Shown here: one piece after another, positions 1 through 64,000 of the stretch
Layout: every line of letters starts with the position of its first letter
How positions within the stretch are numbered: the first letter of the stretch is position 1
Source of the DNA: a virus
Lineage: Duplodnaviria; Caudoviricetes
Direction: 5' to 3' (one strand)
DNA length: 64,000 nucleotides
Virus record (IMG/VR): IMGVR_UViG_3300005937_000009
Span: 1-64,000 of that record
Notes under the pieces: generated by a model
The model's input: only the letters and a program-made list of their open reading frames with translations
What the model was told of the DNA's origin: nothing
Database searches by the model: none
Position numbers and translations under genes: made by a program

Positions 1-238
1 AGCTAATATCTCTCATCAGGCGAACAAATTGCGGGCGGGAGACTCGCTTACTCCCTGGATGCATGCCGAAATGTCGGCAATCCGCATTCAGAAGGCAAAA
101 GAAAGCGCTTTCTGGAATGTTATCACTAATGCTGCGAATAAGTTAAATGCAGAGGCGGGTAACAGGGAGCCTGCAACGGTTTCAGGGAGCCCCGCATGCG
201 CTAATACACTCCCTGAAACCGAAATTCAGGGAGTAAAC

Positions 239-475
239 ATGGGCATCACCGTGATTTGCGGGGGAGATTACAAGCTGAAGCAAAAGCGGAAAGATGGGAA
301 GCCTGCCGGGTTCGACATCAGGGATCGCAGCGATGAGTACACCGGTTACACCGGGCAGAAAGCAGGAGAGACTTTAATGCTTCTCTCCGAAGATGCCCAG
401 CGGGCAGAAGTGCAGAAGATTAAAAACAAGCGGTTAGGTATTCCCACCCTACCGCGTGCGGTTAATGAGCAGTAA
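239..475 (+). CDS. Hypothetical protein (78 aa)
   Basis: ATG at 239 follows a CAGGGAG SD; the stop overlaps the next start (TAATG). The ORF track starts earlier, at 29. Confidence 0.6.
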   Translation: MGITVICGGDYKLKQKRKDGKPAGFDIRDRSDEYTGYTGQKAGETLMLLSEDAQRAEVQKIKNKRLGIPTLPRAVNEQ

Positions 476-1209
476 TGAACGCATACGATGCACAATATGA
501 ACCCCGATATTTCGGGCAGGAGATTGAACCGTTACAGGTCGCGGATATGACCGATAGCGGTGTAGTGATCGTCTGCCCCGAACCGGATGCGGCCGAGTGG
601 ATCTTTGATTACCTGATCGAGATTAAGACGAACACGCGGCGCCCGTTCGGGACGATCGGCATGAATCCCCGGCAACCGGACGCCGTGCGGTGGACCCGTG
701 CCCCTCGCCGGTCTCGCTTCTTCCGGGAATATCGATGGAGCACGGAAGAGATCGTCTCGCTTGTGGCTGAAGTTTGGGAGGAGGTAGGGCGCTATTGGCT
801 CCCGATGCCAGCCGTTGCGCTCCCGCCCTCTCCCGAACCTGAACCCGAACCGGAGGAGGAAGAGCCGTTAATACCCTGGTCGCTAGAATGGATGGCCGAC
901 GCCATGGAGATGTCTGTAAATCTGCTGTATAGGAGATTAGAGAGGGGTTCCCATGGCTATCGGTACGCCAGCCGGGAGACTCATTTTGATGCCTATTTTC
1001 GGCGCCGTAACTGGCGTCGGAATGCGGGATGGGGGGAAGCAACGGGGACGCTGACCCCCATCCAGCCGCGCTTTATCACCACGTATCAGTTTGATCAAGC
1101 TTCAGCTCTGGTCAATCTCAACTTGATCAGGGAAGAGAGAATCCGGAGGAGAGAAGAGCGGGCGAAAGAGAGAGCGGAACGAGCAAGGAGAGAGAGGGAC
1201 ACACGATGA
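475..1209 (+). CDS. Hypothetical protein with a Pro/Glu linker and basic C-terminus
   Basis: 244-aa ORF translationally coupled at both ends. Confidence 0.7.
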   Translation: MNAYDAQYEPRYFGQEIEPLQVADMTDSGVVIVCPEPDAAEWIFDYLIEIKTNTRRPFGTIGMNPRQPDAVRWTRAPRRSRFFREYRWSTEEIVSLVAEVWEEVGRYWLPMPAVALPPSPEPEPEPEEEEPLIPWSLEWMADAMEMSVNLLYRRLERGSHGYRYASRETHFDAYFRRRNWRRNAGWGEATGTLTPIQPRFITTYQFDQASALVNLNLIREERIRRREERAKERAERARRERDTR

Positions 1210-1520
1210 GTACACCACGCAGACAGGCCCCGCCAGCTTCGCCGCCTTCGCACTTCCCCGGCCCGCTGCCTGGCCACGCCTATGGCTATCGGTGCAACCG
1301 CTGTAAGAGGTTCTTAGATGGTCCCTATGCGGTGGACCCTCATGATTTGGACAATCCGCACGATAACGAGTTCTTATGTTATCCGTGCGCGGAGGTGACG
1401 CCTAATAGTCAGATCCCGCGTTACTCCTCCCGGTTCCGGGAAGGGATGAAAGCGGGCATACTACTTGTGATCTTCATCGAACTGGCAATATTGCTGTTCT
1501 GGTGGACGCGGCGAAGATAG
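1206..1520 (+). CDS. Hypothetical protein with a Zn-finger (CxxC...CxxC) and a C-terminal TM helix
   Basis: CNRC and CYPC motifs; hydrophobic ILLVIFIELAILLFWW; ATGA overlap with the previous gene. Confidence 0.65.
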   Translation: MSTPRRQAPPASPPSHFPGPLPGHAYGYRCNRCKRFLDGPYAVDPHDLDNPHDNEFLCYPCAEVTPNSQIPRYSSRFREGMKAGILLVIFIELAILLFWWTRRR

Positions 1521-1594
1521 ATATTACCTCAAATACCACGTGGAAGGTTGGTGCTCTGCCCTGTAATCTTAATATCCACGCTAGTTAGCCTGTC

Positions 1595-1837
1595 GTGAAA
1601 CGGCGTGGAACAATCCAAGTAGAGGTAGGTGCAATGGTCAAAATCCCGCTAATAGTCCTAATTGAGATAATCATCTCTGCTATGGGTGTCAGTTTCCTTT
1701 ACGGCTTCTCGCTCTATTGGTTCGCCTCTGCTGAGAGCGATTTAGAGACCGGTTTATCATTCGGTGTGGCCTTCCTCGCTGGTCGGTATACTGGCACTGT
1801 GATGAAGCGGATAGAGGCGTTATGCGAGAGATCATGA
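1595..1837 (+). CDS. Small membrane protein
   Basis: Two hydrophobic segments in an 80-aa ORF. Confidence 0.5.
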   Translation: MKRRGTIQVEVGAMVKIPLIVLIEIIISAMGVSFLYGFSLYWFASAESDLETGLSFGVAFLAGRYTGTVMKRIEALCERS

Positions 1838-2049
1838 TTCAGTACGTGATATATGATCATCCTCTTGACTATCCTGATCATTGGGTGTTGCGTCCCTGGT
1901 TTCTTTTCCCTGATGGTACAGTCAAACCCGCTCTTGGCTGCATACTTGGCGATACTTTAGAGTCGGTTAGATATTGGGTGCCGCGCCATTGCTATAATCT
2001 CGGCAACACCTATGAAGAAGACCCGAAGATATACGAAGTTTGGATCTAG
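1822..2049 (+). CDS. Hypothetical phage protein
   Basis: 75-aa ORF with IYDHPLDYPDHWVLRPW and EEDPKIYEVW, a pattern I recall from small phage proteins. Confidence 0.65.
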   Translation: MREIMIQYVIYDHPLDYPDHWVLRPWFLFPDGTVKPALGCILGDTLESVRYWVPRHCYNLGNTYEEDPKIYEVWI

Positions 2050-2067
2050 CCCTATGCGTGATCGCCT

Positions 2068-2226
2068 ATGCCCGACTTCCCCCACGAGACAACAAAACTA
2101 CCGGTCAAGATCACCACGACCTATGAAGAAGTGAAGCCGCCGAAAAAAGAGTCATGGCTTCACTTCTGGCTTGGGTTCCTCGCGGGCGTGCTCTGCGTAC
2201 TCCTATATAAGCTGTATACGTTGTGA
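2068..2226 (+). CDS. Small membrane protein (52 aa; not in the ORF track)
   Basis: My translation: MPDFPHETTKLPVKITTTYEEVKPPKKESWLHFWLGFLAGVLCVLLYKLYTL, with a C-terminal TM. Confidence 0.5.
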   Translation: MPDFPHETTKLPVKITTTYEEVKPPKKESWLHFWLGFLAGVLCVLLYKLYTL

Positions 2227-2459
2227 AAATATTCGATGGTACGCACGATTTCTATTGACATACCAAGTCAATTGATCGAGTATAGCAACCAGCGTTAGAG
2301 CGGCTATGACGGCGCAAGGGACGATACGCCGCTCTTTATATTAGCTAGGCCACTTGGCGGAGACTTGCGAGTATGCCGGGATGAGCGCGACAGCAAACCC
2401 GTGGTGATTCGGGTGGCGGCATGGAAAACCGCCATATTTCAAATTCAGGAGATTTGATT

Positions 2460-2771
2460 ATGATACGCAAGCCAGCACGAACCTCGAGCAAGGGGAAAGA
2501 AAAAATGGTAGTTGTCCTTACCGAGTTTAAAGAGATTTTTGCGGGATGGACGACCGACGCAACCGGGGACCGGATTCAACTACGCGCAGCTCGTCAAGCG
2601 GTCTACTACTCCGCTGATAGTCATGGGCTCTTAGGGCTTGCCGTTAACGGACCCGCCAAAGGATCAAGAATCGGACCCGCCGCAGATATGGAAGTCCGTA
2701 AGATCGTCAACGTTATTGAATGCACGCCCGAAGCAATCCGAGTATGGGAGAAGGCCGAATGGGCAAAGTAA
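2460..2771 (+). CDS. DUF6948-like phage protein
   Basis: ATG at 2460 with CAGGAG SD; motif pattern QLRAARQAVYY...GLAVNGP...IECTPEA resembles DUF6948 (from memory). Confidence 0.6.
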   Translation: MIRKPARTSSKGKEKMVVVLTEFKEIFAGWTTDATGDRIQLRAARQAVYYSADSHGLLGLAVNGPAKGSRIGPAADMEVRKIVNVIECTPEAIRVWEKAEWAK

Positions 2772-3223
2772 AACGATACTACAAATGCACTGGCCCAGAT
2801 GGGATCGCATACCATGACGGCGTCACCCAATATAAGGTGGGCGAGACGTTGACCGTTAAGGATGCGAGCCCCGCCAGCGTCGGACCTTGCGGCAGAGGAT
2901 TGCATGTCGTGACACATCTTTGCGATCTGCGGCAATACATCAATAGTGACATTCTGCGTAGTGCTGAGTTCTTCGAAGTCGCAATAAATCCAGCAGATAT
3001 TATTGCAAAGGACAGCACAAAAACCCGCGTCAGATCTCTTCAAGTCTTGCGAAGGATGACCGAAAAAGATTTCGGCATTCTCAAAGGGAAGCTTGTCAAT
3101 GTGATCGGGTACGGGTCCGGGTACGGGTACGGGTACGGGGACGGGTACGGGTACGGGTACGGGTCCGGGTCCGGGTCCGGGGACGGGGACGGGTACGGGT
3201 ACGGGGACGGGTACGGGGAATAA
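2759..3223 (+). CDS. DUF7666-like protein with a C-terminal Gly-Tyr/Ser/Asp repeat
   Basis: YKVGETL...CGRGLHV...FFEV...KTRVRSLQVLR pattern, followed by 19 G-X dipeptides. Confidence 0.65.
   Translation: MGKVKRYYKCTGPDGIAYHDGVTQYKVGETLTVKDASPASVGPCGRGLHVVTHLCDLRQYINSDILRSAEFFEVAINPADIIAKDSTKTRVRSLQVLRRMTEKDFGILKGKLVNVIGYGSGYGYGYGDGYGYGYGSGSGSGDGDGYGYGDGYGE
3107..3220 (+). repeat. Tandem hexamer array, 19 x GGG(TAC/TCC/GAC/GAA)
   Basis: Read directly from the sequence; encodes GY/GS/GD/GE. Confidence 0.95.
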
Positions 3224-3229
3224 GTCTTT

Positions 3230-3260
3230 AGGCGTAGCAATTACAACTACGCCTTTTCTT
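3230..3260 (+). terminator. Rho-independent terminator
   Basis: AGGCGTAG/CTACGCCT stem followed by TTTCTT. Confidence 0.7.
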
Positions 3261-3268
3261 ATTTAACT

Positions 3269-3568
3269 ATGACTGCACATCATAAAACACCATCAGAATT
3301 GATAGCCGCAGACCTTGAGGCCCACGGCTGGACACAGCGCGACATGGCGCACGCAATGAAGATCGACTACGCCATGATGAATCGGCTGGCGAACGGACGA
3401 CAGGGCATCACGCCCAGCATGGCCCACAGGCTTGGGGCGGTCACAGGTCGTGACCCAAGAGAGTATTGGGACGCGCAGACAGAGTTATGGTGGGATCTCG
3501 AGGCGAGGCCAGTCATCCCGCCGACACCAAAGACCAGACAACGCAAAGCGAAAGGACGGAAAGCATGA
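3269..3568 (+). CDS. XRE/HigA-family helix-turn-helix protein
   Basis: PSELIAADL..HGWTQRDMAHAM.IDYAMMNRLANGRQGITPSMAHRLG..TG..P.YW matches the HigA-antitoxin-type HTH pattern. Confidence 0.85.
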   Translation: MTAHHKTPSELIAADLEAHGWTQRDMAHAMKIDYAMMNRLANGRQGITPSMAHRLGAVTGRDPREYWDAQTELWWDLEARPVIPPTPKTRQRKAKGRKA

Positions 3569-4224
3569 TAGACCAATCCACATTTGACCTTGATGAACTG
3601 ATCGAACGGGCAATCATCCATATGCACACTGTACACGCAGATCAGCGCATGCAAGCTGAGGAAGAGCACGCATGCAAAGAGCGCGAACGGGAAGAGAAGC
3701 GGCTTGCGGACTGGAAGCCCCACGTTGACGTAATCCGCGCCGCGCTGCCCGGAGAGTTGAGGGGCGCAACGATCATTCCCCGTGATACATATTCGAGTTA
3801 TCAAGAGTACACTTATGAATATGCCCCGTGTGAGATCCAGATAGGCCATCTGCGGGTTTTCGCCTGGCATTGGTACACGCGGGCCTCAAACAGTGAAGTG
3901 CTCATTTTTGCTCCCGGCATTCTGAAACTCGATAGCCCCGATGATTGGGATACGATAGAGGTCCGGTGGACTACGGAGAATTGGTACAGGTCGAACGAAG
4001 GTAGTCAATCGGATTTCATGCTCGCATTGGGCGAGAGCGCGGCCCACTATGAGGCGAACTGGAGCAAGCTACAGCGGGAGGTTGCAGATAGGATGGCTCC
4101 GCGTCCCGAGCCGACACCTAAACCGGCGAAGCCTGAACCGACGGCTGCTGAACAACTCGCGGCAGCAATCTACCGCATCGTCGAAGAGCGCATCACGGCA
4201 GCGATGGAAGAGGGGATGGAATGA
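3565..4224 (+). CDS. Hypothetical protein
   Basis: ATG at 3565 overlaps the HTH stop (ATGA); 219 aa. Confidence 0.7.
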   Translation: MIDQSTFDLDELIERAIIHMHTVHADQRMQAEEEHACKEREREEKRLADWKPHVDVIRAALPGELRGATIIPRDTYSSYQEYTYEYAPCEIQIGHLRVFAWHWYTRASNSEVLIFAPGILKLDSPDDWDTIEVRWTTENWYRSNEGSQSDFMLALGESAAHYEANWSKLQREVADRMAPRPEPTPKPAKPEPTAAEQLAAAIYRIVEERITAAMEEGME

Positions 4225-4700
4225 GCGATACTTATACGTTAATTGATGCTAGCGGCGACCGCTTGCATGTAACCGGGCTCGGTCAACAAGTTAACGTCAC
4301 TATTCGTGGCCCATATTTCGCAATTAGAGACCGGGCCACACTCCGCGCAATTATTGCAGAACTGACCAGATTGGATAAGAAAGTATTTGGTCCAGAGTTC
4401 GAAGAACCTGGCCCGCCGGCGGTCCCTGAGAACGTGCTGCTATACCGCGAAGATTTCATTTACGACTTACCGTTAGGCAAGGTCATGTCTACCGCCGAAC
4501 TCGTCAATGCCTATCAAGAAACAGACCATGAGAACGTGAAAGCCGCATTGCTCTATCTGGGAGATTCGCGGCGACCGGATAGAGAGTTTGATCTGAGCCG
4601 GGACGACCGGACAGAGGCGATGATCCCAGACTACGAGCGGGCGTTGATGCCCCGTGACGAGCACGGGCGGTACTACTGCACCGTGCAAAGGAGGAGATAA
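4221..4700 (+). CDS. Hypothetical protein
   Basis: 159-aa ORF coupled at both ends; GAGGGG SD. Confidence 0.7.
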   Translation: MSDTYTLIDASGDRLHVTGLGQQVNVTIRGPYFAIRDRATLRAIIAELTRLDKKVFGPEFEEPGPPAVPENVLLYREDFIYDLPLGKVMSTAELVNAYQETDHENVKAALLYLGDSRRPDREFDLSRDDRTEAMIPDYERALMPRDEHGRYYCTVQRRR

Positions 4701-5032
4701 TGTCAGGCCAATATACCAAGAAACCATGGCAAGCGGTTTTTACCAACAATGGTGGGGCGCATATCATCGCCCCCTCTGCCGATAACGCGCAGATTGCCTT
4801 ACTCGCTGCCCCTACTCTAAATAATCGGATTACGGAGATGGAAATGCGGGCCAATGCGCTCCTCGGTGCTGCTGGGCCTGAACTCTTCGAAGCGTTGGAG
4901 GAAATGATTTCAGCCTTCTGGGGAGACGCGAAAGAGCCGCACCGGGCATCATTCCGCAAGCAATTTCCGGATCATGCCATCGTGAGGGCAGAACGCGCCA
5001 TCGCAAAGGCGAAAGGGGAGAGATACGAATGA
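4700..5032 (+). CDS. Hypothetical phage protein (PW...ANARLIAAAPELLEAL-like family)
   Basis: KKPW...ANALLGAAGPELFEALEE...AERAIAKAKGE, a common small phage protein pattern. Confidence 0.75.
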   Translation: MSGQYTKKPWQAVFTNNGGAHIIAPSADNAQIALLAAPTLNNRITEMEMRANALLGAAGPELFEALEEMISAFWGDAKEPHRASFRKQFPDHAIVRAERAIAKAKGERYE

Positions 5033-5412
5033 GCCGTGACGAAACAGGAAAGAATATCGTGGTCTGTCTGCTGATGGCTGCTGTTGCTGGCGTCATACTA
5101 TGGCTGGTCATGCCGAGCATCAAACAGGCCATGAATGACAGCTACCAGCGGGAAGATCAGAGTTATATGAAAACGGATCCGCCCCCGGTTGGCGTGCAGG
5201 CCGGTATCAATTGGAACGTGCGACACTGGAACGATCACCAGAAAATAGCGGCTGTAATCGGTGCGCTCATCGTCATCGCTATTGTCGCCTTCGCGCTCCA
5301 CAATTATGCTGGCCATACGAAATATAAACGCGCGCTTGAAGCCGAAAACTCGCAATTAAGATTGCGGAATGCGGCGCTCAGAGGGGAATTGCCGAAACCG
5401 CCTAATGGATAA
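5029..5412 (+). CDS. Membrane protein (two TM segments plus coiled coil)
   Basis: Two hydrophobic helices; ATGA coupling. Confidence 0.65.
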   Translation: MSRDETGKNIVVCLLMAAVAGVILWLVMPSIKQAMNDSYQREDQSYMKTDPPPVGVQAGINWNVRHWNDHQKIAAVIGALIVIAIVAFALHNYAGHTKYKRALEAENSQLRLRNAALRGELPKPPNG

Positions 5413-5419
5413 GCAGGTT

Positions 5420-5511
5420 TCGAGCGGTGGCGACAGGTGTGTAAGGGTCGCGGTCAGTTGGTCAGGGATGATCAGCGGCAGGCTATGGGGGTTCGATTCC
5501 TCCCCGCTCGA
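5420..5511 (+). ncRNA. tRNA-like RNA without a canonical anticodon loop
   Basis: CGAGCGG/CCGCTCG acceptor stem; GGGGG-TTCGATT-CCTCC T-arm; GCGAC/GTCGC D-like stem; the anticodon arm is replaced by a long hairpin with a GGGA tetraloop. Confidence 0.65.
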
Positions 5512-5522
5512 TTGCAAAATAC

Positions 5523-5552
5523 AAAGCCTGCTACCGCGTGGTAACAGGCTTT
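5523..5552 (+). terminator. Hairpin downstream of the tRNA-like RNA (possible terminator)
   Basis: AAAGCCTG..TACC/GGTA..CAGGCTTT inverted repeat. Confidence 0.5.
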
Positions 5553-5571
5553 GCATAGTTAGACGGTAAAC

Positions 5572-6042
5572 ATGAGTTGTACAGAAGGGAGTATATGGAC
5601 AATGGTAGAAGAAATCAAGATTACTCAAGAGAATAATGGGGATATGGTCGGGCGGTTCGCAGACGCCATCCACCAAACCCATGAAGTGCGGACGGTCAAG
5701 GCGCAGAGTCACCGGAAGCTTTATATTGATTCTCGGATTTGCCTGGATCGACAAAGGGCGCGAGTGCTGGGTTATATACTTGCCCGCTTTGCAATCACAG
5801 GCAGCATGGAAGAGATACAGCTTACACCTGAACAGGTGGCAAACTTCAAACAATCCATGACCGAGTTCAACGAACAAGAACAAAACAGGTTTAAACCAGT
5901 GCGGGCCAAACTCCTTGAAATCGATGGATGGGCAAAATTCATCGTTGAACGGGCAGGGAACGAAGCGAATGCAGCGGTAGCCCAGAACATCAGGGACGCG
6001 CTAAAAGAAGTGTTCACCGGTCTGGATGAGGCCATCGGCTAA
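5572..6042 (+). CDS. Hypothetical protein
   Basis: 156-aa ORF (the start may be the ATG at 5602); last gene of the plus arm. Confidence 0.65.
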   Translation: MSCTEGSIWTMVEEIKITQENNGDMVGRFADAIHQTHEVRTVKAQSHRKLYIDSRICLDRQRARVLGYILARFAITGSMEEIQLTPEQVANFKQSMTEFNEQEQNRFKPVRAKLLEIDGWAKFIVERAGNEANAAVAQNIRDALKEVFTGLDEAIG

Positions 6043-6071
6043 CAGTCTTAACCACACCTTCTCATATCCCC

Positions 6072-6101
6072 AAAAAGAAAAGGCCACCCGAAAAGGTGGC
6101 C
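6072..6101 (-). terminator. Terminator of the virion operon (possibly bidirectional)
   Basis: GGCCACC/GGTGGCC stem with a U-rich tail on the minus strand, between convergent arms. Confidence 0.75.
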
Positions 6102-6225
6102 GAAACTTTTAGAGGTACATTCCAATGGATAATTGGAATGTGATGCTATTCTTTAAAACCGATGCACCAGCACCCGTCTGATGCGCGGCGCAGTGTACAG
6201 GAAGGCGCACGCCAACGCAATCGGT

Positions 6226-9200
6226 TTATCGCCGTCCCTGCGCCTTCTTCTTCGCCTCTCGTCTCCTCTTCTCCATCTGCGGAGTAATTACCGTTTCCTG
6301 ACCACCGAAGAAGGTAGGTAGCGTTTGCAGCCCCGTACCGATGCCCTGCGAGAATCCATCATAGAAGTCCCCCACGTAGGCGGGTCCGAATGCACGCCAC
6401 GCGGCGCGAGCGGACCCGGTTCTAGTCGCCAGATCCCGCACCGTCATCTTATTACCTTCTATATCTTTCCCCTTGATGATCACATCATGCGCCAATCCCG
6501 CAAGCGGCGTCTCGCGGGTCCGGATGTATGAGCCGATACGGTTTAACATCTCCTCTCGTTCTTTCGGGATGGCCTTTTCGGTCTTCGAAGAATGAGCGAA
6601 CAGGTTCTTACCTTCCGCCCCCGCGTAATCCGCGATCTCCAGCGCAAGCTTGATCTGTGGGAGCAATCCGCCGGATAGATCGTGAGTCACCTTCCCAGCT
6701 CGGAACTTGCCAAAGTCCGGATCCTTCCGGTCAGTGATGAATTTACCGACGCCTGCGAGAGTGCCGAGCACGCCCAGGCCGATGATGGTCGATGCTGCCG
6801 CCCCCGTCTCACGTGCCATAAGCTTTGCGGCCTGTGGGGATTCCTTGTAGAGTTGCGCGTATTTCACCGGGTTCAATTGCTGAAGCCGGCTGACATTGAG
6901 TTGAGGCGAAGTCATGACGGTGCCTTGCAGCGCATCGGTCATGGCCTTGAACTTCCCGGCGCCTAAATCGGTTTTGCCGGTCATGGTGTTGATGGCCTCC
7001 GCAAGCGCCTTTTCGGCCCGGACCCGCGCATTACCGGCCATGCCTTTCTTGTCTAACTTCTGCACTTCACTATGGAACTTCTGAAGCCGCATGTAATCGA
7101 GGAATGCGGTGTTAGCTGCTTCCGTCCGCTCGTAGAGTTTACCGATGAGCGGCACCTTCTCCACGTTCTCTATCCCCTGATAAACTTCTTCGCCTTTACC
7201 GAAGCTGGACAACTCAAGGCCGCGCTCTTGCGCCAGGTCGAACGATGGATGATTACGGAATGCCTCTTGTACTCGCTCAGCCCCCGCCTTGCTCTTGAGC
7301 GCCTGCCACATCGCGTCTTTGCCGGCGCGAGCTACCGTTAGCACGTTCTGCGGATTTGCCGTTAATGCCCATGCCTGCCGCAATGGGAATGAGAGATCAC
7401 CCCCGAAGACTGCTGACCGTGAGGATTGACCCAAGCCTTTCAATGCTGCTCCCGTCTCCCTCGCAATCGCCCCCGCCTTCCCTAGAGTGGTGGTCTGGTA
7501 CTGGTGGCCTATCTGGGCGTTGCGTAGCGCTTTGCGGGCTTCGATGATCGCCTTATGATCTCCCATCCTGGCAGCCGTCATCAGGTCGTCTGCGGCCCGG
7601 ATGATCGCCTCTGTCTGCGGCTGGTCCATCTTCCCCTTGTCCGATTTGATTGCCGCCGTCTTCAATGCTTCCTGCGCCTCGCGCACCAGCGGTTGATTTA
7701 CTCCGCGTTGTTTTGGTGGTGCCAGATCGCGGGCGATAACGTTATCGAAATATTCACGGGCAGTCTTCGCCGCGTTTCCGGCCTTGCTGCCGCTGATCTT
7801 TGCCGCGCTCTGCTGCAATGCGGGCAGGTTGAACTTGATATTGGGCAATGGCCGGGAGGCTTGAGATTGTTTTCCGCGTCCACCCTGGAGCCCGCCGAAT
7901 CCCGAACCAAGGATAGTGCCGCCCTTTGATTCGGGGACCGAGCCGACAGAGAAGCCCTGACGCGGTTTTACTTTCTCCTGCGTTTGCCCTTGCGCTGGCG
8001 GGCGTTGCGCTTGACCTGATTGGACATTCGGCGCTTTGCTTCCTTCGGCCCCCCGGCCTTGTACCCGGCTAGCCATTGCTGCCTGGTCAGCGCTTCTAGC
8101 TTGTCGTCCTGCGGGTCGCCCTGCGGCTGTTCCTCGGGGTTCCATTCGTGCAGCCCCAATGGGTCTTGAGACGCCTTTGATTGCTCTGACATCTTCTATG
8201 GACCTCTGCGCGCTCGGCGCTGTTCTGATATTCTCCTCAAGTATTTCCGGCCCGAACTTCTCGGCCAGATGATTATAGTATGAGTGCAGATAATCGTTAG
8301 CATCATCAATGTGCACGCCGTAATCTTCGGCCTGCCCGCTGGCGAGTTTGGCTGCTGCTTCGATGTTGAGAATGATTTCATTATTGGGATATCCACCACG
8401 CTCAAGCAATTGTTTTTTGATGTGCTGGTAGACACGGTTATTTGCAAAGTGTTCAGCAACAGCCCCCCCTCTCTCTTCGGAGAACAAGCCCGCTGTTCGT
8501 TGCCAAGTATGATAATCCTCTTCCCGTATAATCTTCTTAATGCGATGGCTTCCGGCTGTCGTATCGACAAACGAGACGGCGGAATGTCCGGCTTGTTCTG
8601 CCGCCTCACGTGCTTGATCGATCTGGTCGGCTAATCTCCTGAGTGCCGCGCCCTGTTCGCCGTAGGCTCCAGACGAACTGCGCAATTTCTCAGAGATCAT
8701 ATCCAAACCATTGAGCGGAACATTGACCCCCGCTATCGCTTTAGGGAATCCCCGCACGCCAGCCTTACGACCAGCGGAGACGATAACCGCCGCGCCCTGT
8801 TGATTGATATAGATCGTTCCCGTTTTCCCCTGCGAACGCTCCCGGTATTCGCTCCTAACGTCGCCTACCAGTTTTCGCGCCTCTGCGTATGTTTGCGGCG
8901 CCCGTTCCAGCCGCTTCACTTCTCGCCAGCTAGGACTAGAGGCTGATACTTCCCCCTCCCCGGTAGATGGTTGTTGTATCTGTGACCTTTTGACCGTGAC
9001 CCGCTCTCCCGCATCATCGGTGACTATCACATTGCCTTTGCGGTCGAAGCCTTCGACGTGCCCCTTGAGCGTCATCTTGCCCGATTTCCATTGCACCTTA
9101 TCCCCGGCCTTCAGTCCTTCGCCTTCGGTCGTGACGGGAGATCCGAGCGGGATCATGGGCTTTTTGGGCTCCGGTGTCGCTTCCTCTTGCTTGCCCTGTA

Positions 9201-12200
9201 AATGCTCGCTGAGATTAGCCCCTATGTAATAATGTTCTTCCGTCTGTCCCGGATAATCGGGGTAGCGCGCAGGTCCGATATCTTTGACCATGCCCGCTTT
9301 TTCAGCCTCGGTCAGAGCACCGGGGAACACATGGCGATGAAGTCGTATTTCTCCCCTATCTGCGGCCTCCAGGATAGCTTTATCGAATGCCTCTTTAGTC
9401 AGATAGACATCTTTCATTTGCGCTCGGAGGTCAGGGAGCGAGACAGGTGAGCCCGTTTCTGATCGTGGCTCAACCTGGCGCATGGCCGTTCGAAGATCGA
9501 CTACAGGCTTTTCGGTCTTGGGTGCGGTTGGTTCCGTTGCCGTGGGCTGTCCCGGCATGAACCGTTCTGAGGCTGCGTATTCTTTCGATGGCTGCGCCTT
9601 CATCCCGAATGCTCTCTTGGCTTCCGGTGTCAATCCCGATTCGTTCCGCAATTCGATCTCATCAAGTTGTTTCTCGGTGAGCCCGTATTTCTCCCGGAAT
9701 TGCGTCTTATATGCATCCCGCTTTGATGTATTCCAATCCTGTGAGCCCCATGGTTTCGTGGTCTTCTCAATCTCTGGCGGGTCGTATTCCTGCCGCGCCA
9801 TGGCGATACGTTCGGGTAGAGACTTCTTCTGTATCTCGGCTGTTTTCGCGGCCTCTTTCGCGGCTTCGCCTTTGAACTGCACGCCAACGATATCCCGGAA
9901 GAGTTCTTCCGGTTTGTTGATCTTGTTGTCTCCCCGCGTTGTCTCGATCTCTCCGCTATCGATCGCCTCTGCGAGCGCATCAGCCGCGCCGCCGCCCAAT
10001 CTCTCCTTCAATTCTTTGATAGAGACCACGCCACCATTGGGCTTGAGTTCGCGCATTGCCGACGTGACGGAGGAGATTAGCTCTTGCTTCTTCTGTAACT
10101 TCTCAACCGTCTTTTCGGTGAGCTTCCGTTGCTCGGGCTCCATCTCCGCGCCCTGCACGCGGAGTTGTTCAGTGAGCTTTTCGATTGCCTTTTCGGGCGT
10201 GCCGTATATCTTCAGTGCCGCGTCTACGCTTGATCGTTGGTTATAGTGCGGCTGCGGGTTGTATTTCGCGGGTTCTGCTGTGGTCTTCGGCTGATTAAGC
10301 GGGGCACGTTTGACTTGACTTTCACTCAGTACACCGGGGCTTGCATTCGGCAAGTCTTCACCTGTGAGCCGACGATGCAGGTTATTAGCCTGCTGTTCGG
10401 TTTTAACTGTAAACTCACCATCACCGGGAACCTTGATCTTTAACGTCTTCTCTTCTTTGCCTGCCGGGACTTCATAGCCCTTCAGTTTATCGGTGACAAA
10501 CTGTTCTTGTGTTGGCGTTAGCCCGGTGCGCGGGCTCACCTTCTCCGGACCCGCCTTCGTCTTCTTCGGTGCTTCCGGTGCCCGTGGTGCCCGTTCTGGT
10601 AGCGTTTCAGGTGCGAACTCGTTAATAACTTCCTTCAGAATGGGCGGAACAGTCTTACTTAACTCCTTCGGCATCTGTTTGGGGTCCGTAAAATCCCATC
10701 CCGTTGTTTCTGTCTTCAATCGATAGACGGCGCGTTTTGCCTGCTCCTGCGATTGGAAGTTAGCGACACGGGCCTTAGTCGGCATATGGCTGATGGTCCA
10801 TTCTCCCGGCCCCTCCCGGTGTATGCCGAAATCACCGTAGACAGTGACCTTTCGTAGCTTCTCCTTATTGGGATCGCCGCTCAGGTCTACCATCTCCTGT
10901 TTGCCCTTCATCTCCGTCTTGATCCGGGCGTCAATATCATCGTAGAACTCGCGGGCTCGTTGTTTGTCTTCCGCGTATTTCTGCTCTCGTTGTTGCTGCT
11001 CCTCCCGTGCCTTCGCGTCTGCGATCTCCATGCGTCTGCGCTGTTCGGTCTTCTCCGCTGTGATTGTATCAAAGCGTTCTTTAGCTGCTTGGTTGTAATC
11101 TATCGCCTCGTGATCCGGTTGAAAGTAGCGCTCTAGCAAGCGGTCAAAACCTTCGGGTGATATGTCATGAATCTTCAATAATTCGCCTTGAGCATTGATA
11201 CTGTACTTTGCCCGGTCTGCAAGTGAATAGATCTCATCACCTACGGTAAACACAGGCCTGCCCCGTTCCTGTTTGCGTTTGAGCAAGCTTCTGATCGTTG
11301 ATTCCTGAGCGGGTCTGCGCTCGGTGTATGGAGAGATCCGGATATCTTCGGGCTTAACCGTGGGCTCTTTTTGCGCCTTCGGTGCGGCCTTTGCTGTCGG
11401 TTCCGTTGTTGCTTCGCCCTGTGCTTTGGGGAGACGAGCGTATCTTTGGCCCTCTGTTTGTACCTTCTGTGCCGCATCAATCTTTGCACGGAGTTTCGCG
11501 CCTTCCTTCTGCTGTGTCTCCGTATAGCCCGTTGCCAACGGCTTCATGGATGGACTATTTAACAGCTTGCGCGCCTGTTTGATCTCTCTATCAGCTTTCG
11601 CATATTCCCTCTGTGCCTGTTTGTCGAGTTCCGGCGTGCGCTGCGTTGCCGTGCGCCAGTTCTTTTCAGCCTCGACCGCTGCCGCCTTTGTTTCGGTCTC
11701 GTATTGCTCTCGCTGCGCGCTCTCCTTCTCCGCTATCTCCGCACGCTTCAGATTGCGCGCCGATTTCTTTACATCGGTCAATTGATCAATCGGGATCAGT
11801 TTGTAACCGAAGTAATCTACCCCCACCTTGCCCGTTTTCTCGTCAACTCTGATCACATCTGCTATGGCCTCGCGTCCTGCGGCCATCCAGCGCACGGTAT
11901 CACCGGCCTCGGGTGTTGGTTTCGCTTCGGCCTGCGCCTTTTCCGTCGGTTCCGTTACTTTCTCTGGTATGGGGGCGGTCTCAGGGGTCTCAGGTAGTGC
12001 GCCTTTGGGCTCCATGCGAATTGAGGCCGCTTCTTCCTTCCCGCCTAAACCTGCCGGGGCTTGTGCAAGCCGTTGCGCATTCTGTTTGATCCGCGCTTGC
12101 TCCACTTCCTGTTGTTTCTGCGCCCGGATTGCCCGCTGATTATTGCTGCGCTTCTGGATGATGTGCTCTTCGCCGTTAGCATCACTGACCCGGACCTTGC

Positions 12201-15200
12201 CACGCGGTACGCCCTTCTGATTGTCGGCTAGCGTGACCTCTCCGAAGTCTTCATGGTTGGCGTAGATCTCGCGGGCCTGATTTTCGCCCGTCGACACTAT
12301 ATCTTGTGGCGTCGATGGCAATTCGGCACTTCTACCGCTAGATATTGCGGATTCAGACCGGGCCTGACCTTCGGGCGTCGCCACCTCTGGTAATTGCAAG
12401 GGATTACGAGGGTTACGCGGTGCTGGCAGTGGTCCCCGCTGAATCTCTGCTCCCTGCGGACCCGGTAGCCGCTGCGGGCGTTGCAACGGGCTCTTTTGAT
12501 TTGGCCGCTCTGGGAATGGTCGCGGCTGAATATCGCCGCCCTGCGGACCTGGCAAGCGGGCCGGTGGTTGTCGCCGCAATGGGCTTTGCTGGTTTGGCCG
12601 TTCAGGGAAGGGACGCGGCGCGATCTCCGCCCCTTGTGGACCGGGTAAGCGTGGCTGTTGCGGTTGCTCTCCGGTCTCTCCACGGCGCGCAATCTCCCGG
12701 CGTAGCCGCTCTTCATATGCTGAGCGCTTACGTGCGAGCCCTGATCGCTGATACTCCGGGTTATCGTTCGTGCGCTCTTTGATCTGTTCGACATCACGCA
12801 GACGCTTTTGCAGCGTCTCATTATCCAATGCGGTCACATCTTCATTCAGTATTTTCACGTCGCCCGCTTCTCTCAAATCTCGCGCCCGGTCTTCCTGCGC
12901 TCGTATCCGTTGCTGTTCTGGCGGCAGTTTCATAAACTCGCCGCCCTCGATCTTCGATAGAGGTTTCGGGCTGGGCTTCTGCGTGAACTTCGCGGGCATC
13001 TCCTTGCGCCGTACTCTCTCGTTGCGCTCCTTATTCGCCAGCTTCAGCGCTTCGCCGTTATCCCGCGCCTCTTCGCTGCCCATCTCCCGAATGCCGCGAA
13101 TATCCTCATTGCGCGCCTTCTCCCGCTCCCGGATAAAGGCGTCAAGCTCCTCCGGTTTCATATTCTTCAGGTTCTCCACCTGATCGCGGAGAACGCCACC
13201 AAGGAAAGATTGGGCCGCCGGTTCGGTCTCCGTCGCCAACGCTCGCGGGGGTTCTGCGGCCTGGAACGGTGCCCGCTTCTCGCGGTCGGCAAGTATCTGC
13301 GGCGGTCTCGATCGCTCCTCAATAACCGGTTCTTGCCGTGGCGGACGCTGGGCACGCGGCGGTAACTGTTCGCGGCCACTCTCGACCGGTGGGCGGGTGC
13401 GTGGCTCAATCACCGGTTCACTGGTGCGCGGTTGCATCGGCGGGCGCGAGCGCTCTTCCATCACCGGCTCACCTCGCGGCTCTTCCATGATCGGCCCGGT
13501 AGGTTCCGGAAGCGGCGCGGGTGCTTCCGTCGATCTCGGCCGCAATATCTGCGGCTGTCTCTGGGGTGCCTGTTCCGCTTTGGGCGGGAAGATCAGCGGA
13601 CCACCCAGGCCAGATCCTCGAGGTTGCGGCGTCGGTTTCGCTGGTGCGGGTTCGGGTAGTTCCGGCGTGGCCGGCAGCATGGTTGGCTGCGCCCCCTGTA
13701 ACGCGGGCTCGGCCTCAAACGGTAAGCCACCCTGCCGCATCTTGCGCCAATCGAACGGCGAAGGTTTGGCAGGTCCATAGGTATCCGAAGGCAGGTTGGT
13801 TGGTTGCCGCCGTTCGGGGACGGGTAGACGCTGCCCGCTGTTCAATAGCCGGTCATATTCGGCCATGGCCGCATTGCGCTGAGCGGGTGGCATCTCTGCC
13901 AACTGCGCCTCATACGCGCCGCGTAAACCTTCCAAAGTCGGCACTTGCTGTACTTGGGTGGTCTGGCCGCGCATCTGCCGCCGCATGAGTTCCGGTTTCG
14001 ATGGCCGGTTCATCTGCGGGTAGGTCATCGGCGTAGAGACCTCATCGGCACGAGTCGGCTGTTGTGTCGAACGCTGCGCGGGAAGTTCGGCCGATGGCCG
14101 CATCCGTCCGGCCTTGAAGGCATCGACCCCGGACATGAGACCGCCAACCGCTGCCGCCTCTGCCAGCTTTTCAGGGTCCGTCTCTCCAGTAGCCGCCGTT
14201 TGTGCCACGTTCGCCCCTGCGCCGATGGCGACCGGCGCCGCTCCCCGGATCAGGGGTGCAGCCTTCGGCAATGCCCTGGCGGCATTTTCGACCAAGGGTG
14301 CGGCCAATTTTCCGGCCTTCACGGGCAGGACGGCGCCCGCAACATTGGTTGCGAACTCTCCGGGCTTCGTCGGGTCGGATCCGAGAGCGGCCATGCTGAC
14401 CGCACCGGGGACGTTCCCGGCCAGGATCATGGGGGCGCTTCCGATGGCTCCCGAAACCACGCCCCGTCCAACCTTCGCGGGCAGGGAAGGCGAAGCGGCC
14501 TCACGTTCGGCGACTTGTGATTGAACCTTTTCGAGTCTGGCCGCATCTCCGGGGTATTCCGCCTCTATATTGGCGCGCATTCTCTGCTGTCGCCGCCGTT
14601 GGAGATCGGTAAGCGCTTGATCCTGGTCCGGAATCAAGCCGGCAAATGAAGGATTACCCCGTAAACCTTGTAACGCCCCGCGTCCAAGTCCTTCCACGCC
14701 TTCGCCGATGGCCGATACTGGATGAGTCAACAGATCATTGATGTTTTCACCGAGTTCGTTGACTTGCAGCAGCCCACGGCGCCCAGCGGTCCCCAACTCA
14801 TACTTGAGTCGCTGCCCTGCGGGGAGATTGGCCACTCGTTCAGCCTCGCGTTGCTGCGGCATAACCTGGCCGGCCTCTGGGTTCCTGAGATCTTCCGCAA
14901 GCCTGCCCTGTAGTGTCGGTTTACCGAAAACGCCGCTACCGGCATCGAAGGGCTGAGGGGGCGCTATCCGTTTTGGTTGCTTCTGTTGAGGGATTGCCTT
15001 ATGTGGTTTGTTATCTGCTGTATCAGGAGTTTTACTGGATACGGATGATTGCGCCCCGATGGAAGGTGCTGGCCTGCTGCGGGGTGAAGATCCTTGTTGC
15101 TGTTGAAATCGTTCGTATAAATCGTCGGTCTCGGTGCGCTGCTCCCCCGCGACCTGGCGCATGTAGTTCTGCGTCTCGGCGGGTGCGCGCTCTACGCCCA

Positions 15201-15552
15201 GCTTCTTGACTCTCTCCGGTCCCCAATTGTAGGCGGCAGCCGCCTTGCGCTGGTCTCCGCCGAAAGTATCAAGCTGCTGCTTCGCGTACCTGACGCCCCC
15301 TTCTACGTTCTCCGTGGCGTTATAGGGATTGACGCCCAAATCTTTGGCGGTCCCCGGCATGAGTTGCATCTTGCCGATGGCTCCCGCGCTCGATCGCCTG
15401 CGGCCTGAGATCACATTGGGATCGCCCCCGGATTCGGTGCGAGCCATGCGGCGCACAAATTCCACTGGGACATTTTGCCGTTGGGCTTCCTCATCAAGCC
15501 GTCTATCGGAATATTTCGCGTAGAGTTTGTCGGTTTCGTTCGGAGGAGGCAT
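6226..15552 (-). CDS. Giant virion ejection/internal protein with an N-terminal lytic transglycosylase (SLT) domain
   Basis: RMARTESGGDP...AGAIGKMQLMPGTAKDLGV.NPY...NVEGGVRY...AAAAYNWG is the SLT signature; last gene of the tail operon, as for T7 gp16-type proteins; 3108 aa. Confidence 0.85.
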   Translation of the reverse strand: MPPPNETDKLYAKYSDRRLDEEAQRQNVPVEFVRRMARTESGGDPNVISGRRRSSAGAIGKMQLMPGTAKDLGVNPYNATENVEGGVRYAKQQLDTFGGDQRKAAAAYNWGPERVKKLGVERAPAETQNYMRQVAGEQRTETDDLYERFQQQQGSSPRSRPAPSIGAQSSVSSKTPDTADNKPHKAIPQQKQPKRIAPPQPFDAGSGVFGKPTLQGRLAEDLRNPEAGQVMPQQREAERVANLPAGQRLKYELGTAGRRGLLQVNELGENINDLLTHPVSAIGEGVEGLGRGALQGLRGNPSFAGLIPDQDQALTDLQRRRQQRMRANIEAEYPGDAARLEKVQSQVAEREAASPSLPAKVGRGVVSGAIGSAPMILAGNVPGAVSMAALGSDPTKPGEFATNVAGAVLPVKAGKLAAPLVENAARALPKAAPLIRGAAPVAIGAGANVAQTAATGETDPEKLAEAAAVGGLMSGVDAFKAGRMRPSAELPAQRSTQQPTRADEVSTPMTYPQMNRPSKPELMRRQMRGQTTQVQQVPTLEGLRGAYEAQLAEMPPAQRNAAMAEYDRLLNSGQRLPVPERRQPTNLPSDTYGPAKPSPFDWRKMRQGGLPFEAEPALQGAQPTMLPATPELPEPAPAKPTPQPRGSGLGGPLIFPPKAEQAPQRQPQILRPRSTEAPAPLPEPTGPIMEEPRGEPVMEERSRPPMQPRTSEPVIEPRTRPPVESGREQLPPRAQRPPRQEPVIEERSRPPQILADREKRAPFQAAEPPRALATETEPAAQSFLGGVLRDQVENLKNMKPEELDAFIREREKARNEDIRGIREMGSEEARDNGEALKLANKERNERVRRKEMPAKFTQKPSPKPLSKIEGGEFMKLPPEQQRIRAQEDRARDLREAGDVKILNEDVTALDNETLQKRLRDVEQIKERTNDNPEYQRSGLARKRSAYEERLRREIARRGETGEQPQQPRLPGPQGAEIAPRPFPERPNQQSPLRRQPPARLPGPQGGDIQPRPFPERPNQKSPLQRPQRLPGPQGAEIQRGPLPAPRNPRNPLQLPEVATPEGQARSESAISSGRSAELPSTPQDIVSTGENQAREIYANHEDFGEVTLADNQKGVPRGKVRVSDANGEEHIIQKRSNNQRAIRAQKQQEVEQARIKQNAQRLAQAPAGLGGKEEAASIRMEPKGALPETPETAPIPEKVTEPTEKAQAEAKPTPEAGDTVRWMAAGREAIADVIRVDEKTGKVGVDYFGYKLIPIDQLTDVKKSARNLKRAEIAEKESAQREQYETETKAAAVEAEKNWRTATQRTPELDKQAQREYAKADREIKQARKLLNSPSMKPLATGYTETQQKEGAKLRAKIDAAQKVQTEGQRYARLPKAQGEATTEPTAKAAPKAQKEPTVKPEDIRISPYTERRPAQESTIRSLLKRKQERGRPVFTVGDEIYSLADRAKYSINAQGELLKIHDISPEGFDRLLERYFQPDHEAIDYNQAAKERFDTITAEKTEQRRRMEIADAKAREEQQQREQKYAEDKQRAREFYDDIDARIKTEMKGKQEMVDLSGDPNKEKLRKVTVYGDFGIHREGPGEWTISHMPTKARVANFQSQEQAKRAVYRLKTETTGWDFTDPKQMPKELSKTVPPILKEVINEFAPETLPERAPRAPEAPKKTKAGPEKVSPRTGLTPTQEQFVTDKLKGYEVPAGKEEKTLKIKVPGDGEFTVKTEQQANNLHRRLTGEDLPNASPGVLSESQVKRAPLNQPKTTAEPAKYNPQPHYNQRSSVDAALKIYGTPEKAIEKLTEQLRVQGAEMEPEQRKLTEKTVEKLQKKQELISSVTSAMRELKPNGGVVSIKELKERLGGGAADALAEAIDSGEIETTRGDNKINKPEELFRDIVGVQFKGEAAKEAAKTAEIQKKSLPERIAMARQEYDPPEIEKTTKPWGSQDWNTSKRDAYKTQFREKYGLTEKQLDEIELRNESGLTPEAKRAFGMKAQPSKEYAASERFMPGQPTATEPTAPKTEKPVVDLRTAMRQVEPRSETGSPVSLPDLRAQMKDVYLTKEAFDKAILEAADRGEIRLHRHVFPGALTEAEKAGMVKDIGPARYPDYPGQTEEHYYIGANLSEHLQGKQEEATPEPKKPMIPLGSPVTTEGEGLKAGDKVQWKSGKMTLKGHVEGFDRKGNVIVTDDAGERVTVKRSQIQQPSTGEGEVSASSPSWREVKRLERAPQTYAEARKLVGDVRSEYRERSQGKTGTIYINQQGAAVIVSAGRKAGVRGFPKAIAGVNVPLNGLDMISEKLRSSSGAYGEQGAALRRLADQIDQAREAAEQAGHSAVSFVDTTAGSHRIKKIIREEDYHTWQRTAGLFSEERGGAVAEHFANNRVYQHIKKQLLERGGYPNNEIILNIEAAAKLASGQAEDYGVHIDDANDYLHSYYNHLAEKFGPEILEENIRTAPSAQRSIEDVRAIKGVSRPIGAARMEPRGTAAGRPAGRQARSADQAAMASRVQGRGAEGSKAPNVQSGQAQRPPAQGQTQEKVKPRQGFSVGSVPESKGGTILGSGFGGLQGGRGKQSQASRPLPNIKFNLPALQQSAAKISGSKAGNAAKTAREYFDNVIARDLAPPKQRGVNQPLVREAQEALKTAAIKSDKGKMDQPQTEAIIRAADDLMTAARMGDHKAIIEARKALRNAQIGHQYQTTTLGKAGAIARETGAALKGLGQSSRSAVFGGDLSFPLRQAWALTANPQNVLTVARAGKDAMWQALKSKAGAERVQEAFRNHPSFDLAQERGLELSSFGKGEEVYQGIENVEKVPLIGKLYERTEAANTAFLDYMRLQKFHSEVQKLDKKGMAGNARVRAEKALAEAINTMTGKTDLGAGKFKAMTDALQGTVMTSPQLNVSRLQQLNPVKYAQLYKESPQAAKLMARETGAAASTIIGLGVLGTLAGVGKFITDRKDPDFGKFRAGKVTHDLSGGLLPQIKLALEIADYAGAEGKNLFAHSSKTEKAIPKEREEMLNRIGSYIRTRETPLAGLAHDVIIKGKDIEGNKMTVRDLATRTGSARAAWRAFGPAYVGDFYDGFSQGIGTGLQTLPTFFGGQETVITPQMEKRRREAKKKAQGRR

Positions 15553-15557
15553 GCTTA

Positions 15558-16883
15558 TTATCTCCGATATTCGTAGCCGTCTCGTGTCAATTGCTCGATC
15601 GCCTGCGCCTTGGTCTTTCCGGTCTCATCCATCATGAATTGAATGAACTTCTCATCGGCTACCGGTTTCTGCGCGCTCCGCATCTGCGGCGTTGGCTGCT
15701 GCACGCGGGCCTTGACGTAAGGCCATCCGTCCTGTTCGCCTATCTCGACATCATCCCCGTACAGGTCTTTCATCTCCTGCGCCTTGTCCCTGGCCTGCTG
15801 GATGAGCCCCGCCTTCGCGTCCATGTCGGTTTCGGCGTTGGCATCGGCCTTCAACTTGTCGAACTCTTTCGTTGAGGCTTTGATTGAGTTGAGGAGAGCG
15901 GTATTAGTTTTACCTTCCTTGGTGCCGCTTACGCTGCGGTCTTTGGCGTAGGGGTTGCGGGTAATCTGTCCCGTGCGGCGGTTGAGTATTCCGCCCTCCG
16001 TCGATGTATAAGCGTCCTGCTGCGCTTTACCCTTAAACTGTTTCCCCTTGTTCTCCGGTGCGTTGAGGTCGATATATCCCCGGTCGGTCTCGACCCAATG
16101 CGGTGTGTATTTCGGCCCCTGCTTCAGCTTCTCGCGCTCATTGGCGGTCTGATCTGCCCTGCGCTGAGCTTCCGATTGCTGGTTAGCGATTTGAGACCGC
16201 TTGTACTCCTGTTCAAGCTGCGCCTGCTGCGCCGCCGCGTTCGCCGCCGCCTGCTGATCCTCAAGGCCATAGCGTTCGAGGATCTTGGGCTTGATCTGCT
16301 CTTCGAACTCCATGCCGCGCTCGGTGCGTGGCGAGAATCCCGCGACCGCTCCGCGAGCCAATCCGCCGCCGATTGCGCCGCCGATATCGCCCGTTGCCCC
16401 GTAACCCTTCAACGCGCCCGCCAGGGCAGGCAAGAGCGCCCCCTTCAATCTCGCGCCGAAACCGGTAGGCGTCGGGCCATTCCTGTACACGTCCCGCGCT
16501 TCCTGCATCTCTTCGGCCCGCGTCTGGGGTCCGACGATAGGGCCGGCACCGACGACCCCACCGGGAACATTCGGCGCGGGTTCGGTGGTTGCGATCGGCG
16601 GACGGACCATAGGAGGCATAGCCGGCGCGGGCTTCTTCCTTTGCCCGAATACCGACGTTTGCGCGGCCTGCGCCATGGGGTTCTGCCTGATCTGCGGCAT
16701 GCTGGCCTCCGGGTTGAATCCCGGCGTCATGGGGATTGGTGGCCGGTAATTGGGGGCCTGGTCGTCTTCCCCCAATTCCCCCAATTTGCCGAGCGCTGAA
16801 GGTATCTTCTGTATGCCCTGGCCCGCTGCTCCTAACCCCCTGGCCAGAATCCCCGGAATTTGCGCGAGAAAATCCAACGCCAT
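15558..16883 (-). CDS. Putative ejection (pilot) protein
   Basis: Ala/Gly/Gln-rich, helical; lies immediately upstream of the SLT giant protein. Confidence 0.6.
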   Translation of the reverse strand: MALDFLAQIPGILARGLGAAGQGIQKIPSALGKLGELGEDDQAPNYRPPIPMTPGFNPEASMPQIRQNPMAQAAQTSVFGQRKKPAPAMPPMVRPPIATTEPAPNVPGGVVGAGPIVGPQTRAEEMQEARDVYRNGPTPTGFGARLKGALLPALAGALKGYGATGDIGGAIGGGLARGAVAGFSPRTERGMEFEEQIKPKILERYGLEDQQAAANAAAQQAQLEQEYKRSQIANQQSEAQRRADQTANEREKLKQGPKYTPHWVETDRGYIDLNAPENKGKQFKGKAQQDAYTSTEGGILNRRTGQITRNPYAKDRSVSGTKEGKTNTALLNSIKASTKEFDKLKADANAETDMDAKAGLIQQARDKAQEMKDLYGDDVEIGEQDGWPYVKARVQQPTPQMRSAQKPVADEKFIQFMMDETGKTKAQAIEQLTRDGYEYRR

Positions 16884-16885
16884 AA

Positions 16886-17371
16886 TTACCTATATAAGAG
16901 TTTAGTTTCCCGGTAGGTCTGCCAGATCAGCAGGCCGATATAGAGGCTGGTAGGTGCAAGCGCCCATTGCTGCCCAAGTAAAAACCAGTAGCCGAGAGCG
17001 GTGCACGCCATGCCGCCATAGCCCGGATGTCTCAGGTGCTTGTAAATGCCGGTTTTGATGATGCGGAGAGGGCGGACGAAGGCGGGCGTAAAATAGGGGT
17101 TCTCTCGAAAGGCTAAAATGGTCAAGGTCTGGCCGACGATCACCAGACATGCGCCCAGTATGCGCATCTCTACGGGCATCTCGGAAGGGTCACAATAAGC
17201 TTGTATGGCTGCCGTGATGGAGATCGACCAGACGAGGCACTGAGCGAGCATGAACAGCGGCGTATGCCGTGCTCCCTTCATATAGTATGCGCGCTGTCTG
17301 GCCGGGATGAATCGCGTTTGCGCGATCGTGGCGCCGACGTTGAGCAGAAAGAAGAGAAGCCACCAGACCAT
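16886..17371 (-). CDS. ICMT/PEMT-family integral-membrane methyltransferase
   Basis: Several TM helices plus IIKTGIYKHLRHPGYGG (GxYxxxRHPxY) and a C-terminal RE..L motif; TGATG coupling. Confidence 0.85.
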   Translation of the reverse strand: MVWWLLFFLLNVGATIAQTRFIPARQRAYYMKGARHTPLFMLAQCLVWSISITAAIQAYCDPSEMPVEMRILGACLVIVGQTLTILAFRENPYFTPAFVRPLRIIKTGIYKHLRHPGYGGMACTALGYWFLLGQQWALAPTSLYIGLLIWQTYRETKLLYR

Positions 17372-17898
17372 CAGAAGGGAATTGCGCCGCCCAAGACTGA
17401 ACCCACCCCGCCCAGAATAGATCCGAAAACGCTTTGACCGGGCTGAATGTTGATCGTGTTGGACCGGCCAGAACCGGAAGATTGAGCCGCATTGGTTCCA
17501 TATTGACGCTGGGCAACCAATTGCGGGGCGGTCAGTCCCGCTACCGCAAGCTTCTGCCCATACTGCTGCTGATTGAGCCGCTGCGCTTCTGCCGCCGATT
17601 CCTGGCCCGCTCGTTCGTCAATATCACCGAAAGCCGAGAGTTGTCGTTGTGCCGATAGTTCGGGCGTGGAATAGCCGGCGGCAGGATTCCCGAAAGTGGC
17701 AGACACGCGGCGACGTGCGGCAGCCGAGCGGTACGGTATGGTTGGGTCTGCCGTAAACTGGAAATTGCGCAATGCATCAATATCAGCGGACTGCGCACCG
17801 GGGACGTATCCATACTCTGTCCGGTTGTCGTAAGAGCCCGATTGCTGGCTTTGCTGGCTCGATGTTGTATCCTGCGTGCTCTTCTTTTTGCCTCCCAT
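17371..17898 (-). CDS. Small ejection protein (MGGKKK N-terminus)
   Basis: ATG at 17898 is coupled (TAATG); MGGKKKSTQDTTSSQQSQ start and Gly-rich amphipathic C-terminus are typical of podovirus pilot proteins. Confidence 0.6.
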   Translation of the reverse strand: MGGKKKSTQDTTSSQQSQQSGSYDNRTEYGYVPGAQSADIDALRNFQFTADPTIPYRSAAARRRVSATFGNPAAGYSTPELSAQRQLSAFGDIDERAGQESAAEAQRLNQQQYGQKLAVAGLTAPQLVAQRQYGTNAAQSSGSGRSNTINIQPGQSVFGSILGGVGSVLGGAIPF

Positions 17899-18404
17899 TA
17901 TGCGGCCTCCGGTTTCTGGTGATCGATCAACCAATCCAATCGCGTCATCTGGTAGACTTGCCAACTGTAATGCACGCCGTTTATCTCCTCTTCTTCGGGA
18001 AGGCCATAGGGATGCAAACCCGTCATCTCACACATGGCGGTAGAGCCTCTATGTTCATGTCCGTTGATGATGGGCCGATGGGTGTAGATCGATTCCGCGT
18101 GCAGATCGTTGAAGAGAGACCAGCCGACTTGATAGACGGCATTGCCGATAACCCGTAGATCGCTCCTGCGGGGTGAGGTGACGTGCAACAGATACTCGGC
18201 TTCCCCGGTCAGTTCGATGCTGATCACCGACAGCAACTTGATATTATCGAAGACCCCCACATACTTTTTGTTCGGCGCGGCTTCAAAGGTGTGATGGATA
18301 TATGCGCGCCGACGAGATGCCCAGAGGCGAGCCCATTCGAGATGCGGCCCCTCGGCAATCGTGATCAATTCGAAATCAGTAGCTAACGGTGTCGATCTCG
18401 CCAT
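17898..18404 (-). CDS. GNAT-like virion assembly protein
   Basis: Lies between nozzle and ejection genes (as T7 gp13 / P22 gp14); VGVFD...SVISIE...LHV...MCEMTG resembles a GNAT fold. Confidence 0.5.
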   Translation of the reverse strand: MARSTPLATDFELITIAEGPHLEWARLWASRRRAYIHHTFEAAPNKKYVGVFDNIKLLSVISIELTGEAEYLLHVTSPRRSDLRVIGNAVYQVGWSLFNDLHAESIYTHRPIINGHEHRGSTAMCEMTGLHPYGLPEEEEINGVHYSWQVYQMTRLDWLIDHQKPEAA

Positions 18405-20658
18405 CTATCTTGAGTTCATCCAGCCGAGCGCTAACGCTATCCTGTGTGGCCATGCGGACCCGTACCGCCACGGTGCGCAGTTTTCGGACATTCATTTTCT
18501 TCCGGGCGGTCGTGACCACGGGAGTATTGACCCCGAAGGTAAGCTGGCCGCTCTGGGAATTGCCCCCGGCCTGTAGATCGCTGATCGGTACGGCGCCATC
18601 AGCCACCGAGCCGTAAATCTCGCAGACGATGTTAGCCGCCGTGCTGCGGCCAGCGGTCAAGATGAGTCCTTCGACAGTCTTATCAAACCCCTCCGCACCC
18701 ATATCCATGAACGGGGAAGCGGCGAAGACTTCGCCCACTTCGCCATTGGCCACCGAAACGGTATAGATATTGGTGGCTCCCGCATTGGTTGGAGATGCGA
18801 AATACATCACCCCCTGTACGGTCGCGGTCGAGGTCGCATAGGTCGGGTCAACATCGCTCAGATCTTCCATTCTGAGCGGTGGCCCCCAGACCCCCATGCG
18901 CAGCATAAATGGCAGCAATGTGCCGTAGCGCGCCGTGCCGCCTGATCGTGTGCCGTCGTCGGCGTGCATATAACAGATAGCCTCGATCTGCTGGTTATAC
19001 GCAACGGTGACTTTGCCGGCATCCCACGTTGACATGATCGAATCGACGGGAGCGGCAAAGGCATGCTCCGTTTCCACCTTATCCCCGAATGCCGCTGAAC
19101 GGGTCGCACCGTTGGTCGTGAAGGCGTAGAGATATCCGTTGGCAAACGCGATTGCTCGCGGGTTCCTGAATCCGACGGTCCAGAATGGCTTAGTGACCAA
19201 TGGCACATCAGGATCTCCGGAAGCCTCCGCGAAGTTGAGGGAATTGGCGGTCAGTAAATAGATCCGCTCCTGCGCCTGGTAATAGCCTATGATCGGGTCG
19301 GGCGGGTCGATCGCCACGGCGGAACGGGCAGGGTAGGCTTCGAAGTTGTAACCGCCCACGGTGCTCTTGGCCGGCCTGATCACCGGGCCGGGTGTTTCAT
19401 CGGCTGACCGGATCGTAAGCCCGGAAGCGGTCGCCAGCGCATTCGTGGCCACCGTCATCGATGTATTAGATGAAATTACCGTCACGCGGTAGAGCAAGTC
19501 GTTGATCCAGACGAAGCGGCCAACCGCCAGCTCTGAAGTGAACTGCGTCGAAGTGCCGGTGATGGTCGCGCTGGCCGCCGTCGTCGCCGCCGTCCCGCTC
19601 AAGACGCGCCCCGCGCCATTGCAGGAGATCAGAACCGGAAGGCCACCGAGCGAGGCGACGAAGCCGGCGGAGGTCGCCGGGTCGTTATCAAATTCAAGTA
19701 GATCATTCTGGGATACTTCGGCGTCGGCCCATTCGATCGTGACGTTACCGCCCCCGCTCGACACTTCGGCAGTCGTGATGAAGCGTCCGAAGTCATACCA
19801 TGGGCCTTGCGTCGGTGTCGTGTTGGTCGAGAGGGTAACGTAAACCTTCCATACGTCCTGGCCCGCTCCCGTGTCCATGGCCGGGAAAGTGATTTGCACC
19901 CGCTGGTTTGCCATGAGCGTTACCGATGCGCTGGGGCTGGCCTGGTTCCATCCCTTCGTGGCGCTTTTGGCCGAAACGATCCTAACGCTGTATGTCGTCG
20001 CGGCCATCTTCGTGCCGCCCGCGACATTCGCCAATGTCGGCGCGACCGGCGTGGTCATCCCGAGGCGATAGGGTGTGTAATTGCCGTTTCCCGGATTGTA
20101 GATAGCAAGCTGCGGTTGATCGGTCAGAGTCCAACCGCCCCCGGCCAGGACCGAACCATTAATGCGGACGGCGCCACGTCCCGCCCCCAGCAGATGCCCC
20201 TCTGGAAGGCGAACCACCGAACCTCGTATCAGGGTCAAAATGACGGTATCGAGCGCTTGAATCTGCTGCAAGATCGCAATCTGAATACCCGAACCGGTGG
20301 ACGCGGCAGCCGGGGAGACCTGCATGGAGGTATCCGAATCAATACGAAAGACCGTATAGACTCGGCTGCTGATTGCTATCTCCTGCCCCGGCACAAATTC
20401 ACTTAAGAACTTGGTGCTTGTCCCCGTGACCGTATTGCTGCCGGTGGTGATGGCAGCGGTGCCGGTCGCCAGGGTATTGCTACCCGATGCGGCAAAGAGT
20501 CCGTATCCTGTGTACTGCTCCAGATACTTGAACTCCGAGCCGCCTTTCAGGATCACATTAAGCCCCTGGTAGATATAATCGGCCTGTTCGCCGGTAACTG
20601 GCGCCGTCGGGTAGTAGCCCTGAATCGGCCTGAAGACTGCCTTGTAGGGATTCGACAT
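18376..20658 (-). CDS. Tail nozzle / tail tubular protein B-like
   Basis: 760 aa, beta-rich, in the canonical position after the adaptor genes. Confidence 0.65.
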   Translation of the reverse strand: MSNPYKAVFRPIQGYYPTAPVTGEQADYIYQGLNVILKGGSEFKYLEQYTGYGLFAASGSNTLATGTAAITTGSNTVTGTSTKFLSEFVPGQEIAISSRVYTVFRIDSDTSMQVSPAAASTGSGIQIAILQQIQALDTVILTLIRGSVVRLPEGHLLGAGRGAVRINGSVLAGGGWTLTDQPQLAIYNPGNGNYTPYRLGMTTPVAPTLANVAGGTKMAATTYSVRIVSAKSATKGWNQASPSASVTLMANQRVQITFPAMDTGAGQDVWKVYVTLSTNTTPTQGPWYDFGRFITTAEVSSGGGNVTIEWADAEVSQNDLLEFDNDPATSAGFVASLGGLPVLISCNGAGRVLSGTAATTAASATITGTSTQFTSELAVGRFVWINDLLYRVTVISSNTSMTVATNALATASGLTIRSADETPGPVIRPAKSTVGGYNFEAYPARSAVAIDPPDPIIGYYQAQERIYLLTANSLNFAEASGDPDVPLVTKPFWTVGFRNPRAIAFANGYLYAFTTNGATRSAAFGDKVETEHAFAAPVDSIMSTWDAGKVTVAYNQQIEAICYMHADDGTRSGGTARYGTLLPFMLRMGVWGPPLRMEDLSDVDPTYATSTATVQGVMYFASPTNAGATNIYTVSVANGEVGEVFAASPFMDMGAEGFDKTVEGLILTAGRSTAANIVCEIYGSVADGAVPISDLQAGGNSQSGQLTFGVNTPVVTTARKKMNVRKLRTVAVRVRMATQDSVSARLDELKIDGEIDTVSY

Positions 20659-21257
20659 TACGATTTGCTGGCGGGTTCGCTCGAAACGCCTATCTGGCCG
20701 CGCAAGCGGATCGCCAGACGATCTTTCAGGTTGTTCTCAATCTCCGGGTCAATTTCGGTGTTGAGATCGCTCTTGGCCGGGATATGGATCACATTCAAAG
20801 TCAAAGGGCTGGTGGTATCGGTAAAGCCCCCGGTGGAGATGGCGCGGGTGTGAATCTCGCTCACGCCTGATGTGTTCCCCTCGATGCAGTAATAGCCGAA
20901 TAGATAGGGAGCGGGGAGGGTGAGCAGATCAGAGCGGTTGTGGACCCGTTGCAGGACGTTGCCATAGCCATTATTCGCGCTCGCGTCTGCGTCTCTCACC
21001 GTACCCTCTCCCATGTATTCGATGAGCACGGTTGCGGGCACCGTCCCGATACCGTTGGTCAAGATTACCGAGAACTCTTTCACCATCCTGGCGCGCAGCC
21101 GTGGATTACCGTGCAGGACCGCCGCGAGTTCCTGAATCGCGCTGTCAAAGATTGATTCCGCCTCAAGGGTCAACTTCTGGATGGGTGCCGTGTCCGGGTC
21201 CATCCCCGCTATCGCAATATCGATCGATTCAAGAATGATCTGGTTGAGAGTCGCCAT
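20658..21257 (-). CDS. Head-tail adaptor / tail tubular protein A-like
   Basis: MATLNQII...helical ends with a beta core; position; TAATG coupling. Confidence 0.5.
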   Translation of the reverse strand: MATLNQIILESIDIAIAGMDPDTAPIQKLTLEAESIFDSAIQELAAVLHGNPRLRARMVKEFSVILTNGIGTVPATVLIEYMGEGTVRDADASANNGYGNVLQRVHNRSDLLTLPAPYLFGYYCIEGNTSGVSEIHTRAISTGGFTDTTSPLTLNVIHIPAKSDLNTEIDPEIENNLKDRLAIRLRGQIGVSSEPASKS

Positions 21258-21985
21258 TAAGCCGCCGTCCCCAGCATCAATTGAGGTATGCCCGTGGAGC
21301 CCGCCGCGATCATCGCCAATCCCGCCTGGTAGTAGCCCGCGAACGTCCCGGCCTGATCCAGGTTCTTGCCGTTGACGGTGGCCGCCGCGACCGCTCCCGC
21401 GACGATCAGATCCGCGAGCACATCGGGAACCGTGATATTGCCCGATGCCACGGCTGATACCTGGTCGCTGCGTTCGTAGACGCAGACATCAATCGTAATG
21501 TTCGTGGTCGTATGCCAGACTTGGCCCCCGCTGATCGTCCATAACCACGGGTTGTTGGTGTAGATTCCAGAATTGTTCTTGTATTTGCTGATCCGCTGGA
21601 CGCTGGCCCGCGTCAAGAGTTGGTCGGTGTCGCTCGCGTCGTAAGCCTCACCGAAAGCGCCGATGATGTTTTTGCCGGTAGAACCGGTCGTCGGCAGGTT
21701 GGCGCCGTGCGAGAGGTTCGATGTCTTATCCCGGAAGAATCCGCGCCATGGGTGGTTCCCTATCCCCTCCCGGTTTACGCAAGAGGCGATAGCCAGCGCA
21801 ATTCGGCCATGAGCGTTGATGGCTAGATCTTGCAGGAAGGCCAAAGGGTAGACCACATCATCAATGGTCGATGTGGTGTGCGGCGTGGTCGCGTAATTGG
21901 TCGCCGCCGCTGATGCGGTCGCGCCCGCGAGGGCGTTGACGTGCTTTGCGATCTCCGAAACGAGTTTCGCGTAGGTAGTGGACAT
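21257..21985 (-). CDS. Putative adaptor/stopper virion protein
   Basis: MSTTYAKLV...helical ends with a beta core; located in the tail module. Confidence 0.45.
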   Translation of the reverse strand: MSTTYAKLVSEIAKHVNALAGATASAAATNYATTPHTTSTIDDVVYPLAFLQDLAINAHGRIALAIASCVNREGIGNHPWRGFFRDKTSNLSHGANLPTTGSTGKNIIGAFGEAYDASDTDQLLTRASVQRISKYKNNSGIYTNNPWLWTISGGQVWHTTTNITIDVCVYERSDQVSAVASGNITVPDVLADLIVAGAVAAATVNGKNLDQAGTFAGYYQAGLAMIAAGSTGIPQLMLGTAA

Positions 21986-22426
21986 CTATAGACCGCTGAT
22001 GCTATCGCCGATAATATAAATATCAGCCGTGGCCGCGCCGCCCTGCGGGGTCGTCAGTGAAAGATAGAGGGTGGTTTCGGTGCGTCTGTCGGTGCCAAGG
22101 ATCGCGGCCAGTGTGCAATCAAGAAACTTGGTAGAACCGGTGAGGGCGGTATAAATCTGGGTATTCGCCACAATCGCGGTAGTCTTTCCCGTCGCCGCGT
22201 AGAATCCTCCGACAGCCGTTGTCAAGCTGGTCGATGGATTTGTCACGATGATTTTTCGAATAATATAATTGCTGCTGTTGATCAAAATGGCCTGGTCAGC
22301 CGTGCTGTTCATATTGGCGGACTTCAGCACGCCCAGCACACCGGTCATCTCGCTTACGACTTTTCGTTGTGGTGCGGTGAAGGACGAAAAGAGGAGAAGA
22401 ATACAGAGAGGTAATAGAAGCTTCAT
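21986..22426 (-). CDS. Tail-module protein with a signal-peptide-like N-terminus
   Basis: ATG at 22426: MKLLLPLCILLLFSSFTA, then a Thr/Ala-rich beta domain. Confidence 0.65.
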   Translation of the reverse strand: MKLLLPLCILLLFSSFTAPQRKVVSEMTGVLGVLKSANMNSTADQAILINSSNYIIRKIIVTNPSTSLTTAVGGFYAATGKTTAIVANTQIYTALTGSTKFLDCTLAAILGTDRRTETTLYLSLTTPQGGAATADIYIIGDSISGL

Positions 22427-22427
22427 A

Positions 22428-22937
22428 TCAATTAACTGTTGCCGTTCCGGTCGCGGCCGTGGCAATCCATTGGGTTGCCGAGATCGCCGTAAGGCTGAGC
22501 GATGAGCCCACGGCATCGAGCGTTACATTGCCCGCCGCCGCTGATTGAGAGGCGCCTACCTGAATCGTGGTCGATGCTCCCGCCGTGATAGTTACCGTCT
22601 GGTTTGCGTCCCGATAGAAGATGTATCGAAGCCCCGCCGCCGCCGTCGGCAAAGTGAAGTTGACGCCCGCACCCGCGCCCGTGTTGGTGAAGAAAGTACC
22701 GGCGTCGGTGGCCAGCACCGTATAACCGGTGGTCTTTGCCGTCACCGTCACGTTTCCCGCCCCTGAGAAGGTAAGCAGATTATTGCTTCGGGTCAGGCTG
22801 TTATTTGGAAAGACGACCTTAGCCGGATTGGTGACTTTGGGCGAGCCGTCGGCCTCCTGAAAGATAATCGGGCTCGCGGTCTGCATCGCGGCCACGAACG
22901 GCAGCAGCAGCAGTATAAAGAGCGAACGATATTTCAT
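22428..22937 (-). CDS. Tail fibre/spike-like protein with a signal peptide
   Basis: ATG at 22937 (TAATG coupling): MKYRSLFILLLLPFVAA; QEADGSP..FPN.SLTR motif; TVTAKTTGYTVLATD...FTLPTAAAGLRY fibre-tip pattern. Confidence 0.7.
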   Translation of the reverse strand: MKYRSLFILLLLPFVAAMQTASPIIFQEADGSPKVTNPAKVVFPNNSLTRSNNLLTFSGAGNVTVTAKTTGYTVLATDAGTFFTNTGAGAGVNFTLPTAAAGLRYIFYRDANQTVTITAGASTTIQVGASQSAAAGNVTLDAVGSSLSLTAISATQWIATAATGTATVN

Positions 22938-23965
22938 TAGTTCCTTAAGGATGTGCGCCATGCGCCCGTGGTGTTATCGTAGATCACATCGGCGCATTTG
23001 TTAGCCGCAAGTGTCAGGGCTGCTCCTGTAGAGTTCAGAAACCGGTTAGCCGCCGTCGAGGATGCCGATTGATGTTGAAAGACGATGTTTTGAGCCCCCA
23101 CATTGCAAATGACGTGCGTTTGCCCATCTACCTGCGCCGTGCTGAAGGTGAGCCCGGTAACATTGCGGGAAGCATCGGAAGACCAGCGCTGAAAGTAGGA
23201 AGTGCCGCCGGGGTTGTAATTATTCTGGTCGGCGGTGATCTGCGCGGGAGTGGTCGCCACGGCGCGAAAGGTGCCGCCCACCGTCGTTGCGCTGGTATGC
23301 AATCCGGTGACGCCGGGAGCCGCACGATTGAGTCCCGTATCCTGCGTGTCGTACCAGTTATTACCGTTCGTCCACCACAGTTTGGCCCCTGAACTGAACG
23401 CCATGCCTGCATTGGCCGGATTGAATGACGTGAATGCCGCCAGTTCGTTTCCGCTTCCGGAATCGAATGTCACGAAGGCGGGACCATAGGTTGAACCACC
23501 CTTGTAAATCCACCAGAGGTCCGCGCCGTTCTCCTGAATCAAAATATGCTTGGATGCGGACGCGGCGGCAGTAGGGGTGATGTTCGATTGCCAGGTAATG
23601 AAGGTCACACCGGCATTGTTCCATGTCGCGGTGTGGGTAAAGGCCGGTGTGCTGCTGGTCAGCGTCCCCTGATTTAACGTCGTGGTCCCGCTAACCGTCC
23701 CGCCCCCGGTGTAGGTGATCTGGCTTCCACTCCGGGTCAGGCTGCCGTTAGGGAAAATGAGCTTTGTAGCATTGGTCTGCGCGGGCGAGCCATCAGCCTC
23801 TTGGATCTTGAGGGGTGGAACAGTCTGCAAAAACGGCAGAAAATCAACCGGAATCCGCAGATTGACTATCGCCTTTTTGCGCGGCGCTTCCCGTTCAGGC
23901 TGCTGAGACAGGCCGATACCGGCCATGGCGCAGAGACAAAATACGATAAGAATAGAACGCTGCAT
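22937..23965 (-). CDS. Tail fibre-like protein with a signal peptide
   Basis: MQRSILIVFCLCAMAGIGLS|QQ; shares the QEADGSP...FPNGSLTR motif with its neighbour. Confidence 0.7.
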   Translation of the reverse strand: MQRSILIVFCLCAMAGIGLSQQPEREAPRKKAIVNLRIPVDFLPFLQTVPPLKIQEADGSPAQTNATKLIFPNGSLTRSGSQITYTGGGTVSGTTTLNQGTLTSSTPAFTHTATWNNAGVTFITWQSNITPTAAASASKHILIQENGADLWWIYKGGSTYGPAFVTFDSGSGNELAAFTSFNPANAGMAFSSGAKLWWTNGNNWYDTQDTGLNRAAPGVTGLHTSATTVGGTFRAVATTPAQITADQNNYNPGGTSYFQRWSSDASRNVTGLTFSTAQVDGQTHVICNVGAQNIVFQHQSASSTAANRFLNSTGAALTLAANKCADVIYDNTTGAWRTSLRN

Positions 23966-23969
23966 TCGA

Positions 23970-26228
23970 TTAAGGCGCGGTATATTTGATGAGGTCGGTT
24001 TCTACCTGGCTCAATACGGCGTTGGTGGTATTGGTCAGATTTTGACCGGTGGCCTTGAAGATCGCGGTTGAACTGGCGGTAAAACCGATACTGACCGTAG
24101 CCGTTTTAGTCGCAATCGCGGTGCCACTTGCATCGATCGTGCCGATGATGGTAGCCACGGCGCGCACGTTGGATGCATCGATTCTCGTGATGGTTCCCCA
24201 GACATGGACGCTTTGAGCCCCGCTGTTCGTCCATGAATGCTGCACAATCACGGTTCCATTGAAGAGAATCTGAAGGTTGCGGCCGACGTTATCGGCAGAA
24301 GTCAGAAAGACGCAATTGAAGTGCATTACGTCGCCATCGGTGCCGAACACATTAGCCGCGATCGTTTTCGAGTGTAGGTCCGTAACCGAATTACTTGAAG
24401 TCGATGAGGTCGCGGTATTGACATAGTACGCGCCACCCAACGTGATCGTATCGGTCGAGGGCGTTGAACCATTGCCTGCCCTCGTGGTGACTCTGCCGCC
24501 GTTATTTAAGGTGTAATAAATAGAACTGTTCTTACCCGCCGTAATGATATCGTTCGCGCCCGTGGTATTGACGCTCAATATCGGGTTGCCCGAGCCGCTT
24601 AAGGTGGCCCCTCCAAACGTCGGCGTAGAAGTCGTGGCAATGTCCTGCGGCGTTGATAACGTGGGATTGCCCGAGACCCCATCACCATTTGAGACGTTAA
24701 CCTGATTGCTCGTACCGGTGATCGTGCGGGTTGTCCATGTGCTCGTTCCCGTTCGCGTGGCTATTCCGTTGGTGCTCAATCCCTCGACCGCGTTCAAATC
24801 GTCGGCCAGGGCCAGGGTGGGATTACCTGAGACGCCGTTGCCATTCGTCACGGTGATACCCGCCGCTGGCCCTGTCAAAGTGCGCGTCGTCCATGTGTCG
24901 GTGGCTGTTCTTGTGGCAAGTCCGTTTGTCGAGAGCCCTTCGACGCCGGCCAGGTCGTTTGCAAGCGCGAGCGTGATATCCCCCGCGATGCCTGCGGGAT
25001 TCGTGATTGTGATGCCTGCTGCCGGTTGCGTCACTTGGCGCTGTACCCATGTATCGGTCGCGGACCTTACGGCAATCCCGGTGCTCGATAGTCCTTCCAG
25101 CGCGGCCAGGTCGTTTGCAAGTGCAAAGGTGGGATCGCCGGCAATGCCCGCCGGATTGGTGATGGTCAGGCCGGCTGCGGGCTGCTGCAACGTCCGGGCG
25201 GACCCGGTGCCGGTCCCCGTGCGCGCCCATAGGCCATTACTCGTATTCGATGCCAATGCATCAAGATCGCTATCAGCCGTGACATTGATCTTTGATCCGG
25301 TGTCGGCTGCGGTATAGCTCGATCCGACAAAGTTTAAGATGTTGCGCTGCGGGAGGTCTGATCCTTCCTCCTGAATCCGGGTGATGGAGCCGTTAACCGT
25401 GAGGGTTCCGCTTGAGATTGAGAACTCGGAAGCCAGGGTTAAACAATTCGTCGGCCTGCCCGATGAAGCGAAATAGACGAGCTGATTGACGGTGCAGGAG
25501 GGCAGAAAGTTATTGATCTCCTGCTTCGAATAGGCGTCTAACCCCGTCACGACCGGGGGCGGATTGACCGTGTTAAAGCTGCAAATGTCCGCCCATGACG
25601 TAGGATTGCTGGTCGAACTCAGCATAAAAGACGTGACGCAACCGGGAAAGTTCTGGATAAATCCCCCGGATTGTGTATAGAGCGCGGCAGACCATCGGGA
25701 AGTGGTAGGGCTGCCGTCGGTCGTGGCCGGAAGATCGAAGGCCGGAAGATAGAGCACATTGGTTGAGCCGTTGTTGACCACGGAGGCCGCAACACGGGTG
25801 TACCAATTGCCGCTCCCCAGAGTGCCGGGTTGAATGGGAACGCTCGACCCGAGAGGCGTGAAGGCTGGCCCCGTCAAATAGGTTCTCAAATGTACGAACT
25901 TATAGAGGGTTCCGCTATAGGTCGTAGTCGCATCAAGAAACGCGCTGGTCAGGGTCGCGGCGGATCTCGAGGGACAAGATGCGACCGTGTACGCCGTGCC
26001 GTTGATCAGGATGCGCCAGCCGGCCAACCCTACAACACTCTGCGGAAAGCATGAACTACATGTTAACGATGTGCTGGAAAGGGTCGCGCTGATCCCTGAA
26101 ATCGTCAGATCGCTACCGATGTCAGTACGGTTGAAGCCGTTGACTGTCGTTGCCCCGATTGTAATGTCGGTGGCCAGCGCTGGCCCGGTGAGCACGAAGA
26201 AAAGAAGGATAAAGAGCAGATATCGCAT
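23970..26228 (-). CDS. Long tail fibre with a signal peptide and four 52-aa repeats
   Basis: MRYLLFILLFFVLTGPALA|T; IQEEGSDLPQRNILNFVG fibre joint motif; DL..LEGLST.G.ATRT repeats. Confidence 0.75.
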   Translation of the reverse strand: MRYLLFILLFFVLTGPALATDITIGATTVNGFNRTDIGSDLTISGISATLSSTSLTCSSCFPQSVVGLAGWRILINGTAYTVASCPSRSAATLTSAFLDATTTYSGTLYKFVHLRTYLTGPAFTPLGSSVPIQPGTLGSGNWYTRVAASVVNNGSTNVLYLPAFDLPATTDGSPTTSRWSAALYTQSGGFIQNFPGCVTSFMLSSTSNPTSWADICSFNTVNPPPVVTGLDAYSKQEINNFLPSCTVNQLVYFASSGRPTNCLTLASEFSISSGTLTVNGSITRIQEEGSDLPQRNILNFVGSSYTAADTGSKINVTADSDLDALASNTSNGLWARTGTGTGSARTLQQPAAGLTITNPAGIAGDPTFALANDLAALEGLSSTGIAVRSATDTWVQRQVTQPAAGITITNPAGIAGDITLALANDLAGVEGLSTNGLATRTATDTWTTRTLTGPAAGITVTNGNGVSGNPTLALADDLNAVEGLSTNGIATRTGTSTWTTRTITGTSNQVNVSNGDGVSGNPTLSTPQDIATTSTPTFGGATLSGSGNPILSVNTTGANDIITAGKNSSIYYTLNNGGRVTTRAGNGSTPSTDTITLGGAYYVNTATSSTSSNSVTDLHSKTIAANVFGTDGDVMHFNCVFLTSADNVGRNLQILFNGTVIVQHSWTNSGAQSVHVWGTITRIDASNVRAVATIIGTIDASGTAIATKTATVSIGFTASSTAIFKATGQNLTNTTNAVLSQVETDLIKYTAP
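24645..25268 (-). repeat. Four tandem 52-aa (156-bp) repeats in the tail fibre gene
   Basis: DLDALASNTSNGLWART.../DLAALEGLSSTGIAVRS.../DLAGVEGLSTNGLATRT.../DLNAVEGLSTNGIATRT... Confidence 0.9.
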
Positions 26229-26229
26229 A

Positions 26230-26580
26230 CTATCCTAATAGACCATTGATCCTGGCGGTCACAGTCCCACCACCAACCACGTTAGCCGACAATCGAGCCC
26301 GGACCCATGCCAGCATGCCCGGATAGGTGCCGTGATAGGCAACGCCCCCGGTCAGCGTTGAAAGGTCGATTGAATCAAGTTCATGCCAGGTGCCTGTATA
26401 TGACGGGCTCTCAGAGTTGGTCTCTATCTTCAGAGTGCCTGATGAGATCGTACCGGCCCCAGCCACATCCCATGAGATCTGGCGGCAGTCATTCATGGCC
26501 TTCGTGGTGCCGGTGCCTGTCGTCGCCGCACTGAGGCTTAACGAATCATCGCTTGATGGCGGAAATTTAGAACCAACCAT
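26230..26580 (-). CDS. Small beta-sandwich virion protein
   Basis: 116 aa; GTLKIETNS...W...WVRARLS pattern; structural operon. Confidence 0.55.
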   Translation of the reverse strand: MVGSKFPPSSDDSLSLSAATTGTGTTKAMNDCRQISWDVAGAGTISSGTLKIETNSESPSYTGTWHELDSIDLSTLTGGVAYHGTYPGMLAWVRARLSANVVGGGTVTARINGLLG

Positions 26581-26592
26581 TGTATAGACTCC

Positions 26593-27375
26593 TTACCATC
26601 CATAGTTGCCGGTCATCCGGCCCACGGGCATAAAATCAAGCTCGTAATCGCGGCCCATGCCGAGCTTCTGATTGACTCCTTCACGGGTGGGCTGAGCCTT
26701 GAAATCGTTGAATTGCTTTTGATACTTGGTGATGGCGTTGCTGAGCACTAGCGCCAGCGCTTTACACTTCATCTCCCATGCATCCGTCTTCTCGGTCAGG
26801 GAGACCGCGCCCCATGCGCATGCGGGCAGGGCATCGAGCGCCGTTTCGCACCTGATCAGGTGATGAAAAGCGCTGATTCCGGGCGTATCCTCAAGGGAAC
26901 CGACATCGTAAAAGCAGTCGTACCAGATTTCGTATGTCACCGTCCCGCCTGGAATCGGGACAGGCCGCGCATACCATTGGGGAGCGGTCGCGGGCGTGCG
27001 GTAGAAAACGATCTCTACAGCGGAGTGCAATTGAGAGTTGTATTGCTGCGGCCCTAAATACCTGTATTCGGCATCCTGCATCAATGTGAAGGGGACTTCT
27101 CTCCGGACGTGGTAAGGGTCGCTAGCGTCCGTGGTATAGACCAGAAAAGGGCGCCCGAAGTCGGATGCGGTAATCAGATAATCCTCTGATCCTGATCCGG
27201 TGGTGAGCGTCGTATGATTCACTGCCCAATGCGCCCGCACGTTGGCGAGTTGTAGCGTGTGGTCCGCTATCTTCTCCAACAGGATGTTGAGCAATATATG
27301 CTGCTGCGGGGCGGAGGGGTCAGGCTCAAGCAATCGCTGCCTGATCAGCGCGAGATTAGTTGTGATGGAAGGCAT
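26593..27375 (-). CDS. Putative head-tail connector/adaptor protein
   Basis: 260 aa; GGAG SD; helical ends with a beta core; position. Confidence 0.45.
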   Translation of the reverse strand: MPSITTNLALIRQRLLEPDPSAPQQHILLNILLEKIADHTLQLANVRAHWAVNHTTLTTGSGSEDYLITASDFGRPFLVYTTDASDPYHVRREVPFTLMQDAEYRYLGPQQYNSQLHSAVEIVFYRTPATAPQWYARPVPIPGGTVTYEIWYDCFYDVGSLEDTPGISAFHHLIRCETALDALPACAWGAVSLTEKTDAWEMKCKALALVLSNAITKYQKQFNDFKAQPTREGVNQKLGMGRDYELDFMPVGRMTGNYGW

Positions 27376-27378
27376 GGG

Positions 27379-28011
27379 TTAGCTTGCGGCTTCGAAGTTG
27401 AAGACCTCTTGGGCCAGTCTTTTTGCGGCTATTTCACAGTATTTTTCTTCGATCTCTATTCCGATGGATTTGATGCCGAGATCTTTAGCGGCGCGGAGAG
27501 TCGTACCGCTGCCCATGAATGGGTCCAAAATAACACCCGCTGGCGCACCTTTGAGGATATAGCGAAACAATGCCAGAGGTTTAGGGCATGGGTGTGTATT
27601 CCCGCGACTATGATTTACTACATCTGGCAATGCGATGGCATCATTAGCAAAAGACCACCCATCACCGTATAGACTGATCGGTTCCCAGATGGAAAAGCCT
27701 TTTACATTACTGCGCCGTGTACTTCCTGGCTTATACCAGCATAGAGACCATTTAGGCTTCGGCAGATGCCACAGATTGCGGAATGACATGCAAATAGCCG
27801 CAGGAGATTCGTTTATCAGGCTTAAACATACTGGGAGGATGATTGATTGCCATTGTTCTGCCGTGTCTTCATATGATTGGTATTCAAACCCGACGCCGTA
27901 AGGTGGATCTGTCACGACCACGCCAACCGGGCCCAACTGCGGCAATATCTCTCTGCAATCACCGTGGTAGATCGTCGCGTATTCATCCTGATAATACGGC
28001 GTGAGGCTCAT
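27379..28011 (-). CDS. DNA amino-methyltransferase (N6-A/N4-C, beta class)
   Basis: YHGDCREIL, VTDPPYG (motif IV), HPCPKPL, ILDPFMGSGTT (motif I). Confidence 0.92.
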   Translation of the reverse strand: MSLTPYYQDEYATIYHGDCREILPQLGPVGVVVTDPPYGVGFEYQSYEDTAEQWQSIILPVCLSLINESPAAICMSFRNLWHLPKPKWSLCWYKPGSTRRSNVKGFSIWEPISLYGDGWSFANDAIALPDVVNHSRGNTHPCPKPLALFRYILKGAPAGVILDPFMGSGTTLRAAKDLGIKSIGIEIEEKYCEIAAKRLAQEVFNFEAAS

Positions 28012-29015
28012 TAGCTCTTTTTGCCGCCGTTCTTCGGCTTCTCGGTGGGCTCTTCCGGTTCAGGTGTGATGTTTTGGGGGGATACGGACGGCACGACCAC
28101 GGAGGGCGCATTCTGCGCGAGCAACAGCGCAATCACTTCGTTCAATTGCCCCTGCGATTCGGCCTGTTGCTTCAAAACGGCCACCAGATCGGCTAGCCCG
28201 GTCTCTCCCGCTTTAGCCTTGTCGCTCAGCTTATCAAGAGCCTTCGCGGTCTGATACTCTGCGGTATGGATTTCAGGCAAGCCGGTGCGGCGCAACATCT
28301 CATAATCCGTGTTGTCGTACTTCTTCTTGTACCCTTCGTCTTTGGGCTCCAATTTCATCAATGAATGGGTGACGGTGAGAAGATGCCGCTGTATCCGGTC
28401 GGCGCTCTCGATCGCTTCGAGGAGTTCGCGGCCTACTCGAAAGACCAGCTCACTAAAAACGATATCGCCGCCGCGCAAGGGGGCGCCTTGCAGATCGTCA
28501 ATGCGCGCCTGGAGATATGCGGCAACATCTTCGTTCTTCTCCGGGAGGTCGGGCCATTCGGGAAAGAATAGCGCCGTCAAGTCCTTCTCCCGATAGAGAC
28601 GGTCCCCGAGTTCGCATCTGAGAGAAGTAATCTCATAGAGCCCGGTCTTGCGCTCTGCGGCCTCCTCCAGTGCGATAAGGTTCTGTGCCTCATAATGGGC
28701 GTATACGCGCTCGGAAGCCCATGCGTAGTCTTTTCCCATGGGGTCCATCACTTCAGAACCGGGAATGCGTTCGCCTTCGCGGATCTCGTAATAGTTCCTC
28801 CGTCTCGGCACTGTCCGACATGGGGTGATCTCTCCGCGCAGTAGCCGACGCTGTGGGATGGCCAGGCTATCAACGCTCAGAACCTCCCATCCAAACTGGA
28901 CGAAATACCGGAAGGCGTTAAGGTTGACATCCTCTTGAATCGGCCCGGTGGGTTGGTTCCCAAAGATGATTTCGCGCGCGCTAGTCGGCGCTTGCATCAC
29001 TGCTGACATTTGCAC
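28011..29015 (-). CDS. Hypothetical protein (head module)
   Basis: 334-aa ORF in the operon, coupled to the MTase start. Confidence 0.7.
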   Translation of the reverse strand: MQMSAVMQAPTSAREIIFGNQPTGPIQEDVNLNAFRYFVQFGWEVLSVDSLAIPQRRLLRGEITPCRTVPRRRNYYEIREGERIPGSEVMDPMGKDYAWASERVYAHYEAQNLIALEEAAERKTGLYEITSLRCELGDRLYREKDLTALFFPEWPDLPEKNEDVAAYLQARIDDLQGAPLRGGDIVFSELVFRVGRELLEAIESADRIQRHLLTVTHSLMKLEPKDEGYKKKYDNTDYEMLRRTGLPEIHTAEYQTAKALDKLSDKAKAGETGLADLVAVLKQQAESQGQLNEVIALLLAQNAPSVVVPSVSPQNITPEPEEPTEKPKNGGKKS

Positions 29016-29823
29016 TTCTCTCTTTCTGCCATTGGTTTATTTGCAGGATCGAAGCTCCAGAGCGGCTGTGTCCCGCTGTGAAATGGAATTTCCCATTGCT
29101 CAATACCGATGGATCGAAGGTGGTAAACCGGTGTCTGTGGGTCTGAAACCAATCGTCGATCATCTCGCGCATCGGTTTACGCCATTGCTCCTCACGCCAG
29201 GCGGTAAACTCGTCTGTGCGTTTCTCGATCTGCTCATCCGAGGGCGCAAGCTGATCATTCGCGGCGTGGTCCCGGTTCCAGATCATGCGGCGGATTCGCT
29301 GAAGATCCGTATCTGTCGGTGGCCGGTAGGCTCCAAGACAGGGTTCATAGTTGACGATCTCCTGCCCGTTACAACACAGTTCATCGTGGTACGCGATGCA
29401 GAAGACATGGGAGTAGAAACCATCATCGGGAAGCGGCCCTAGAATATCTTCGAGCGCAAAGCCGGTGGCCTCGCTGCGGTGATACCTGGCATTCTCCCAT
29501 GCATTGTTCTTCATGAGTTCAGCGCGGGAGTGGAGTTGCAGGAGATAGAAGCGGGGATTGCCGATATCGTGGATCTCCCCCGCTTCTTCATACCGCCAGA
29601 ATGGAAACTGTAGGCGCCTGCGGCCCATCAGCCACATGCCGGCGTGTTCCATATCCTGCCCCCATACGATCCTCAGTATTGAGAACCCTTCGACAGTCTT
29701 ACCGGCAATCTTGTCTATGCGCTCCTGCCAGGGTATCAGATCGACAGGAGAGGGAAGATTACCGGCTTTGACTATCTGTGATTCAATATCGAAGATCGGA
29801 TGGGATGCGCGGTGAGTGTTCAT
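28981..29823 (-). CDS. Hypothetical protein (head module)
   Basis: 280-aa ORF; TAATG coupling with the upstream gene. Confidence 0.7.
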   Translation of the reverse strand: MNTHRASHPIFDIESQIVKAGNLPSPVDLIPWQERIDKIAGKTVEGFSILRIVWGQDMEHAGMWLMGRRRLQFPFWRYEEAGEIHDIGNPRFYLLQLHSRAELMKNNAWENARYHRSEATGFALEDILGPLPDDGFYSHVFCIAYHDELCCNGQEIVNYEPCLGAYRPPTDTDLQRIRRMIWNRDHAANDQLAPSDEQIEKRTDEFTAWREEQWRKPMREMIDDWFQTHRHRFTTFDPSVLSNGKFHFTAGHSRSGASILQINQWQKERSANVSSDASAD

Positions 29824-30116
29824 TAAGTGACTACGTACAGAATGGCATCTGCCGTGACGGAGGTTGAGGCGTTGGATGCGCCGAGCGTAAAGACGACCTG
29901 CGTATCCGTGCCGTTGGTGCCGAGGGTCGTATCAGCGGCACCGCTGCATACTGCGGAGACCACAAAGCGGCCTCCCGCATCGGCTGCGGTGATCGTGATG
30001 GTATCTCCGACAGTTCCCCCGCCGAGACGATAGAATGTCATTAAGAAAGGTCCAGCAGTCGGATAAGGACTGCTTAAACCCTGTGCGGTTACTTTGGTTG
30101 CAGCTCTTGTCGCCAT
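29823..30116 (-). CDS. Putative capsid decoration protein (paralogue B)
   Basis: MATRA start; FYR..GGTVGDTITI, TQVVFTL motifs shared with its neighbour; directly downstream of the capsid gene. Confidence 0.6.
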   Translation of the reverse strand: MATRAATKVTAQGLSSPYPTAGPFLMTFYRLGGGTVGDTITITAADAGGRFVVSAVCSGAADTTLGTNGTDTQVVFTLGASNASTSVTADAILYVVT

Positions 30117-30125
30117 CGGTCCCCC

Positions 30126-30431
30126 TTACAGTCTGCGGCAGAGAAGCTGCACGTCATAAACGACCGATGTAGAAGCACCCGAGGCATCGTAGGTCAGTAC
30201 TACTTGAGTATTGGCCGATGTGCTTAAGCTGCTCTCTGCCGGCGCGGTCCCCATCACGGCGCGGATATCGGCGGATTGCGCATCAGAGGCGGGAATGGTG
30301 ACGGTATCGCCAGCGGTCCCGGCCTGAACGCGGTAAAACGCGATGATAAGGCCATCTTCCGTAAAGGTGATGGGCAAAGTACCGCCGGAAACGATTGCGG
30401 TAGAAACGTTTGTATATGCTCTTGTAGCCAT
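30126..30431 (-). CDS. Putative capsid decoration protein (paralogue A)
   Basis: MATRA start; FYRVQAGTAGDTVTI, TQVVLTY; strong AGGAG SD. Confidence 0.6.
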   Translation of the reverse strand: MATRAYTNVSTAIVSGGTLPITFTEDGLIIAFYRVQAGTAGDTVTIPASDAQSADIRAVMGTAPAESSLSTSANTQVVLTYDASGASTSVVYDVQLLCRRL

Positions 30432-30447
30432 AACTCCTTTGCCTCCT

Positions 30448-31710
30448 TTAATTTATATCCGCAACCTGGGTTGCTAAGCCTACCACGCTGCATCGCTTTA
30501 TAAGGGCGTGGCATCTTGGTTCCTCCGTTCCCCAATTTGCCCACATGCCAATGGCTCCCGTGTAGGCGTCGGCACCGTATCCGGTCGAGCCTGAGCGCAT
30601 GCGCAACTTGTTGCCGTCGGCATCGTAAGTATCGAGCGGCCTTTCCTCGTACTTCTTCAACTCGCTCTTGACGAGCAAATAAACGCGGTCTTCGTCGCAA
30701 TCCGGATCGACAGCGGCTACCGTGTCCCCATGCTGCCACTTGTCAAAAGACTGATCGAAGATCTTTGCGTCTCCATCCCATCTCTTGAAGTTCTGGCCCA
30801 ACTGCGTCAACGCCTGATCCTGCGCGAGCGACATGACAGCGATAAGAGTTTTTGCCTTGCCGATGCCGGCACGAGAGATCAAGAGCCGCTTGGTGTAGTT
30901 GAAATCGGCGGTTGTGATGGCCGCACCGTTGAGATCGCGCACCGGGCAGCGCAATTGCGGGTAGGTGTTCCGCGATTGGAGTTGAAACGTTCCGGTATCG
31001 TTGTTCACGATGTACGCCAAGCCTCGCGGCATCTTGTACAGTGAATTGGAGAGGACGAGGATATCGCCATCAGTCGCGCCCGAGACAGCGGCGGCAATGG
31101 TGATGGTTTTCGCGGCCTTGGCTGTTACCTGGACCGTGGCCCGGTAGGTCGCCAGCGTCGAGTCATACCAATCATAGCGCTCGGATACTTCCATATGCCG
31201 CGCTCCCTTGGTCGAACCAAAGGTAGAAAGCGGCGTATGATCGATCGCGTTGTAGAGCGTAACGGTGGTGGTCCCCGATTTGTATGTCGATCGGAGGCCG
31301 GAACCATCGTTATAGACCTGGCGATTACATTCTTTCTTAATCGCCATCATCTCAAATTCCATATATCCGGGCAGGCCATCGATCATCGATCCCTTACCCG
31401 CGAAGTTGTTGAGCGCTCGCCCGGTGATTTCGAAAGCTTTCGAAATGTTCATCGGATAGACGAACATATCGTCATTCGTGAATGCACCGGGTTGATTGAA
31501 CGCGCCACCCTCCGCAATACCACTGACGCCTACGGGCGGGCGGAGATTGGACGGCACGCGAAAGCCTTTACCCTGCACATACTCAGTGCTCGCGGCCTTC
31601 TCGAATAGGTTGTATGTCGCGGTCTCTTGCTCAAACTGAGGTCTGAGCGAGTTAGCGACAAGTTGATCCAGTGCGGGGGCGATTGCCGCAATATTTACTG
31701 CAACACCCAT
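30448..31710 (-). CDS. Major capsid protein (HK97 fold)
   Basis: 420 aa after the scaffold gene; GVSGIAEGGAF, MPRGLAYIV, DRVYLL patterns; strong GGAGGT SD. Confidence 0.8.
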   Translation of the reverse strand: MGVAVNIAAIAPALDQLVANSLRPQFEQETATYNLFEKAASTEYVQGKGFRVPSNLRPPVGVSGIAEGGAFNQPGAFTNDDMFVYPMNISKAFEITGRALNNFAGKGSMIDGLPGYMEFEMMAIKKECNRQVYNDGSGLRSTYKSGTTTVTLYNAIDHTPLSTFGSTKGARHMEVSERYDWYDSTLATYRATVQVTAKAAKTITIAAAVSGATDGDILVLSNSLYKMPRGLAYIVNNDTGTFQLQSRNTYPQLRCPVRDLNGAAITTADFNYTKRLLISRAGIGKAKTLIAVMSLAQDQALTQLGQNFKRWDGDAKIFDQSFDKWQHGDTVAAVDPDCDEDRVYLLVKSELKKYEERPLDTYDADGNKLRMRSGSTGYGADAYTGAIGMWANWGTEEPRCHALIKRCSVVGLATQVADIN

Positions 31711-31729
31711 AATCTGTTACCTCCTGCCC

Positions 31730-33058
31730 CTAGCCCTTCGGAAGCTGAGACATGACTTGCGCCCACCATTCAGGGTTGGTCTTGCCGTCTTTAGTGACGG
31801 GTGGCGGTCCCCCTGCTCCGTTGTTGGTCGCGCTCATGCCTGCTATCTCGCGGCGTTGTGGGGCGGCTTGTCGTTGGGTTTCTCGGTAGGCCCGCGCATC
31901 CCGGAATACTGAATCAAGCATCTGGATTCGATCTTTCATCAACTGGCCGAGGCGGGTGTTGAACTGCGCGGCCATGCCACGCGCCCGCTGTTCGTCCTGG
32001 CCCGCTGCCATGCCTTCATTGTGAAGACGGCGCAAGGGCGCATTACGAAGCATTGAGAGCGTATCGTGATACATCTGAGACCATTTCTGGTCCGCAAGAA
32101 GATCAGCGAAAGCGCCTTCCACGACCATTTTGTAGATTGATTGATTCTGTGCCGAGTTATCCGGGCCGAACGGTTGCCATTTATTTAATTGCGCGAAATG
32201 GGCCTGTTCATATTGATCAGAGAGTGTCGTAATGCTCGCCTCGCCCTGCTGCTTCGCCTGGTCCACCTGATAGCGCCATGCCGCTTCGGCCTGTTGCCGC
32301 TGCCCTGCTGTCAATTGGTTCAATTGCTCAATCCGTTTCAAAAATCCGGCTTGAGCCTCCGGGCTGACCAGCTCTTGAAACTCCGCCACGTCTTCGCGGC
32401 TGAGATTTCGAGCGATGTTCTGAAGGTTCTGGGGTAGGCTTGCGATCGTCTCGTCATCAATATAACCAGTCGGCGCACTGGCGGCCTGTTCGGGGAGCAA
32501 TCCGCGCTCCTGCAATTGCTGGACGAGATAGGCGGGCTCATACTCTAGGAGAGCGTCTGCTATCTGCCAGTATGCCGGGGTCGCGTTCTCCGCGATTGCC
32601 TGTAAAAAGGGGAGCGTGCCTTGTCCGGGGTCAGCAATGAGATTGTTGACCAGTTCCAGACCCGGTGCCGCCGCCTCGATGCCGCCGAATTGATCAAACT
32701 GCCCTAACTGCTGCCGCAATTGGGCGTTTTCGCTCTTCAGCGTCTTCAGTTGTGCCCGTGCGCCTCGTAGATCCTCGACCAGCTTGGGCGCTCTTGCCTG
32801 ATCCAGTTGTTGATCCTGCAAGTATTGGCCGATTTGCTCGTCGGTCAGATCCTCGATTCCCGGTGTTTCCTGCGCCTGGTCGTCAAAGGACCACCCAGCG
32901 GAGAAAAGATCCTCTCCCGCAGGTTGTGCGCTCTGTGCGCCCTGGTCCGTAGTCCCGGTGGAAACAGCCGCATCACTGCCACCCGCGCCAGTGGCCCCAA
33001 CGGTTGAGGGTGCCGATGATGAGTCGGCAGATGTCGCGCTAGAAATTTCGTCAGGCAT
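31730..33058 (-). CDS. Capsid scaffolding protein
   Basis: Acidic disordered N-terminus and coiled coils, immediately upstream of the capsid gene. Confidence 0.7.
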   Translation of the reverse strand: MPDEISSATSADSSSAPSTVGATGAGGSDAAVSTGTTDQGAQSAQPAGEDLFSAGWSFDDQAQETPGIEDLTDEQIGQYLQDQQLDQARAPKLVEDLRGARAQLKTLKSENAQLRQQLGQFDQFGGIEAAAPGLELVNNLIADPGQGTLPFLQAIAENATPAYWQIADALLEYEPAYLVQQLQERGLLPEQAASAPTGYIDDETIASLPQNLQNIARNLSREDVAEFQELVSPEAQAGFLKRIEQLNQLTAGQRQQAEAAWRYQVDQAKQQGEASITTLSDQYEQAHFAQLNKWQPFGPDNSAQNQSIYKMVVEGAFADLLADQKWSQMYHDTLSMLRNAPLRRLHNEGMAAGQDEQRARGMAAQFNTRLGQLMKDRIQMLDSVFRDARAYRETQRQAAPQRREIAGMSATNNGAGGPPPVTKDGKTNPEWWAQVMSQLPKG

Positions 33059-33065
33059 ATAAATG

Positions 33066-33106
33066 CAAAAAGCCCGCTGAAAAACCGTATGGTCATTCAG
33101 CGGGCT
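33066..33106 (-). terminator. Terminator-like hairpin just upstream of the scaffold start codon
   Basis: AGCCCGCTGAA/TTCAGCGGGCT stem plus a U-tract ending about 8 nt before the ATG at 33058. Confidence 0.6.
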
Positions 33107-33175
33107 CTAGTGTTCGTGGTCGCGTACTCTCCGAGCGGGAGGGGACGCGGAATTGACTAGATACTGCCTATAAAG

Positions 33176-33301
33176 TTATGGATTAGTCGTGGTGCTGTCT
33201 TCTAGTTTGAGTTCGGCTAACAGCTTGCGCAGTCCTGAGACTATCAGGCTGAAGCCTTGGATCAAGAGTTGTATAAGGGTAATAGTCTGCTGTCGGGTCA
33301 T
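33176..33301 (-). CDS. Small amphipathic peptide (41 aa; not in the ORF track)
   Basis: MTRQQTITLIQLLIQGFSLIVSGLRKLLAELKLEDSTTTNP; ATGA overlap with the upstream ORF. Confidence 0.45.
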   Translation of the reverse strand: MTRQQTITLIQLLIQGFSLIVSGLRKLLAELKLEDSTTTNP

Positions 33302-33528
33302 GGCTCCGGGATCTTCCAGCCCTTTGAGCGTACTTCTTCATTGCGCTGCCGCTTCGCCGCAATGCGCTTGTAGAGTTCGGCTTCGCCTTCGAATTGTTCT
33401 TTCAAGCTATCTTGCAGCTCGAGGAGTATGGCGCGCATCTGATCGGTGGTGACGTGCTTGATCCGCTTCGGTCTCGGTCGAAACCGGGCAATGATCGCAG
33501 AAATGAGATGCTTAAGCCTTTGTAGCAT
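33298..33528 (-). CDS. Hypothetical protein
   Basis: 76-aa ORF overlapping the end of fcl. Confidence 0.5.
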   Translation of the reverse strand: MLQRLKHLISAIIARFRPRPKRIKHVTTDQMRAILLELQDSLKEQFEGEAELYKRIAAKRQRNEEVRSKGWKIPEP

Positions 33529-34465
33529 GCGCCGTTCTCTGGGCCTTGTACCAATCTACTGTTTCGCGCAGACCCGCGCCTAACCATCTCTTCGCGTTAA
33601 ATCCGAATTTGGCGTTGGCCTTTGAGACTTCAAGCCATCGGTTCATCTGCCCATCCGGCCTTGAATGATCCCATTGAATCTTGCCTCTGAATCCGCATTG
33701 AGACGCAATCAAGCATGCGATCTCTTCGATGCTGATGGCAACGCCCGTGCCGACGTTCACGGGATCGCTCGAATCATAGCGCTCGGCCGCAAGTAAGATG
33801 GCATCGACCGCATCTTCGACGTGGAGGAAGTCACGGGTAGGCCGACCAGTGCCCCAGAGGGTAATGGATTGCGCCCCGGTCTCGACCGCTTCCACACACT
33901 TTCGAATAATGGCCGGGATAACGTGCGAGGTCTCCGGGTCGAAGTTGTCACGCGGGCCGTAGAGATTGGCCAACAGGAGATTGATGGAATTGAATCCGTA
34001 CTGCGCTCGGTATGCCTGAGACTGGATGATGAGCGTTTTCTTGGCCATCCCGTAGGCTGCATTCGTCGGTTCAGGGTATCCGTTCCATAGATCTTCCTCA
34101 CGGAAGGGAACCGGCGTATTTTCGGGATAGCTGCAAATAGTACCGATGGAGATAAATTTGCGCACAGCCTCAATGCGCGCTCTCATCAGCAAGTACAAGC
34201 CCATCATGACATTAAAATCCCACATATCGGCGGGGCTTCCCTCGTTGAGTCCGATACCTCCACAATAGGCTGCACAGTGAATAATGCAATCTGGGTCTAT
34301 ATCATCAAATAAATCTTTGACTTCTGCTCTTTCACATAAATCGTAATCATCACTGGACGGCGCATAAACTGTCGCTCCTCGCGCTTGTAACTTCTCGACC
34401 ACATAAGAGCCGAGAAAGCCGGACCCGCCGGTCACTAACACACGCTGAAAAGGAAAGTCAGTCAT
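33512..34465 (-). CDS. fcl: GDP-L-fucose synthase (epimerase/reductase)
   Basis: VLVTGGSGFLGS, IHCAAYCGGIG, SIGTICSYP, YGMAK, NLYGPRDNFD, SHVIPAII, WGTG.PTRDFLHVED. Confidence 0.95.
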   Translation of the reverse strand: MTDFPFQRVLVTGGSGFLGSYVVEKLQARGATVYAPSSDDYDLCERAEVKDLFDDIDPDCIIHCAAYCGGIGLNEGSPADMWDFNVMMGLYLLMRARIEAVRKFISIGTICSYPENTPVPFREEDLWNGYPEPTNAAYGMAKKTLIIQSQAYRAQYGFNSINLLLANLYGPRDNFDPETSHVIPAIIRKCVEAVETGAQSITLWGTGRPTRDFLHVEDAVDAILLAAERYDSSDPVNVGTGVAISIEEIACLIASQCGFRGKIQWDHSRPDGQMNRWLEVSKANAKFGFNAKRWLGAGLRETVDWYKAQRTAHATKA

Positions 34466-34467
34466 AC

Positions 34468-35520
34468 TTACCGACCCGTCGCCTTGATATATCCCGCCGT
34501 ATATTCCGGGCCGACAGGGACGAAACTTTCGCCCCTACTACACCGGGCTTGCGCGAAGTCGCAATCTACCATGTTCTGCACAATCTGCTTAAATGTATGC
34601 TTCGGCTCCCATCCCAGCGCTTTCCGGGCCTTGCTCGCGTCTCCGCACAGCGAATGCAGTTCAGTTGGCCTGTACAATCGCGGGTCGATCTCAACGTAAT
34701 GCTGCCAGTCCATACCGAGATAGCCGAACGCTTCGTCAAGGATCTCACACACTGAATGACTTTCACCGGTCGCTATTACATAGTCGTCGGGCGTATCCTG
34801 CTGCATCATCAACCAGATCGCCTCTACGTAATCTGGAGCGTAACCGATATCGCGTTTTGCGTCGAGATTGCCGAGTTTCAGCGTCTTGTCCAATCTCAAC
34901 TTGATCCGCGCTGCCGCCTTCGTGATCTTGCGCGTTATGAAAGTCTCTTTCTGTCGCGCCGATGTGTGGTTGAAGAGAATACCGTTGACTACGAACAACT
35001 GCGTTGCCGCGTAGTAGCCGTGTCGGGCTTTCACTGCACATTGATAGGCTTCGTGCTTGCTCTCACCATAAGGAGAGCAGGGCTTAAACGGCGTCATTTC
35101 GTTTTGAATGTCATCCTCTGCATTTCCAAACATCTCGCTACTGCTCGCCTGATATATCTTTGGATAACCGGGAATTGTGGGCCAGTTCAATGCCGCTCTT
35201 AACAAGACTTGCACCATGCCGGCGGTATTCACATCCCTCGTATATTTCGGCATCTGAAAGCTGATCTGAACGTGAGACTGGGCGGCCAGATTGTATATCT
35301 CGTGTGGCTGGCATTCCTGCAACACCATTCGGATTGCATCTTCATCCAGCAGATCGCAATACCGCATCTGCAAATGTCTGTAGATATGGTCAATCCGCCC
35401 GGTATTGATCGAAGAACATGGTCTTTGCGTACCCCATACTTCATAACCCTTGCTCAACAGGAGTTCAGCAAGATAGCTCCCATCCATTCCGGTAATGCCG
35501 GTGATCAGCGCTCTTTTCAC
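34468..35520 (-). CDS. gmd: GDP-mannose 4,6-dehydratase
   Basis: ALITGITGMDGSYLAELLL, YNLAAQSHV, YQASSSEMFG, SPYGESK, NGILFNH, LGNLDAKRD.G.A.DYVEA.W.M.Q. Confidence 0.97.
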   Translation of the reverse strand: MKRALITGITGMDGSYLAELLLSKGYEVWGTQRPCSSINTGRIDHIYRHLQMRYCDLLDEDAIRMVLQECQPHEIYNLAAQSHVQISFQMPKYTRDVNTAGMVQVLLRAALNWPTIPGYPKIYQASSSEMFGNAEDDIQNEMTPFKPCSPYGESKHEAYQCAVKARHGYYAATQLFVVNGILFNHTSARQKETFITRKITKAAARIKLRLDKTLKLGNLDAKRDIGYAPDYVEAIWLMMQQDTPDDYVIATGESHSVCEILDEAFGYLGMDWQHYVEIDPRLYRPTELHSLCGDASKARKALGWEPKHTFKQIVQNMVDCDFAQARCSRGESFVPVGPEYTAGYIKATGR

Positions 35521-35771
35521 TGCTTTACCCGCTCGAAATGTACAGTAAATTCGTCGCCAACCTTCGTATCAGCAAGCAGGAATTGAGCCGGGATAGTGAA
35601 GAGCCCGTCCAACGAGAACCCCAAAGACGGCGCATCATTTACTATCCGGACCCCAAACGAATGATGAATGATCACCTCATATTGCCCGGACTTCAACGCC
35701 TCCACGGTCTGCCCCATGAGTGTTTCTTCTCGCCAGGTCTCGTTTATTACGTGGATTTTCAATGGTGCCAC
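35517..35771 (-). CDS. Hypothetical protein
   Basis: 84-aa ORF coupled to gmd. Confidence 0.55.
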   Translation of the reverse strand: MAPLKIHVINETWREETLMGQTVEALKSGQYEVIIHHSFGVRIVNDAPSLGFSLDGLFTIPAQFLLADTKVGDEFTVHFERVKQ

Positions 35772-35962
35772 CTCTTCGCATTGGCCGCGAAAACGGCCCG
35801 CTTCTTCAATGTCGGGTTGCTCGAATGAAGGGCTTTGCTCAACTTCTTCGCGGGAATCGGTTCGCCTTGCGCGACCCCGAGAGATTTATGCAACAGCCCC
35901 TTATGACTCGGCTTGATGTGGATACCCGATTTCCGGCTTTGCCGTTGCCTCTGTGCGTTCAT
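35759..35962 (-). CDS. Small basic protein (KGLLHKSLGV...IPAKKL family)
   Basis: Lys/Arg-rich; resembles small basic head-module proteins of environmental phages (from memory). Confidence 0.65.
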   Translation of the reverse strand: MNAQRQRQSRKSGIHIKPSHKGLLHKSLGVAQGEPIPAKKLSKALHSSNPTLKKRAVFAANAKRWHH

Positions 35963-36171
35963 CAGCCCTCCAGATGCGCGCCGCCTTTGGCCTTCCGGGA
36001 TTGCCGCGCACGCTGCGCCTTGCGGCCCGTGGGTGCGCGCTCCGGTAGGGATTTAGTCGGATAGCCTGAGACGTACTCTTCGGCCTTCTCCGGGCTCAAT
36101 CCCGGTGCCTGGATGCTTCCCGATGCGACCCCGCGCATAAAACGAGCCTGTTTCTTGGATACTGGCGGCAT
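35962..36171 (-). CDS. Small basic protein (MPxxSKKQARFM family)
   Basis: The MPPVSKKQARFM N-terminus is a recurrent motif in podovirus head modules. Confidence 0.65.
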   Translation of the reverse strand: MPPVSKKQARFMRGVASGSIQAPGLSPEKAEEYVSGYPTKSLPERAPTGRKAQRARQSRKAKGGAHLEG

Positions 36172-36179
36172 GATTCACC

Positions 36180-38171
36180 TCAACTTGAAATCAATTGAAT
36201 CTCTGCGGGCTGCTCCGACCAGTGCGGAATCTTGCGTTTCTCCAGCCATTCGAAGATTGACATGCAGCGCTTTGTGACCTTGCCATTCTCGATATGCGGG
36301 TAGAGGACGTGGGAATCTTCATGGCCGATGCAGACGTTGACCGCGAGCGCGGCTTTGAATCCCTGATCACAGAAGTTGCGCCAGAAGTAGATATCAGCGT
36401 CGGTGTGCTCTACCCAATCCCCATCTTTATCCGGGACATTGAGAAACCATGGCTTGCGCAGCTTCTCAAAAACCCGTCTGCGAAAGACGGTCAATCCGAA
36501 ATGCCCGGTAGTGATCGGGACTAACCCCTGTGTGAGATCCACCGGCCCAGCAGTGCCGCATAGAACCTCTTCGAATGTCCCGCGCCGAGCCTGGACCGGT
36601 ACAATGCAGTCATACTGCGGATTCTGGTACAACAGCTTGATCATCTCGTAGACATCATCAGCGGTGCCTATCGTGTCGTAATCGGCGGTGAGGATAACGT
36701 CTGTCTCGTCGCCCTTCTGGTCTTTATACTGAAGCGCACTCTTGATCGATCGCGTCAAACCCTGCTCCCACCACGCGCCGCCGCTGGTGAGCAATGGAGC
36801 CCGCAGCATGACGGCAATCGCGCCGAGCACATCATTGGCATACAGGGAACCGTACCGGGGGCGACTCATCACCATGGCTACAACAACTTTCTTTTGTTCG
36901 GCAATAAGTCCGTTGTCGTGCCATTGCCCCGAGATGAATTGCCGCCCCGGTTCCTTGTTCTCTCGAATCTCCTCACCTTTGACCGGCCAGTTTTCGAGCT
37001 TCTTGGCTTCGTCTTTCCGTACCGCGATCAGGTTGCAATAGGTGCGGCAGATTATCTCATATCCGCGAGCCTCAAGGACGAAGCGCAGCGCGAGCCGGCC
37101 CGCCTGTCCATCCCCGTTAGGCTCAGGGATGAACATCGGATCGGCGTCGGGTGCGTATTCCGCCACGATCACACGCGGCTTGTACTTCACCATGGCGTTG
37201 AGTATGTGATACTCCTGCCCGTCAATATCCAATGAAAGGAGATCAATATCTATCGGTGCATCAACCAAGCTGAGCGCGGCGTCTACGCTGTAGTCACGGG
37301 TCAGGGCGTGATTGATCAGAATCACACCTGACCCCTGATCAGGGTAGCGCTGTTTGAGGCTGTGAAATAGCTTCTCGTCGGGCTCCATCAACAGGGCACC
37401 GCATCCGTTCTCTATCAATCGTCGCGTATTGGAGAAAAAGAGCCCGTCTGCCGCGCCCGCTTCGAAGCAAAACGCATTCTTGAACTTGATGGCGTTGAAG
37501 ATGGCCTCAATGATCCCATCCTCTCCGAACTGGCTATACTGATTAAGCGGTGCGATCGATTCAACAAACCCCTGATACTTGGGCTCCAGCGGCATATCGT
37601 CCGGAATATCGTAGCTGTAGGGCACGGTCTCGATCTCGATCGGCTTGGGAGCGGATTGCGGTTGTGGCTTCCTGGCCATCAGGTTGAGACTGACCGGGAG
37701 AGAGGCACAATCGTTCTTTAGTTCGCTCTGCCATGGTTCGATCTCAATCAATCCGGCATCGCTCATCAGCAATCGCAAGTTGTATTCATCAAAGATCGAC
37801 TTATGATAGTCGCTCGCGTGCTGCTGGCCACCCATCAGGAAAGAAGCGATAGGCGCATTTGGCGGGCATTCCCGTTGCCCAAGATATGCCTCACAGATCC
37901 ACCGGAAGTTGGGAACGGCCAGCTTGAGGATCCCCCCCGGCTTGAGGACGCGGACCCACTCTTTCAGGATCGCGGGAATCTCGGCAAGTGAAAAGTGCTC
38001 TAACGTGTGGCTGCACCTGATCACCTCGGCGCTGTTGTCGGCGTAGCGGGTCAGCGGATAGATCGAATCCCCGCGTTGCCCGTCGAGGTTATCGTAGCCG
38101 TCAAGCCAGGTGTCGGGATGGCCCGCGCCGAGGTTCAATTTCAAAGATGCTGTGATCGTGCCGTCTTTCAT
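36180..38171 (-). CDS. Three-domain fusion: class I SAM methyltransferase + FkbM-like methyltransferase + GT-A glycosyltransferase-like domain
   Basis: LNLGAG...SHTLEHF...WVRVLKPGG; YSQFGEDGI...EAGAADG..SNT...SLDIDGQEY; TADYD...GLTVFRRRVFEKL.KPWF...DIYF...CIGH. Confidence 0.8.
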   Translation of the reverse strand: MKDGTITASLKLNLGAGHPDTWLDGYDNLDGQRGDSIYPLTRYADNSAEVIRCSHTLEHFSLAEIPAILKEWVRVLKPGGILKLAVPNFRWICEAYLGQRECPPNAPIASFLMGGQQHASDYHKSIFDEYNLRLLMSDAGLIEIEPWQSELKNDCASLPVSLNLMARKPQPQSAPKPIEIETVPYSYDIPDDMPLEPKYQGFVESIAPLNQYSQFGEDGIIEAIFNAIKFKNAFCFEAGAADGLFFSNTRRLIENGCGALLMEPDEKLFHSLKQRYPDQGSGVILINHALTRDYSVDAALSLVDAPIDIDLLSLDIDGQEYHILNAMVKYKPRVIVAEYAPDADPMFIPEPNGDGQAGRLALRFVLEARGYEIICRTYCNLIAVRKDEAKKLENWPVKGEEIRENKEPGRQFISGQWHDNGLIAEQKKVVVAMVMSRPRYGSLYANDVLGAIAVMLRAPLLTSGGAWWEQGLTRSIKSALQYKDQKGDETDVILTADYDTIGTADDVYEMIKLLYQNPQYDCIVPVQARRGTFEEVLCGTAGPVDLTQGLVPITTGHFGLTVFRRRVFEKLRKPWFLNVPDKDGDWVEHTDADIYFWRNFCDQGFKAALAVNVCIGHEDSHVLYPHIENGKVTKRCMSIFEWLEKRKIPHWSEQPAEIQLISS

Positions 38172-38407
38172 TTATCTATTTTCTTAAACTCTACCTGCGC
38201 TACAATGCTGTCTAGTTCGCCATAAGCGCCGTTCTTTATGCGGATCTCAATCCATTCAAGTTTGCAATTATGCTCACGCTCAAACTTCTCTTTATTCCGG
38301 TGGTAGAGCATCAGAACGTGATCAAATACGGCCTCTTTGCTCCTGGCGTGTTCAATAAGGCGTTTACTGATCTCGAACGGCCATGTAATGCGCTGCGGGT
38401 CGCTCAT
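38168..38407 (-). CDS. Hypothetical protein
   Basis: 79 aa; ATGA overlaps at both ends. Confidence 0.6.
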   Translation of the reverse strand: MSDPQRITWPFEISKRLIEHARSKEAVFDHVLMLYHRNKEKFEREHNCKLEWIEIRIKNGAYGELDSIVAQVEFKKIDK

Positions 38408-41274
38408 CCCATCATCCCCGGTGCCGGCGGTTGTCCCATGGGCTTGGGTCGCGGCTGTGCGCTGCCTCCGGACCCTCCCGCCTGTTTGCCGTCGGGCGAA
38501 CTATTCTTTTTATCCGTGGTCTTTGGCTTCTCTTTCCCGCCTTCCTGATCCGGTGGCGGTCCCTGCGGAGGCTGACCCATCATCCCGAGCATCCCGGTAA
38601 ACTGCGCTTCGGCCATTAGCCCCTGGAGATGGAAATAGAGAAGAGCCTTGACCCCTTCCCGCTGCTCCTGCGGCGCCTTCTTGCCCTCGTCCGTGGTGAG
38701 CCATTCGCGCAGATATTGAATGCTGGACATATGGCCCAACTCCTCAATCATCGGCTGAGGCTGAAAGATCCCCATCAGGAATTGACCGGCCTCGGCCATC
38801 GGATCGACCGGCATGGGGACCATTTGACCGGTCATCGGGTCCGCTCCCATCTGTACCGCGGGCATATTCGCCTGGGCAACTTGCAGCATCGGAAGGGCTT
38901 GCGCCATCTGGTCTATCCGCTCCCGGCACATCTCGGCCGCCGCCGTGTAGTCTTCCCCGGCCAGGTCCACATCGAAGATCTCGGCCAACTGTTCAACCTG
39001 ATCGGGAAACTGCTGCATGGCCTGCTGGAGACCGGGGAGGCCACCCACACGCTGTAGAAAGCCGTCCCAGCGCTCGCGCCGTTCAAGATTGGTCTGCGGT
39101 AAATAGGAATCGCCTACGACCTCCGCGAAGAGATCGACATTGATATCCGCCGATTTCAACCATACGCCATCCTGTTCCCCCCGCTTCCCCGAAAGCGAGA
39201 CGTAGACTTCATCAATGCAATGAGTCTTAAACAGCTTAAGGATGATCTCGGCGGATACTCGATCGACCTCAGCTTTTAGGGCAAGCTGCGGGCCGAACAG
39301 CGATTGAGCGTTGGCGCTTGTGATCTGCGCACCGGTCGCCGTGCTGTTGTTGACTCCGGGCAATCCGCCGCTGAAGTCAGTAACCCGGCTGGCCTTCTGC
39401 ATGTAAAAGTCTAGTTGCTGGGCGTATCCAAAATGCTGCTGCGTCGGCGGCTGCGGCTGCAACTGGTAGACCGCATCTGACAGCCTTAACCGGTCGTCAA
39501 GGTTCGCCAACTCAACGGGGATATTCGAGAGCGACCCGAGATACGCACTGACGCCGTTGGGCAATAGCCGCGCATCGTAGAGCGTGGCCGGCATGGCTGC
39601 CGTGCGAAGCTGTGTGTAGATGATCGACATGATGAGGTTATATTGCCGGTTGCCCTCAATCATATCTTCGATCCCGCACCCGAGCGATGAGATTGCGCGA
39701 GGCCGCAGAACGGAACCTACCCAATAGTCTTTGTGGTGCTCGTCCCTGAGTTCGATTACCGCATCGATCCCCTCGACAAAGCACATATAGAGCCCGGTAG
39801 GGAAGAGATCAATAAGCTTTGTGCCCGCTGAGATCGTATCGCCTGATAGCGTGGTCAGGTTCTCATTCAGGATATTCCGCGAATAGAGGCAGGGATCTAG
39901 CCAGATCTGCACGAAGTCCGTTGACTGCTCATCGTTGTTATCCTTAAGCCAGGTTCCCGAGCTGCCCGCCGTGAAGGTCGCTTTCTTCAGCGAGTCTTCC
40001 ATGCGCATCGCCCACGAGTCGCCCTTTGCGGTCTTGATGTCCAGAAACGGAAAGGTGCTCTGTAGGATCGCAGTCCTGACACGGCGCCTACGGATCAGAT
40101 AGGGGGATTCGTGCGGGTCTTTCTGCAAGTCGTGCTTGAGTTCGAACGCGGGTACAGTCTCGCAGACCATATCCCCGGTGTCTATCTCGTCGTATCCGGT
40201 GACTGCTTCGACGGGGAAGGATTCAGCGGGTTGGATCTCGAGGTTTGGGCTTCCGCATTCTGGACATGTGGCGTGTCCCTCCATGGAGGGAGCGGCCCCC
40301 AATAGATCGGATGGGGCGGTCCCCATACTTGAGCCTTCCATGCCTCCACTTCCCGTAGAAAGCGCCCCCGGTTGAACCATCGTTGCTGTTTGCCCATGCT
40401 CGATCGCCTCGCCCTGTTGATACGCTTCTGGATTCTGTCTCTGAATGACCTGTTCCGCATCCTCTTCGCTCGGCATCTCCTGCCCGGTGAAGGGCTGCGC
40501 TAATTGAGCGCCCGCCGCTGGTCCTGCATCCGGCGGATAAGCGGACCCATTGCCCGCGCCTTGAACGTCTCCCGGTACACTATCAGGCTGAAGTTGCGCC
40601 GCTGCTCCGCTGGCCATAGCTCCGGCCATATCCCCGCTACCAGATGCCAATGGCCCGGACCATCCACAGTCAGCACAGAATCCGGTGGTTTCGCCCATCT
40701 GCATCTGCTGCTGTTCGATTCGTGGCCGTCTGGCCTTTCCTTTGACTTCATCGCTGTACCGGATATACCGGGCGTATTTCCCGCCCAGCGCAAGCATGGC
40801 CTCAAGCTGTTTGAATTGGTTGGTGTAAAGTTTGCGCTTGTAGTGGTCGTGGGCCTTTTGCGCGGCCTTTGCTGAGCCCTGCGCCTGGTCCGCATCGCTT
40901 GACGGTCGCCATGCGATGTCGGTATTTGATCCTGACCACTTCGCCCGCGAGTTCTCCGCATAGAACCCCACGAGGTTATAGCCATATACCGGCGTGTCGG
41001 TGCGCTCCGGGAGGGGTGCCGGTCGCCATCCTCCCCCGTATTTCGCTCTCCGTAGAAGGTGCCGACCTTCGATGAAAGAAAAACTCATGGCCCAGATCAG
41101 GGATTGATTATCCCAGACCATGATGTCTTCGCCCTCGAGCCGCCGCTTCTCGCTCAAGAACCAATCGGCGCGGATCTGGATTGAGCGATCGGCCTGCGCG
41201 CCCTGCATCGCTCCCATGAGCGGACCTTGCGGCGCGAGATTCGGAGTTGTAGCCGTGGCGAGGGAAAGAGACAT
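38404..41274 (-). CDS. Portal protein with a Zn-ribbon insertion
   Basis: 956 aa downstream of terL; podovirus-portal-like patterns (YLIRRRRV, PGVNNSTATGAQI), Pro/Gln tail. Confidence 0.8.
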   Translation of the reverse strand: MSLSLATATTPNLAPQGPLMGAMQGAQADRSIQIRADWFLSEKRRLEGEDIMVWDNQSLIWAMSFSFIEGRHLLRRAKYGGGWRPAPLPERTDTPVYGYNLVGFYAENSRAKWSGSNTDIAWRPSSDADQAQGSAKAAQKAHDHYKRKLYTNQFKQLEAMLALGGKYARYIRYSDEVKGKARRPRIEQQQMQMGETTGFCADCGWSGPLASGSGDMAGAMASGAAAQLQPDSVPGDVQGAGNGSAYPPDAGPAAGAQLAQPFTGQEMPSEEDAEQVIQRQNPEAYQQGEAIEHGQTATMVQPGALSTGSGGMEGSSMGTAPSDLLGAAPSMEGHATCPECGSPNLEIQPAESFPVEAVTGYDEIDTGDMVCETVPAFELKHDLQKDPHESPYLIRRRRVRTAILQSTFPFLDIKTAKGDSWAMRMEDSLKKATFTAGSSGTWLKDNNDEQSTDFVQIWLDPCLYSRNILNENLTTLSGDTISAGTKLIDLFPTGLYMCFVEGIDAVIELRDEHHKDYWVGSVLRPRAISSLGCGIEDMIEGNRQYNLIMSIIYTQLRTAAMPATLYDARLLPNGVSAYLGSLSNIPVELANLDDRLRLSDAVYQLQPQPPTQQHFGYAQQLDFYMQKASRVTDFSGGLPGVNNSTATGAQITSANAQSLFGPQLALKAEVDRVSAEIILKLFKTHCIDEVYVSLSGKRGEQDGVWLKSADINVDLFAEVVGDSYLPQTNLERRERWDGFLQRVGGLPGLQQAMQQFPDQVEQLAEIFDVDLAGEDYTAAAEMCRERIDQMAQALPMLQVAQANMPAVQMGADPMTGQMVPMPVDPMAEAGQFLMGIFQPQPMIEELGHMSSIQYLREWLTTDEGKKAPQEQREGVKALLYFHLQGLMAEAQFTGMLGMMGQPPQGPPPDQEGGKEKPKTTDKKNSSPDGKQAGGSGGSAQPRPKPMGQPPAPGMMG

Positions 41275-41681
41275 CAGGCTTTGAGCGGGATTCTATCGGC
41301 CATAAACTTCCGTTCGTAGTCCTTCCATTCGTTCGCGTATCTCACCTTTGCCTCTGCCGCGCTCATCCGGCAGGCTTCAGGAAAGATTTGCTCTATCTCT
41401 TCCTTAATCGCATCCTCCATAAATACCTGCTCCTGCCAGGTCAGCGGCGGCAGCGTGTCGGGATCTGGAATCTTTACAACTCGCTCGCTCTCGACCTGCA
41501 CCAACGGCTTGACGTGAGCCTGCTTCAACAGCGCATCGGTCAGCTTCCATTCCCGCTCACGCCACTGGCTCTCTATCCGCTCGACCTTGCGTTGATGCCA
41601 GATAAAAAAGCCGACTAACGCCCCGATGAGCAGAGCGTTAGTCAGCAGAAGTAATGACACCAGTAATGAACCCGTGTTCAT
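41274..41681 (-). CDS. Membrane-anchored hypothetical protein
   Basis: ATG at 41681; N-terminal TM LLVSLLLLTNALLIGALVGFFIW; TGATG coupling to the portal gene. Confidence 0.6.
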   Translation of the reverse strand: MNTGSLLVSLLLLTNALLIGALVGFFIWHQRKVERIESQWREREWKLTDALLKQAHVKPLVQVESERVVKIPDPDTLPPLTWQEQVFMEDAIKEEIEQIFPEACRMSAAEAKVRYANEWKDYERKFMADRIPLKA

Positions 41682-41733
41682 TAAGAGAAGGAAGTTAGAC
41701 TGAAATGATTTACAGGAGGATAACCGACAAGGA

Positions 41734-42066
41734 CTACTGAGACAAATAACCGTCGAACGTCGAAGGGATATCAATACCGGTCAGATTGCCCTGAATGATC
41801 GCGGCAAGCCCAGCTCTTGTGGTCGCGGTGTGGGTCGAAGCGACCGCCCCGGCATTGAGTGCCCATTGGAGCCCAAGCGAAATCTGGCGCAAGGCATCGG
41901 GAGCGGCCCCCGCCGTCGGCGCGAGCGCTTCGATTGCAGCGCGTAATAGCGCGATCGTAGCATTACCGGAAACAGTTGAATCCGTGCCGCCCGCTGCCCC
42001 GATTAGGTTCGCGGACGCGAGCCCCATCATTGCGCCCTGTTGAAAGTCATAAGGTACGGTAGCCAT
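41734..42066 (-). CDS. Ala/Gly-rich small virion-type protein
   Basis: 110 aa; GAGGTG SD. Confidence 0.6.
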   Translation of the reverse strand: MATVPYDFQQGAMMGLASANLIGAAGGTDSTVSGNATIALLRAAIEALAPTAGAAPDALRQISLGLQWALNAGAVASTHTATTRAGLAAIIQGNLTGIDIPSTFDGYLSQ

Positions 42067-42161
42067 ATGATCACCTCACTTTGGAAACGGTGTTAATTGA
42101 AGTAGCCACCACCGGGTTAGCTAGCATGTGTTTTACCCTTCAAGGAACCGGATAGGCCATA

Positions 42162-42235
<74 letters not shown>

Positions 42236-42240
42236 ACAAG

Positions 42241-42513
42241 TTATTTCTTGGGTTTGCCTTTCGGCGCTAGTTCTTCGTCGGCCTGCGCTCGCTGAACGGT
42301 CGATGCTGCGGCCTGCTGCGCCTGCAATGCGTGCCAATTCGCTATAGCCTGCCCACACGCTATCTCCATGGCGGTCTGCCCGGTGTTCGGTCTCGCATCG
42401 CGCACGGCGTCAATCCAGCGCTGGCGGGTGAAAAAGTCGATCCCATCCCAGTCCTGGCCATAGATGGCGGCGGCTGCGGGTGCGATCTCTGCGGCAAAAT
42501 CTCTATGATCCAT
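42241..42513 (-). CDS. Hypothetical protein between the tRNAs
   Basis: 90-aa ORF with GAGGA SD. Confidence 0.6.
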   Translation of the reverse strand: MDHRDFAAEIAPAAAAIYGQDWDGIDFFTRQRWIDAVRDARPNTGQTAMEIACGQAIANWHALQAQQAAASTVQRAQADEELAPKGKPKK

Positions 42514-42529
42514 TATTGATCCTCTTGAG

Positions 42530-42602
42530 TGGCACGGGCAGGAATCGAACCTGCGTCAAACACTTTATGAGAGTGTTGAGATAACCACTTCTCTACCGTG
42601 CC
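42530..42602 (-). tRNA. tRNA with CAT anticodon (elongator Met or Ile2)
   Basis: GGCACGG-TA-GAGA.TCTC-A-ACACT-CTCATAA-AGTGT-TTGAC-GCAGG-TTCGATT-CCTGC-CCGTGCC-A. Confidence 0.9.
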
Positions 42603-42610
42603 GAGACTGG

Positions 42611-44353
42611 TTATCTATCCCAACTATCCCATGGCGATTGCTCGGCCACGTTTTCGAGCGGTGACGCGGGATTCCACGTATCATCCAGATCCTTCCCGCG
42701 CTTCTGCTCAATCGTTTTCTTGACCTCTGTAACCTTGATGGCGCGGGCCAGTTCCCAGCCCTCACGCTTCCAATCGGTGTTGATCTCTGGCGCGTTCTCC
42801 ACCCGGAGAGACTTGGGCAATGCGGCCTCAACCTGTTCGAACTCGGTGAGCCCTGCGGCGGTCGTGAACCACTTGGCAGCCATCCCGCGTAGCGCATCCA
42901 TGTAGTGGTTGAAGAAATCGTAAGGAATGATTCGATTTGAGCCAGTGCGATCGGTAACAACCTGGCTTACCCATTTGTACTGCCGGAACTCCGCCCGGAG
43001 GAGGGCTAAGCCTTCATCACCTTTCGGGTTCTCGATCTGATCATCAGGGACAATGACATACAGGCCGGGTCGCCCCATGACATTCGGCTTAAATGGGTGC
43101 GGTCGCTCCGCGTGTCTGATCTTGAGGACGTGTTGAACCTGCGCAATGCCCCCTATCACGTCGGGTTGCCATTTGAGGAAGTGAAGACCGGCCTTGCGCC
43201 GATAGGTCGCTTGCTCTGAACTGGCTTCGTGCGACATCACCCGGTATTGAATGCGCGATGCCCATTTGTGATCAGCCTCAATCATCCGGATCTTATCGGC
43301 AATCTCATCCGGTATCTCGCCGCGACAGGTCAGAATCGCGGGGATGAAGATGGACCCGGCCAGCGGCAGGCCATGGATGCGGGGCGAGTTCTCCCCGGCG
43401 ACGAACGCCCAGACAGTTGCGCACGGGTCCGGGTCGAAGCCCCAATCCTGCGCGCACGCTCCTAGCCAGTGATCAGGTATGGCCTTATCTCCGAAGACTG
43501 CGGCGAATTGCGACCAAGTAATGACGTGATGCCCATTTGCACCATCGGACCACGCCTTATAGATATTCCCCTTCGGCCTGATCCTCCAGTCGCCAAGGCG
43601 CAATTGAGCCCGCGTAACCGGGTCGAGGAGTTCTAGAGACTTTTCATATTCCGCTTGGTCAAGGTGCGGGTTATCGTCCATCCGGGCGGGCACGAATGCG
43701 GCGCCGTCCTTTTCGAAGCATTGGACCTCTGCGGCGTCGGTGGGCTCCCAATCATCTGGAATGAATCGCTGCTGTACCCACTCGGCACCGATGCCGCCGG
43801 GATTCGACGCGGCGCGCATCCGGAGGGGAACATTTGAGCCCTTCAGACGGCGCAAGCGAGAGAAGAGGTATTTATATTGGGTCTCGGTGAACTGCGTTAA
43901 TTCATCGAAGGCGATGAACTGGTATTCTGCGGATTGGTACTGGTAGACGTCGGCTTCGTTCTGGAGATAGCCGAATGCGACAATGCCGCCTTTAGGGAAC
44001 TTCCATTGCTTCTTCTGCTCATTCCAGCGGGCGGAGGTCTGAGACAACCACTGGTGGGCACGATCAAGAAGAGCGCCAGGCTTTGCCAAATCCTGAAATG
44101 TCCGCCTGAGAAGCAGAGCGGCATACCCTGGTTCGTCTGCCCATTCGAGAGCGCCCATCAAGAGCGCTTGCGACTTACCACCACCGGCCGCGCCACCGTA
44201 GAATGCCTCCAGATGTGGTAGATTTAGGAATAGGCGCTGTCTTTCCGTCGGCTCGCAGGGGGAATACTGGCTAGTGCGTAGTTCGACGGAGAGCAGCCAT
44301 TCAAGCTCGCGCTGTTCGGCTGGTGTCAGTCTATCAAAATCGTAAGTAGGCAA
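42611..44353 (-). CDS. terL: Terminase large subunit
   Basis: YGGAAGGGKS (Walker A), FIAFDELTQF (Walker B), MRAASNPGG, QDWGF and NHYMDALRG nuclease motifs. Confidence 0.95.
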   Translation of the reverse strand: MPTYDFDRLTPAEQRELEWLLSVELRTSQYSPCEPTERQRLFLNLPHLEAFYGGAAGGGKSQALLMGALEWADEPGYAALLLRRTFQDLAKPGALLDRAHQWLSQTSARWNEQKKQWKFPKGGIVAFGYLQNEADVYQYQSAEYQFIAFDELTQFTETQYKYLFSRLRRLKGSNVPLRMRAASNPGGIGAEWVQQRFIPDDWEPTDAAEVQCFEKDGAAFVPARMDDNPHLDQAEYEKSLELLDPVTRAQLRLGDWRIRPKGNIYKAWSDGANGHHVITWSQFAAVFGDKAIPDHWLGACAQDWGFDPDPCATVWAFVAGENSPRIHGLPLAGSIFIPAILTCRGEIPDEIADKIRMIEADHKWASRIQYRVMSHEASSEQATYRRKAGLHFLKWQPDVIGGIAQVQHVLKIRHAERPHPFKPNVMGRPGLYVIVPDDQIENPKGDEGLALLRAEFRQYKWVSQVVTDRTGSNRIIPYDFFNHYMDALRGMAAKWFTTAAGLTEFEQVEAALPKSLRVENAPEINTDWKREGWELARAIKVTEVKKTIEQKRGKDLDDTWNPASPLENVAEQSPWDSWDR

Positions 44354-44806
44354 TTACGCGACTTTGGCTTTGTCGGTGAGTTGAAGTAATCGGGCTTTGC
44401 GCTCGTCGGGTGTGCCGTTGCGGTGCTCGTTGATTACGGTAGCGTGGCCGCGCAGAAGCAGCAGCTTGTCAATGTAGATTCCGGTCTCGATCCCGGTGAT
44501 AGATCCGCCTCGATCCTGTTTGGCCTGAAGAGACGCAACTACAACCTTTTCAAGCAATTCGGCTATATCTGCTTTCTTTTCCTCGTGCAATTCCGCGACG
44601 GCTGGAACGATGCCGCGCTCATCTCGCCAGCAAGAGAGAGTCTTATAGGGGATCCCAAGCTTTGCGCAAGCCTCCGTGAGATTGCCCTTGCAGAAATCGA
44701 GATAGGCCAGGGCTGCCGCTTTCTCCTGATCTGAGTACTTGCGCTTAGACCAGTTCTGGCGCTTCTTGTGACCATTGCCGTTGGTGTGGCCATTGGTGGC
44801 AGACAT
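44354..44806 (-). CDS. terS: Terminase small subunit (HTH)
   Basis: KYSDQEKAAAL...NLTEACAKLGIPYKTLSCW HTH, directly upstream of terL. Confidence 0.75.
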   Translation of the reverse strand: MSATNGHTNGNGHKKRQNWSKRKYSDQEKAAALAYLDFCKGNLTEACAKLGIPYKTLSCWRDERGIVPAVAELHEEKKADIAELLEKVVVASLQAKQDRGGSITGIETGIYIDKLLLLRGHATVINEHRNGTPDERKARLLQLTDKAKVA

Positions 44807-44808
44807 GA

Positions 44809-45021
44809 CTATTTGCGGATCAGGCCGGTGATCTGTTGAGAAGCAGTGAGCCTGCCGACGAGAGTAAGGACCATGCCGGCCAGGTCCGCAATCATTTCGG
44901 GTGTGCCCTGTAGTCTAGGCTGTAGTTTGGGAGCGAAAACCCCGATTGCCATAATGATTACGCCCCAAAAGACTTTGGAAGTGATAAGGGCTTTGCCTTG
45001 TTCGGTGTCGAAAGAGGACAT
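44809..45021 (-). CDS. Holin-like two-TM protein
   Basis: ATG at 45021 with GAAAGGAG SD; ITSKVFWGVIIMAIG...LAGMVLTLVGR holin-like pattern. Confidence 0.55.
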   Translation of the reverse strand: MSSFDTEQGKALITSKVFWGVIIMAIGVFAPKLQPRLQGTPEMIADLAGMVLTLVGRLTASQQITGLIRK

Positions 45022-45251
45022 GTGATCTCCTTTCAGATCGACAACGCCAGCATTCGCGGCGTGCCATTTGTGAGCGGGGATCAGGGGAATTATTTGGGTG
45101 TTGGTAGTAGGGAAACAGGCGCAGGGATACCCGTAAAAGATCGGGCAGTTTGCCTGGTGCTCAACTCGAGTCCGGGAGTTATAAGCGACCCTGGAGCGGC
45201 GGAGAAGGCCAGCCGCTTCCAGAGTGGTTAGTTGTTGCTCGCTATCTGGCC

Positions 45252-45749
45252 TCATGATTCTCGTGGGCGGATCTCGATCCTGACCTGATATTGCCGTGGG
45301 CCGGATTCGAAAGGGGCTTGATGGTATTCGAAGTCGAGGAGAGGTGATCCATCATCCTCCCCGATAAGGCTGCATACTTCGTCTCTGATACCCTTGAATG
45401 CGCGTTGCAGGTTGTCAGAGTCGAGTTTATTCGGCCCGAGGCGTGTAAAGCGAATTGTGCAGGGAAGGGGAGGGCGCCAGCGTTTAACAAGGCGTTTCCA
45501 TTCCCAGCGGACCTCAGATTGTTGTTGTTGCTTCCGGGCGTTCTGTGCGGTCCAGTGTTCGCGGTTATTGGCCTCACTGACGGTAACGATCGGGAGCGAG
45601 AGAAATAGTGTAAAATCGGTGATATAACACTGAACAGGGAGCGCGGCGTCTGGTGTGACGGGTCCGCGCTTCCGTTTTTTCTCTTGTTGTTGCAGTGCGC
45701 GCAGTTCACTGATACTGATCCTGTCTGTCTCCATGGTTCGGGGTTCCAT
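45252..45749 (-). CDS. RusA-like endonuclease / Holliday junction resolvase
   Basis: SEANNREHW...CTIRFTR...LDSDNLQRAFKGIRD...GEDD motif. Confidence 0.75.
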   Translation of the reverse strand: MEPRTMETDRISISELRALQQQEKKRKRGPVTPDAALPVQCYITDFTLFLSLPIVTVSEANNREHWTAQNARKQQQQSEVRWEWKRLVKRWRPPLPCTIRFTRLGPNKLDSDNLQRAFKGIRDEVCSLIGEDDGSPLLDFEYHQAPFESGPRQYQVRIEIRPRES

Positions 45750-45830
45750 GATGCCTTTGGGTTTGGCCTTTCGCGGCCTGCGCGGGGAGCGAATGGGGAT
45801 ACTCCGTATTGCATAATAGGGCAGGGAACG

Positions 45831-46052
45831 TTAGCCCCTACCCTTCTCCGCTTGTTCTCTTCTCCGTTGAGTTCGGTTTCGATGATAGATGCGGCTGGCC
45901 TCATTCACCTTGTTGGCGCAGGGCCGACATCTGGTTGTGGTGCCGTTCAGGCCGCGCACTTCTCCGCAATCGATACAGCGTCCATCCTCGCGGTAGATCT
46001 GCTGTATTTCATAGCTGATTTGCTTGATGAAGCGGTAGACGTGCGGGCGCAT
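45831..46052 (-). CDS. Small Zn-finger protein
   Basis: CIDC...CRPC, basic tail. Confidence 0.55.
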   Translation of the reverse strand: MRPHVYRFIKQISYEIQQIYREDGRCIDCGEVRGLNGTTTRCRPCANKVNEASRIYHRNRTQRRREQAEKGRG

Positions 46053-46057
46053 ATTGA

Positions 46058-46699
46058 TTAGGGAGCAATTACGATTCCACCGTAGACGCCCGGTTGAGTT
46101 CGGGGACCGGTCAGGACACCATTTGATTGCCGGTCAAGTTTGCCACCGACGAGAAAGCCGAAGTGTTCACCAGTCATCTTGATCAGGTAGCCGTTGAGTT
46201 GCCAGCCGCGAAACACCTTTGTACCGGTGTCGTTATTCACATCATCAAAGAGGCATTTATACATCAGGCGGGCGTGAGTCTTCATCTTCCCGGTGTCCGT
46301 AGTGTTCAGGTATTCGGCGCCGATGCCAGCGGTAGGATTGACGATCGTAACACTGTTAAAGCGCTGCATATCGGCACCACCGAGGACGACAGCCGACCAG
46401 TGAGCCGAGATTGGGATTGACATGGTACCTTCGGGGTCCGCTTCGAAGGCCGCGCCGCCGCCGTTATCAAAGAAGCGCGGCTGGTTGAAGAGCCCCATAA
46501 ATCCCCCCATCCCGATTTTGACCGGGCCGACGGGGAACACGAATTGACCCATGACCATGCCTCCGGCCTGAGTCTGGGAGCCTCCCGGTGAGCCGTTGCT
46601 AGAGGTCGTGGCGATTTGGGGACCAAGGGCGATGAAGGATTGAGCGCGGGCGCCGATAGTCAAGAGCGCCAGCAAGCAAAGTGCAAAAACTGCTTTCAT
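46058..46699 (-). CDS. Outer-membrane beta-barrel-like protein with a signal peptide
   Basis: MKAVFALCLLALLTIGARA|Q; Gly/aromatic amphipathic strands; GGAG SD at the ATG at 46699. Confidence 0.6.
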   Translation of the reverse strand: MKAVFALCLLALLTIGARAQSFIALGPQIATTSSNGSPGGSQTQAGGMVMGQFVFPVGPVKIGMGGFMGLFNQPRFFDNGGGAAFEADPEGTMSIPISAHWSAVVLGGADMQRFNSVTIVNPTAGIGAEYLNTTDTGKMKTHARLMYKCLFDDVNNDTGTKVFRGWQLNGYLIKMTGEHFGFLVGGKLDRQSNGVLTGPRTQPGVYGGIVIAP

Positions 46700-46754
46700 T
46701 CTGTGAATCTCCGTTGAATTGTTGTGAACCTTCATCACCAGCAAAGCGGGCGGC

Positions 46755-47117
46755 TTATTCGAACTGCCGCTTAATTACGATCTCGTTCTTTATGGTCGCC
46801 GGGGCGCACATCTCTTGGATGGCGCGTTGCCGTTCGGCGGATTCCCGGATTCCGCGAGGACTGTAGACCCTGGCGCGTTCGACGGCAGCCCAGCTTGAGG
46901 GGATTGACGCCATATACACCCTGTTTGAGTTGTATAGTCCCGGATTTCCGTTTTCATCAAAGCGGATATGGTAGCCCTCGGCCAGGCGTGCATTGGTCGA
47001 TTCTGCGCGGCGCACGATCCATTTACGATCTACCCATTCACGCCAGCGATAGGCCGGCATGCGGTGTTTTTTGCCGTCGGGCAGGGTGATCGTAAAGCGG
47101 GTGCCGTGTTTGGCCAT
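46755..47117 (-). CDS. Hypothetical protein
   Basis: 120-aa ORF. Confidence 0.6.
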   Translation of the reverse strand: MAKHGTRFTITLPDGKKHRMPAYRWREWVDRKWIVRRAESTNARLAEGYHIRFDENGNPGLYNSNRVYMASIPSSWAAVERARVYSPRGIRESAERQRAIQEMCAPATIKNEIVIKRQFE

Positions 47118-47325
47118 TGATTGTCAAAACGCAAGCGGCAAACAGGCGAAAGGAACGGATAAAAACCTGTATACCGCTTGCCCGTCATTCCCTCGTGCGT
47201 GGCGAGAGAAGAGAACAGTAGCTATTCAATTCAGAGGTGGGATCGCCTCAGCTACAAGGTGGTCTCCGGTCCCACCCCTGATTGTCGCGCCCTCCCCCCA
47301 CAGGTAAGCGCGACACTCGAAAAAC

Positions 47326-47775
47326 TCATGGTTGCCCGGCCGCAAGGGGGAAGACTTGGGCGATATAGTACGCGGCACCTCCCCATGGCCAGACGGGTAT
47401 CAACTCGATCTTGGCCAGGAACTCTTCGCCGTTGGCTTTCAGAGCTGGCAAGGGGTCACGTTCTCCCATGCTGCGTCGGATTGGATTCTGTCGATAGAGG
47501 TTCAAACCCTGCAAATGAGCCGCATGATAGCGTTCGGCCAACAGCTTATTGATATGGTGCCCCTGGAGTTGCCGGGGTTCGTAGCCAAATAGTTGCTCAA
47601 GGGGAGGGGTCGCGTAGTAGATCAGGAAATCCGGATCGTTGATCAGAACGGCGCAGGAAGCGGCACCGACCAGGCTTTGTAACTCTTCTTCGCGGACGCG
47701 GGCATGGAAAGCGGTGAGAGCCTGCATTTGCAGGTTCTTCAGGGCGTTGATCTCTTCGCGGATTGTATCTGTCAT
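47326..47775 (-). CDS. Stand-alone PAS-domain protein (FixL-like)
   Basis: AVLIND...IYYATPPLEQLFGYEPRQLQGHHINKLLAERYHAAH...RSMG...ALKANGEEFLAKIEL. Confidence 0.85.
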   Translation of the reverse strand: MTDTIREEINALKNLQMQALTAFHARVREEELQSLVGAASCAVLINDPDFLIYYATPPLEQLFGYEPRQLQGHHINKLLAERYHAAHLQGLNLYRQNPIRRSMGERDPLPALKANGEEFLAKIELIPVWPWGGAAYYIAQVFPLAAGQP

Positions 47776-48026
47776 TTGATTTTCAGGACCATTGCGGCCA
47801 GCGTTCCGACCAATGCCAGGAGGTTGAGAACGAAGACCGTGAGCACTTTGATTGCGGCGCTTTCAAGCCGGTCAATCCGTTTAGTGTTATCTTCCTGGCC
47901 CGCTTTAATTCCGTCCAAAATCAATAAGATGCGCGCATTAAAAACCGCTTGTTCAATTTCTTCAGAGTCGTTGACTGGTGTACTGCGTTTAGCCATCGCT
48001 GCTGTTGGAGAGTGCGAGAGTTCCAT
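47772..48026 (-). CDS. Small coiled-coil + C-terminal TM protein (holin/XhlA-like)
   Basis: RIDRLE followed by the hydrophobic VLTVFVLNLLALVGTLAAMVL; ATGA coupling to the PAS gene. Confidence 0.55.
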   Translation of the reverse strand: MELSHSPTAAMAKRSTPVNDSEEIEQAVFNARILLILDGIKAGQEDNTKRIDRLESAAIKVLTVFVLNLLALVGTLAAMVLKIK

Positions 48027-48137
48027 TTAGAACTGGAAGAAAGCGGCATAATGCGCATTGATTAACGGGGTTAGCCGATACTCTAATCTGGTCAGTTGCA
48101 GGCCATCGGCTAACCCACCCTTACTACCACTAGGCGT

Positions 48138-48168
48138 TGATATATCATGGGCGTGCGCACCATGGCAA
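48138..48168 (-). promoter_or_regulatory. Candidate late-operon promoter containing a GTGCGCAC box
   Basis: Minus strand TTGCCA-TG-GTGCGCAC-GCCCATGA-TATATC; the -10 is imperfect. Confidence 0.35.
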
Positions 48169-48205
48169 GGGAATTGGAGAGAAGGGGATAAGGGAAGCGA
48201 GAGGG

Positions 48206-48238
48206 AAAAAGAAGGGGCTAACCGGTAAGGTTAACCCC
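48206..48238 (-). terminator. Terminator ending the small early unit
   Basis: GGGGTTAACC/GGTTAGCCCC stem followed by TTCTTTTT on the minus strand. Confidence 0.7.
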
Positions 48239-48308
48239 GTCACCTATTGCCTTTAGTGTGAAAATGGCTCAAAAAACCACTCAATGTCTTATCTTCAGCG
48301 TGCGCACC

Positions 48309-48569
48309 TTACCACACGTTAGCGCTGGTGGCAACGTCTTTGCCGCCTTTCGCGGCCTCGACCTGGCGCCCGTATGCGCGGCGGAAGTCGTCGGGCCATT
48401 CATCGTCAAGGCCAAGGTCATGATGCTCGATCGTGGCGGTGATGTATTCTTCGGGATCCACGCCATGCCGGATGATAAGGGCGGCCTCGGCGCGGACATC
48501 TTCAACGCAATGCTGCTCAACCAGCGCTACGGCTTCTTTCGCGGTTAAGGTCTGTTGTGTTGTACTCAT
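48309..48569 (-). CDS. Hypothetical acidic protein
   Basis: AAAGGA SD before the ATG at 48569. Confidence 0.65.
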   Translation of the reverse strand: MSTTQQTLTAKEAVALVEQHCVEDVRAEAALIIRHGVDPEEYITATIEHHDLGLDDEWPDDFRRAYGRQVEAAKGGKDVATSANVW

Positions 48570-48571
48570 GT

Positions 48572-48847
48572 TCACTGTCCTTTTTGTTTTTGTTTGGCCC
48601 GGTGCTTCCGGCTGCGTAAAGTGCTGGCCGTAGGTTCCGGGCCGGTTAGTTTTCGACCTGCTCTACTGAGCCGCTTTTGCTCAGCTTCATCAAGTCGGCT
48701 GAACTGCTTACACAAAGCCCGTATATAGGGCTTAAACTCGCTGCTAAGGAGGATTGGCCCTCTGTCGCCACACGTCCATGGTAGTAAGTGATCTTCAATC
48801 ACTTGGCGTGCGGCGGCAAGTTGTTGTTCGAGGTCTGCACGTCGCAT
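48572..48847 (-). CDS. Hypothetical protein
   Basis: 91 aa; basic C-terminus. Confidence 0.55.
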   Translation of the reverse strand: MRRADLEQQLAAARQVIEDHLLPWTCGDRGPILLSSEFKPYIRALCKQFSRLDEAEQKRLSRAGRKLTGPEPTASTLRSRKHRAKQKQKGQ

Positions 48848-48849
48848 AT

Positions 48850-49080
48850 TTACATCAACGTAATGGTGCCATCGATGTTCAAGATAGACGTAAGCTTACG
48901 GCAACCATGGGCATAAGTCGTAAAATCCGCAAAACATCGGCAATCTGAGGGGCAAAGCTTCTTACGCAACGTTCTGACCTGTTTAGCGTTTAGGGTCAGA
49001 TTGCCCTGATCCGTGATTACGCTGAGCGCCGTAGCGCTGGTATTGTGAAAGCCATTAGTGGCGGTGACTCTTTCTCTCAT
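48850..49080 (-). CDS. Hypothetical protein
   Basis: GAGAGGAG SD; CPSDCRC motif. Confidence 0.65.
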   Translation of the reverse strand: MRERVTATNGFHNTSATALSVITDQGNLTLNAKQVRTLRKKLCPSDCRCFADFTTYAHGCRKLTSILNIDGTITLM

Positions 49081-49104
49081 GGTGTCATCTCCTCTCTTAC
49101 AGAC

Positions 49105-49374
49105 TTACAGATACTTTGCAAATGCAGGAAAACGCTCGCCCATTCCGGCCCGCTTCCATTCCTCGCGTGAGTCTTTGCAGGCATCGCAAATGCGCGCACC
49201 TACCAAGAATTGCGGTTCTTTTGAGAGATATTTACCACAACCGGAACAATGGCGACCACAGGTGCAGAACATCTCTTGAAGTGCTTCAAAGGAAAGCGTG
49301 TCAATCTCCCGGCACATCCGGCAAGATACGATCTCTGGCACTTCGTTGCCATCTTTATCTATGAAGGTCTTCAT
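49105..49374 (-). CDS. Cys-rich (Zn-finger) protein
   Basis: ATG at 49374 with GAGAGGA SD; CRMC, CTCGRHCSGC, CDAC. Confidence 0.65.
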   Translation of the reverse strand: MKTFIDKDGNEVPEIVSCRMCREIDTLSFEALQEMFCTCGRHCSGCGKYLSKEPQFLVGARICDACKDSREEWKRAGMGERFPAFAKYL

Positions 49375-49423
49375 GGTGTCATTTCCTCTCTGTGCGAGCG
49401 GGGGAAGCTCGCGGGATATGTGT

Positions 49424-49621
49424 CTAGTCCAAGGAAACACCTATACCTCTCAAAAAGTCCCGGATGGCGTCTTGCTCTCTTATGGTGCCATCGGCTACTA
49501 CTGGTCCATACTCGGCTAGAGCATCATTCTCCTCGTCGGTCAGGATAAAAGTCTCGTTATTGTAAGTAACCGTGTAAGCGGTCACAAAATCACCTTCTCG
49601 GTTTCTGATCCAAATAGCCAT
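49424..49621 (-). CDS. Hypothetical protein
   Basis: ATG at 49621 with AAGGAGG SD. Confidence 0.65.
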   Translation of the reverse strand: MAIWIRNREGDFVTAYTVTYNNETFILTDEENDALAEYGPVVADGTIREQDAIRDFLRGIGVSLD

Positions 49622-49682
49622 CTTCTGTCCTCCTTTTTCGTAGCCCGCCGGGGAGCGCGGGCGGTTAGTCGCCCTAACACTG

Positions 49683-50042
49683 TTAAAATCCTGCACCTTT
49701 CAGCCATGTACCATCATTCACTACCGGGATTACACTAAAAATCAAGCTATCATCAAAGCGCGCAGCAAAGGCTGAATCCTTTTTGCGTAGAAGATCCGCA
49801 ATTGCGTAGACCAAGTTATTGCGGTTCTCAATCACCCACTTGGCGCTTTGTACTTGATCCGCCAGTGTATTGCGCAGTTTCTTCACGAAAGCAATCTGCT
49901 CACCATAGAGTTTCTGACTGATCTCACTTCTCTGATCCTTCGGCGGAATCGGAGCCAGCATCTTATCAATTCGAGCGACCTCAATATTGATTAGGTCTGT
50001 TGCCCATTTGATTTGTGCTTCGCTGCCTTTCGTGACTGCCAT
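49683..50042 (-). CDS. Hypothetical early protein (GSEAQIKWA...SAKWVIENR family)
   Basis: AAGGAG SD; KGSEAQIKWATD and AKWVIENRN motifs recur in phage early proteins. Confidence 0.75.
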   Translation of the reverse strand: MAVTKGSEAQIKWATDLINIEVARIDKMLAPIPPKDQRSEISQKLYGEQIAFVKKLRNTLADQVQSAKWVIENRNNLVYAIADLLRKKDSAFAARFDDSLIFSVIPVVNDGTWLKGAGF

Positions 50043-50096
50043 CTTCGTAATCTCCTTGTTTCGTTGCTGTCATCCGGTGTCCATCACCGTGAGTGC

Positions 50097-50125
50097 ACTA
50101 TACCCCTGTCCCAATCCAATTGCAA
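50097..50125 (-). promoter_or_regulatory. Sigma70-type promoter of the early unit
   Basis: TTGCAA-N17-TATAGT on the minus strand. Confidence 0.75.
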
Positions 50126-50147
50126 CATCTTTTACATTAAAATCACG

Positions 50148-50187
50148 CTACTCTCAATAATTTTTCGCTGATTCGTGTTGAGAGTAG
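50148..50187. promoter_or_regulatory. Inverted repeat upstream of the early promoter (operator-like)
   Basis: CTACTCTCAA...TTGAGAGTAG. Confidence 0.4.
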
Positions 50188-50196
50188 AGAGCGGGC

Positions 50197-50231
50197 AAAA
50201 AAAGACCGGGAAGCGATACGGCCACCCGGTT
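50197..50231 (-). terminator. Terminator of the replication/methylase operon
   Basis: ACCGGG/CCCGGT stem followed by T7 on the minus strand. Confidence 0.75.
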
Positions 50232-50441
50232 CCAAGAGGTTCATTCTTAAGGTAATACATTCAACATTGCTGTTAATGCATCAAGTCAGTCTTGACAGCT
50301 CTGGGTCCGTTACCCAGAGTAAAGAACAAAAGCTTAGGTTAAATACGCTGTGCCCAGCCCTAAGCTTAAGCCGACACCTTCCGGCCCGGTGGCATTGTAC
50401 GCACCGTGCGGGAAAGAGGGAAGGGGAGCGGCGGGGAATTG

Positions 50442-50636
50442 TCAGTATGAAAACGGGCATTCCCAATCACAGTATTCGGTTCCAGCCAGCGCACAGCCGC
50501 CGGTACGATCCTTGCCGCATTCGTTGAAGAGATCATCTAGCGCATCATCGTCGGTGAACTCTTCGCCATCATCGCGCTGCCGGTTGAGGTTCAAGAACTC
50601 TTTCGTTTCGCATATGGCGTCTTTCAATGGCTTCAT
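50442..50636 (-). CDS. Small acidic Cys-cluster protein
   Basis: ECG...GGCALAGTEYCDWECPF; ATGA overlap with the methylase stop. Confidence 0.6.
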   Translation of the reverse strand: MKPLKDAICETKEFLNLNRQRDDGEEFTDDDALDDLFNECGKDRTGGCALAGTEYCDWECPFSY

Positions 50637-51883
50637 TGCTCCTCCAGTTCATTGATCATCATGGCAATCATTTGCGGGATCTGGGGGAGACAGGCGTTCC
50701 CGATCGCCGTGAGGGCACATCGACGCCATCTAGCCAATCTTCGGGAAGACCCATTAGCTGTAGGGTCCAGCGGGGCGAAAGTGATGCGCGGGACTTCCCA
50801 TGCATATTGCTGCTCTCCGGGTCGAGCTGGCCAACCTGTTCCGATAATGGCCGCGAGTTGCGTTCTAGCGTCTCCTGTGAAGCGTGGATGCTGCGATAGT
50901 CCCGAGACGTTGGCGTCGCCCAAGACGCCAACGTCTCGGCCTCGATCTCTTTCACTTGATGCACAAGCTGTATTTGCCCCTCGCCTTTGCGCGTCCCGCC
51001 TTTCGCATCGACATCGACAGTGTTGGGAGTTCTCCAGTTCTCTAACTCCATCACTTCGCCCGCTAAGCATCTGCCGTGTCCGTTGCCGTGCGAGGGCGGC
51101 CGTTTGGTGGTGCGGTTCTCGTTGGCCGACGCACGGGGCGTCGGCCACAGCTTCGTGACCGCATAATTCAAATCTACCTGCCGCTTCTTCCCGTCTTCCG
51201 TTTGCCCGGTCGCGTTCATCGGCTTCGCTGGCTTCCGGCCTCCATTCGGACAACATGGCGTTGGCCTGGCCAACGCCATCACTTTGGTACTCAAGCCATC
51301 GCCGCTGGTCGCTGAGCATCCCTTGCGGTTGTGGTTGCCATTCACTGTAGGAGTCGGCCTGGCCGACTCCTCGCCGGTCGCATCGTCGGGCAATAAACCA
51401 GACTCGCTCTCTCTTGTGTGGCGCACCGATATCTTCAGCAGCGATGCAGACGGCCCAAACCTCGTAACCGAGAGACTGAAACTGTGCCGCAAGCCAAGTG
51501 CGGAACCCAATACCGTCAACTTCGAGTGTAAGGATTCCGCAAGGGTTCTCCGCCAGCACCCACACGGGATCAACCTCACGCACCAAGCGCAGATACTCAG
51601 GCCATAGCCATCGATCGTCCTTGCATCCTCTGCGGTCTCCCGCGACACTGGCCGACTGGCAGGGAGGTCCGCCGATAATGGCATCAATTCGCCCGCATTC
51701 TCTTCGAATAGATTCCCCTGAAACATTTTTGACATCCTTCCATTTCGGCACCAATGGCCAATGCTTATACAGCACGTTTTGACAGAACTCGTCAATCTCG
51801 ATCTGGCCTACGATATCCCATCCGGCGTTTTCAACCCCGTAGTCGAACGCTCCCAGTCCCGAGAAGATCGATAGAGTATTCAC
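50633..51883 (-). CDS. DNA (cytosine-5) methyltransferase, alpha polypeptide
   Basis: LSIFSGLG (I), GGPPCQ (IV), AENPCGI (VI), PHKRERVWFIA (VIII), TAIGNAC (X); GTG start at 51883. Confidence 0.92.
   Translation of the reverse strand: MNTLSIFSGLGAFDYGVENAGWDIVGQIEIDEFCQNVLYKHWPLVPKWKDVKNVSGESIRRECGRIDAIIGGPPCQSASVAGDRRGCKDDRWLWPEYLRLVREVDPVWVLAENPCGILTLEVDGIGFRTWLAAQFQSLGYEVWAVCIAAEDIGAPHKRERVWFIARRCDRRGVGQADSYSEWQPQPQGMLSDQRRWLEYQSDGVGQANAMLSEWRPEASEADERDRANGRREEAAGRFELCGHEAVADAPCVGQREPHHQTAALARQRTRQMLSGRSDGVRELENSQHCRCRCERRDAQRRGANTACASSERDRGRDVGVLGDANVSGLSQHPRFTGDARTQLAAIIGTGWPARPGEQQYAWEVPRITFAPLDPTANGSSRRLARWRRCALTAIGNACLPQIPQMIAMMINELEEQ
50668..51726 (-). CDS. C5-methyltransferase beta polypeptide encoded in an overlapping frame
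   Basis: Open frame nested in the alpha gene; GGAAGGA SD before the ATG at 51726; repeated (W)PTP/WRTP/WATP units and LSPRWTLQLMGLPEDW (motif IX). Confidence 0.8.
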   Translation of the reverse strand: MFQGNLFEENAGELMPLSADLPASRPVSRETAEDARTIDGYGLSICAWCVRLIPCGCWRRTLAESLHSKLTVLGSALGLRHSFSLSVTRFGPSASLLKISVRHTRESESGLLPDDATGEESARPTPTVNGNHNRKGCSATSGDGLSTKVMALARPTPCCPNGGRKPAKPMNATGQTEDGKKRQVDLNYAVTKLWPTPRASANENRTTKRPPSHGNGHGRCLAGEVMELENWRTPNTVDVDAKGGTRKGEGQIQLVHQVKEIEAETLASWATPTSRDYRSIHASQETLERNSRPLSEQVGQLDPESSNMHGKSRASLSPRWTLQLMGLPEDWLDGVDVPSRRSGTPVSPRSRK

Positions 51884-52050
51884 CTTGCACCTTTGCCTTT
51901 CTCGCATTCCACACAGTACCGATCGTTGGGCGGGTCCGCTCGCTGCAATACGGTCCTACTGGTGAGCGGCCCATGCTTCATCCAGCGTTTGCAGCCTTTG
52001 CACTTCAGCCGAGCGTAGAGACGCGCTAGTTTCGATCCGCCTACGGGCAT
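51880..52050 (-). CDS. Small Zn-finger protein (56 aa; not in the ORF track)
   Basis: MPVGGSKLARLYARLKCKGCKRW...YCVECEKGKGAR; GTGA overlap with the methylase start. Confidence 0.5.
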   Translation of the reverse strand: MPVGGSKLARLYARLKCKGCKRWMKHGPLTSRTVLQRADPPNDRYCVECEKGKGAR

Positions 52051-52667
52051 GCGATCACCTCGCCTTGTTGTGCCAGGAAGCGTAATAAACCGCCGAGTTG
52101 CGCCTTATCGCCTCTCATCCATCCGGTTCCATCGCATGACTCGATACCGTATTGTTTGCACAATCGCAGACCGCGCCAGCCGTTGACCCGACCACAATGG
52201 ACACGCGGAAAACTTTGGGTCCACGTCGGGAGCGTGTTCCACTTCCATGCCGTGGATCCGCCCACAAAAATTACGTCGGCTTCGTTCGGCACGTCCTGCG
52301 GTGTCATACCATCCTGCACAGCGAAGGCAAGAGGGAAGCCATAAGCGTGGACTGTTGGATACCATCTCTCCCATTCTTTCAACGTGTCTGCGCGATTGGC
52401 CACGACATCAGGGACCAACACCCAGAGCGGCTTATAACCGCGAAATCCGGCCTCAGTTGCCCAATCAAGCAATTTGAAATAAGCAGGCTCATTCCACGTC
52501 TCGCCCTTGCTCCATGCGACAAATCGGCCATTATCAAGCGCATAAGGAAGCCATTCATAGGGGCCTCGCTGTCCGCCCGGACTGTACAGATGCCCTAATG
52601 AGTCAGGATACCGGCCCGCTAGATAGTGAATCATCGATGCCGAGTTGTTAGCAGGAAAGATTTTCAT
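52041..52667 (-). CDS. tRNA-guanine-transglycosylase (TGT/DpdA)-like protein
   Basis: ALDNGRF, VPDVV, FAVQDG, IFVGGST, VHCGRVN, ESCDGTG align with TGT-fold motifs (DSGG, D, VQG, GG, H..G, S.D). Confidence 0.65.
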   Translation of the reverse strand: MKIFPANNSASMIHYLAGRYPDSLGHLYSPGGQRGPYEWLPYALDNGRFVAWSKGETWNEPAYFKLLDWATEAGFRGYKPLWVLVPDVVANRADTLKEWERWYPTVHAYGFPLAFAVQDGMTPQDVPNEADVIFVGGSTAWKWNTLPTWTQSFPRVHCGRVNGWRGLRLCKQYGIESCDGTGWMRGDKAQLGGLLRFLAQQGEVIACP

Positions 52668-52983
52668 TGCCCCGTCCCTTCGTCTCTTCCTGAGCCCATC
52701 CATTAGCCTTGTGGAACTTGCAGACTGCAATACATCGGCATTCGCGCCAATGGTCCTGCGGCCGTTCCCTTGGCATGTGCTCGGTCATGATCAGTTCGTA
52801 AGCCTTGCGCCATGCGCCAATCGCGTTGCCTGATCGCCATTGCTTGGGGAGGGGATAGCCGAACAGGATGATTGAGTATTCGCGTTTTTTCTTATCTCCC
52901 CAACGGCTGCGCCCGCTGGTCTTGAAAGAGTGCGCATACGGGTAACGTGCGATCACCTCTCGTTTGTAGTCAATCTTCTCCAT
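52648..52983 (-). CDS. Hypothetical protein
   Basis: 111-aa ORF. Confidence 0.55.
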   Translation of the reverse strand: MEKIDYKREVIARYPYAHSFKTSGRSRWGDKKKREYSIILFGYPLPKQWRSGNAIGAWRKAYELIMTEHMPRERPQDHWRECRCIAVCKFHKANGWAQEETKGRGNENLSC

Positions 52984-52992
52984 CGTTCCACC

Positions 52993-53517
52993 TTACCATT
53001 TCGCGGCCTGTGCCCCGTTGCACTTCGGGCATGGCCTCGCGCCTTTACTCGTTTTCGTTGTTGGGTCCATTACGATTTCGAAGCCGTCAAGGCAATCCGG
53101 ATTGCGGCATCGTTCGCCTTTCTGTCGAGGTTCTACAGGGGCCTGCGCTTCACGCGCCCACTCTTCGCCTTTCTCCTCCCAGACCTGCGAAATCTCAGAA
53201 ACAGCAAGCGGAAAACTGCTCTTGTGCCGTTTAATGGCGACCAGATAACACCGGTCAAGATAGCTCAATGGGATTTCGTGCAACACTTCGCCCCATGCGC
53301 CGATCATGATCAGCATTTCATCGCTGCCAGGGTCAAGTACGTCCTGATTGCACGCGGCGCGGGCTCGCTGAATCAACGAGAATATCCGCTCCTGACGCTC
53401 CTGTTGCGCCCTCTGGGCCTCGGCTTGGTCGATTAAAGCCGAGGCGTTGGAGGGTGAGCGAGGCGTTTCTTTCGTTTCGTTCGGCACGACTTTCAAATCG
53501 GGCTTTAGTTTCTGCAT
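52993..53517 (-). CDS. Putative helicase loader/inhibitor-like protein with a C-terminal Zn-finger
   Basis: Follows the initiator; AWGEVLHEIP...FP...SEI; CRNPDCLDG...RPCPKC; GAGAGGA SD. Confidence 0.5.
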   Translation of the reverse strand: MQKLKPDLKVVPNETKETPRSPSNASALIDQAEAQRAQQERQERIFSLIQRARAACNQDVLDPGSDEMLIMIGAWGEVLHEIPLSYLDRCYLVAIKRHKSSFPLAVSEISQVWEEKGEEWAREAQAPVEPRQKGERCRNPDCLDGFEIVMDPTTKTSKGARPCPKCNGAQAAKW

Positions 53518-54412
53518 GTGGTTCCTCTCGAACAGGTTTAAGACTTTCCGCGAATAAATCCCGGAAGTTCCACCGGTTCAAAGTCGATCGCGGGTGCGTG
53601 CGTTTCAGCCAATCGGGGAAATTTCTAATCTGGCCTGGAGTCGCCTTGTACTTCATCGCCAAGACCCCTAAGACCTGCAATTCGTTCCAGTTGTAAGCCG
53701 GAAAGATGTCCGATAGAGCGTCAAACACATTCCCTACGTCGGCGTCGGGTAGGGGCTCAGCCCCCCCCACTACCACGGGCAGGCGTACAGGTGGGGGTGT
53801 ATACGGGATCTTAGGGGGTGGGATCTCTTCTTCTTTGCATGTCTGCATGTTTGTATGCATGTATGTATGGCTTGACTGCGCTTGACTGCGCTTGACCGGG
53901 CTTAGCCGCGCTTGACCGGGCTTAGCCTGACTAGGCCCTGCTTGAGTCTGATAACCTGTGTTATGTTCGGCTTGACCGGGCTTAGCGCCGTCTGGCTCGG
54001 TTTGGCTTTGGTTATCAGACCCAGCCTCGGCAGGTAGCGGACTATGCCCATTAGTGGCGGCTTTAACCTGCGCAGCTTGTGCGCGGGCAATGCCACCCTG
54101 GCGCCCATTATTGGCCATTCGTTCGGCGAACTCCTGTCGCTCCTGAATCGTCTGAGCGGCCAGATTGATCATCATTTTTCCATTTTGGAAGGTGGCAAGG
54201 CGTTTGAGATATGGTCTCAGGGCTTTGATCCGCTCGGGCTCCATAGCGGTCATAAACGCCAGTTCTTCGTCATCATCGGGGAGGGGACCGAGTTCCAGGC
54301 AATAATCAACGAGGTAGAGAAATTCTGCCCGTTGTGTGCCATTGGGGATGGCTGCCGCGACCGCGAGCCGTCGAGCTGGCCACATCTTGAACCAGTTAGA
54401 GTCTTGAGCCAT
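53333..54412 (-). CDS. Replication initiator (lambda O / YdaU-like) carrying internal iterons
   Basis: N-terminal WFKMWP...FLYLVDYC..GPLPDDDEELA pattern; low-complexity middle encoded by 10-bp repeats. Confidence 0.75.
   Translation of the reverse strand: MAQDSNWFKMWPARRLAVAAAIPNGTQRAEFLYLVDYCLELGPLPDDDEELAFMTAMEPERIKALRPYLKRLATFQNGKMMINLAAQTIQERQEFAERMANNGRQGGIARAQAAQVKAATNGHSPLPAEAGSDNQSQTEPDGAKPGQAEHNTGYQTQAGPSQAKPGQARLSPVKRSQAQSSHTYMHTNMQTCKEEEIPPPKIPYTPPPVRLPVVVGGAEPLPDADVGNVFDALSDIFPAYNWNELQVLGVLAMKYKATPGQIRNFPDWLKRTHPRSTLNRWNFRDLFAESLKPVREEPHAETKARFESRAERNERNASLTLQRLGFNRPSRGPEGATGASGADILVDSASPRRVQSGRT
53836..53990. repeat. Putative replication origin: 10-bp-period GCTTGAC/GCTTAGC repeats plus an AT-richer (GT)ATG tract
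   Basis: cttgactgcg x2, cttgaccggg x3, cttagc.. x3 in 10-bp phase; TGCATGT/TATG repeats at 53836-53869. Confidence 0.7.
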
Positions 54413-55052
54413 GGGATACCTCCAATTGCTGTATAGATTCTTGAATCGGCATGCCGTCCATGCCGTCGCCTAGTTGGGTCCAGCCGGGGCGGGCCGGGAA
54501 AAGGGGGCTCATTGGTCGTGCGAAGATCTCGAGGCGGGGCGGGTCCGAGACGCTTTCAATTAGCCGGTAGCTGGCCTCTGGCTTCCGAGAGTGCCGGCCC
54601 TGCTTCGGTCTCCCCCACTTGTAGCGCTGGTCGATGGGCTCGAGGTCTCCCATGTCGTCGGCGGGTTCGGTCTCTTCGTAGTAGTTGGGATAGTACCGGC
54701 CTTGATTGAACTGGCAGCGCTCTTTATAGCCGAATAAGAGATGTTCGGTGAGCGAGACGAAGTAATTGCCGAATCCCGAAGGTTTGGCCCAAGTGATCGG
54801 CGCCAGATAGGTAAAGCCCCAATGGCGCATGAGCTTGAGGCCATCTTCGAGGAATTGATTCACGACCCATAGCCAGAGATGCGCCCCCCTGTCGGCCAGG
54901 TCGCCCACCGGGAGGGCGTAGATATCATCGAGCGGCATTGTTTCGTAGGGAAGCGTCCGGGGGCGTTCGTGCCGACCTCCAGCCTTGTTGTATTGGCCCG
55001 CGACCTTCATGGGCCATGGGGGATCGATCAGAATACACTGGTAAAGCGTCAC
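54396..55052 (-). CDS. MT-A70 family adenine methyltransferase
   Basis: ILIDPPW, HLWLWV, WGFTY...ITWAKP, EHLLFG, HSRKPE, RLEIFAR. Confidence 0.92.
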   Translation of the reverse strand: MTLYQCILIDPPWPMKVAGQYNKAGGRHERPRTLPYETMPLDDIYALPVGDLADRGAHLWLWVVNQFLEDGLKLMRHWGFTYLAPITWAKPSGFGNYFVSLTEHLLFGYKERCQFNQGRYYPNYYEETEPADDMGDLEPIDQRYKWGRPKQGRHSRKPEASYRLIESVSDPPRLEIFARPMSPLFPARPGWTQLGDGMDGMPIQESIQQLEVSHGSRL

Positions 55053-55128
55053 ACTTTGCCCTCCCACCCGTGCGGGTGCTTTTGGGGATTAAGTTGGAAA
55101 GATAGAGAGGCTGAGACTTGGAAGGTCT

Positions 55129-55494
55129 AGCCCCTTATCCGTGTTCTATTTCTGAGTTGTGGCGCAACTGCAAAGATAGGCTCGCGTGACGAGAGACACC
55201 TTTAGGCGGGTGTCACAGATAAGGGGCTGTATTGCAAAACGTGCTGACATTATAGCCTATAACCGTTAAACCTGTGTGATGATTTTAGCCCTCACACGCG
55301 ATGAATTTTTACAATTGCGCCTCCATGAACATAACATGGCGTGCGCACTGTGGCAAGAGATATCTTTCCAGGTAGTCTACTTTCTGTTCTTGAATAAGAT
55401 CTTTTCGAAAAGGACGACCAAACATAATTTCCCGATTCGGACGATCTCAAATTCCTCTGCCGCCTAAAGGCGGTCAGTCTCCTTGATTGGTCAA
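55129..55494 (+). mobile_element. Candidate miniature IS200/IS605-like (or REP-doublet) element
   Basis: AT-richer island with GACACC-TTTAGGCG-GGTGTC and CCGCC-TAAA-GGCGG hairpins in inverted orientation, and TCAA about 17 nt after the right hairpin. Confidence 0.4.
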
Positions 55495-55636
55495 ACTCTG
55501 GGTTGCTGGTGAGCCATTGATAACCGGGGATCAAGATCGTTTTACCGCGCTTGCGCCACGGGATGCGCCCGAGGGTGAGCCCTTCCCTTTTGATCTTCGG
55601 CAGCATATGGGCTGCCGTGAAGTGATACAGGGTCAT
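55292..55636 (-). CDS. ADP-ribosyltransferase-like N-terminus, possibly truncated
   Basis: MTLYHFT...IKREGL..G...WLT resembles H-type ART folds; the C-terminal half reads through the island. Confidence 0.4.
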   Translation of the reverse strand: MTLYHFTAAHMLPKIKREGLTLGRIPWRKRGKTILIPGYQWLTSNPEFDQSRRLTAFRRQRNLRSSESGNYVWSSFSKRSYSRTESRLPGKISLATVRTPCYVHGGAIVKIHRV

Positions 55637-55638
55637 CC

Positions 55639-55935
55639 TTAGTCATCCTCCAGCGTCCCCAACTCACGGGATAGCTTGAAATACTCCTCAATCCGGGCTC
55701 TCTTCTTCGCTACCAGTTCCCTGCTATTGACCGGCATCCGTAATGCCCCCGTATCATCAAGCATCTCAATGACAGCCCATAAATCGGCAATCTCGCGTGA
55801 GATGCGGTCAGCATTGGTTAAGGTCTGGCCCGGTTCGATCTGTTCGAGGCTGAATCGGAGGGCTTTTGCTGCGCGCTGTGCGACTTCTCCGCACTCTTCG
55901 GCGAGGATCACTAGCAGATGTTCAGTTCTGGTCAT
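55639..55935 (-). CDS. MazG-like nucleotide pyrophosphohydrolase
   Basis: LAEECGEVAQ.AAKALRF...REIADL (EExxE...E..D). Confidence 0.85.
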   Translation of the reverse strand: MTRTEHLLVILAEECGEVAQRAAKALRFSLEQIEPGQTLTNADRISREIADLWAVIEMLDDTGALRMPVNSRELVAKKRARIEEYFKLSRELGTLEDD

Positions 55936-56072
55936 ATGGAATTTAAAGAGCCGAGGGTGATATCCGCACCCCCGGCCCATCATTGATGGTTTAACAGATT
56001 GCACGTCTGCCCCCATCAGGGGTAGCACGATCTTCGATTGCCGACAGCCTTTAAACCTTTGCGTGATCTTGA

Positions 56073-56150
56073 CAACAAGCGCTCTGCGATTGAGCTACCC
56101 CCGCATAAGTGAAGAGCGGGGGGCCGGAATTGAACCGGCACATCTTGTTA
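56073..56150 (-). ncRNA. Circularly permuted tRNA-like module 2 (YrlA-like topology)
   Basis: AACAAG-ATGT-[GCCGG TTCAATT CCGGC]-CCCCCGC-loop11-GCGGGGG-TA-[GCTC..GAGC]-G-CTTGTT. Confidence 0.85.
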
Positions 56151-56219
56151 GGGTGCATCGGTAGTCGATTCGGCAAAACGTGCCAATACTGAGTCTCTGT
56201 GGAATAGTCTTAACTTGAT

Positions 56220-56310
56220 CCGGCCCGGATTGCTCCGGTGTCTGCCAGTTCCACCACCCCGACGCAAGATCATGTAATGTCGGGGGCAGGATTCGAACCT
56301 GCAAGCCGGG
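56220..56310 (-). ncRNA. Circularly permuted tRNA-like module 1
   Basis: [GCAGG TTCGAAT CCTGC]-CCCCGAC-loop15-GTCGGGG-TG-GTGGAACTGGCAGACAC-CCGGA(GCAA)TCCGG. Confidence 0.85.
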
Positions 56311-56351
56311 TTTGTTGAGTCTAAACTTGAGCTTCAGCTTACCCACACTCG

Positions 56352-57083
56352 TTATTGTAGCAGATAATCGAAGAGAGCCTTCCCGATTCTCTGCTCTGGT
56401 GCGTCAGTCATGTTGGCGGCCTCACGAGCCACCTTGACGGCTTTCTGGACCTCTTCGACGCGATTTAAAAGAACTTTCTTCCTGGCAGCGGGGATCGCCC
56501 CGCTGTGCTTAACAGTGTCCCAATAGCCGACCACGATATCTTCCGTCATAATCACAACCTGCGCGGGATGCTCGACCGTGGCGGGATGGGCCACGACCGG
56601 CGTTTGTGTCTTCTTCGTGCGGTGCGCGGTGTTGGGCACTGTTTTATAGAGCCCGGTGCTAGTGTCCAATGCCCAATCATCGGCCTCATCGAGCACGGGG
56701 AGTTTGTCAATAAAAGTCCGAATCTCTTGGAGCCTCTTTTCGAGCCATAGAAGGAAAGAAACCGGCACTTTACTGATCAGTATTTCGCCGTTAACGATCA
56801 CATCGGCGCTCGCATGTTGATTGGCGTAATCCTTCGTCGCCGTCACGTCAAGCCATTCGGTAAACCGCTCCGCCGCTCGCTGGAGGACATCACCGGCAAG
56901 CAACTGGACTTTCAATTGTTCGGACGGATACTTCTCCCCCTCCTCATCTTTGGGGCGGTAGGTCTTGGCGAAGCCTGAGAAGAGTTGCGCCTTCTGCGCG
57001 TCATGATGCAATTTGGTCAGGTCGCTATCAGCGCGAGCCTGTGCGCTCTTCTCGATCGCCACGATTTGATTTAACTTGTGCAT
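56352..57083 (-). CDS. Conserved helical protein (DUF7873-like)
   Basis: MHKLNQIVAIEK...FSGFAKTYRPKDEEGE...DVTATKDYAN..A.ADV...VPVSFLLWLEK.L...LP.LD...HPAQV...VG.W...SGAIP resembles the family annotated DUF7873 (from memory). Confidence 0.7.
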   Translation of the reverse strand: MHKLNQIVAIEKSAQARADSDLTKLHHDAQKAQLFSGFAKTYRPKDEEGEKYPSEQLKVQLLAGDVLQRAAERFTEWLDVTATKDYANQHASADVIVNGEILISKVPVSFLLWLEKRLQEIRTFIDKLPVLDEADDWALDTSTGLYKTVPNTAHRTKKTQTPVVAHPATVEHPAQVVIMTEDIVVGYWDTVKHSGAIPAARKKVLLNRVEEVQKAVKVAREAANMTDAPEQRIGKALFDYLLQ

Positions 57084-57616
57084 TTATCTTGAGTCTCCGA
57101 TTTATCTTGAATTTGTTCAATATTGATCTCAGTCAGCCATTGCCGCACGGGTTCCAGGGCCGCTCCTACTGGCGTATTGGGCGCGAAGTAAGAGACCTTA
57201 TCAATCGTTGTAATCAGCACGGCAACGCTGTGAATTAAGCCCTCAATAGCGATGGTCTGCGCGATGAGGGCGTTATACTTGGCTAATGCCTGATCTGCGG
57301 CATCGGCCACCATCTTATAGGATAGATCCTTCATCCTGGCTACGTCTTTCCAGTAATCGCGTTCTCTTTCCAGCCGTTCGCATTTCTCTTCGAACTGATC
57401 TCGATCGTATCGCAGCGTTTCAGCCTGTTTGTCCTGCTCGTCCCGCTGCCGTTCTACGTCGGTTATTGCTGTCTTGAAGCTGTCTATTTCTGCCAGCGCT
57501 CCCGCAAGCGCTTCAGCGAACCGGCGGAACTTGCCGCCGATGCGCGCAATCTCCATTTTCGCGTTTTCAAGTTGCTCTTGTAGTTGTGTAATCTGCTCCG
57601 CATCAGTGTCGGTCAT
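57071..57616 (-). CDS. Coiled-coil hypothetical protein
   Basis: Heptad-rich, 181 aa. Confidence 0.65.
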   Translation of the reverse strand: MTDTDAEQITQLQEQLENAKMEIARIGGKFRRFAEALAGALAEIDSFKTAITDVERQRDEQDKQAETLRYDRDQFEEKCERLERERDYWKDVARMKDLSYKMVADAADQALAKYNALIAQTIAIEGLIHSVAVLITTIDKVSYFAPNTPVGAALEPVRQWLTEINIEQIQDKSETQDKCTS

Positions 57617-57993
57617 TCCTTCTCATCCTCCTGAAAATCGTTCGGTAGTGCCGTGCGCCAGGTCGAACAATGAGCGCAACGGATCTCAACCAAGGGGGCG
57701 CCGTCGCCGTCTTCGATTACCTCATCATCCCCATCGGTGATAACGCCCCGATCCTGCCATCCGGTAAGCCAGTGATGCGAGCCGGGAGGCTGGGAGCCAC
57801 ACCCCGCGCACATTCCATGACACAACAACTCACCGATCAGCAGAAACCAATTCTCTGCCCCTTCCGTCTCGTTCAGGATCTCGACCGCCCGCACTCCGTC
57901 CCGGAGGTCGTCAAAGTCTAGCTTGTGGTCGATCGACACCGGGCAAACCTCTATCCCGTCCGGGTCTCGGTGGCCTAAGTGCATATTGGTCAT
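57613..57993 (-). CDS. Hypothetical Cys-containing protein
   Basis: ATG at 57993 with GAGG SD; CAGC and CAHC motifs. Confidence 0.55.
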   Translation of the reverse strand: MTNMHLGHRDPDGIEVCPVSIDHKLDFDDLRDGVRAVEILNETEGAENWFLLIGELLCHGMCAGCGSQPPGSHHWLTGWQDRGVITDGDDEVIEDGDGAPLVEIRCAHCSTWRTALPNDFQEDEKE

Positions 57994-58202
57994 ATTAGCC
58001 TCTGGTGGAACCGGTCGAGGTCGATCATCAGTTCTATCGGGTCCGGATCGCAGAAATCTTCCTCGCTGCACCCGTCATGGCAATCGTCACAATCACATGT
58101 ATCGAGATATGGTCCGATCTCATCATCGTCAATCCATCGGCTACGCTGGCATAGGCCGGGATCGCCTGAATTACAGCCGTTTTCACAAAACCATTCATCC
58201 AT
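57990..58202 (-). CDS. Small acidic Cys-rich protein
   Basis: 70 aa; GAGGAG SD. Confidence 0.55.
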   Translation of the reverse strand: MDEWFCENGCNSGDPGLCQRSRWIDDDEIGPYLDTCDCDDCHDGCSEEDFCDPDPIELMIDLDRFHQRLI

Positions 58203-58215
58203 GGTCTATCCTCCT

Positions 58216-58593
58216 CTAAGCCGTCAACTGCGGCGTGTATCTAATGGCCTCCGCTTCGGCCTTCTCCAGCGACAGCAGGCTTTGTAATGCGGATATCTGA
58301 GCCTGTAACGACTTAACAAGTTCTCTCGCGGCCTCGTGGTTCGCTTCGGCTAAGCGGACCCGTAACATTTCTTTCTCACAGGCCAGATCAATCATGGCCT
58401 TAAGATGGGGTTCGGTGGGCTTCTTCCCTTCTCCCTGCGCGGCCATGATCTCCAGATATTTCATGGCCTGCGCCTTCCGGTATCCGTGCTCAGCCTCGCC
58501 GTGCTCAATAGCTATGGCCTTGTGCTGCTCACCGGCTGCCGCAAGCTGCTGGATGCCGTCAAGAATACGAGTTTGTAATGCTTCTGAAATCAT
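58216..58593 (-). CDS. Coiled-coil phage protein
   Basis: AEHGYRKAQA...AALQSLL pattern; AAGGA SD. Confidence 0.65.
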   Translation of the reverse strand: MISEALQTRILDGIQQLAAAGEQHKAIAIEHGEAEHGYRKAQAMKYLEIMAAQGEGKKPTEPHLKAMIDLACEKEMLRVRLAEANHEAARELVKSLQAQISALQSLLSLEKAEAEAIRYTPQLTA

Positions 58594-58602
58594 TGATAGT
58601 CC

Positions 58603-59490
58603 TTATTTGCCGCAAAGTAAGCCACAACTTGTTAGTGCTAGCTCCGTCTCCCCGTGCTCTCCAAAGAGACCGCCATCTAATCTTTTCCGGATCATCTGAC
58701 ATACTTCTTGAGCCCTCTTCTTTAGTAATCGCGCTCGATTATTGCGTATGAAATTATCAATATGTCCAGCTTCATATATCCAAGTGAAAGGCGCTTGTTG
58801 CAAGCGCCCTGTGAATCTTTCAAGACGGACAGCCTGTTCAAACAGGGGGGGGTGGGTCTCCGCAAGCCATACCCATTCATAATAGCGTTGATAGAAGCAG
58901 AAAGAGCAATTAGCGCGAGTGCGGCCAGCGAAGAGCATGCGCTGTTCCCATGGCTCAAGCTCGTCAATCAATTCCCATTTATCGCCCAGCATTTCGCAGA
59001 CTTTATAATAGAGAGAAGGCCAAAAGAATGCTGGCGGCAACAGGCCGCGCCTATTTAGTATGATCCATACTCCGCGTAGATCTATGCCAGCTTCCATCAA
59101 TGGGTAGATAGGGATAGTAGTATCTGAGGGGCGCACACCGGGTCTTTGCTCGTCGGCCCGCAGTCCATAATATACATAATTGCGGCCTTTACCATACCAG
59201 CGCTCCATTGGCCCGATTTTGGCGCGAGACGTGCAGAAGCGACGGTTAGCTGAAGGTATCATGTCTAATCGCTTGATCAAATCAGGTAGGCTCTTACCAA
59301 TCCTGTGTATCTTCCATCCCGTTGATTGTTCTACTTTATCTAACCATTGATATGTTTCCGGCAGTTCAGCTTTTACATCACAATACAGGAATGTATAAGG
59401 CAGGTCCGGGTATCTAGTTGTCTGAATCAATGCGGCGGCTAATGAATCCTTCCCGCTGATCGTAATATAGTGCCTCTCTTCCATCGTCAT
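58603..59490 (-). CDS. PAPS-reductase-family protein
   Basis: ISGKDS (PP-loop), ELPETY, RFCT...KI.P, YGLRADE, RANCSFCF. Confidence 0.85.
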   Translation of the reverse strand: MTMEERHYITISGKDSLAAALIQTTRYPDLPYTFLYCDVKAELPETYQWLDKVEQSTGWKIHRIGKSLPDLIKRLDMIPSANRRFCTSRAKIGPMERWYGKGRNYVYYGLRADEQRPGVRPSDTTIPIYPLMEAGIDLRGVWIILNRRGLLPPAFFWPSLYYKVCEMLGDKWELIDELEPWEQRMLFAGRTRANCSFCFYQRYYEWVWLAETHPPLFEQAVRLERFTGRLQQAPFTWIYEAGHIDNFIRNNRARLLKKRAQEVCQMIRKRLDGGLFGEHGETELALTSCGLLCGK

Positions 59491-59495
59491 CACCT

Positions 59496-59918
59496 CTAAA
59501 ATACTTCCGCCAACCAGTATGTTACCTCTGGGTCGCTGTGCATAAACGCCCATGGGTTGATCTCGCGCCCATGCCGCCAGCAAATCAACTCATCGGGCTT
59601 GATGTCCAGTTTGATGGGGTGATGATGCCAGGTCGAGGCATCGTTGCGCACCGCATGGCCGCGCAGCACTAGCGTTATATCGTGCGTTTCGGGCTCGGTC
59701 TTGAACCGGTGGGCGCAGATCGCACAAGTGTTGTATTTCTTCGTCCCGGCCTTGACCGTCGGCACGATGATATGGCGCTGTTGCCCCTCGGACCATGTGC
59801 CGCGCTTCATCCCTACATGCCCACATTGCCCGCAAGCGATATCGGCAATGCGCGTACCCTTTGTAAGTCGGATGCGATAATCCGGCGTGCTGCATTTCGG
59901 ACAGATGATTGTTGCCAT
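59496..59918 (-). CDS. Zn-ribbon protein
   Basis: CPKC, CGQC, CAIC; GGGGGAGAG SD. Confidence 0.6.
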   Translation of the reverse strand: MATIICPKCSTPDYRIRLTKGTRIADIACGQCGHVGMKRGTWSEGQQRHIIVPTVKAGTKKYNTCAICAHRFKTEPETHDITLVLRGHAVRNDASTWHHHPIKLDIKPDELICWRHGREINPWAFMHSDPEVTYWLAEVF

Positions 59919-60015
59919 GATCTCTCTCCCCCAGAGCCGAGCGGGGTTAGCCCCGTTCCCGCTCGGCTGTCGCTGCGCTGGTCATTCTCCCGGTTGACCG
60001 GACCAGCGCAAACCC

Positions 60016-61065
60016 TTACCCCTTCGCTTTCGCGGCGGCAATAAGCCCGCTGAGCGCATCATCCAGATAACAGAGTGTCTGCATGCTGCACTGCTGAAGA
60101 ATGACCCCCATGGTATGCTCCTTGATTGCGATATCAATGTCGGAAGCATCGACCCCCAGCCGTTCAGCGTCCGCAATCTTCGCCTCGATGATCTCGGCTG
60201 CATTCAGGCGGGCCATCTCCTCCGGATCAGAGACCGAATCAAGAGGCGCTTGCGGGTCAATCATGGTCGCGGCTTCGGCCATTGTCGCCGCAATGCTGGC
60301 CAACCTATCGCGGACCTCGGCACCTCTCATGCCCTCGAATTGGGCCTTGATCTGGCTAGCCGTCTTACTCGCGGTTTCCCTGTTGAACCACTCATGAAAA
60401 ATGTTCTCCGCATTCTCGGGCCAGAATCGGCGTAAGCGGTCGCGGGTATTCGCTAACTCTTCGCTCTCTTCGATCTGCGGTTGAGGGTTTACGATCTTGA
60501 GATGAGCTTCCGTAACCGTCTGGACCGGGAGCACAAATTCACTGGTAGTTGCGTTGGGGATGTCTGGCGTTTCGTTCTCATCGGGAAGCGCGACGCCGCA
60601 CGCCTGGAGGGTGGCGCGCCGTCGAGCCTGAGTTGCCGCCTTTTTCAAGGCGTTCTCCAGGTAGCTGCCCGACTTCCCGGATTTATCTACCATCGATTCG
60701 CCGGTAAATTCCCGGCCATTGGGAAATTTGAGGGTAACGAAACAGAAGATGATTTTTAACGCTTCGTTGTATTCATAGCGCGGGGTGCCGTAGCTGATCT
60801 TATGCATTCTGGCGAGTTGCGCCGAGCATGAGGAGTTCGGATAGAGCTTGACGCGGATCTTGTGCCCGTCGCCGTCGCGCTCCTTCTGGGTGAGCAGATC
60901 AAACGGGCGGCTCATCGGGTCAAGCCCTAGATAATTACAGTAGGCTTGATAATAGATCCATCGCTCGTCCTCGGTGAGTGTGGAAAGATCACCCGTGAGG
61001 GCTGCTTTGCGGAATAATTCGTCATCTTTAATGGCTAAAGCTTGTGACATATGAAAATACCTCAT
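60016..61065 (-). CDS. RecT/Bet-like single-strand annealing recombinase
   Basis: GDLSTLT..ER..YY...C..LGLDPMSRPFDLL...KKAATQARRRATLQACG...DENE. Confidence 0.7.
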   Translation of the reverse strand: MRYFHMSQALAIKDDELFRKAALTGDLSTLTEDERWIYYQAYCNYLGLDPMSRPFDLLTQKERDGDGHKIRVKLYPNSSCSAQLARMHKISYGTPRYEYNEALKIIFCFVTLKFPNGREFTGESMVDKSGKSGSYLENALKKAATQARRRATLQACGVALPDENETPDIPNATTSEFVLPVQTVTEAHLKIVNPQPQIEESEELANTRDRLRRFWPENAENIFHEWFNRETASKTASQIKAQFEGMRGAEVRDRLASIAATMAEAATMIDPQAPLDSVSDPEEMARLNAAEIIEAKIADAERLGVDASDIDIAIKEHTMGVILQQCSMQTLCYLDDALSGLIAAAKAKG

Positions 61066-61242
61066 TACCTCTAAAAGTGTTTGGAAAAATCCCCGGTCAA
61101 TCTATCTTCATGTCTGCATCTACTATCCCCGATTGACCGGGGTTTAGGTGAAACATCCCCCCTAGAGGATGCCCCAATATCCGGGCGTATTACCCTCGCC
61201 CGCAGGTTGCCCCGGCGCATGCCGGGAGAACTGAAAAGAACC

Positions 61243-61656
61243 TTACAGGCCGCGAGCATCTAACCAATCGGCTATAGCTTCGCGGGTCCATTCGTGGTAA
61301 TCGTTCAAATGAACGATCATGTCATCCAGGCTACTCTCGGTATCTTCATGGCCTCCATCGCAATCATCCACCGGACATGGATAGAGCGGAATGCCACTAT
61401 CATCTTCAAGGCTCGTCCCGTATATAGCCGACATAAGACCGTCAAACTTTTCGATATGGCGACCATAATCAAGGGCCGCATGCAGCATCTTATCCTCATC
61501 GGTGACGATGCCCGCGCCCTCTAATCCCGCACCCCACGCGCAAGAGCCTATTTCGCATTCTTCATCGCCCCTGCTTTTACGGATGAATCCAAATAGACTA
61601 CCCTCGCATTGAGGTCTCTTGGCCGCTCCGATTCTGATTGCCTGTGATAACTTCAT
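61243..61656 (-). CDS. Hypothetical phage protein (MKLSQAIRIGA family)
   Basis: MKLSQAIRIGA...CAWGAGL...CP...I.HLND.H.WTRE.IADWL. Confidence 0.7.
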   Translation of the reverse strand: MKLSQAIRIGAAKRPQCEGSLFGFIRKSRGDEECEIGSCAWGAGLEGAGIVTDEDKMLHAALDYGRHIEKFDGLMSAIYGTSLEDDSGIPLYPCPVDDCDGGHEDTESSLDDMIVHLNDYHEWTREAIADWLDARGL

Positions 61657-61809
61657 GGTCCGTCCTTTGTGTTTGGCGGCAGGTTCAGCGATTCCCCCAT
61701 TAGATACCATTCCAAAACCGCCTCCCCTGCCGTATTTGGGCGCCCCGCTTGCGGCACCTGATCCACAGTTCCCGCTCCCTCACGGGAAGGCCGAACGCGG
61801 GGCGATAAC

Positions 61810-62106
61810 TCATTGACTCGTGATGATGTATGCCTTACCGGTCACGGCGACCGGTTTATCCGGGATCACAAAGCCGAACGTGCCGGCGTTCGCTACCAGC
61901 GTCGGGCGGTACGCTTCATAAGTGATCATGGAGAAAGGCACACCCATGCCGGTCATGTATGCCTCGAGATCCGTTAATCTGCGGTATGAGTATGGGATAC
62001 CTTTCACCCATTGCCCGTTTACCTGCAAATCAAGAACATGGTATTCAAAGAGACACGCCAGGCTCTCTATGGTTGATTGCTCGTTGTCGGTTTTTACTGG
62101 TGTCAT
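61810..62106 (-). CDS. Hypothetical protein
   Basis: 98-aa ORF. Confidence 0.6.
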   Translation of the reverse strand: MTPVKTDNEQSTIESLACLFEYHVLDLQVNGQWVKGIPYSYRRLTDLEAYMTGMGVPFSMITYEAYRPTLVANAGTFGFVIPDKPVAVTGKAYIITSQ

Positions 62107-62108
62107 GC

Positions 62109-62324
62109 TTACCTTTCTTCCCTGGCTGCTTTCTCCTGTTTCATGACCTCTGCGAGTATTTCGCGGCCCACGGATGAGCGGCTGCGACCTCTGCCCCGAC
62201 GCTGCGCAACCTTCGCATCAAACCATGAGAGAATAGCTTTTTCTTCTTCATCGTCCGGATCTAACGAGATTTGTATGATTTCGTATCGTCGCTCTTTGTT
62301 ATTTTTGCTTGTTTTGTCACTCAT
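62109..62324 (-). CDS. Small putative ribbon-helix-helix regulator (Cro-like position)
   Basis: Beta strand IIQISLD, helix EEKAILSWFD, helix RSSVGREILAEVM; first gene of the leftward operon. Confidence 0.5.
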   Translation of the reverse strand: MSDKTSKNNKERRYEIIQISLDPDDEEEKAILSWFDAKVAQRRGRGRSRSSVGREILAEVMKQEKAAREER

Positions 62325-62333
62325 AATATATCA

Positions 62334-62375
62334 ATAGTGCGCACGAATACTATCTAAGTGTGCGCACTATGTCAA
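62334..62375 (-). promoter_or_regulatory. Leftward sigma70 promoter overlapped by two GTGCGCAC operators
   Basis: TTGACA-N17-TAGTAT (62375-62347); perfect inverted repeat ATAGTGCGCAC-N15-GTGCGCACTAT. Confidence 0.8.
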
Positions 62376-62488
62376 TCACTTTTTATTGACTGATTGACTC
62401 TGCAATATATTTTCCTGTACTCTATGAAATAGAGTCGGATTCTTGGTATGATGGGCATGAAAGCGTATTACAGGAGTTACAAAGAACA

Positions 62489-62926
62489 ATGACAAACAAA
62501 TCAGAGGCGCGTAGCCCTCGGCTCTTTGTGCGCATGCCGGATGAGCTTAAATATGAGTTCGACGCCGCATGCCGGATGTTGAGCGAGGACGTTGAGAGCT
62601 GGGCAAGCGCCATTATCCTCAAGCTGTTGGCAGCCTTCGCGCAGTCGGCTAAAATCAGGTATTGCACATTTTCCGGGCGAGAGTTGCCCAAAGTAACGAT
62701 GAGCGATGTAGTAACGATCGTGGCGGAAACATTGCGGGATATCGCCAAGGCGCAAGACCCGGAGAAGTTTGCCCGCCACTTGCAGAAAGTGCGTCAGCAA
62801 AAGAGCGAAATTCAGCCGGCGACTACAGCCAAGACGCCGCGCAAGGTAATTCACGCATCGGAACTGCCTCCCGACTATGAGGATTTCATCGATGTAACTC
62901 AGGAAATTCCCTCTCTTTTCCGTTAA
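62489..62926 (+). CDS. Arc/Mnt-like ribbon-helix-helix repressor
   Basis: SPRLFVRMPDELKYEFDAAC......S....I..LL is the Arc-type RHH pattern; divergent from the leftward operon. Confidence 0.7.
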   Translation: MTNKSEARSPRLFVRMPDELKYEFDAACRMLSEDVESWASAIILKLLAAFAQSAKIRYCTFSGRELPKVTMSDVVTIVAETLRDIAKAQDPEKFARHLQKVRQQKSEIQPATTAKTPRKVIHASELPPDYEDFIDVTQEIPSLFR

Positions 62927-63024
62927 AGTCTTTGTGAAGGTATGTTACAGTAATGCACCATTCATCTTGCCGCTAATTCTCTCCGTTTGCGGCAATCAAC
63001 AGACTCAAGAAGGGCACTGTAACA

Positions 63025-63309
63025 ATGACTCTCACCAGTACATTCACGCCCGCATTTACGGGGCTTTTTGCAATTATGCCTGAGATACTTAGAGGAGACT
63101 TCCCCGGTTATGATCTCGCCCACTACCTTCCTAACGCAACTCCAGAAGCGGGCGACCTCTGCTTTGTTGAATGCGAAGGGCGAAAGTTTTTAGGTCACTA
63201 TACGCCCGAGGCATCTGGACCCTGCTTTCTTCGTCCGGGATACAAGATCCTTGCTCCCGGTTTCCGAACCATCGCAGTATTAAAACCGTATTTCGCGCCA
63301 CCGGGTTAG
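63025..63309 (+). CDS. Hypothetical small beta-barrel protein
   Basis: AAGAAGGG SD; GDLCFVECEGRKFLG. Confidence 0.55.
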   Translation: MTLTSTFTPAFTGLFAIMPEILRGDFPGYDLAHYLPNATPEAGDLCFVECEGRKFLGHYTPEASGPCFLRPGYKILAPGFRTIAVLKPYFAPPG

Positions 63310-63628
63310 AGCGTTCTGGCCGGAACGTAGCCAACGCTCTCCAACGCTGGCCCGTCCCGGTCAGGTAGCCCGAAGACTACCCACTTATAGTGCGCTTCAC
63401 TTGCTTTCATTTCGGATTTCAACGGCATTGGAGCGTAAACGCAAGAAAGGCTAGCCGCTCCCCAACGGCTAGCCCTTATTGCCCCCCTTGACAACGCTAT
63501 TTACCTTCTCCTGCGTTGCTGGCTAATGTGTGACACTTCTGATTAACAATCTAACCTTACTACTACAGTAATAAGTACCATTTTTAGTGCGCATGTGTGA
63601 TCAGGACGCATTAAAGTTCACAAATATA

Positions 63629-63661
63629 AAAGCCGCTCGGCTGGCACACCGAACGGCTTTA
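63629..63661. terminator. Bidirectional terminator-like hairpin
   Basis: AAAGCCG.TCGG/CCGA.CGGCTTT. Confidence 0.6.
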
Positions 63662-63741
63662 TCTCTCCAACATGGCCCGCCATTCCTCGTTATCGGGCCG
63701 GGAGGACATTAACACACTCTGATTAAAGAGTCACGCCAAGT

Positions 63742-63966
63742 CTACCCTTGCGCACTGCGCACGATCCCCACGATGATCATGACAATGAGAACGAACGCCG
63801 CATACAGCAATGCTGGCCAGAGGGCTATTTGAACGCGGCGCCAGAGCGCACGCCGCATCTCCGCTGGCGGCAATTCGGTGATGAATAGATGAGACCGCCC
63901 GAAGTCGGCCTCTTCCCGGTAGAGTCGTTTGATATAGCGGTAAAATCGTTTGATGTATTTGATCAT
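63742..63966 (-). CDS. Small membrane protein
   Basis: GAGGGGA SD; C-terminal TM helix. Confidence 0.6.
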   Translation of the reverse strand: MIKYIKRFYRYIKRLYREEADFGRSHLFITELPPAEMRRALWRRVQIALWPALLYAAFVLIVMIIVGIVRSAQG

Positions 63967-64000
63967 TTCCCCTCCCTGATCTTCTGCGCTATCGTCTCTA

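Follow-up and report, generated by a model that had tools for sequence, protein, structure and literature searches.

Predicted Sec signal peptides on four consecutive fibre-like genes of a short-tailed soil phage suggest fibre maturation in the host periplasm

Four consecutive genes for fibre-like proteins (fibres A, B and C and protein D) of an uncultured short-tailed (podovirus-like) soil phage encode predicted signal peptides, and the fate that we consider moderately probable for the fibres is export, cleavage and disulfide bonding in the periplasm, followed by docking on the particle at or after lysis. In the standard account, every step of tailed-phage assembly takes place in the cytoplasm, and no description of Sec-exported fibres of tailed phages was found in a full-text literature search of incomplete coverage. 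A broader model, for which we see belief and doubt in balance, would divide the making of the virion between the two sides of the inner membrane: the cytoplasm would be the site where head, neck and nozzle are built, the whole host-recognition apparatus would be Sec-exported, disulfide-bonded and joined at lysis, and the switch between the two routes would have occurred more than once by gain or loss of a signal.

The fibre cassette and its surroundings

The analysed stretch of DNA (the window) spans 64,000 nucleotides of a complete, circular genome of 72 kb. The cassette consists of four fibre-like minus-strand ORFs that are flanked on both sides by head-tail adaptor or adaptor-like genes. 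The features, by coordinate, are as follows:

18376..20658, minus strand: nozzle/hub-like protein, 760 aa; no signal, two fibre-type inserts; role suggested by position
20658..21257, minus strand: adaptor-like ring protein 3, 199 aa; conserved; role suggested by position
21257..21985, minus strand: SU10-type head-tail adaptor, 242 aa; downstream flank; PF24175 at E 1.6e-6, above the cut-off
21986..22426, minus strand: protein D, 146 aa; predicted signal peptide (about residues 1-18) on a small conserved domain
22428..22937, minus strand: fibre C, 169 aa; predicted signal peptide (about residues 1-17), EADGSP domain common with B, small beta tip, no Cys
22937..23965, minus strand: fibre B, 342 aa; predicted signal peptide (residues 1-20), EADGSP domain, C-terminal beta-sandwich tip of phage fibre or depolymerase type
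23970..26228, minus strand: fibre A, 752 aa; predicted signal peptide, virion-anchor-like N-domain, QEEGS joint, four 52-aa shaft repeats, beta-rich tip; found clade-wide
24642..25265, minus strand: fibre A shaft, four 52-aa repeats (residues 322-529), by repeat comparison and phrog_697
25569..26171, minus strand: fibre A N-domain (about residues 20-220), beta-sandwich with inserted barrel in the AF2 model
26172..26228, minus strand: fibre A signal peptide (residues 1-19, predicted); A-L-A precedes the cut, mature start Thr20
26230..26580, minus strand: signal-less T/S/G-rich protein, 116 aa; directly upstream of the cassette, only in some relatives; candidate base or decoration protein
26593..27375, minus strand: adaptor-like ring protein 1, 260 aa; upstream flank, kept in all syntenic relatives; role suggested by position
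33512-35520: gmd and fcl homologues, in the head operon

The inserts of the nozzle/hub-like protein match phrog_1591/1980/2712 at residues 64-150 and phrog_5838 at residues 353-404.

Signal peptides

Signals were called by rule (basic n-region, hydrophobic core, small residues at -3/-1). All four N-termini show a basic n-region, an 8-residue hydrophobic core (mean Kyte-Doolittle value 3.05-3.58) and small residues at -3 and -1, while the same rule was passed by just 2 of 278 internal Met starts of the genome and by 0 of 1109 windows within the four mature bodies. Given these low decoy rates, four consecutive signals are far beyond chance, and fortuitously hydrophobic N-termini are ruled out. 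The claim of a reading from sequence only, that four consecutive genes start with signal peptides, is thereby borne out for a rule-based call, and we take the four N-termini as confirmed predictions of the Sec/signal peptidase I (SPase I) type; the cleavage site of protein D is the least clear of the four. Start codons lie 0-4 nt from the upstream stop (TAG-T-ATG at 26228, TAA-TCGA-ATG at 23965, a TAATG overlap at 22937, TGA-T-ATG at 22426), which agrees with what had been noted for the latter two.

The sister phage retains all four signals, with identities of signal and mature part of 63/81, 26/77, 82/86 and 44/89% for A, B, C and D, respectively. Since the letters of the signals drift faster than the mature parts while the signals persist, they appear to be kept for function. 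Among 267 ORFs from related virion modules, the 15 called signal-bearing were 14 fibre-slot genes and one membrane methyltransferase; capsid, adaptor, nozzle and ejection proteins were never called. As to whether homologues in related phages keep their signals, this sister phage does so, as do 30 of 34 members of the fibre A family. Export and cleavage are well supported by this comparative evidence, from which we infer actual export.

It is conceivable, if improbable, that the virion pool of these proteins nevertheless stays in the cytoplasm owing to leaky or jammed late export or to internal starts, or that the N-terminus tethers the fibres to the inner membrane during assembly, with disulfides forming after lysis. 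This would preserve the textbook assembly route, and some phage disulfides in tail tubes without export signals have been reported (PMC13576161). The in-frame Met codons are Met14 of fibre B, Met18 of fibre C and Met27 of protein D; of these, Met18 directly follows the predicted cut, is kept in the sister phage and could be a second start. Against this stands fibre A, which has no start codon at or near its cut and none conserved across 30 orthologues, as well as protein D, whose Met27 is replaced by Asp in the sister phage although a divergent D signal is present there; wrong start calls for A and D were rejected on these grounds. Moreover, the conserved -3/-1 site points to SPase I. The active site of this peptidase faces the periplasm.

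Joint loss of signal and cysteines in fibre A

The 34 fibre A orthologues comprise 30 signal-bearing and four signal-less forms. All 30 of the former have A, S, G or C at -1 and A, V or S at -3 in one alignment column, and the latter begin at or within 3 residues of the predicted mature N-terminus, with an in-frame stop just upstream in the three signal-less genes examined on DNA. Fibre A itself contains the pairs Cys57-Cys60 and Cys197-Cys216 in its N-domain and a third, Cys245-Cys262, after it. The third pair is present in 28 of the 28 signal-bearing orthologues that cover the region but in none of the four signal-less ones (Fisher p 3e-5, a value overstated because the sequences are related); the CxxC motif is absent from all four signal-less forms as well, and Cys197-Cys216 is retained in three of them. 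The signal-less orthologues do not form one clade (p-AU 0.025; two to three changes), and the cysteine correlation rests on two to three independent losses. The switch between cytoplasmic and exported fibre would be a simple gain or loss of the signal that occurred more than once. Because the cysteine pairs are lost together with the signal, disulfide maturation of fibre A in the periplasm is supported, the bonds themselves being predicted; it is in this form that the earlier suggestion of periplasmic maturation holds up.

Fibre architecture

The mature parts of the four proteins are rich in T/S/G/A/N. The sequence-only reading had described them as Thr/Gly/Ser-rich with 52-aa repeats and joint motifs, all of which was recovered: the four repeats of fibre A (residues 322-529 of 752) are 33-65% identical in pairs, QEEGS stands at residue 286 of A, and QEADGSP at residue 55 of B and 27 of C. 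The shaft of fibre A matches phrog_697 (structural protein, E 3e-22).

The N-terminal 281 residues of fibre A were modelled by AF2 with an alignment (pLDDT 84.9; single-sequence AF2 of mature A reached a pLDDT of only 35). The best structural matches of the N-domain, gp82N of A-1(L) (Z 8.4), StfN of Ur-lambda (Z 8.3) and the NTD of XM1 gp40 (Z 8.1), are all virion-anchoring domains of solved phage fibres but lie close to the level of unrelated models, with an rmsd of about 3.1 A over 92-95 residues and 6-11% sequence identity. Foldseek against the PDB returned nothing at E 0.001 or better, BFVD gave partial matches of low TM-score, and a sequence search of the PDB was empty. According to two of the fibre-structure papers, the same sandwich fold also occurs in bacterial pilins and adhesins (PMC10966104, 10.1101/2021.12.18.469577).

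Fibres B and C are 39% identical over 100 aa (E 2e-15), and the tip of B resembles phage fibre C-terminal sandwiches. Gln occupies +1 in fibre B and in 32 of 40 signal-bearing homologues; it was kept out of host assignment, the Q-rule paper having no coverage of Acidobacteria. Protein D has 720 homologues, mostly signal-less (95 of 119), and is a small domain rather than an evident fibre. No virion-anchor domain was recognised in B, C or D, which are also absent from many relatives. Of the earlier assignment of four tail fibre or spike genes, A and B are backed by shaft and tip matches to annotated fibres; matches of this kind were seen for neither C nor D.

Are these the fibres of the virion?

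The fibre A gene occurs once in each of the five records counted and always lies within the virion module, in relatives between adaptors or among ejection-protein genes. In the complete genome G002, a signal-less fibre A is the only long T/S/G/A/N-rich gene; in the complete genome G004 the only such genes are A and one 189-aa signal-bearing partner, and in G000 all long fibre-like genes except the nozzle are signal-bearing. Fibre A is the only long fibre candidate in the complete genomes, exported or not, by a composition filter that could miss an unusual spike, and nozzle inserts might bind the host. We infer from these gene contents that fibre A sits on the virion.

A rather unlikely alternative is that the proteins are exported and never join the particle, acting as soluble periplasmic or released receptor decoys (against superinfection or inactivation of progeny by debris) or as adhesins displayed on the cell. 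The signals look genuine, some bacteria secrete adhesins that resemble phage fibres (Bdellovibrio MAT, PMC10769870), signal-peptide genes of phages were interpreted as modifying the envelope (PMC10367356), and the fold of the A N-domain is shared with pilins and adhesins; the case is strongest for B, C and D. However, the mature parts contain no lipobox, Tat motif or transmembrane helix (best 19-residue hydropathy <=1.25), for which reason lipoprotein or membrane display was rejected. In addition, the genes are tied into the operon of late virion genes, signal-less A orthologues that cannot be exported occupy the same slot, and without A on the particle neither G000 nor G004 would have a long fibre. 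Display on the infected cell, as once proposed for these genes, is disfavoured by the missing anchor and by the signal-less orthologues that do the job in some relatives.

A possible route of assembly

In the export model that we favour, the four proteins would pass the host inner membrane by Sec late in infection, SPase I would cut the signals, and the proteins would fold in the periplasm, where fibre A would form its conserved disulfides. Having no membrane anchor, the mature proteins should stay soluble until lysis opens the inner membrane and brings the fibres together with particles that were built in the cytoplasm and are filled with DNA. Fibre A might then dock on the neck or adaptor rings via its N-terminal beta-sandwich, and B, C and D may be attached as optional accessory fibres or tips. 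The sequence-only proposal of export, periplasmic maturation and addition at lysis is hence backed by comparative evidence as regards export, cleavage and disulfides, with addition at lysis as the best reading.

Lysis is an assumed step: no endolysin family was recognised among the scanned ORFs of the complete genome, although an endolysin of unknown family or on a short ORF could have been missed. Together with a conserved gene, located among those for ejection proteins, for a membrane methyltransferase of the PEMT/ICMT family, this might indicate that the entire particle passes through the inner membrane, completes its maturation and gains its fibres in the periplasm or in vesicles, and exits without classical endolysin lysis. 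We hold this to be very improbable, in view of two holin-like ORFs found by inspection and of the endolysins that could escape recognition; furthermore, we know of no mechanism for moving a tailed capsid through an intact membrane.

Least credible to us is that export serves fibre glycosylation with a fucose-containing glycan made by phage gmd/fcl and methyl- and glycosyltransferase genes. While the head operon does contain the gmd/fcl homologues and a 663-aa methyltransferase fusion, and the fibres are Ser/Thr-rich, N-x-S/T sequons are not enriched over composition (1.4-2.9 per 100 aa, against about 2.0 expected from the composition of fibre A), and a single extended D/E-x-N-x-S/T sequon occurs in all four proteins together. 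N-glycosylation as driver of export was rejected on this basis. The enzymes are signal-less and thus cytoplasmic, where capsids or host polysaccharide would be easier targets for them, and a relative whose capsid protein is 94% identical and whose fibres bear signals lacks gmd/fcl at this position. The earlier idea of periplasmic glycosylation thus finds no support.

Comparison with known systems

Virion proteins with cleavable signal peptides are familiar from filamentous phages (pIII and pVIII, the former with periplasmic disulfides). These proteins stay membrane-anchored and are picked up as the ssDNA filament is extruded, whereas the present phage is a tailed dsDNA phage with anchorless mature proteins.

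Fibre A resembles the A-1(L) neck fibre gp82 (PDB 8KEG, PMC10966104), the XM1 collar spike gp40 (PDB 7KJK, 10.1101/2021.12.18.469577) and Ur-lambda Stf (PDB 9E7M, PMC12617516) in its N-terminal fold and in a modular build of anchor, shaft and tip; the consecutive gene chain gp82-gp81-gp80 of A-1(L) also recalls the present cassette. Attachment of the fibre as the final step has been proposed for both A-1(L) and XM1 (PMC10966104; 10.1101/2021.12.18.469577). The three solved anchors were modelled from residue 1, without a signal peptide, while fibre A has a predicted cleavable signal before its anchor and differs further by an inserted 80-residue barrel and conserved Cys pairs.

The MAT fibres of Bdellovibrio bacteriovorus are phage-fibre-like with mosaic tips, a signal peptide, a conserved beta-rich N-domain of 130 aa after it and, in some cases, disulfides (PMC10769870). 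They are, however, chromosomally encoded bacterial proteins on the cell surface, 13 of 21 ending in an S74 chaperone, in contrast to the phage virion operon with signal-less orthologues found here; Pfam S74 had no match in the fibre proteins. Sec signals also occur on genes of Porphyromonas gingivalis phages, and several of these share the Gln at +1 seen in fibre B; the genes were read as envelope modifiers of unknown function in a paper that does not mention the term "tail fiber" (PMC10367356).

A further parallel is Bradyrhizobium phage ppBdUSDA122-1 (OP596612), whose annotated tail fibre WAX24263 shares both the shaft of A (48% identity) and the tip of B (40%). WAX24263 and its neighbour WAX24264 have signal-like N-termini, are rich in Cys (18 and 6, respectively) and directly follow the central tail protein gene. 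Unlike the present phage, ppBdUSDA122-1 has a long-tailed layout (tape measure gene) and a different N-domain; nothing on signals, fibres or virion proteins was found in the related paper.

Implications and host context

If the export model is correct, virion morphogenesis draws on the secretion and disulfide machinery of the host, where anti-phage defence could possibly act, and up to the moment of release the fibres could stay separate from the particles. The model would also provide a plausible link from phage fibres to adhesins that bacteria secrete, the MAT family among them. Annotation would change as well: such signals are already trimmed by gene callers, in two cases here, and filtering on signal peptides would discard real fibres as non-structural by mistake. 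The model is testable, with natural signal-less orthologues as controls and a related signal-bearing fibre encoded by a phage from a Bradyrhizobium strain in culture.

Two adaptors, each used alone as query for the locus, recovered no relatives, and no prophage of the clade was detected in GTDB genomes with the capsid protein as query; the terminase query gave a single partial match of 50%, in Labilithrix luteola. A homologue of fibre B occurs in Blastocatellia MAG contigs inside a different kind of element, which is a weak host hint only.

Virion module and signal peptides

The record measures 72,189 bases with a 123-base terminal overlap and thus represents a complete circular genome of 72,066 bp; the only run listed with it is a rhizosphere metagenome, which may be its source. 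The four fibre-like genes studied here (A-D) are part of a podovirus-like virion module on the minus strand, in which no gene for a tape measure, sheath or tube was recognised.

Genes of the virion module, in window positions
42611-44353, minus: terminase
minus: portal-like and scaffold-like genes, assigned from position
30448-31710, minus: major capsid protein (phrog_14242)
minus: 260-aa adaptor-like gene, then 116-aa gene, then A-D
23970-26228, minus: A, 752 aa
22937-23965, minus: B, 342 aa
22428-22937, minus: C, 169 aa
21986-22426, minus: D, 146 aa
minus, after A-D: SU10-type adaptor (PF24175), 199-aa adaptor-like gene, 760-aa nozzle-like gene
minus: ejection-type genes, the last encoding a 3108-aa protein with an SLT domain

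The sequence-only reading had claimed that four consecutive genes begin with signal peptides, and this was borne out by rule-based calls: the N-termini of A, B, C and D each have a basic n-region followed by a core that is strongly hydrophobic and by small residues at the cut site, and all four genes start 0-4 nt from the upstream stop. Applied to decoy starts, this rule gave 2 positives in 278, and none arose within the mature parts of the four proteins. Also present as first described are the 52-aa repeats and the two joint motifs (QEEGS in A, QEADGSP in B and C). Since neither a lipobox, a twin-arginine motif nor a further membrane helix was found in A-D, the products are predicted to be soluble once cleaved.

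A related phage was also found to keep the signals: the sister contig L066 shares the cassette of four genes, with a signal on each. Identities to the window, signal versus mature part, are 63 vs 81% (A), 26 vs 77% (B), 82 vs 86% (C) and 44 vs 89% (D); judged by these comparisons, the signals are conserved as signals. Met27 of D, a possible internal start, is Asp in L066. A cytoplasmic pool arising through leaky export or internal starts is possible for C but hard to envisage for A, and appears rather improbable overall. Among 267 ORFs of related virion modules, 15 were called signal-bearing, namely 14 fibre-slot genes and one membrane methyltransferase, while capsid, adaptor, nozzle and ejection proteins never were, so that signals in this clade seem limited to the appendages. 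In P0001 and P0283 (L044:7953-10259), the signal had been cut off by public gene callers that picked an internal start, a practice that conceals the pattern in databases.

Natural variants of fibre A

The A family, defined by the N-terminal 250 residues, is present in almost all relatives for which the DNA fetched covers the fibre position, with one copy per record in the five records counted; in the distant contig L016 the gene at that position is signal-less and unrelated. The gene adjoins the adaptors in the studied genome and in contigs L001, L045 and L067, and lies among ejection genes in L043, L044 and L046-L052. Two orthologues carry a pectate-lyase-type spike domain.

A signal is present in 30/34 orthologues, and one alignment column in all 30 has A/S/G/C at -1 and A/V/S at -3. 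The other four start at the predicted mature N-terminus or at most three residues away, and in the three checked on DNA an in-frame stop lies 1-9 codons upstream. The tree does not group these four as one clade (p-AU 0.025; 2-3 changes), although one of them is on a long branch. An apparent fifth case proved to be a gene-caller error, the true ATG lying 16 codons upstream and restoring a full signal.

Three cysteine pairs are conserved in A. Cys245-Cys262 occurs in 28/28 signal-bearing orthologues covering the region and in 0/4 of those without a signal, which have lost the two residues jointly; these four also lack the CxxC at 57-60, as does one signal-bearing subclade, and three of them retain Cys197-Cys216. 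With 2-3 independent events as its basis, the co-loss of cysteines and signal matches what would be predicted for periplasmic disulfides.

Fibre A as a probable virion component

An alignment-based model of mature A (residues 20-300, pLDDT 84.9) was searched against 48,161 solved chains, and the top three matches were A-1(L) gp82N (Z 8.4), Ur-lambda StfN (Z 8.3) and the XM1 gp40 NTD (Z 8.1), all N-terminal domains that anchor fibres to the virion (PMC10966104; PMC12617516; 10.1101/2021.12.18.469577). The A-1(L) neck fibre is proposed to assemble by itself first and to be hooked on last (PMC10966104), and XM1 gp40 is likewise proposed to be added last, completing assembly (10.1101/2021.12.18.469577). 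The Z-scores are modest and bacterial pilins and adhesins share the fold; the modelled domain thus supports a virion fibre, short of proof. In addition, the A shaft matches phrog_697, both this shaft and the B tip match the protein annotated as tail fibre in phage OP596612, and the B tip resembles C-terminal sandwiches of fibres and depolymerases.

By a compositional filter, which an unusual spike could escape, complete genomes offer no long fibre candidate besides A. The sole long T/S/G/A/N-rich gene of G002 (51 kb, complete) is a signal-less A; those of G004 (65 kb, complete) are a signal-bearing A and a 189-aa signal-bearing partner. Every long fibre-like gene of the studied genome bears a signal; those without are the nozzle and small proteins of 97-116 aa. 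Export without virion association, albeit consistent with the signals, would leave two complete genomes fibreless and the signal-less orthologues unexplained, and we regard it as unlikely. As signal-less A is limited to the cytoplasm or the particle, the simplest job common to both forms is that of a virion fibre, which for the signal-bearing majority implies export first and attachment later. We lean, with some reserve, towards a route in which the fibres would be exported and cleaved, form disulfides in the periplasm and dock on the particle at or after lysis.

Sec-exported fibres of tailed phages were not described in the literature searched. Late-added fibres are a near case, yet lack signals, unlike A; among the nearest cases are also the Bdellovibrio MAT adhesins and signal-bearing Porphyromonas phage genes. 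Filamentous phage coat proteins are another. In OP596612 (L003:5635-9716; Bradyrhizobium phage ppBdUSDA122-1), whose record derives from Bradyrhizobium diazoefficiens USDA 122, a strain in culture, both the annotated tail fibre (18 Cys) and the product of the preceding gene (6 Cys) are Cys-rich and have a signal-like N-terminus. New here are a natural control series of signal-bearing and signal-less forms inside one orthologous gene, and this Cys-rich tail fibre, related and signal-bearing, from a phage of a cultured strain.

Accessory genes B, C and D

B, C and D are accessory genes. In relatives, the slot contains from none to four additional ones, signal-bearing and signal-less mixed. The EADGSP domain common to B and C goes with the signal, as 9/11 B homologues having it pass the rule and the other two are visibly signal-bearing, compared with 31/108 homologues without it; P0104 is the one signal-less carrier. 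The family of D is large and made up of small proteins (720 matches; signal in 24 of the top 119). For these three genes virion attachment is a candidate role only, and it is here that the rival reading of a decoy function carries most weight.

A Blastocatellia MAG contig (L055:7370-12288) has, after a signal-less 862-aa fibre-like gene, a pair of fibre genes with signals, one of them a homologue of B. This virus-like element differs from the studied phage and has Prim-Pol, SLT and holin-like genes; terminase or portal was not seen in the 21 kb fetched.

Lysis, glycosylation and neighbouring genes

That the entire particle matures outside the cytoplasm would fit the finding that no endolysin family (nor any spanin family) was present among scanned ORFs of the complete genome, but two holin-like ORFs (47772-48026 and 44809-45018, minus, by inspection only) speak against this very improbable scenario. 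A stand-alone PAS-domain gene (47326-47775, minus; match assigned to the ORF by inspection) is coupled to a holin-like ORF.

The suggestion that the fibres are glycosylated in the periplasm found no support, given that sequons are not enriched and gmd/fcl are not conserved along with the signals; as the purpose of export we consider glycosylation highly implausible. Between the portal and scaffold genes (33512-38171, minus) are the gmd- and fcl-like genes, for GDP-fucose synthesis, along with a 663-aa methyltransferase fusion; at this position the close relative L002 lacks gmd/fcl and has the fusion.

Three adaptor-like genes (20658-21985 and 26593-27375, minus) are kept in all relatives, which suggests stacked neck rings; one only matches PF24175. 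The nozzle-like protein (18376-20658, minus; about 660 aa in many relatives) contains two inserts, at residues about 64-150 and 353-404, that match tail-fibre families and by eye look like the barrel inserted in the N-domain of A. A PEMT/ICMT-family membrane methyltransferase (16886-17371, minus) sits among the ejection-protein genes, a position kept in many relatives. Finally, a fifth signal-bearing protein (46058-46699, minus; 213 aa, no family match), beta-rich and with Gln after the cut, is encoded near the holin-like and terminase genes and is possibly an outer-membrane or envelope protein.

Follow-up and report, generated by a model that had tools for sequence, protein, structure and literature searches.

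The window, the whole stretch of 64,000 nucleotides analysed here, belongs to a complete 72 kb phage genome from soil with direct terminal repeats. Its minus strand, on which all features described below are located, carries a tight run of mostly overlapping genes in the order portal, p79, a methyltransferase-methyltransferase-glycosyltransferase (MT-MT-GT) fusion, three small ORFs, gmd, fcl and two further small ORFs, followed 3' by a strong terminator-like hairpin, a scaffold-like gene and the capsid gene. Those of these genes that an earlier note on this DNA had named, including gmd, fcl and the fusion gene, were all confirmed at the positions given there. The first large gene of the run (38404..41274) encodes a protein of 956 aa with a Cys4 and low-complexity insert, which was recognized as the portal by a weak match to phrog_156 (E 4.7e-4) and by ESM Atlas similarity to the P22/SU10 portal clusters (0.96, TM 0.73), and which is 58-63% identical in the relatives L003, L004, L017 and L027. 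The p79 gene (38168..38407), for which Pfam and PHROG searches gave no match, overlaps by ATGA both the portal stop and the start of the fusion gene and shows 55% identity in L084, an 83% identical relative with the same gene order as the window, gmd-fcl included.

The three small ORFs between the fusion gene and gmd-fcl are p69 (35962..36171), which is basic, 69% identical in L084 and weakly matched by phrog_16759; p67 (35759..35962), which is basic and strongly conserved (93% identity in L084, dN/dS 0.06); and p84 (35517..35771), whose stop overlaps the GTG start of gmd. The small ORF p76 (33298..33528), for which family searches gave no match, overlaps the fcl stop, and a 41-codon ORF (33176..33301) is ATGA-coupled to p76. 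ATGA or GTGA overlaps were seen at portal/p79, p79/fusion, p84/gmd and p76/next ORF, and only a 2 nt gap separates gmd and fcl. The coupling reported in the earlier note is real, the chain from portal to fcl being translationally coupled.

The hairpin (33067..33106), made up of two stacked helices with a total of 15 base pairs and trailed by UUUU, stops 8 nt short of the scaffold-like gene's ATG. The stretch 33055-33180 folded with -45.5 kcal/mol (z -5.36), and the relative L004 shows an equal hairpin layout. Its position between the cassette and the scaffold-like and capsid genes counts against the function proposed below. The genes had been described as a cassette and are all present, but gmd-fcl is set off from the fusion gene by three ORFs and from the scaffold-like gene by this hairpin. 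The latter gene, p442 (31730..33058), was regarded as scaffold-like because of where it lies and because its product is rich in Q, E and A; it has a Ser/Thr/Ala/Gly-rich N-terminus and is conserved beside the major capsid protein (MCP) gene in relatives. Pfam and PHROG searches with p442 gave no family match, and its product is a putative scaffold protein.

Domain organization of the MT-MT-GT fusion

The fusion gene (36180..38171) encodes 663 aa, and domain analysis by Pfam, a weak NCBIfam FkbM match, invariant alignment columns, AF2 models and Foldseek and VIA comparisons agreed with its description as an MTase-MTase-GT protein. The AF2 model of the protein reached a mean pLDDT of 86.5, and the domain model of the C-terminal GT-A part one of 94. 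The class-I SAM methyltransferase domain (approximately aa 10-170, nt 37662-38144) was detected by Pfam PF08241 with 32.3 bits (cut-off 21.2) and carries motif I as LNLGAGH, in which G15 and G17 are nearly invariant; PF13489 detects this domain in 42 of 66 family members. The second domain (approximately aa 195-395, nt 36987-37589) was classified as an FkbM-type methyltransferase from Pfam matches of relatives, PF05050 being found in 40 of the 66 aligned family members, and in the fusion itself it scored 24.3 bits against TIGR01444, under the cut-off of 37.7.

The GT-A glycosyltransferase domain (approximately aa 425-653, nt 36213-36899) was assigned from the AF2 model, fold comparison and invariant residues. 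It aligned with STIV A197 at a VIA Z of 17.3 (rmsd 2.2 over 158 residues) and further with mimivirus R699 (16.4), LH3 (15.2) and SpsA (13.7), with a Foldseek probability of 1.0, and several of the proteins nearest to it in structure are GT-A enzymes that glycosylate proteins. Across 66 and across 75 sequences the DxD motif (D497-Y-D499) does not vary, and neither do D591, D593 and H617. With respect to curated GT families, the fusion itself gave no Pfam GT match and PF13632 was matched by two of 66 relatives; the domain forms a sharply bounded family of its own, with 783 representative clusters at E<=1e-3 and 686 at <=1e-10. No other GT2, GT1 or NTP-transferase match was obtained in the 72 kb genome, where PF00535 found nothing, and the GT-A domain of the fusion is the sole glycosyltransferase detectable in this genome.

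Such an enzyme could conceivably act on DNA, the GT glycosylating a modified base around packaging and the MTases tailoring the sugar or the base. A portal-proximal position would suit action at packaging, a DNA MTase is encoded inside the structural module of this phage, and a putative DpdA-like gene and a putative C5-MTase have been noted elsewhere in the genome. Diverse DNA-hypermodifying phage GTs have been described (bioRxiv 10.1101/2023.12.21.572611), as far as the account citing them goes (PMC12619734). However, the MTase domains of the fusion are of the Methyltransf_11 and FkbM types and not of DNA MTase families, its GT folds most like enzymes several of which glycosylate proteins, and no hydroxymethylase or TET-like partner adjoins its gene in the window or in some 130 related loci, in which the adjoining genes encode MCP, c2 (see below) and adaptors. 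GDP-6-deoxyhexoses have, to our knowledge, no established donor role in DNA glycosylation, and we consider hypermodification of DNA very improbable.

Gmd and Fcl are predicted to supply GDP-L-fucose

The gmd gene (34468..35520) encodes a predicted GDP-mannose 4,6-dehydratase of 350 aa, which matched PF16363 over positions 1-332 of 332 (E 3.5e-111, 372 bits, cut-off 27) and TIGR01472 over profile positions 1-340 of 342 with 379 bits, the strict equivalog cut-off being 415. Upon alignment to Arabidopsis MUR1 (1n7g, E 5e-99), GxxGxxG was found to be kept as TGITGMDG, and the catalytic residues S127-S-E129 stand opposite SSE, and Y151 and K155 opposite YAASK. The product of fcl (33512..34465), a predicted GDP-L-fucose synthase (GDP-4-keto-6-deoxymannose 3,5-epimerase/4-reductase) of 317 aa, matched NF047922 over positions 3-305 of 308 (E 3.4e-78, 263 bits; equivalog cut-off 500), the next-best family reaching 85 bits. 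Its best 18 PDB sequence matches are all GDP-L-fucose synthases (E 3e-60 to 3e-38; next class 3e-25), and T109 (Ser in the reference), C111, Y138, K142 and H181 align with GSSCIYP, YAIAK and SHV of 8du0, the positions of the catalytic Ser, Cys, Tyr, Lys and His in solved GDP-fucose synthases. With full-length profile matches and catalytic residues kept, both genes are intact, as the earlier note had held, and Gmd and Fcl should yield GDP-L-fucose from host GDP-mannose in accordance with the enzymology it gave. The scores of both proteins under the NCBIfam strict equivalog cut-offs count against the interpretation preferred below.

A recent, dead insertion, considered in the earlier note as a possible objection, is not what was found, as L084 keeps the gene order and gmd shows a dN/dS of 0.07 against this relative (0.12 for the fusion gene). 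Codon usage is phage-like in the fusion gene (r 0.91) and atypical in gmd and fcl (r 0.49 and 0.54), which fits gmd-fcl as later cargo beside a fusion gene that would be an old, phage-specific resident of the head module.

The MT-GT family in phage head modules

The fusion shares 35-57% identity with 80 IMG/VR loci, among which MT11-GTA (44), three-domain (at least 22) and FkbM-alone (7) architectures were distinguished. Relatives of the window type (L002, L003, L004, L017, L027, L088 and L089) keep portal, MT-GT, scaffold and MCP, and this head order occurs without gmd/fcl. HK97-type phages (about 50 loci) have the order TerL, portal, protease, MCP, c2, MT-GT and head-tail adaptor, c2 (phrog_5707) being a small Thr-rich protein between MCP and MT-GT, and a search for which c2 was the only seed located an MT-GT gene no more than 3.5 kb downstream in all 62 loci whose sequence extended far enough. 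In the window lineage MT-GT follows the portal gene and c2 is lacking, so that this tightest capsid link of the family is not directly transferable to the window. Multi-domain MT-GT gave four matches in 185,579 species (one genome each), all on phage-like contigs. To judge from these searches, the fused form is essentially absent from cellular genomes and isolate prophages, and the family appears almost confined to phage head modules. A search with the FkbM domain led to FkbM-only proteins in 76 cellular loci (29-42% identity), seven of which have gmd (at least 40% identity) within 8 kb, sometimes adjacent.

The cellular loci bear on the possibility that the module remodels a host surface glycan (LPS, capsule or S-layer) with phage-made GDP-fucose and the MT-MT-GT, which could block superinfection or keep progeny off debris, while the head-operon position would merely give late, strong expression. 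In its favour, the cellular proteins closest to the FkbM domain are encoded in chromosomal loci, frequently together with gmd/fcl, and the insertion slot serves as a site for cargo in general. Lipid-linked intermediates at the inner membrane face would be within reach of a soluble GT, and gmd-fcl of cyanomyoviruses, found with fucosyltransferases, has been read as cell-wall or LPS modification (PMC9602691). Against such remodelling stand the near absence of fused MT-GT from cellular genomes and isolate prophages, its locking to MCP and c2 in all 62 loci, a gene order with only structural neighbours, and a genome in which no flippase, polymerase, Gtr-type membrane partner or second GT is detectable, which has direct terminal repeats, and in which no lysogeny gene was seen within the region studied. 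We regard remodelling of the host surface as unlikely, though worth serious consideration.

Recurrence of gmd beside MT-GT

Direct adjacency of gmd and MT-GT was observed in the window, L084, L041/L182 (with fcl), L030, where gmd and an fcl-like SDR lie between head genes, and nine further c2-seeded loci. Among the c2-seeded loci, 10 of 79 have gmd (L182 counted), as against 222 of 50,697 GenBank phage records, and the MT-GT-adjacent gmd genes represent about five arrangements and four deep gmd lineages. The earlier view that a nucleotide-sugar supply in a head module is unusual needs to be qualified, since gmd recurs beside MT-GT in several phage lineages and cyanophage gmd-fcl pairs are known. 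As most gmd-bearing relatives are without fcl, the sugar may differ between lineages. Furthermore, gmd was found in 2 of 40 MT-GT family records; because most members lack it, the GT can use a donor made by the host, and this may be other than GDP-fucose. In L089 the slot occupied by gmd-fcl is filled by a TIR-NB-ARC-TPR gene, and in L004 and L088 by small unknown ORFs; judged by this content it is a variable cargo site, and the position of gmd-fcl in one genome is therefore weak evidence alone.

The genes might accordingly be unlinked, gmd-fcl being a metabolic moron in a permissive slot and the MT-MT-GT using another host-made donor on a target of its own. This would fit the variable cargo of the slot, the majority of MT-GT phages without gmd and the deviating codon usage of gmd and fcl, but not the repeated adjacency in distinct arrangements and deep gmd lineages, the translationally coupled portal-to-fcl chain, or a genome with no other GT to consume the product, and we consider it improbable. 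Because MT-GT is nearly confined to head modules and gmd recurs beside it, the comparative context favours a capsid-linked role. The window adds to this family the recurrent gmd link and a complete gmd-fcl pathway, which points to a GDP-6-deoxyhexose donor.

Candidate acceptors and proposed function

The MCP (30448..31710; 420 aa; phrog_14242, E 3e-13), 64-71% identical in relatives, is a candidate acceptor; its C-terminus has no Gly-x-Ser tail, a point against the function proposed below. Directly after it, p101 and p97 (29823..30431) are paralogous small Thr/Ser-rich proteins (41% identity, E 4e-15; Ser+Thr 25-26%) and candidate acceptors or decoration proteins. They take the place of c2 in other lineages as analogues by position only, with no detectable c2 homology, and among minus-strand ORFs at 26-45 kb no c2 homologue was found (hhalign probability 1% or less). 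In the Ser/Thr-rich fibre proteins pointed out earlier, the N-terminus is hydrophobic and Ser+Thr make up 22-27% of the residues.

Comparison with hundreds of uncultured phages suggests that the cassette coats the virus particle with a methylated sugar. We propose that the head operon of this lytic-type 72 kb phage contains a late glycosylation module, in which Gmd and Fcl would turn host GDP-mannose into GDP-L-fucose, a step with well-supported homology, the GT-A domain of the 663 aa fusion would transfer this 6-deoxyhexose to an acceptor, and the two SAM-dependent MTase domains would place up to two O-methyl groups on the sugar. The acceptor would most likely be a virion surface protein, namely the capsid protein, the two small Thr-rich proteins or the fibres, giving particles with (di-)O-methyl-fucose, and the gmd-fcl insertion would free the phage from the host's donor-sugar supply. 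That GDP-L-fucose made from host GDP-mannose is moved by the only detectable GT, O-methylated and set on a virion protein is, in our estimate, evenly poised between right and wrong. More tentatively, and with a somewhat greater chance of failing than of holding, MT-(MT)-GT might be the core of a widespread phage-specific capsid glycosylation system (about 690 clusters at 50% identity), sequence-unrelated to that of mycobacteriophages and having, in HK97-type phages, a small capsid-associated protein as its obligate partner. This system would add an O-methylated (in some lineages perhaps sulfated) 6-deoxyhexose from GDP-mannose to particles, and the window phage would then encode the whole route from GDP-mannose to a methyl-fucosylated virion.

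Comparison with known systems

In cluster O mycobacteriophages, one O-MTase gene is followed by three GT genes, and capsid and tail-tube are modified (Freeman et al. 2023, as cited in PMC11600133 and PMC12619734). As far as these accounts describe them, such cassettes likewise encode soluble GTs and O-MTases, which target virion proteins and give particles a glycan shield; their genes are separate whereas the window has a fusion, and no nucleotide-sugar genes figure in these accounts whereas the window has gmd-fcl. In 50,697 phage records, tblastn with the fusion detected no match at E<=1e-8 and only four unrelated weak ones at 0.01. Membership in a mycobacteriophage-type cassette was rejected, as no mycobacteriophage matched even at E 0.01 in these records; the fusion may work like such a cassette without being a member.

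The glycopeptidolipid pathway of Mycobacterium avium makes O-methylated fucose caps. Its cluster mdhtA-merA-(gsc)-gtfD (AF143772) resembles the window in gmd (mdhtA, 50.6% identity) and fcl (merA, 40.6%), followed by a GT and with O-methyltransferase-like genes nearby, but it is a cellular lipid-glycan pathway of separate enzymes, and its GTs and MTases bear no relation to those of the window. The cyanomyoviruses S-SCSM1, S-SRM01, S-SKS1 and P-SSM2 carry gmd-fcl as auxiliary genes, read as host-surface remodelling (PMC9602691). These form an adjacent pair as in the window (Gmd 47-50%, Fcl 37-40% identity to the window's), but are placed outside the head module, in large islands for cell-wall modification that also encode several fucosyltransferases, and have no MT-MT-GT partner.

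The chlorovirus PBCV-1 glycosylates its capsid autonomously with the GMD A118R, the GMER A295L, the three-domain A064R (GT-GT-MTase) and the MTase A061L (PMC9614988). PBCV-1 is a eukaryotic giant virus with a GT-GT-MT domain composition and dispersed, early expressed genes, whereas the window phage has MT-MT-GT and its genes in the head operon; the fold matches listed for the fusion GT-A domain do not include A064R-D1. The PBCV-1 target is the major capsid protein, which in the window phage is a candidate acceptor only. Virus-encoded Gmd and GMER provide GDP-6-deoxyhexoses from host GDP-mannose in PBCV-1, as they would in the window phage; in both, a three-domain transferase (soluble and of about 640 aa in PBCV-1) joins glycosyl- and O-methyl-transfer, and the two successive O-methylations on the terminal 6-deoxyhexose in PBCV-1 would find their counterpart in the predicted function of the two MTase domains of the fusion.

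Gene organization of the head module

The IMG/VR record (72,189 bp, with the window covering its first 64 kb) carries direct terminal repeats and has an estimated completeness of 100%, and every gene of the window treated here lies on the minus strand. The terminase gene terL (44353-42611; phrog_979, E 9.5e-63) is separated from the portal module by two tRNA-Met (CAT) genes (42161-42236 and 42529-42602) and two small ORFs. These are followed by the portal gene (41274-38404), the small ORF p79, the gene for the 663-aa methyltransferase-glycosyltransferase fusion (38171-36180), the small ORFs p69, p67 and p84, gmd (35520-34468) and fcl (34465-33512). Further 3' are p76 and a 41-codon ORF, a terminator-like hairpin with a U-tract (33106-33067; the fold of 33055-33180 has −45.5 kcal/mol and z −5.4), the scaffold-like p442 (33058-31730), the major capsid protein (MCP) gene (31710-30448; phrog_14242, E 3e-13) and, directly downstream, two paralogous genes for Thr/Ser-rich small proteins, p101 and p97 (29823-30431). 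This order bore out the earlier note, which had placed gmd, fcl and the fusion gene between the portal and scaffold genes.

The end of one gene overlaps the start codon of the next at portal/p79, p79/fusion, p69/p67, p84/gmd and p76/next ORF, and only 2 nt separate gmd from fcl, which makes the stretch between portal and fcl a single, densely coupled unit. The 33106-33067 hairpin is the first strong terminator-like structure, 3' of this run, and the related phage L004 has the same layout. The proposed coupling to structural genes thus holds for the stretch from portal to fcl, but the terminator-like hairpin precedes p442 and MCP. A second hairpin from the terminator scan (41646-41610) was dropped, as it lies in the coding sequence for a transmembrane helix of a 135-aa ORF. 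No match to p79, p84, p76, p67, p101, p97 or p442 was found in PHROGs or Pfam, and the sole blastn match of the region to GenBank phages was a 72-nt gmd fragment.

In the portal protein, invariant C200, C203, C337 and C340 flank a Gly/Pro-rich low-complexity insert (residues ∼200-340), a predicted zinc-ribbon-like insertion that is unusual among portals. The portal alignment, used as a profile against PDB sequences, gave no match; in the ESM Atlas, clusters labelled Acidobacteriota are among the structural neighbours of the portal, which hints at the phage host. A 210-aa DNA methyltransferase gene (27379-28011; phrog_67, E 3.6e-47) lies amid the structural genes, with unknown virion genes on either side.

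Gmd and Fcl as a probable donor pathway

Gmd (GDP-mannose 4,6-dehydratase) matches PF16363 from end to end (E 3.5e-111) and scores 379 bits with TIGR01472, slightly below the strict cut-off of 415. Alignment with Arabidopsis MUR1 (E 5e-99) showed that the GxxGxxG motif, S127/E129, Y151 and K155 are kept. For Fcl (GDP-L-fucose synthase), NF047922 is by far the best family (263 bits, the second scoring 85), although below the equivalog cut-off; the best 18 PDB matches are all GDP-L-fucose synthases, and T109, C111, Y138, K142 and H181 align with the catalytic triad and the Cys/His pair of 3,5-epimerisation. Based on these profile matches and kept catalytic residues, the predicted product of the two enzymes is very probably GDP-L-fucose. 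As no NTP-transferase (ManC-like) gene is present in the genome, GDP-mannose must be supplied by the host, as in PBCV-1 (PMC9614988).

Gmd and fcl have a GC content of 0.52, versus about 0.56, and RSCU correlations of 0.49 and 0.54, respectively, compared with 0.91 for the fusion gene and 0.63-0.93 for structural genes. Such low GC and atypical codon usage would fit later acquisition into a variable cargo slot.

Domain structure of the fusion enzyme

Pfam identified the N-terminus of the fusion as a class-I methyltransferase (MTase), and among 66 aligned homologues Methyltransf_23 was recognized in 42, FkbM (PF05050) in 40 and a GT2 model in two. The AF2 model (mean pLDDT 86.5) has three globular domains, with disordered linkers between them (residues 173-188 and 400-424). 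Modelled alone (pLDDT 94), the C-terminal domain adopts a clear GT-A fold, and its VIA neighbours include STIV A197 (Z 17.3), mimivirus R699 (16.4), the human LH3 glycosyltransferase domain (15.2) and SpsA (13.7); D497-x-D499, D591/D593 and H617 are invariant in the alignment. This domain forms a compact family of its own, comprising 783 clusters (50% identity) at E ≤1e-3, 686 of them at E ≤1e-10, in a search of 1.84 billion representatives. No second glycosyltransferase (GT) was detectable in the genome.

Distribution and synteny of the MT-GT family

More than 586 metagenome-derived proteins are homologous to the fusion, and a relative is encoded in 205 stretches of IMG/VR. P0003-P0005, the most closely related proteins, are located on long contigs and are 52-54% identical. 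Among GenBank phages (50,697 records), no homologue reached E ≤1e-8. A search of prokaryotes covering 185,579 species, with one genome per species, yielded four multi-domain matches, two on short MAG contigs and two on contigs which represent phages with a window-like head module (L088 and L089), the other 76 matches being FkbM-only cellular proteins. With so few multi-domain matches, the fused enzyme is essentially phage-specific.

Seven relatives (L002, L003, L004, L017, L027, L088 and L089) share the window's type of head module, with portals 56-70% and MCPs 64-71% identical, and in all of them the order is portal, MT-GT, a short variable segment, p442 and MCP; neither gmd nor fcl is present in any of the seven. 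In L089, a contig binned with a 'Heliobacteriaceae' MAG, a defence-like gene lies inside the head operon: a 1214-aa TIR-NB-ARC-TPR gene (9757-13401, minus strand) between MT-GT and the scaffold gene, on the opposite strand.

For a wider synteny survey, ORFs were called in 80 loci and clustered, and cluster representatives were annotated. About 50 of these loci are HK97-type, with TerL (phrog_9), portal (phrog_12), protease (phrog_80/phrog_53), MCP (phrog_10) and the small protein c2 (phrog_5707), followed by MT-GT and a head-tail adaptor or connector. The domains are variously fused or encoded by neighbouring genes: MT11-GT in 44 loci, all three domains in at least 22 and FkbM alone in seven. 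When IMG/VR was searched again with c2 as the only seed, 79 loci were retrieved, and an MT-GT gene follows c2 within 3.5 kb in every one of the 62 that have at least 1.2 kb of downstream sequence. The c2 protein itself (e.g. L053:7395-7844, and 78 other loci) is small and Thr/Ala-rich; it shows weak ESM Atlas similarity to Bbp16 cement protein clusters, and its alignment gave no match in a profile search of PDB sequences.

The conserved MCP/c2/MT-GT synteny is the strongest argument that the enzyme would act on the capsid. A module that glycosylates DNA appears very improbable. Remodelling of the host surface by gmd-fcl and MT-GT, the usual interpretation of such genes in cyanophages (PMC9602691), is less probable than the capsid reading but a serious rival to it.

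In several head-module lineages a sulfotransferase gene (PF00685) adjoins MT-GT (L007:8141-8785, L018:2846-4314, L032, L060, L067, L191, L230 and L233), L018 having two such genes and an extra FkbM gene, which suggests that glycans in these lineages are sulfated as well as methylated.

Recurrence of gmd beside MT-GT

The closest relative of the window, L084, in which the fusion is 83% and the portal 89% identical, shows the same order of portal, p79, fusion, p69, p67, p84 and gmd, its contig ending inside gmd. The comparison with L084 gave dN/dS values of 0.07 (gmd), 0.12 (fusion) and 0.06 (portal). The shared order and low dN/dS indicate that the cassette is maintained by selection and predates the split of the two phages, and a recent host-derived insertion, which the earlier note had named as a possible refutation, was not borne out. 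The 67-aa basic protein p67 (35759-35962) is 93% identical in L084 (dN/dS 0.06) and more conserved than its enzyme neighbours.

Given the variable cargo slot and the atypical codon usage, the neighbourhood of gmd-fcl in the window alone is weak evidence for a functional link. However, gmd also lies directly beside MT-GT in head modules unrelated to that of the window: the order is c2, gmd, MT-GT in six loci and c2, MT-GT, gmd in three, L041/L182 have c2, gmd, fcl, MT-GT and FkbM, and L030 has TerL, gmd, portal and an fcl-like SDR, then protease, MCP, c2 and MT-GT. Gmd occurs in 10 of the 79 c2-seeded loci versus 222 of 50,697 GenBank phage records carrying any gmd, and gmd (≥40% identity) lies within 8 kb, sometimes adjacent, in seven of 76 loci of cellular FkbM homologues. 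That gmd-fcl and MT-GT are unlinked neighbours is on this recurrence improbable. The phage gmd tree has four deep lineages and fits one acquisition or several; the phage gmd nearest to that of the window is 51% identical.

Most gmd-bearing relatives lack fcl. In these the sugar may be another 6-deoxyhexose, PBCV-1 GMD by itself being able to make GDP-D-rhamnose (PMC9614988).

Proposed mechanism and candidate acceptors

Homology shows the predicted parts of the pathway, namely the Gmd/Fcl chemistry, two SAM-dependent MTase domains and a single GT-A domain that carries the DxD motif. From genomic context, we infer that the GT would use a GDP-6-deoxyhexose, that the MTases would O-methylate the transferred sugar and that the acceptor would be a virion protein. 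Given one GT, the enzymes would most simply yield a mono- or di-O-methyl-fucose that is attached to Ser/Thr, to a different side chain or to a pre-existing glycan made by the host. The gene observation is hence confirmed and the glycosylation reading partly supported: a methylfucose glycan on the virion agrees with the recurrence of gmd and the residency of MT-GT in head modules, whereas acceptor and donor use are drawn from context.

Candidate acceptors are MCP, p101/p97, the Ser/Thr-rich N-terminus of p442 and Thr/Ser-rich fibre proteins (21986-26228). A C-terminal Gly-x-Ser tail was not seen in MCP or the other structural proteins checked. The tandem paralogues p101 and p97 are 41% identical, both begin with MATRA, contain about 25% Ser+Thr and are conserved in relatives; they hold the position of c2 in HK97-type phages, with no detectable homology to it. 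At least three fibre-like proteins (752, 342 and 177 aa; Ser+Thr 22-27%) have hydrophobic, signal-peptide-like N-termini, odd for virion parts of cytoplasmic assembly, and are possible glycan acceptors; the 752-aa protein contains four repeated stretches matching phrog_697.

Elsewhere in the window, only the first ∼200 residues of a 3108-aa ORF (6226-15552) were recognized, by PHROGs as a lytic transglycosylase/internal virion protein with endolysin domain; the ORF probably encodes a giant ejection protein. An N4-like phage with this ORF as virion RNA polymerase was not adopted, as PHROGs detected only the N-terminal domain.

Significance and comparison with known systems

To our knowledge, glycosylation of tailed-phage particles has been demonstrated only in some mycobacteriophages, in which it blunts antibody recognition. 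If the MT-GT family acts likewise, capsids coated with sugar would be common in uncultured phages of soil and aquatic habitats, with consequences for the stability and adsorption of phages, for their recognition by grazers or immune systems, and for phage engineering. Through its recurrent gmd(-fcl) neighbour, a glycosyltransferase family that had been an orphan gains a hypothesis open to testing: the donor would be a GDP-6-deoxyhexose, the expected mass shifts are +146, +160 or +174 Da, and three genes would form a minimal set for reconstitution in E. coli. Since three genes and few candidate acceptors make for a compact reconstitution test, the experiment is worthwhile.

In function, the closest described system is PBCV-1, whose capsid protein receives a terminal, dimethylated 6-deoxyhexose through the action of GMD and GMER, a GT-GT-MTase of three domains and a further MTase (PMC9614988). 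The nearest counterparts in tailed phages are the O-MTase and GT cassettes of mycobacteriophages, which are reported to modify capsid and tail tube (PMC11600133); these have no detectable sequence relationship to the window's fusion. Virus-encoded virion glycosylation is a known kind of system; new in the window is a portal-proximal MT-GT variant without c2, together with a complete donor pathway that recurs with the family.
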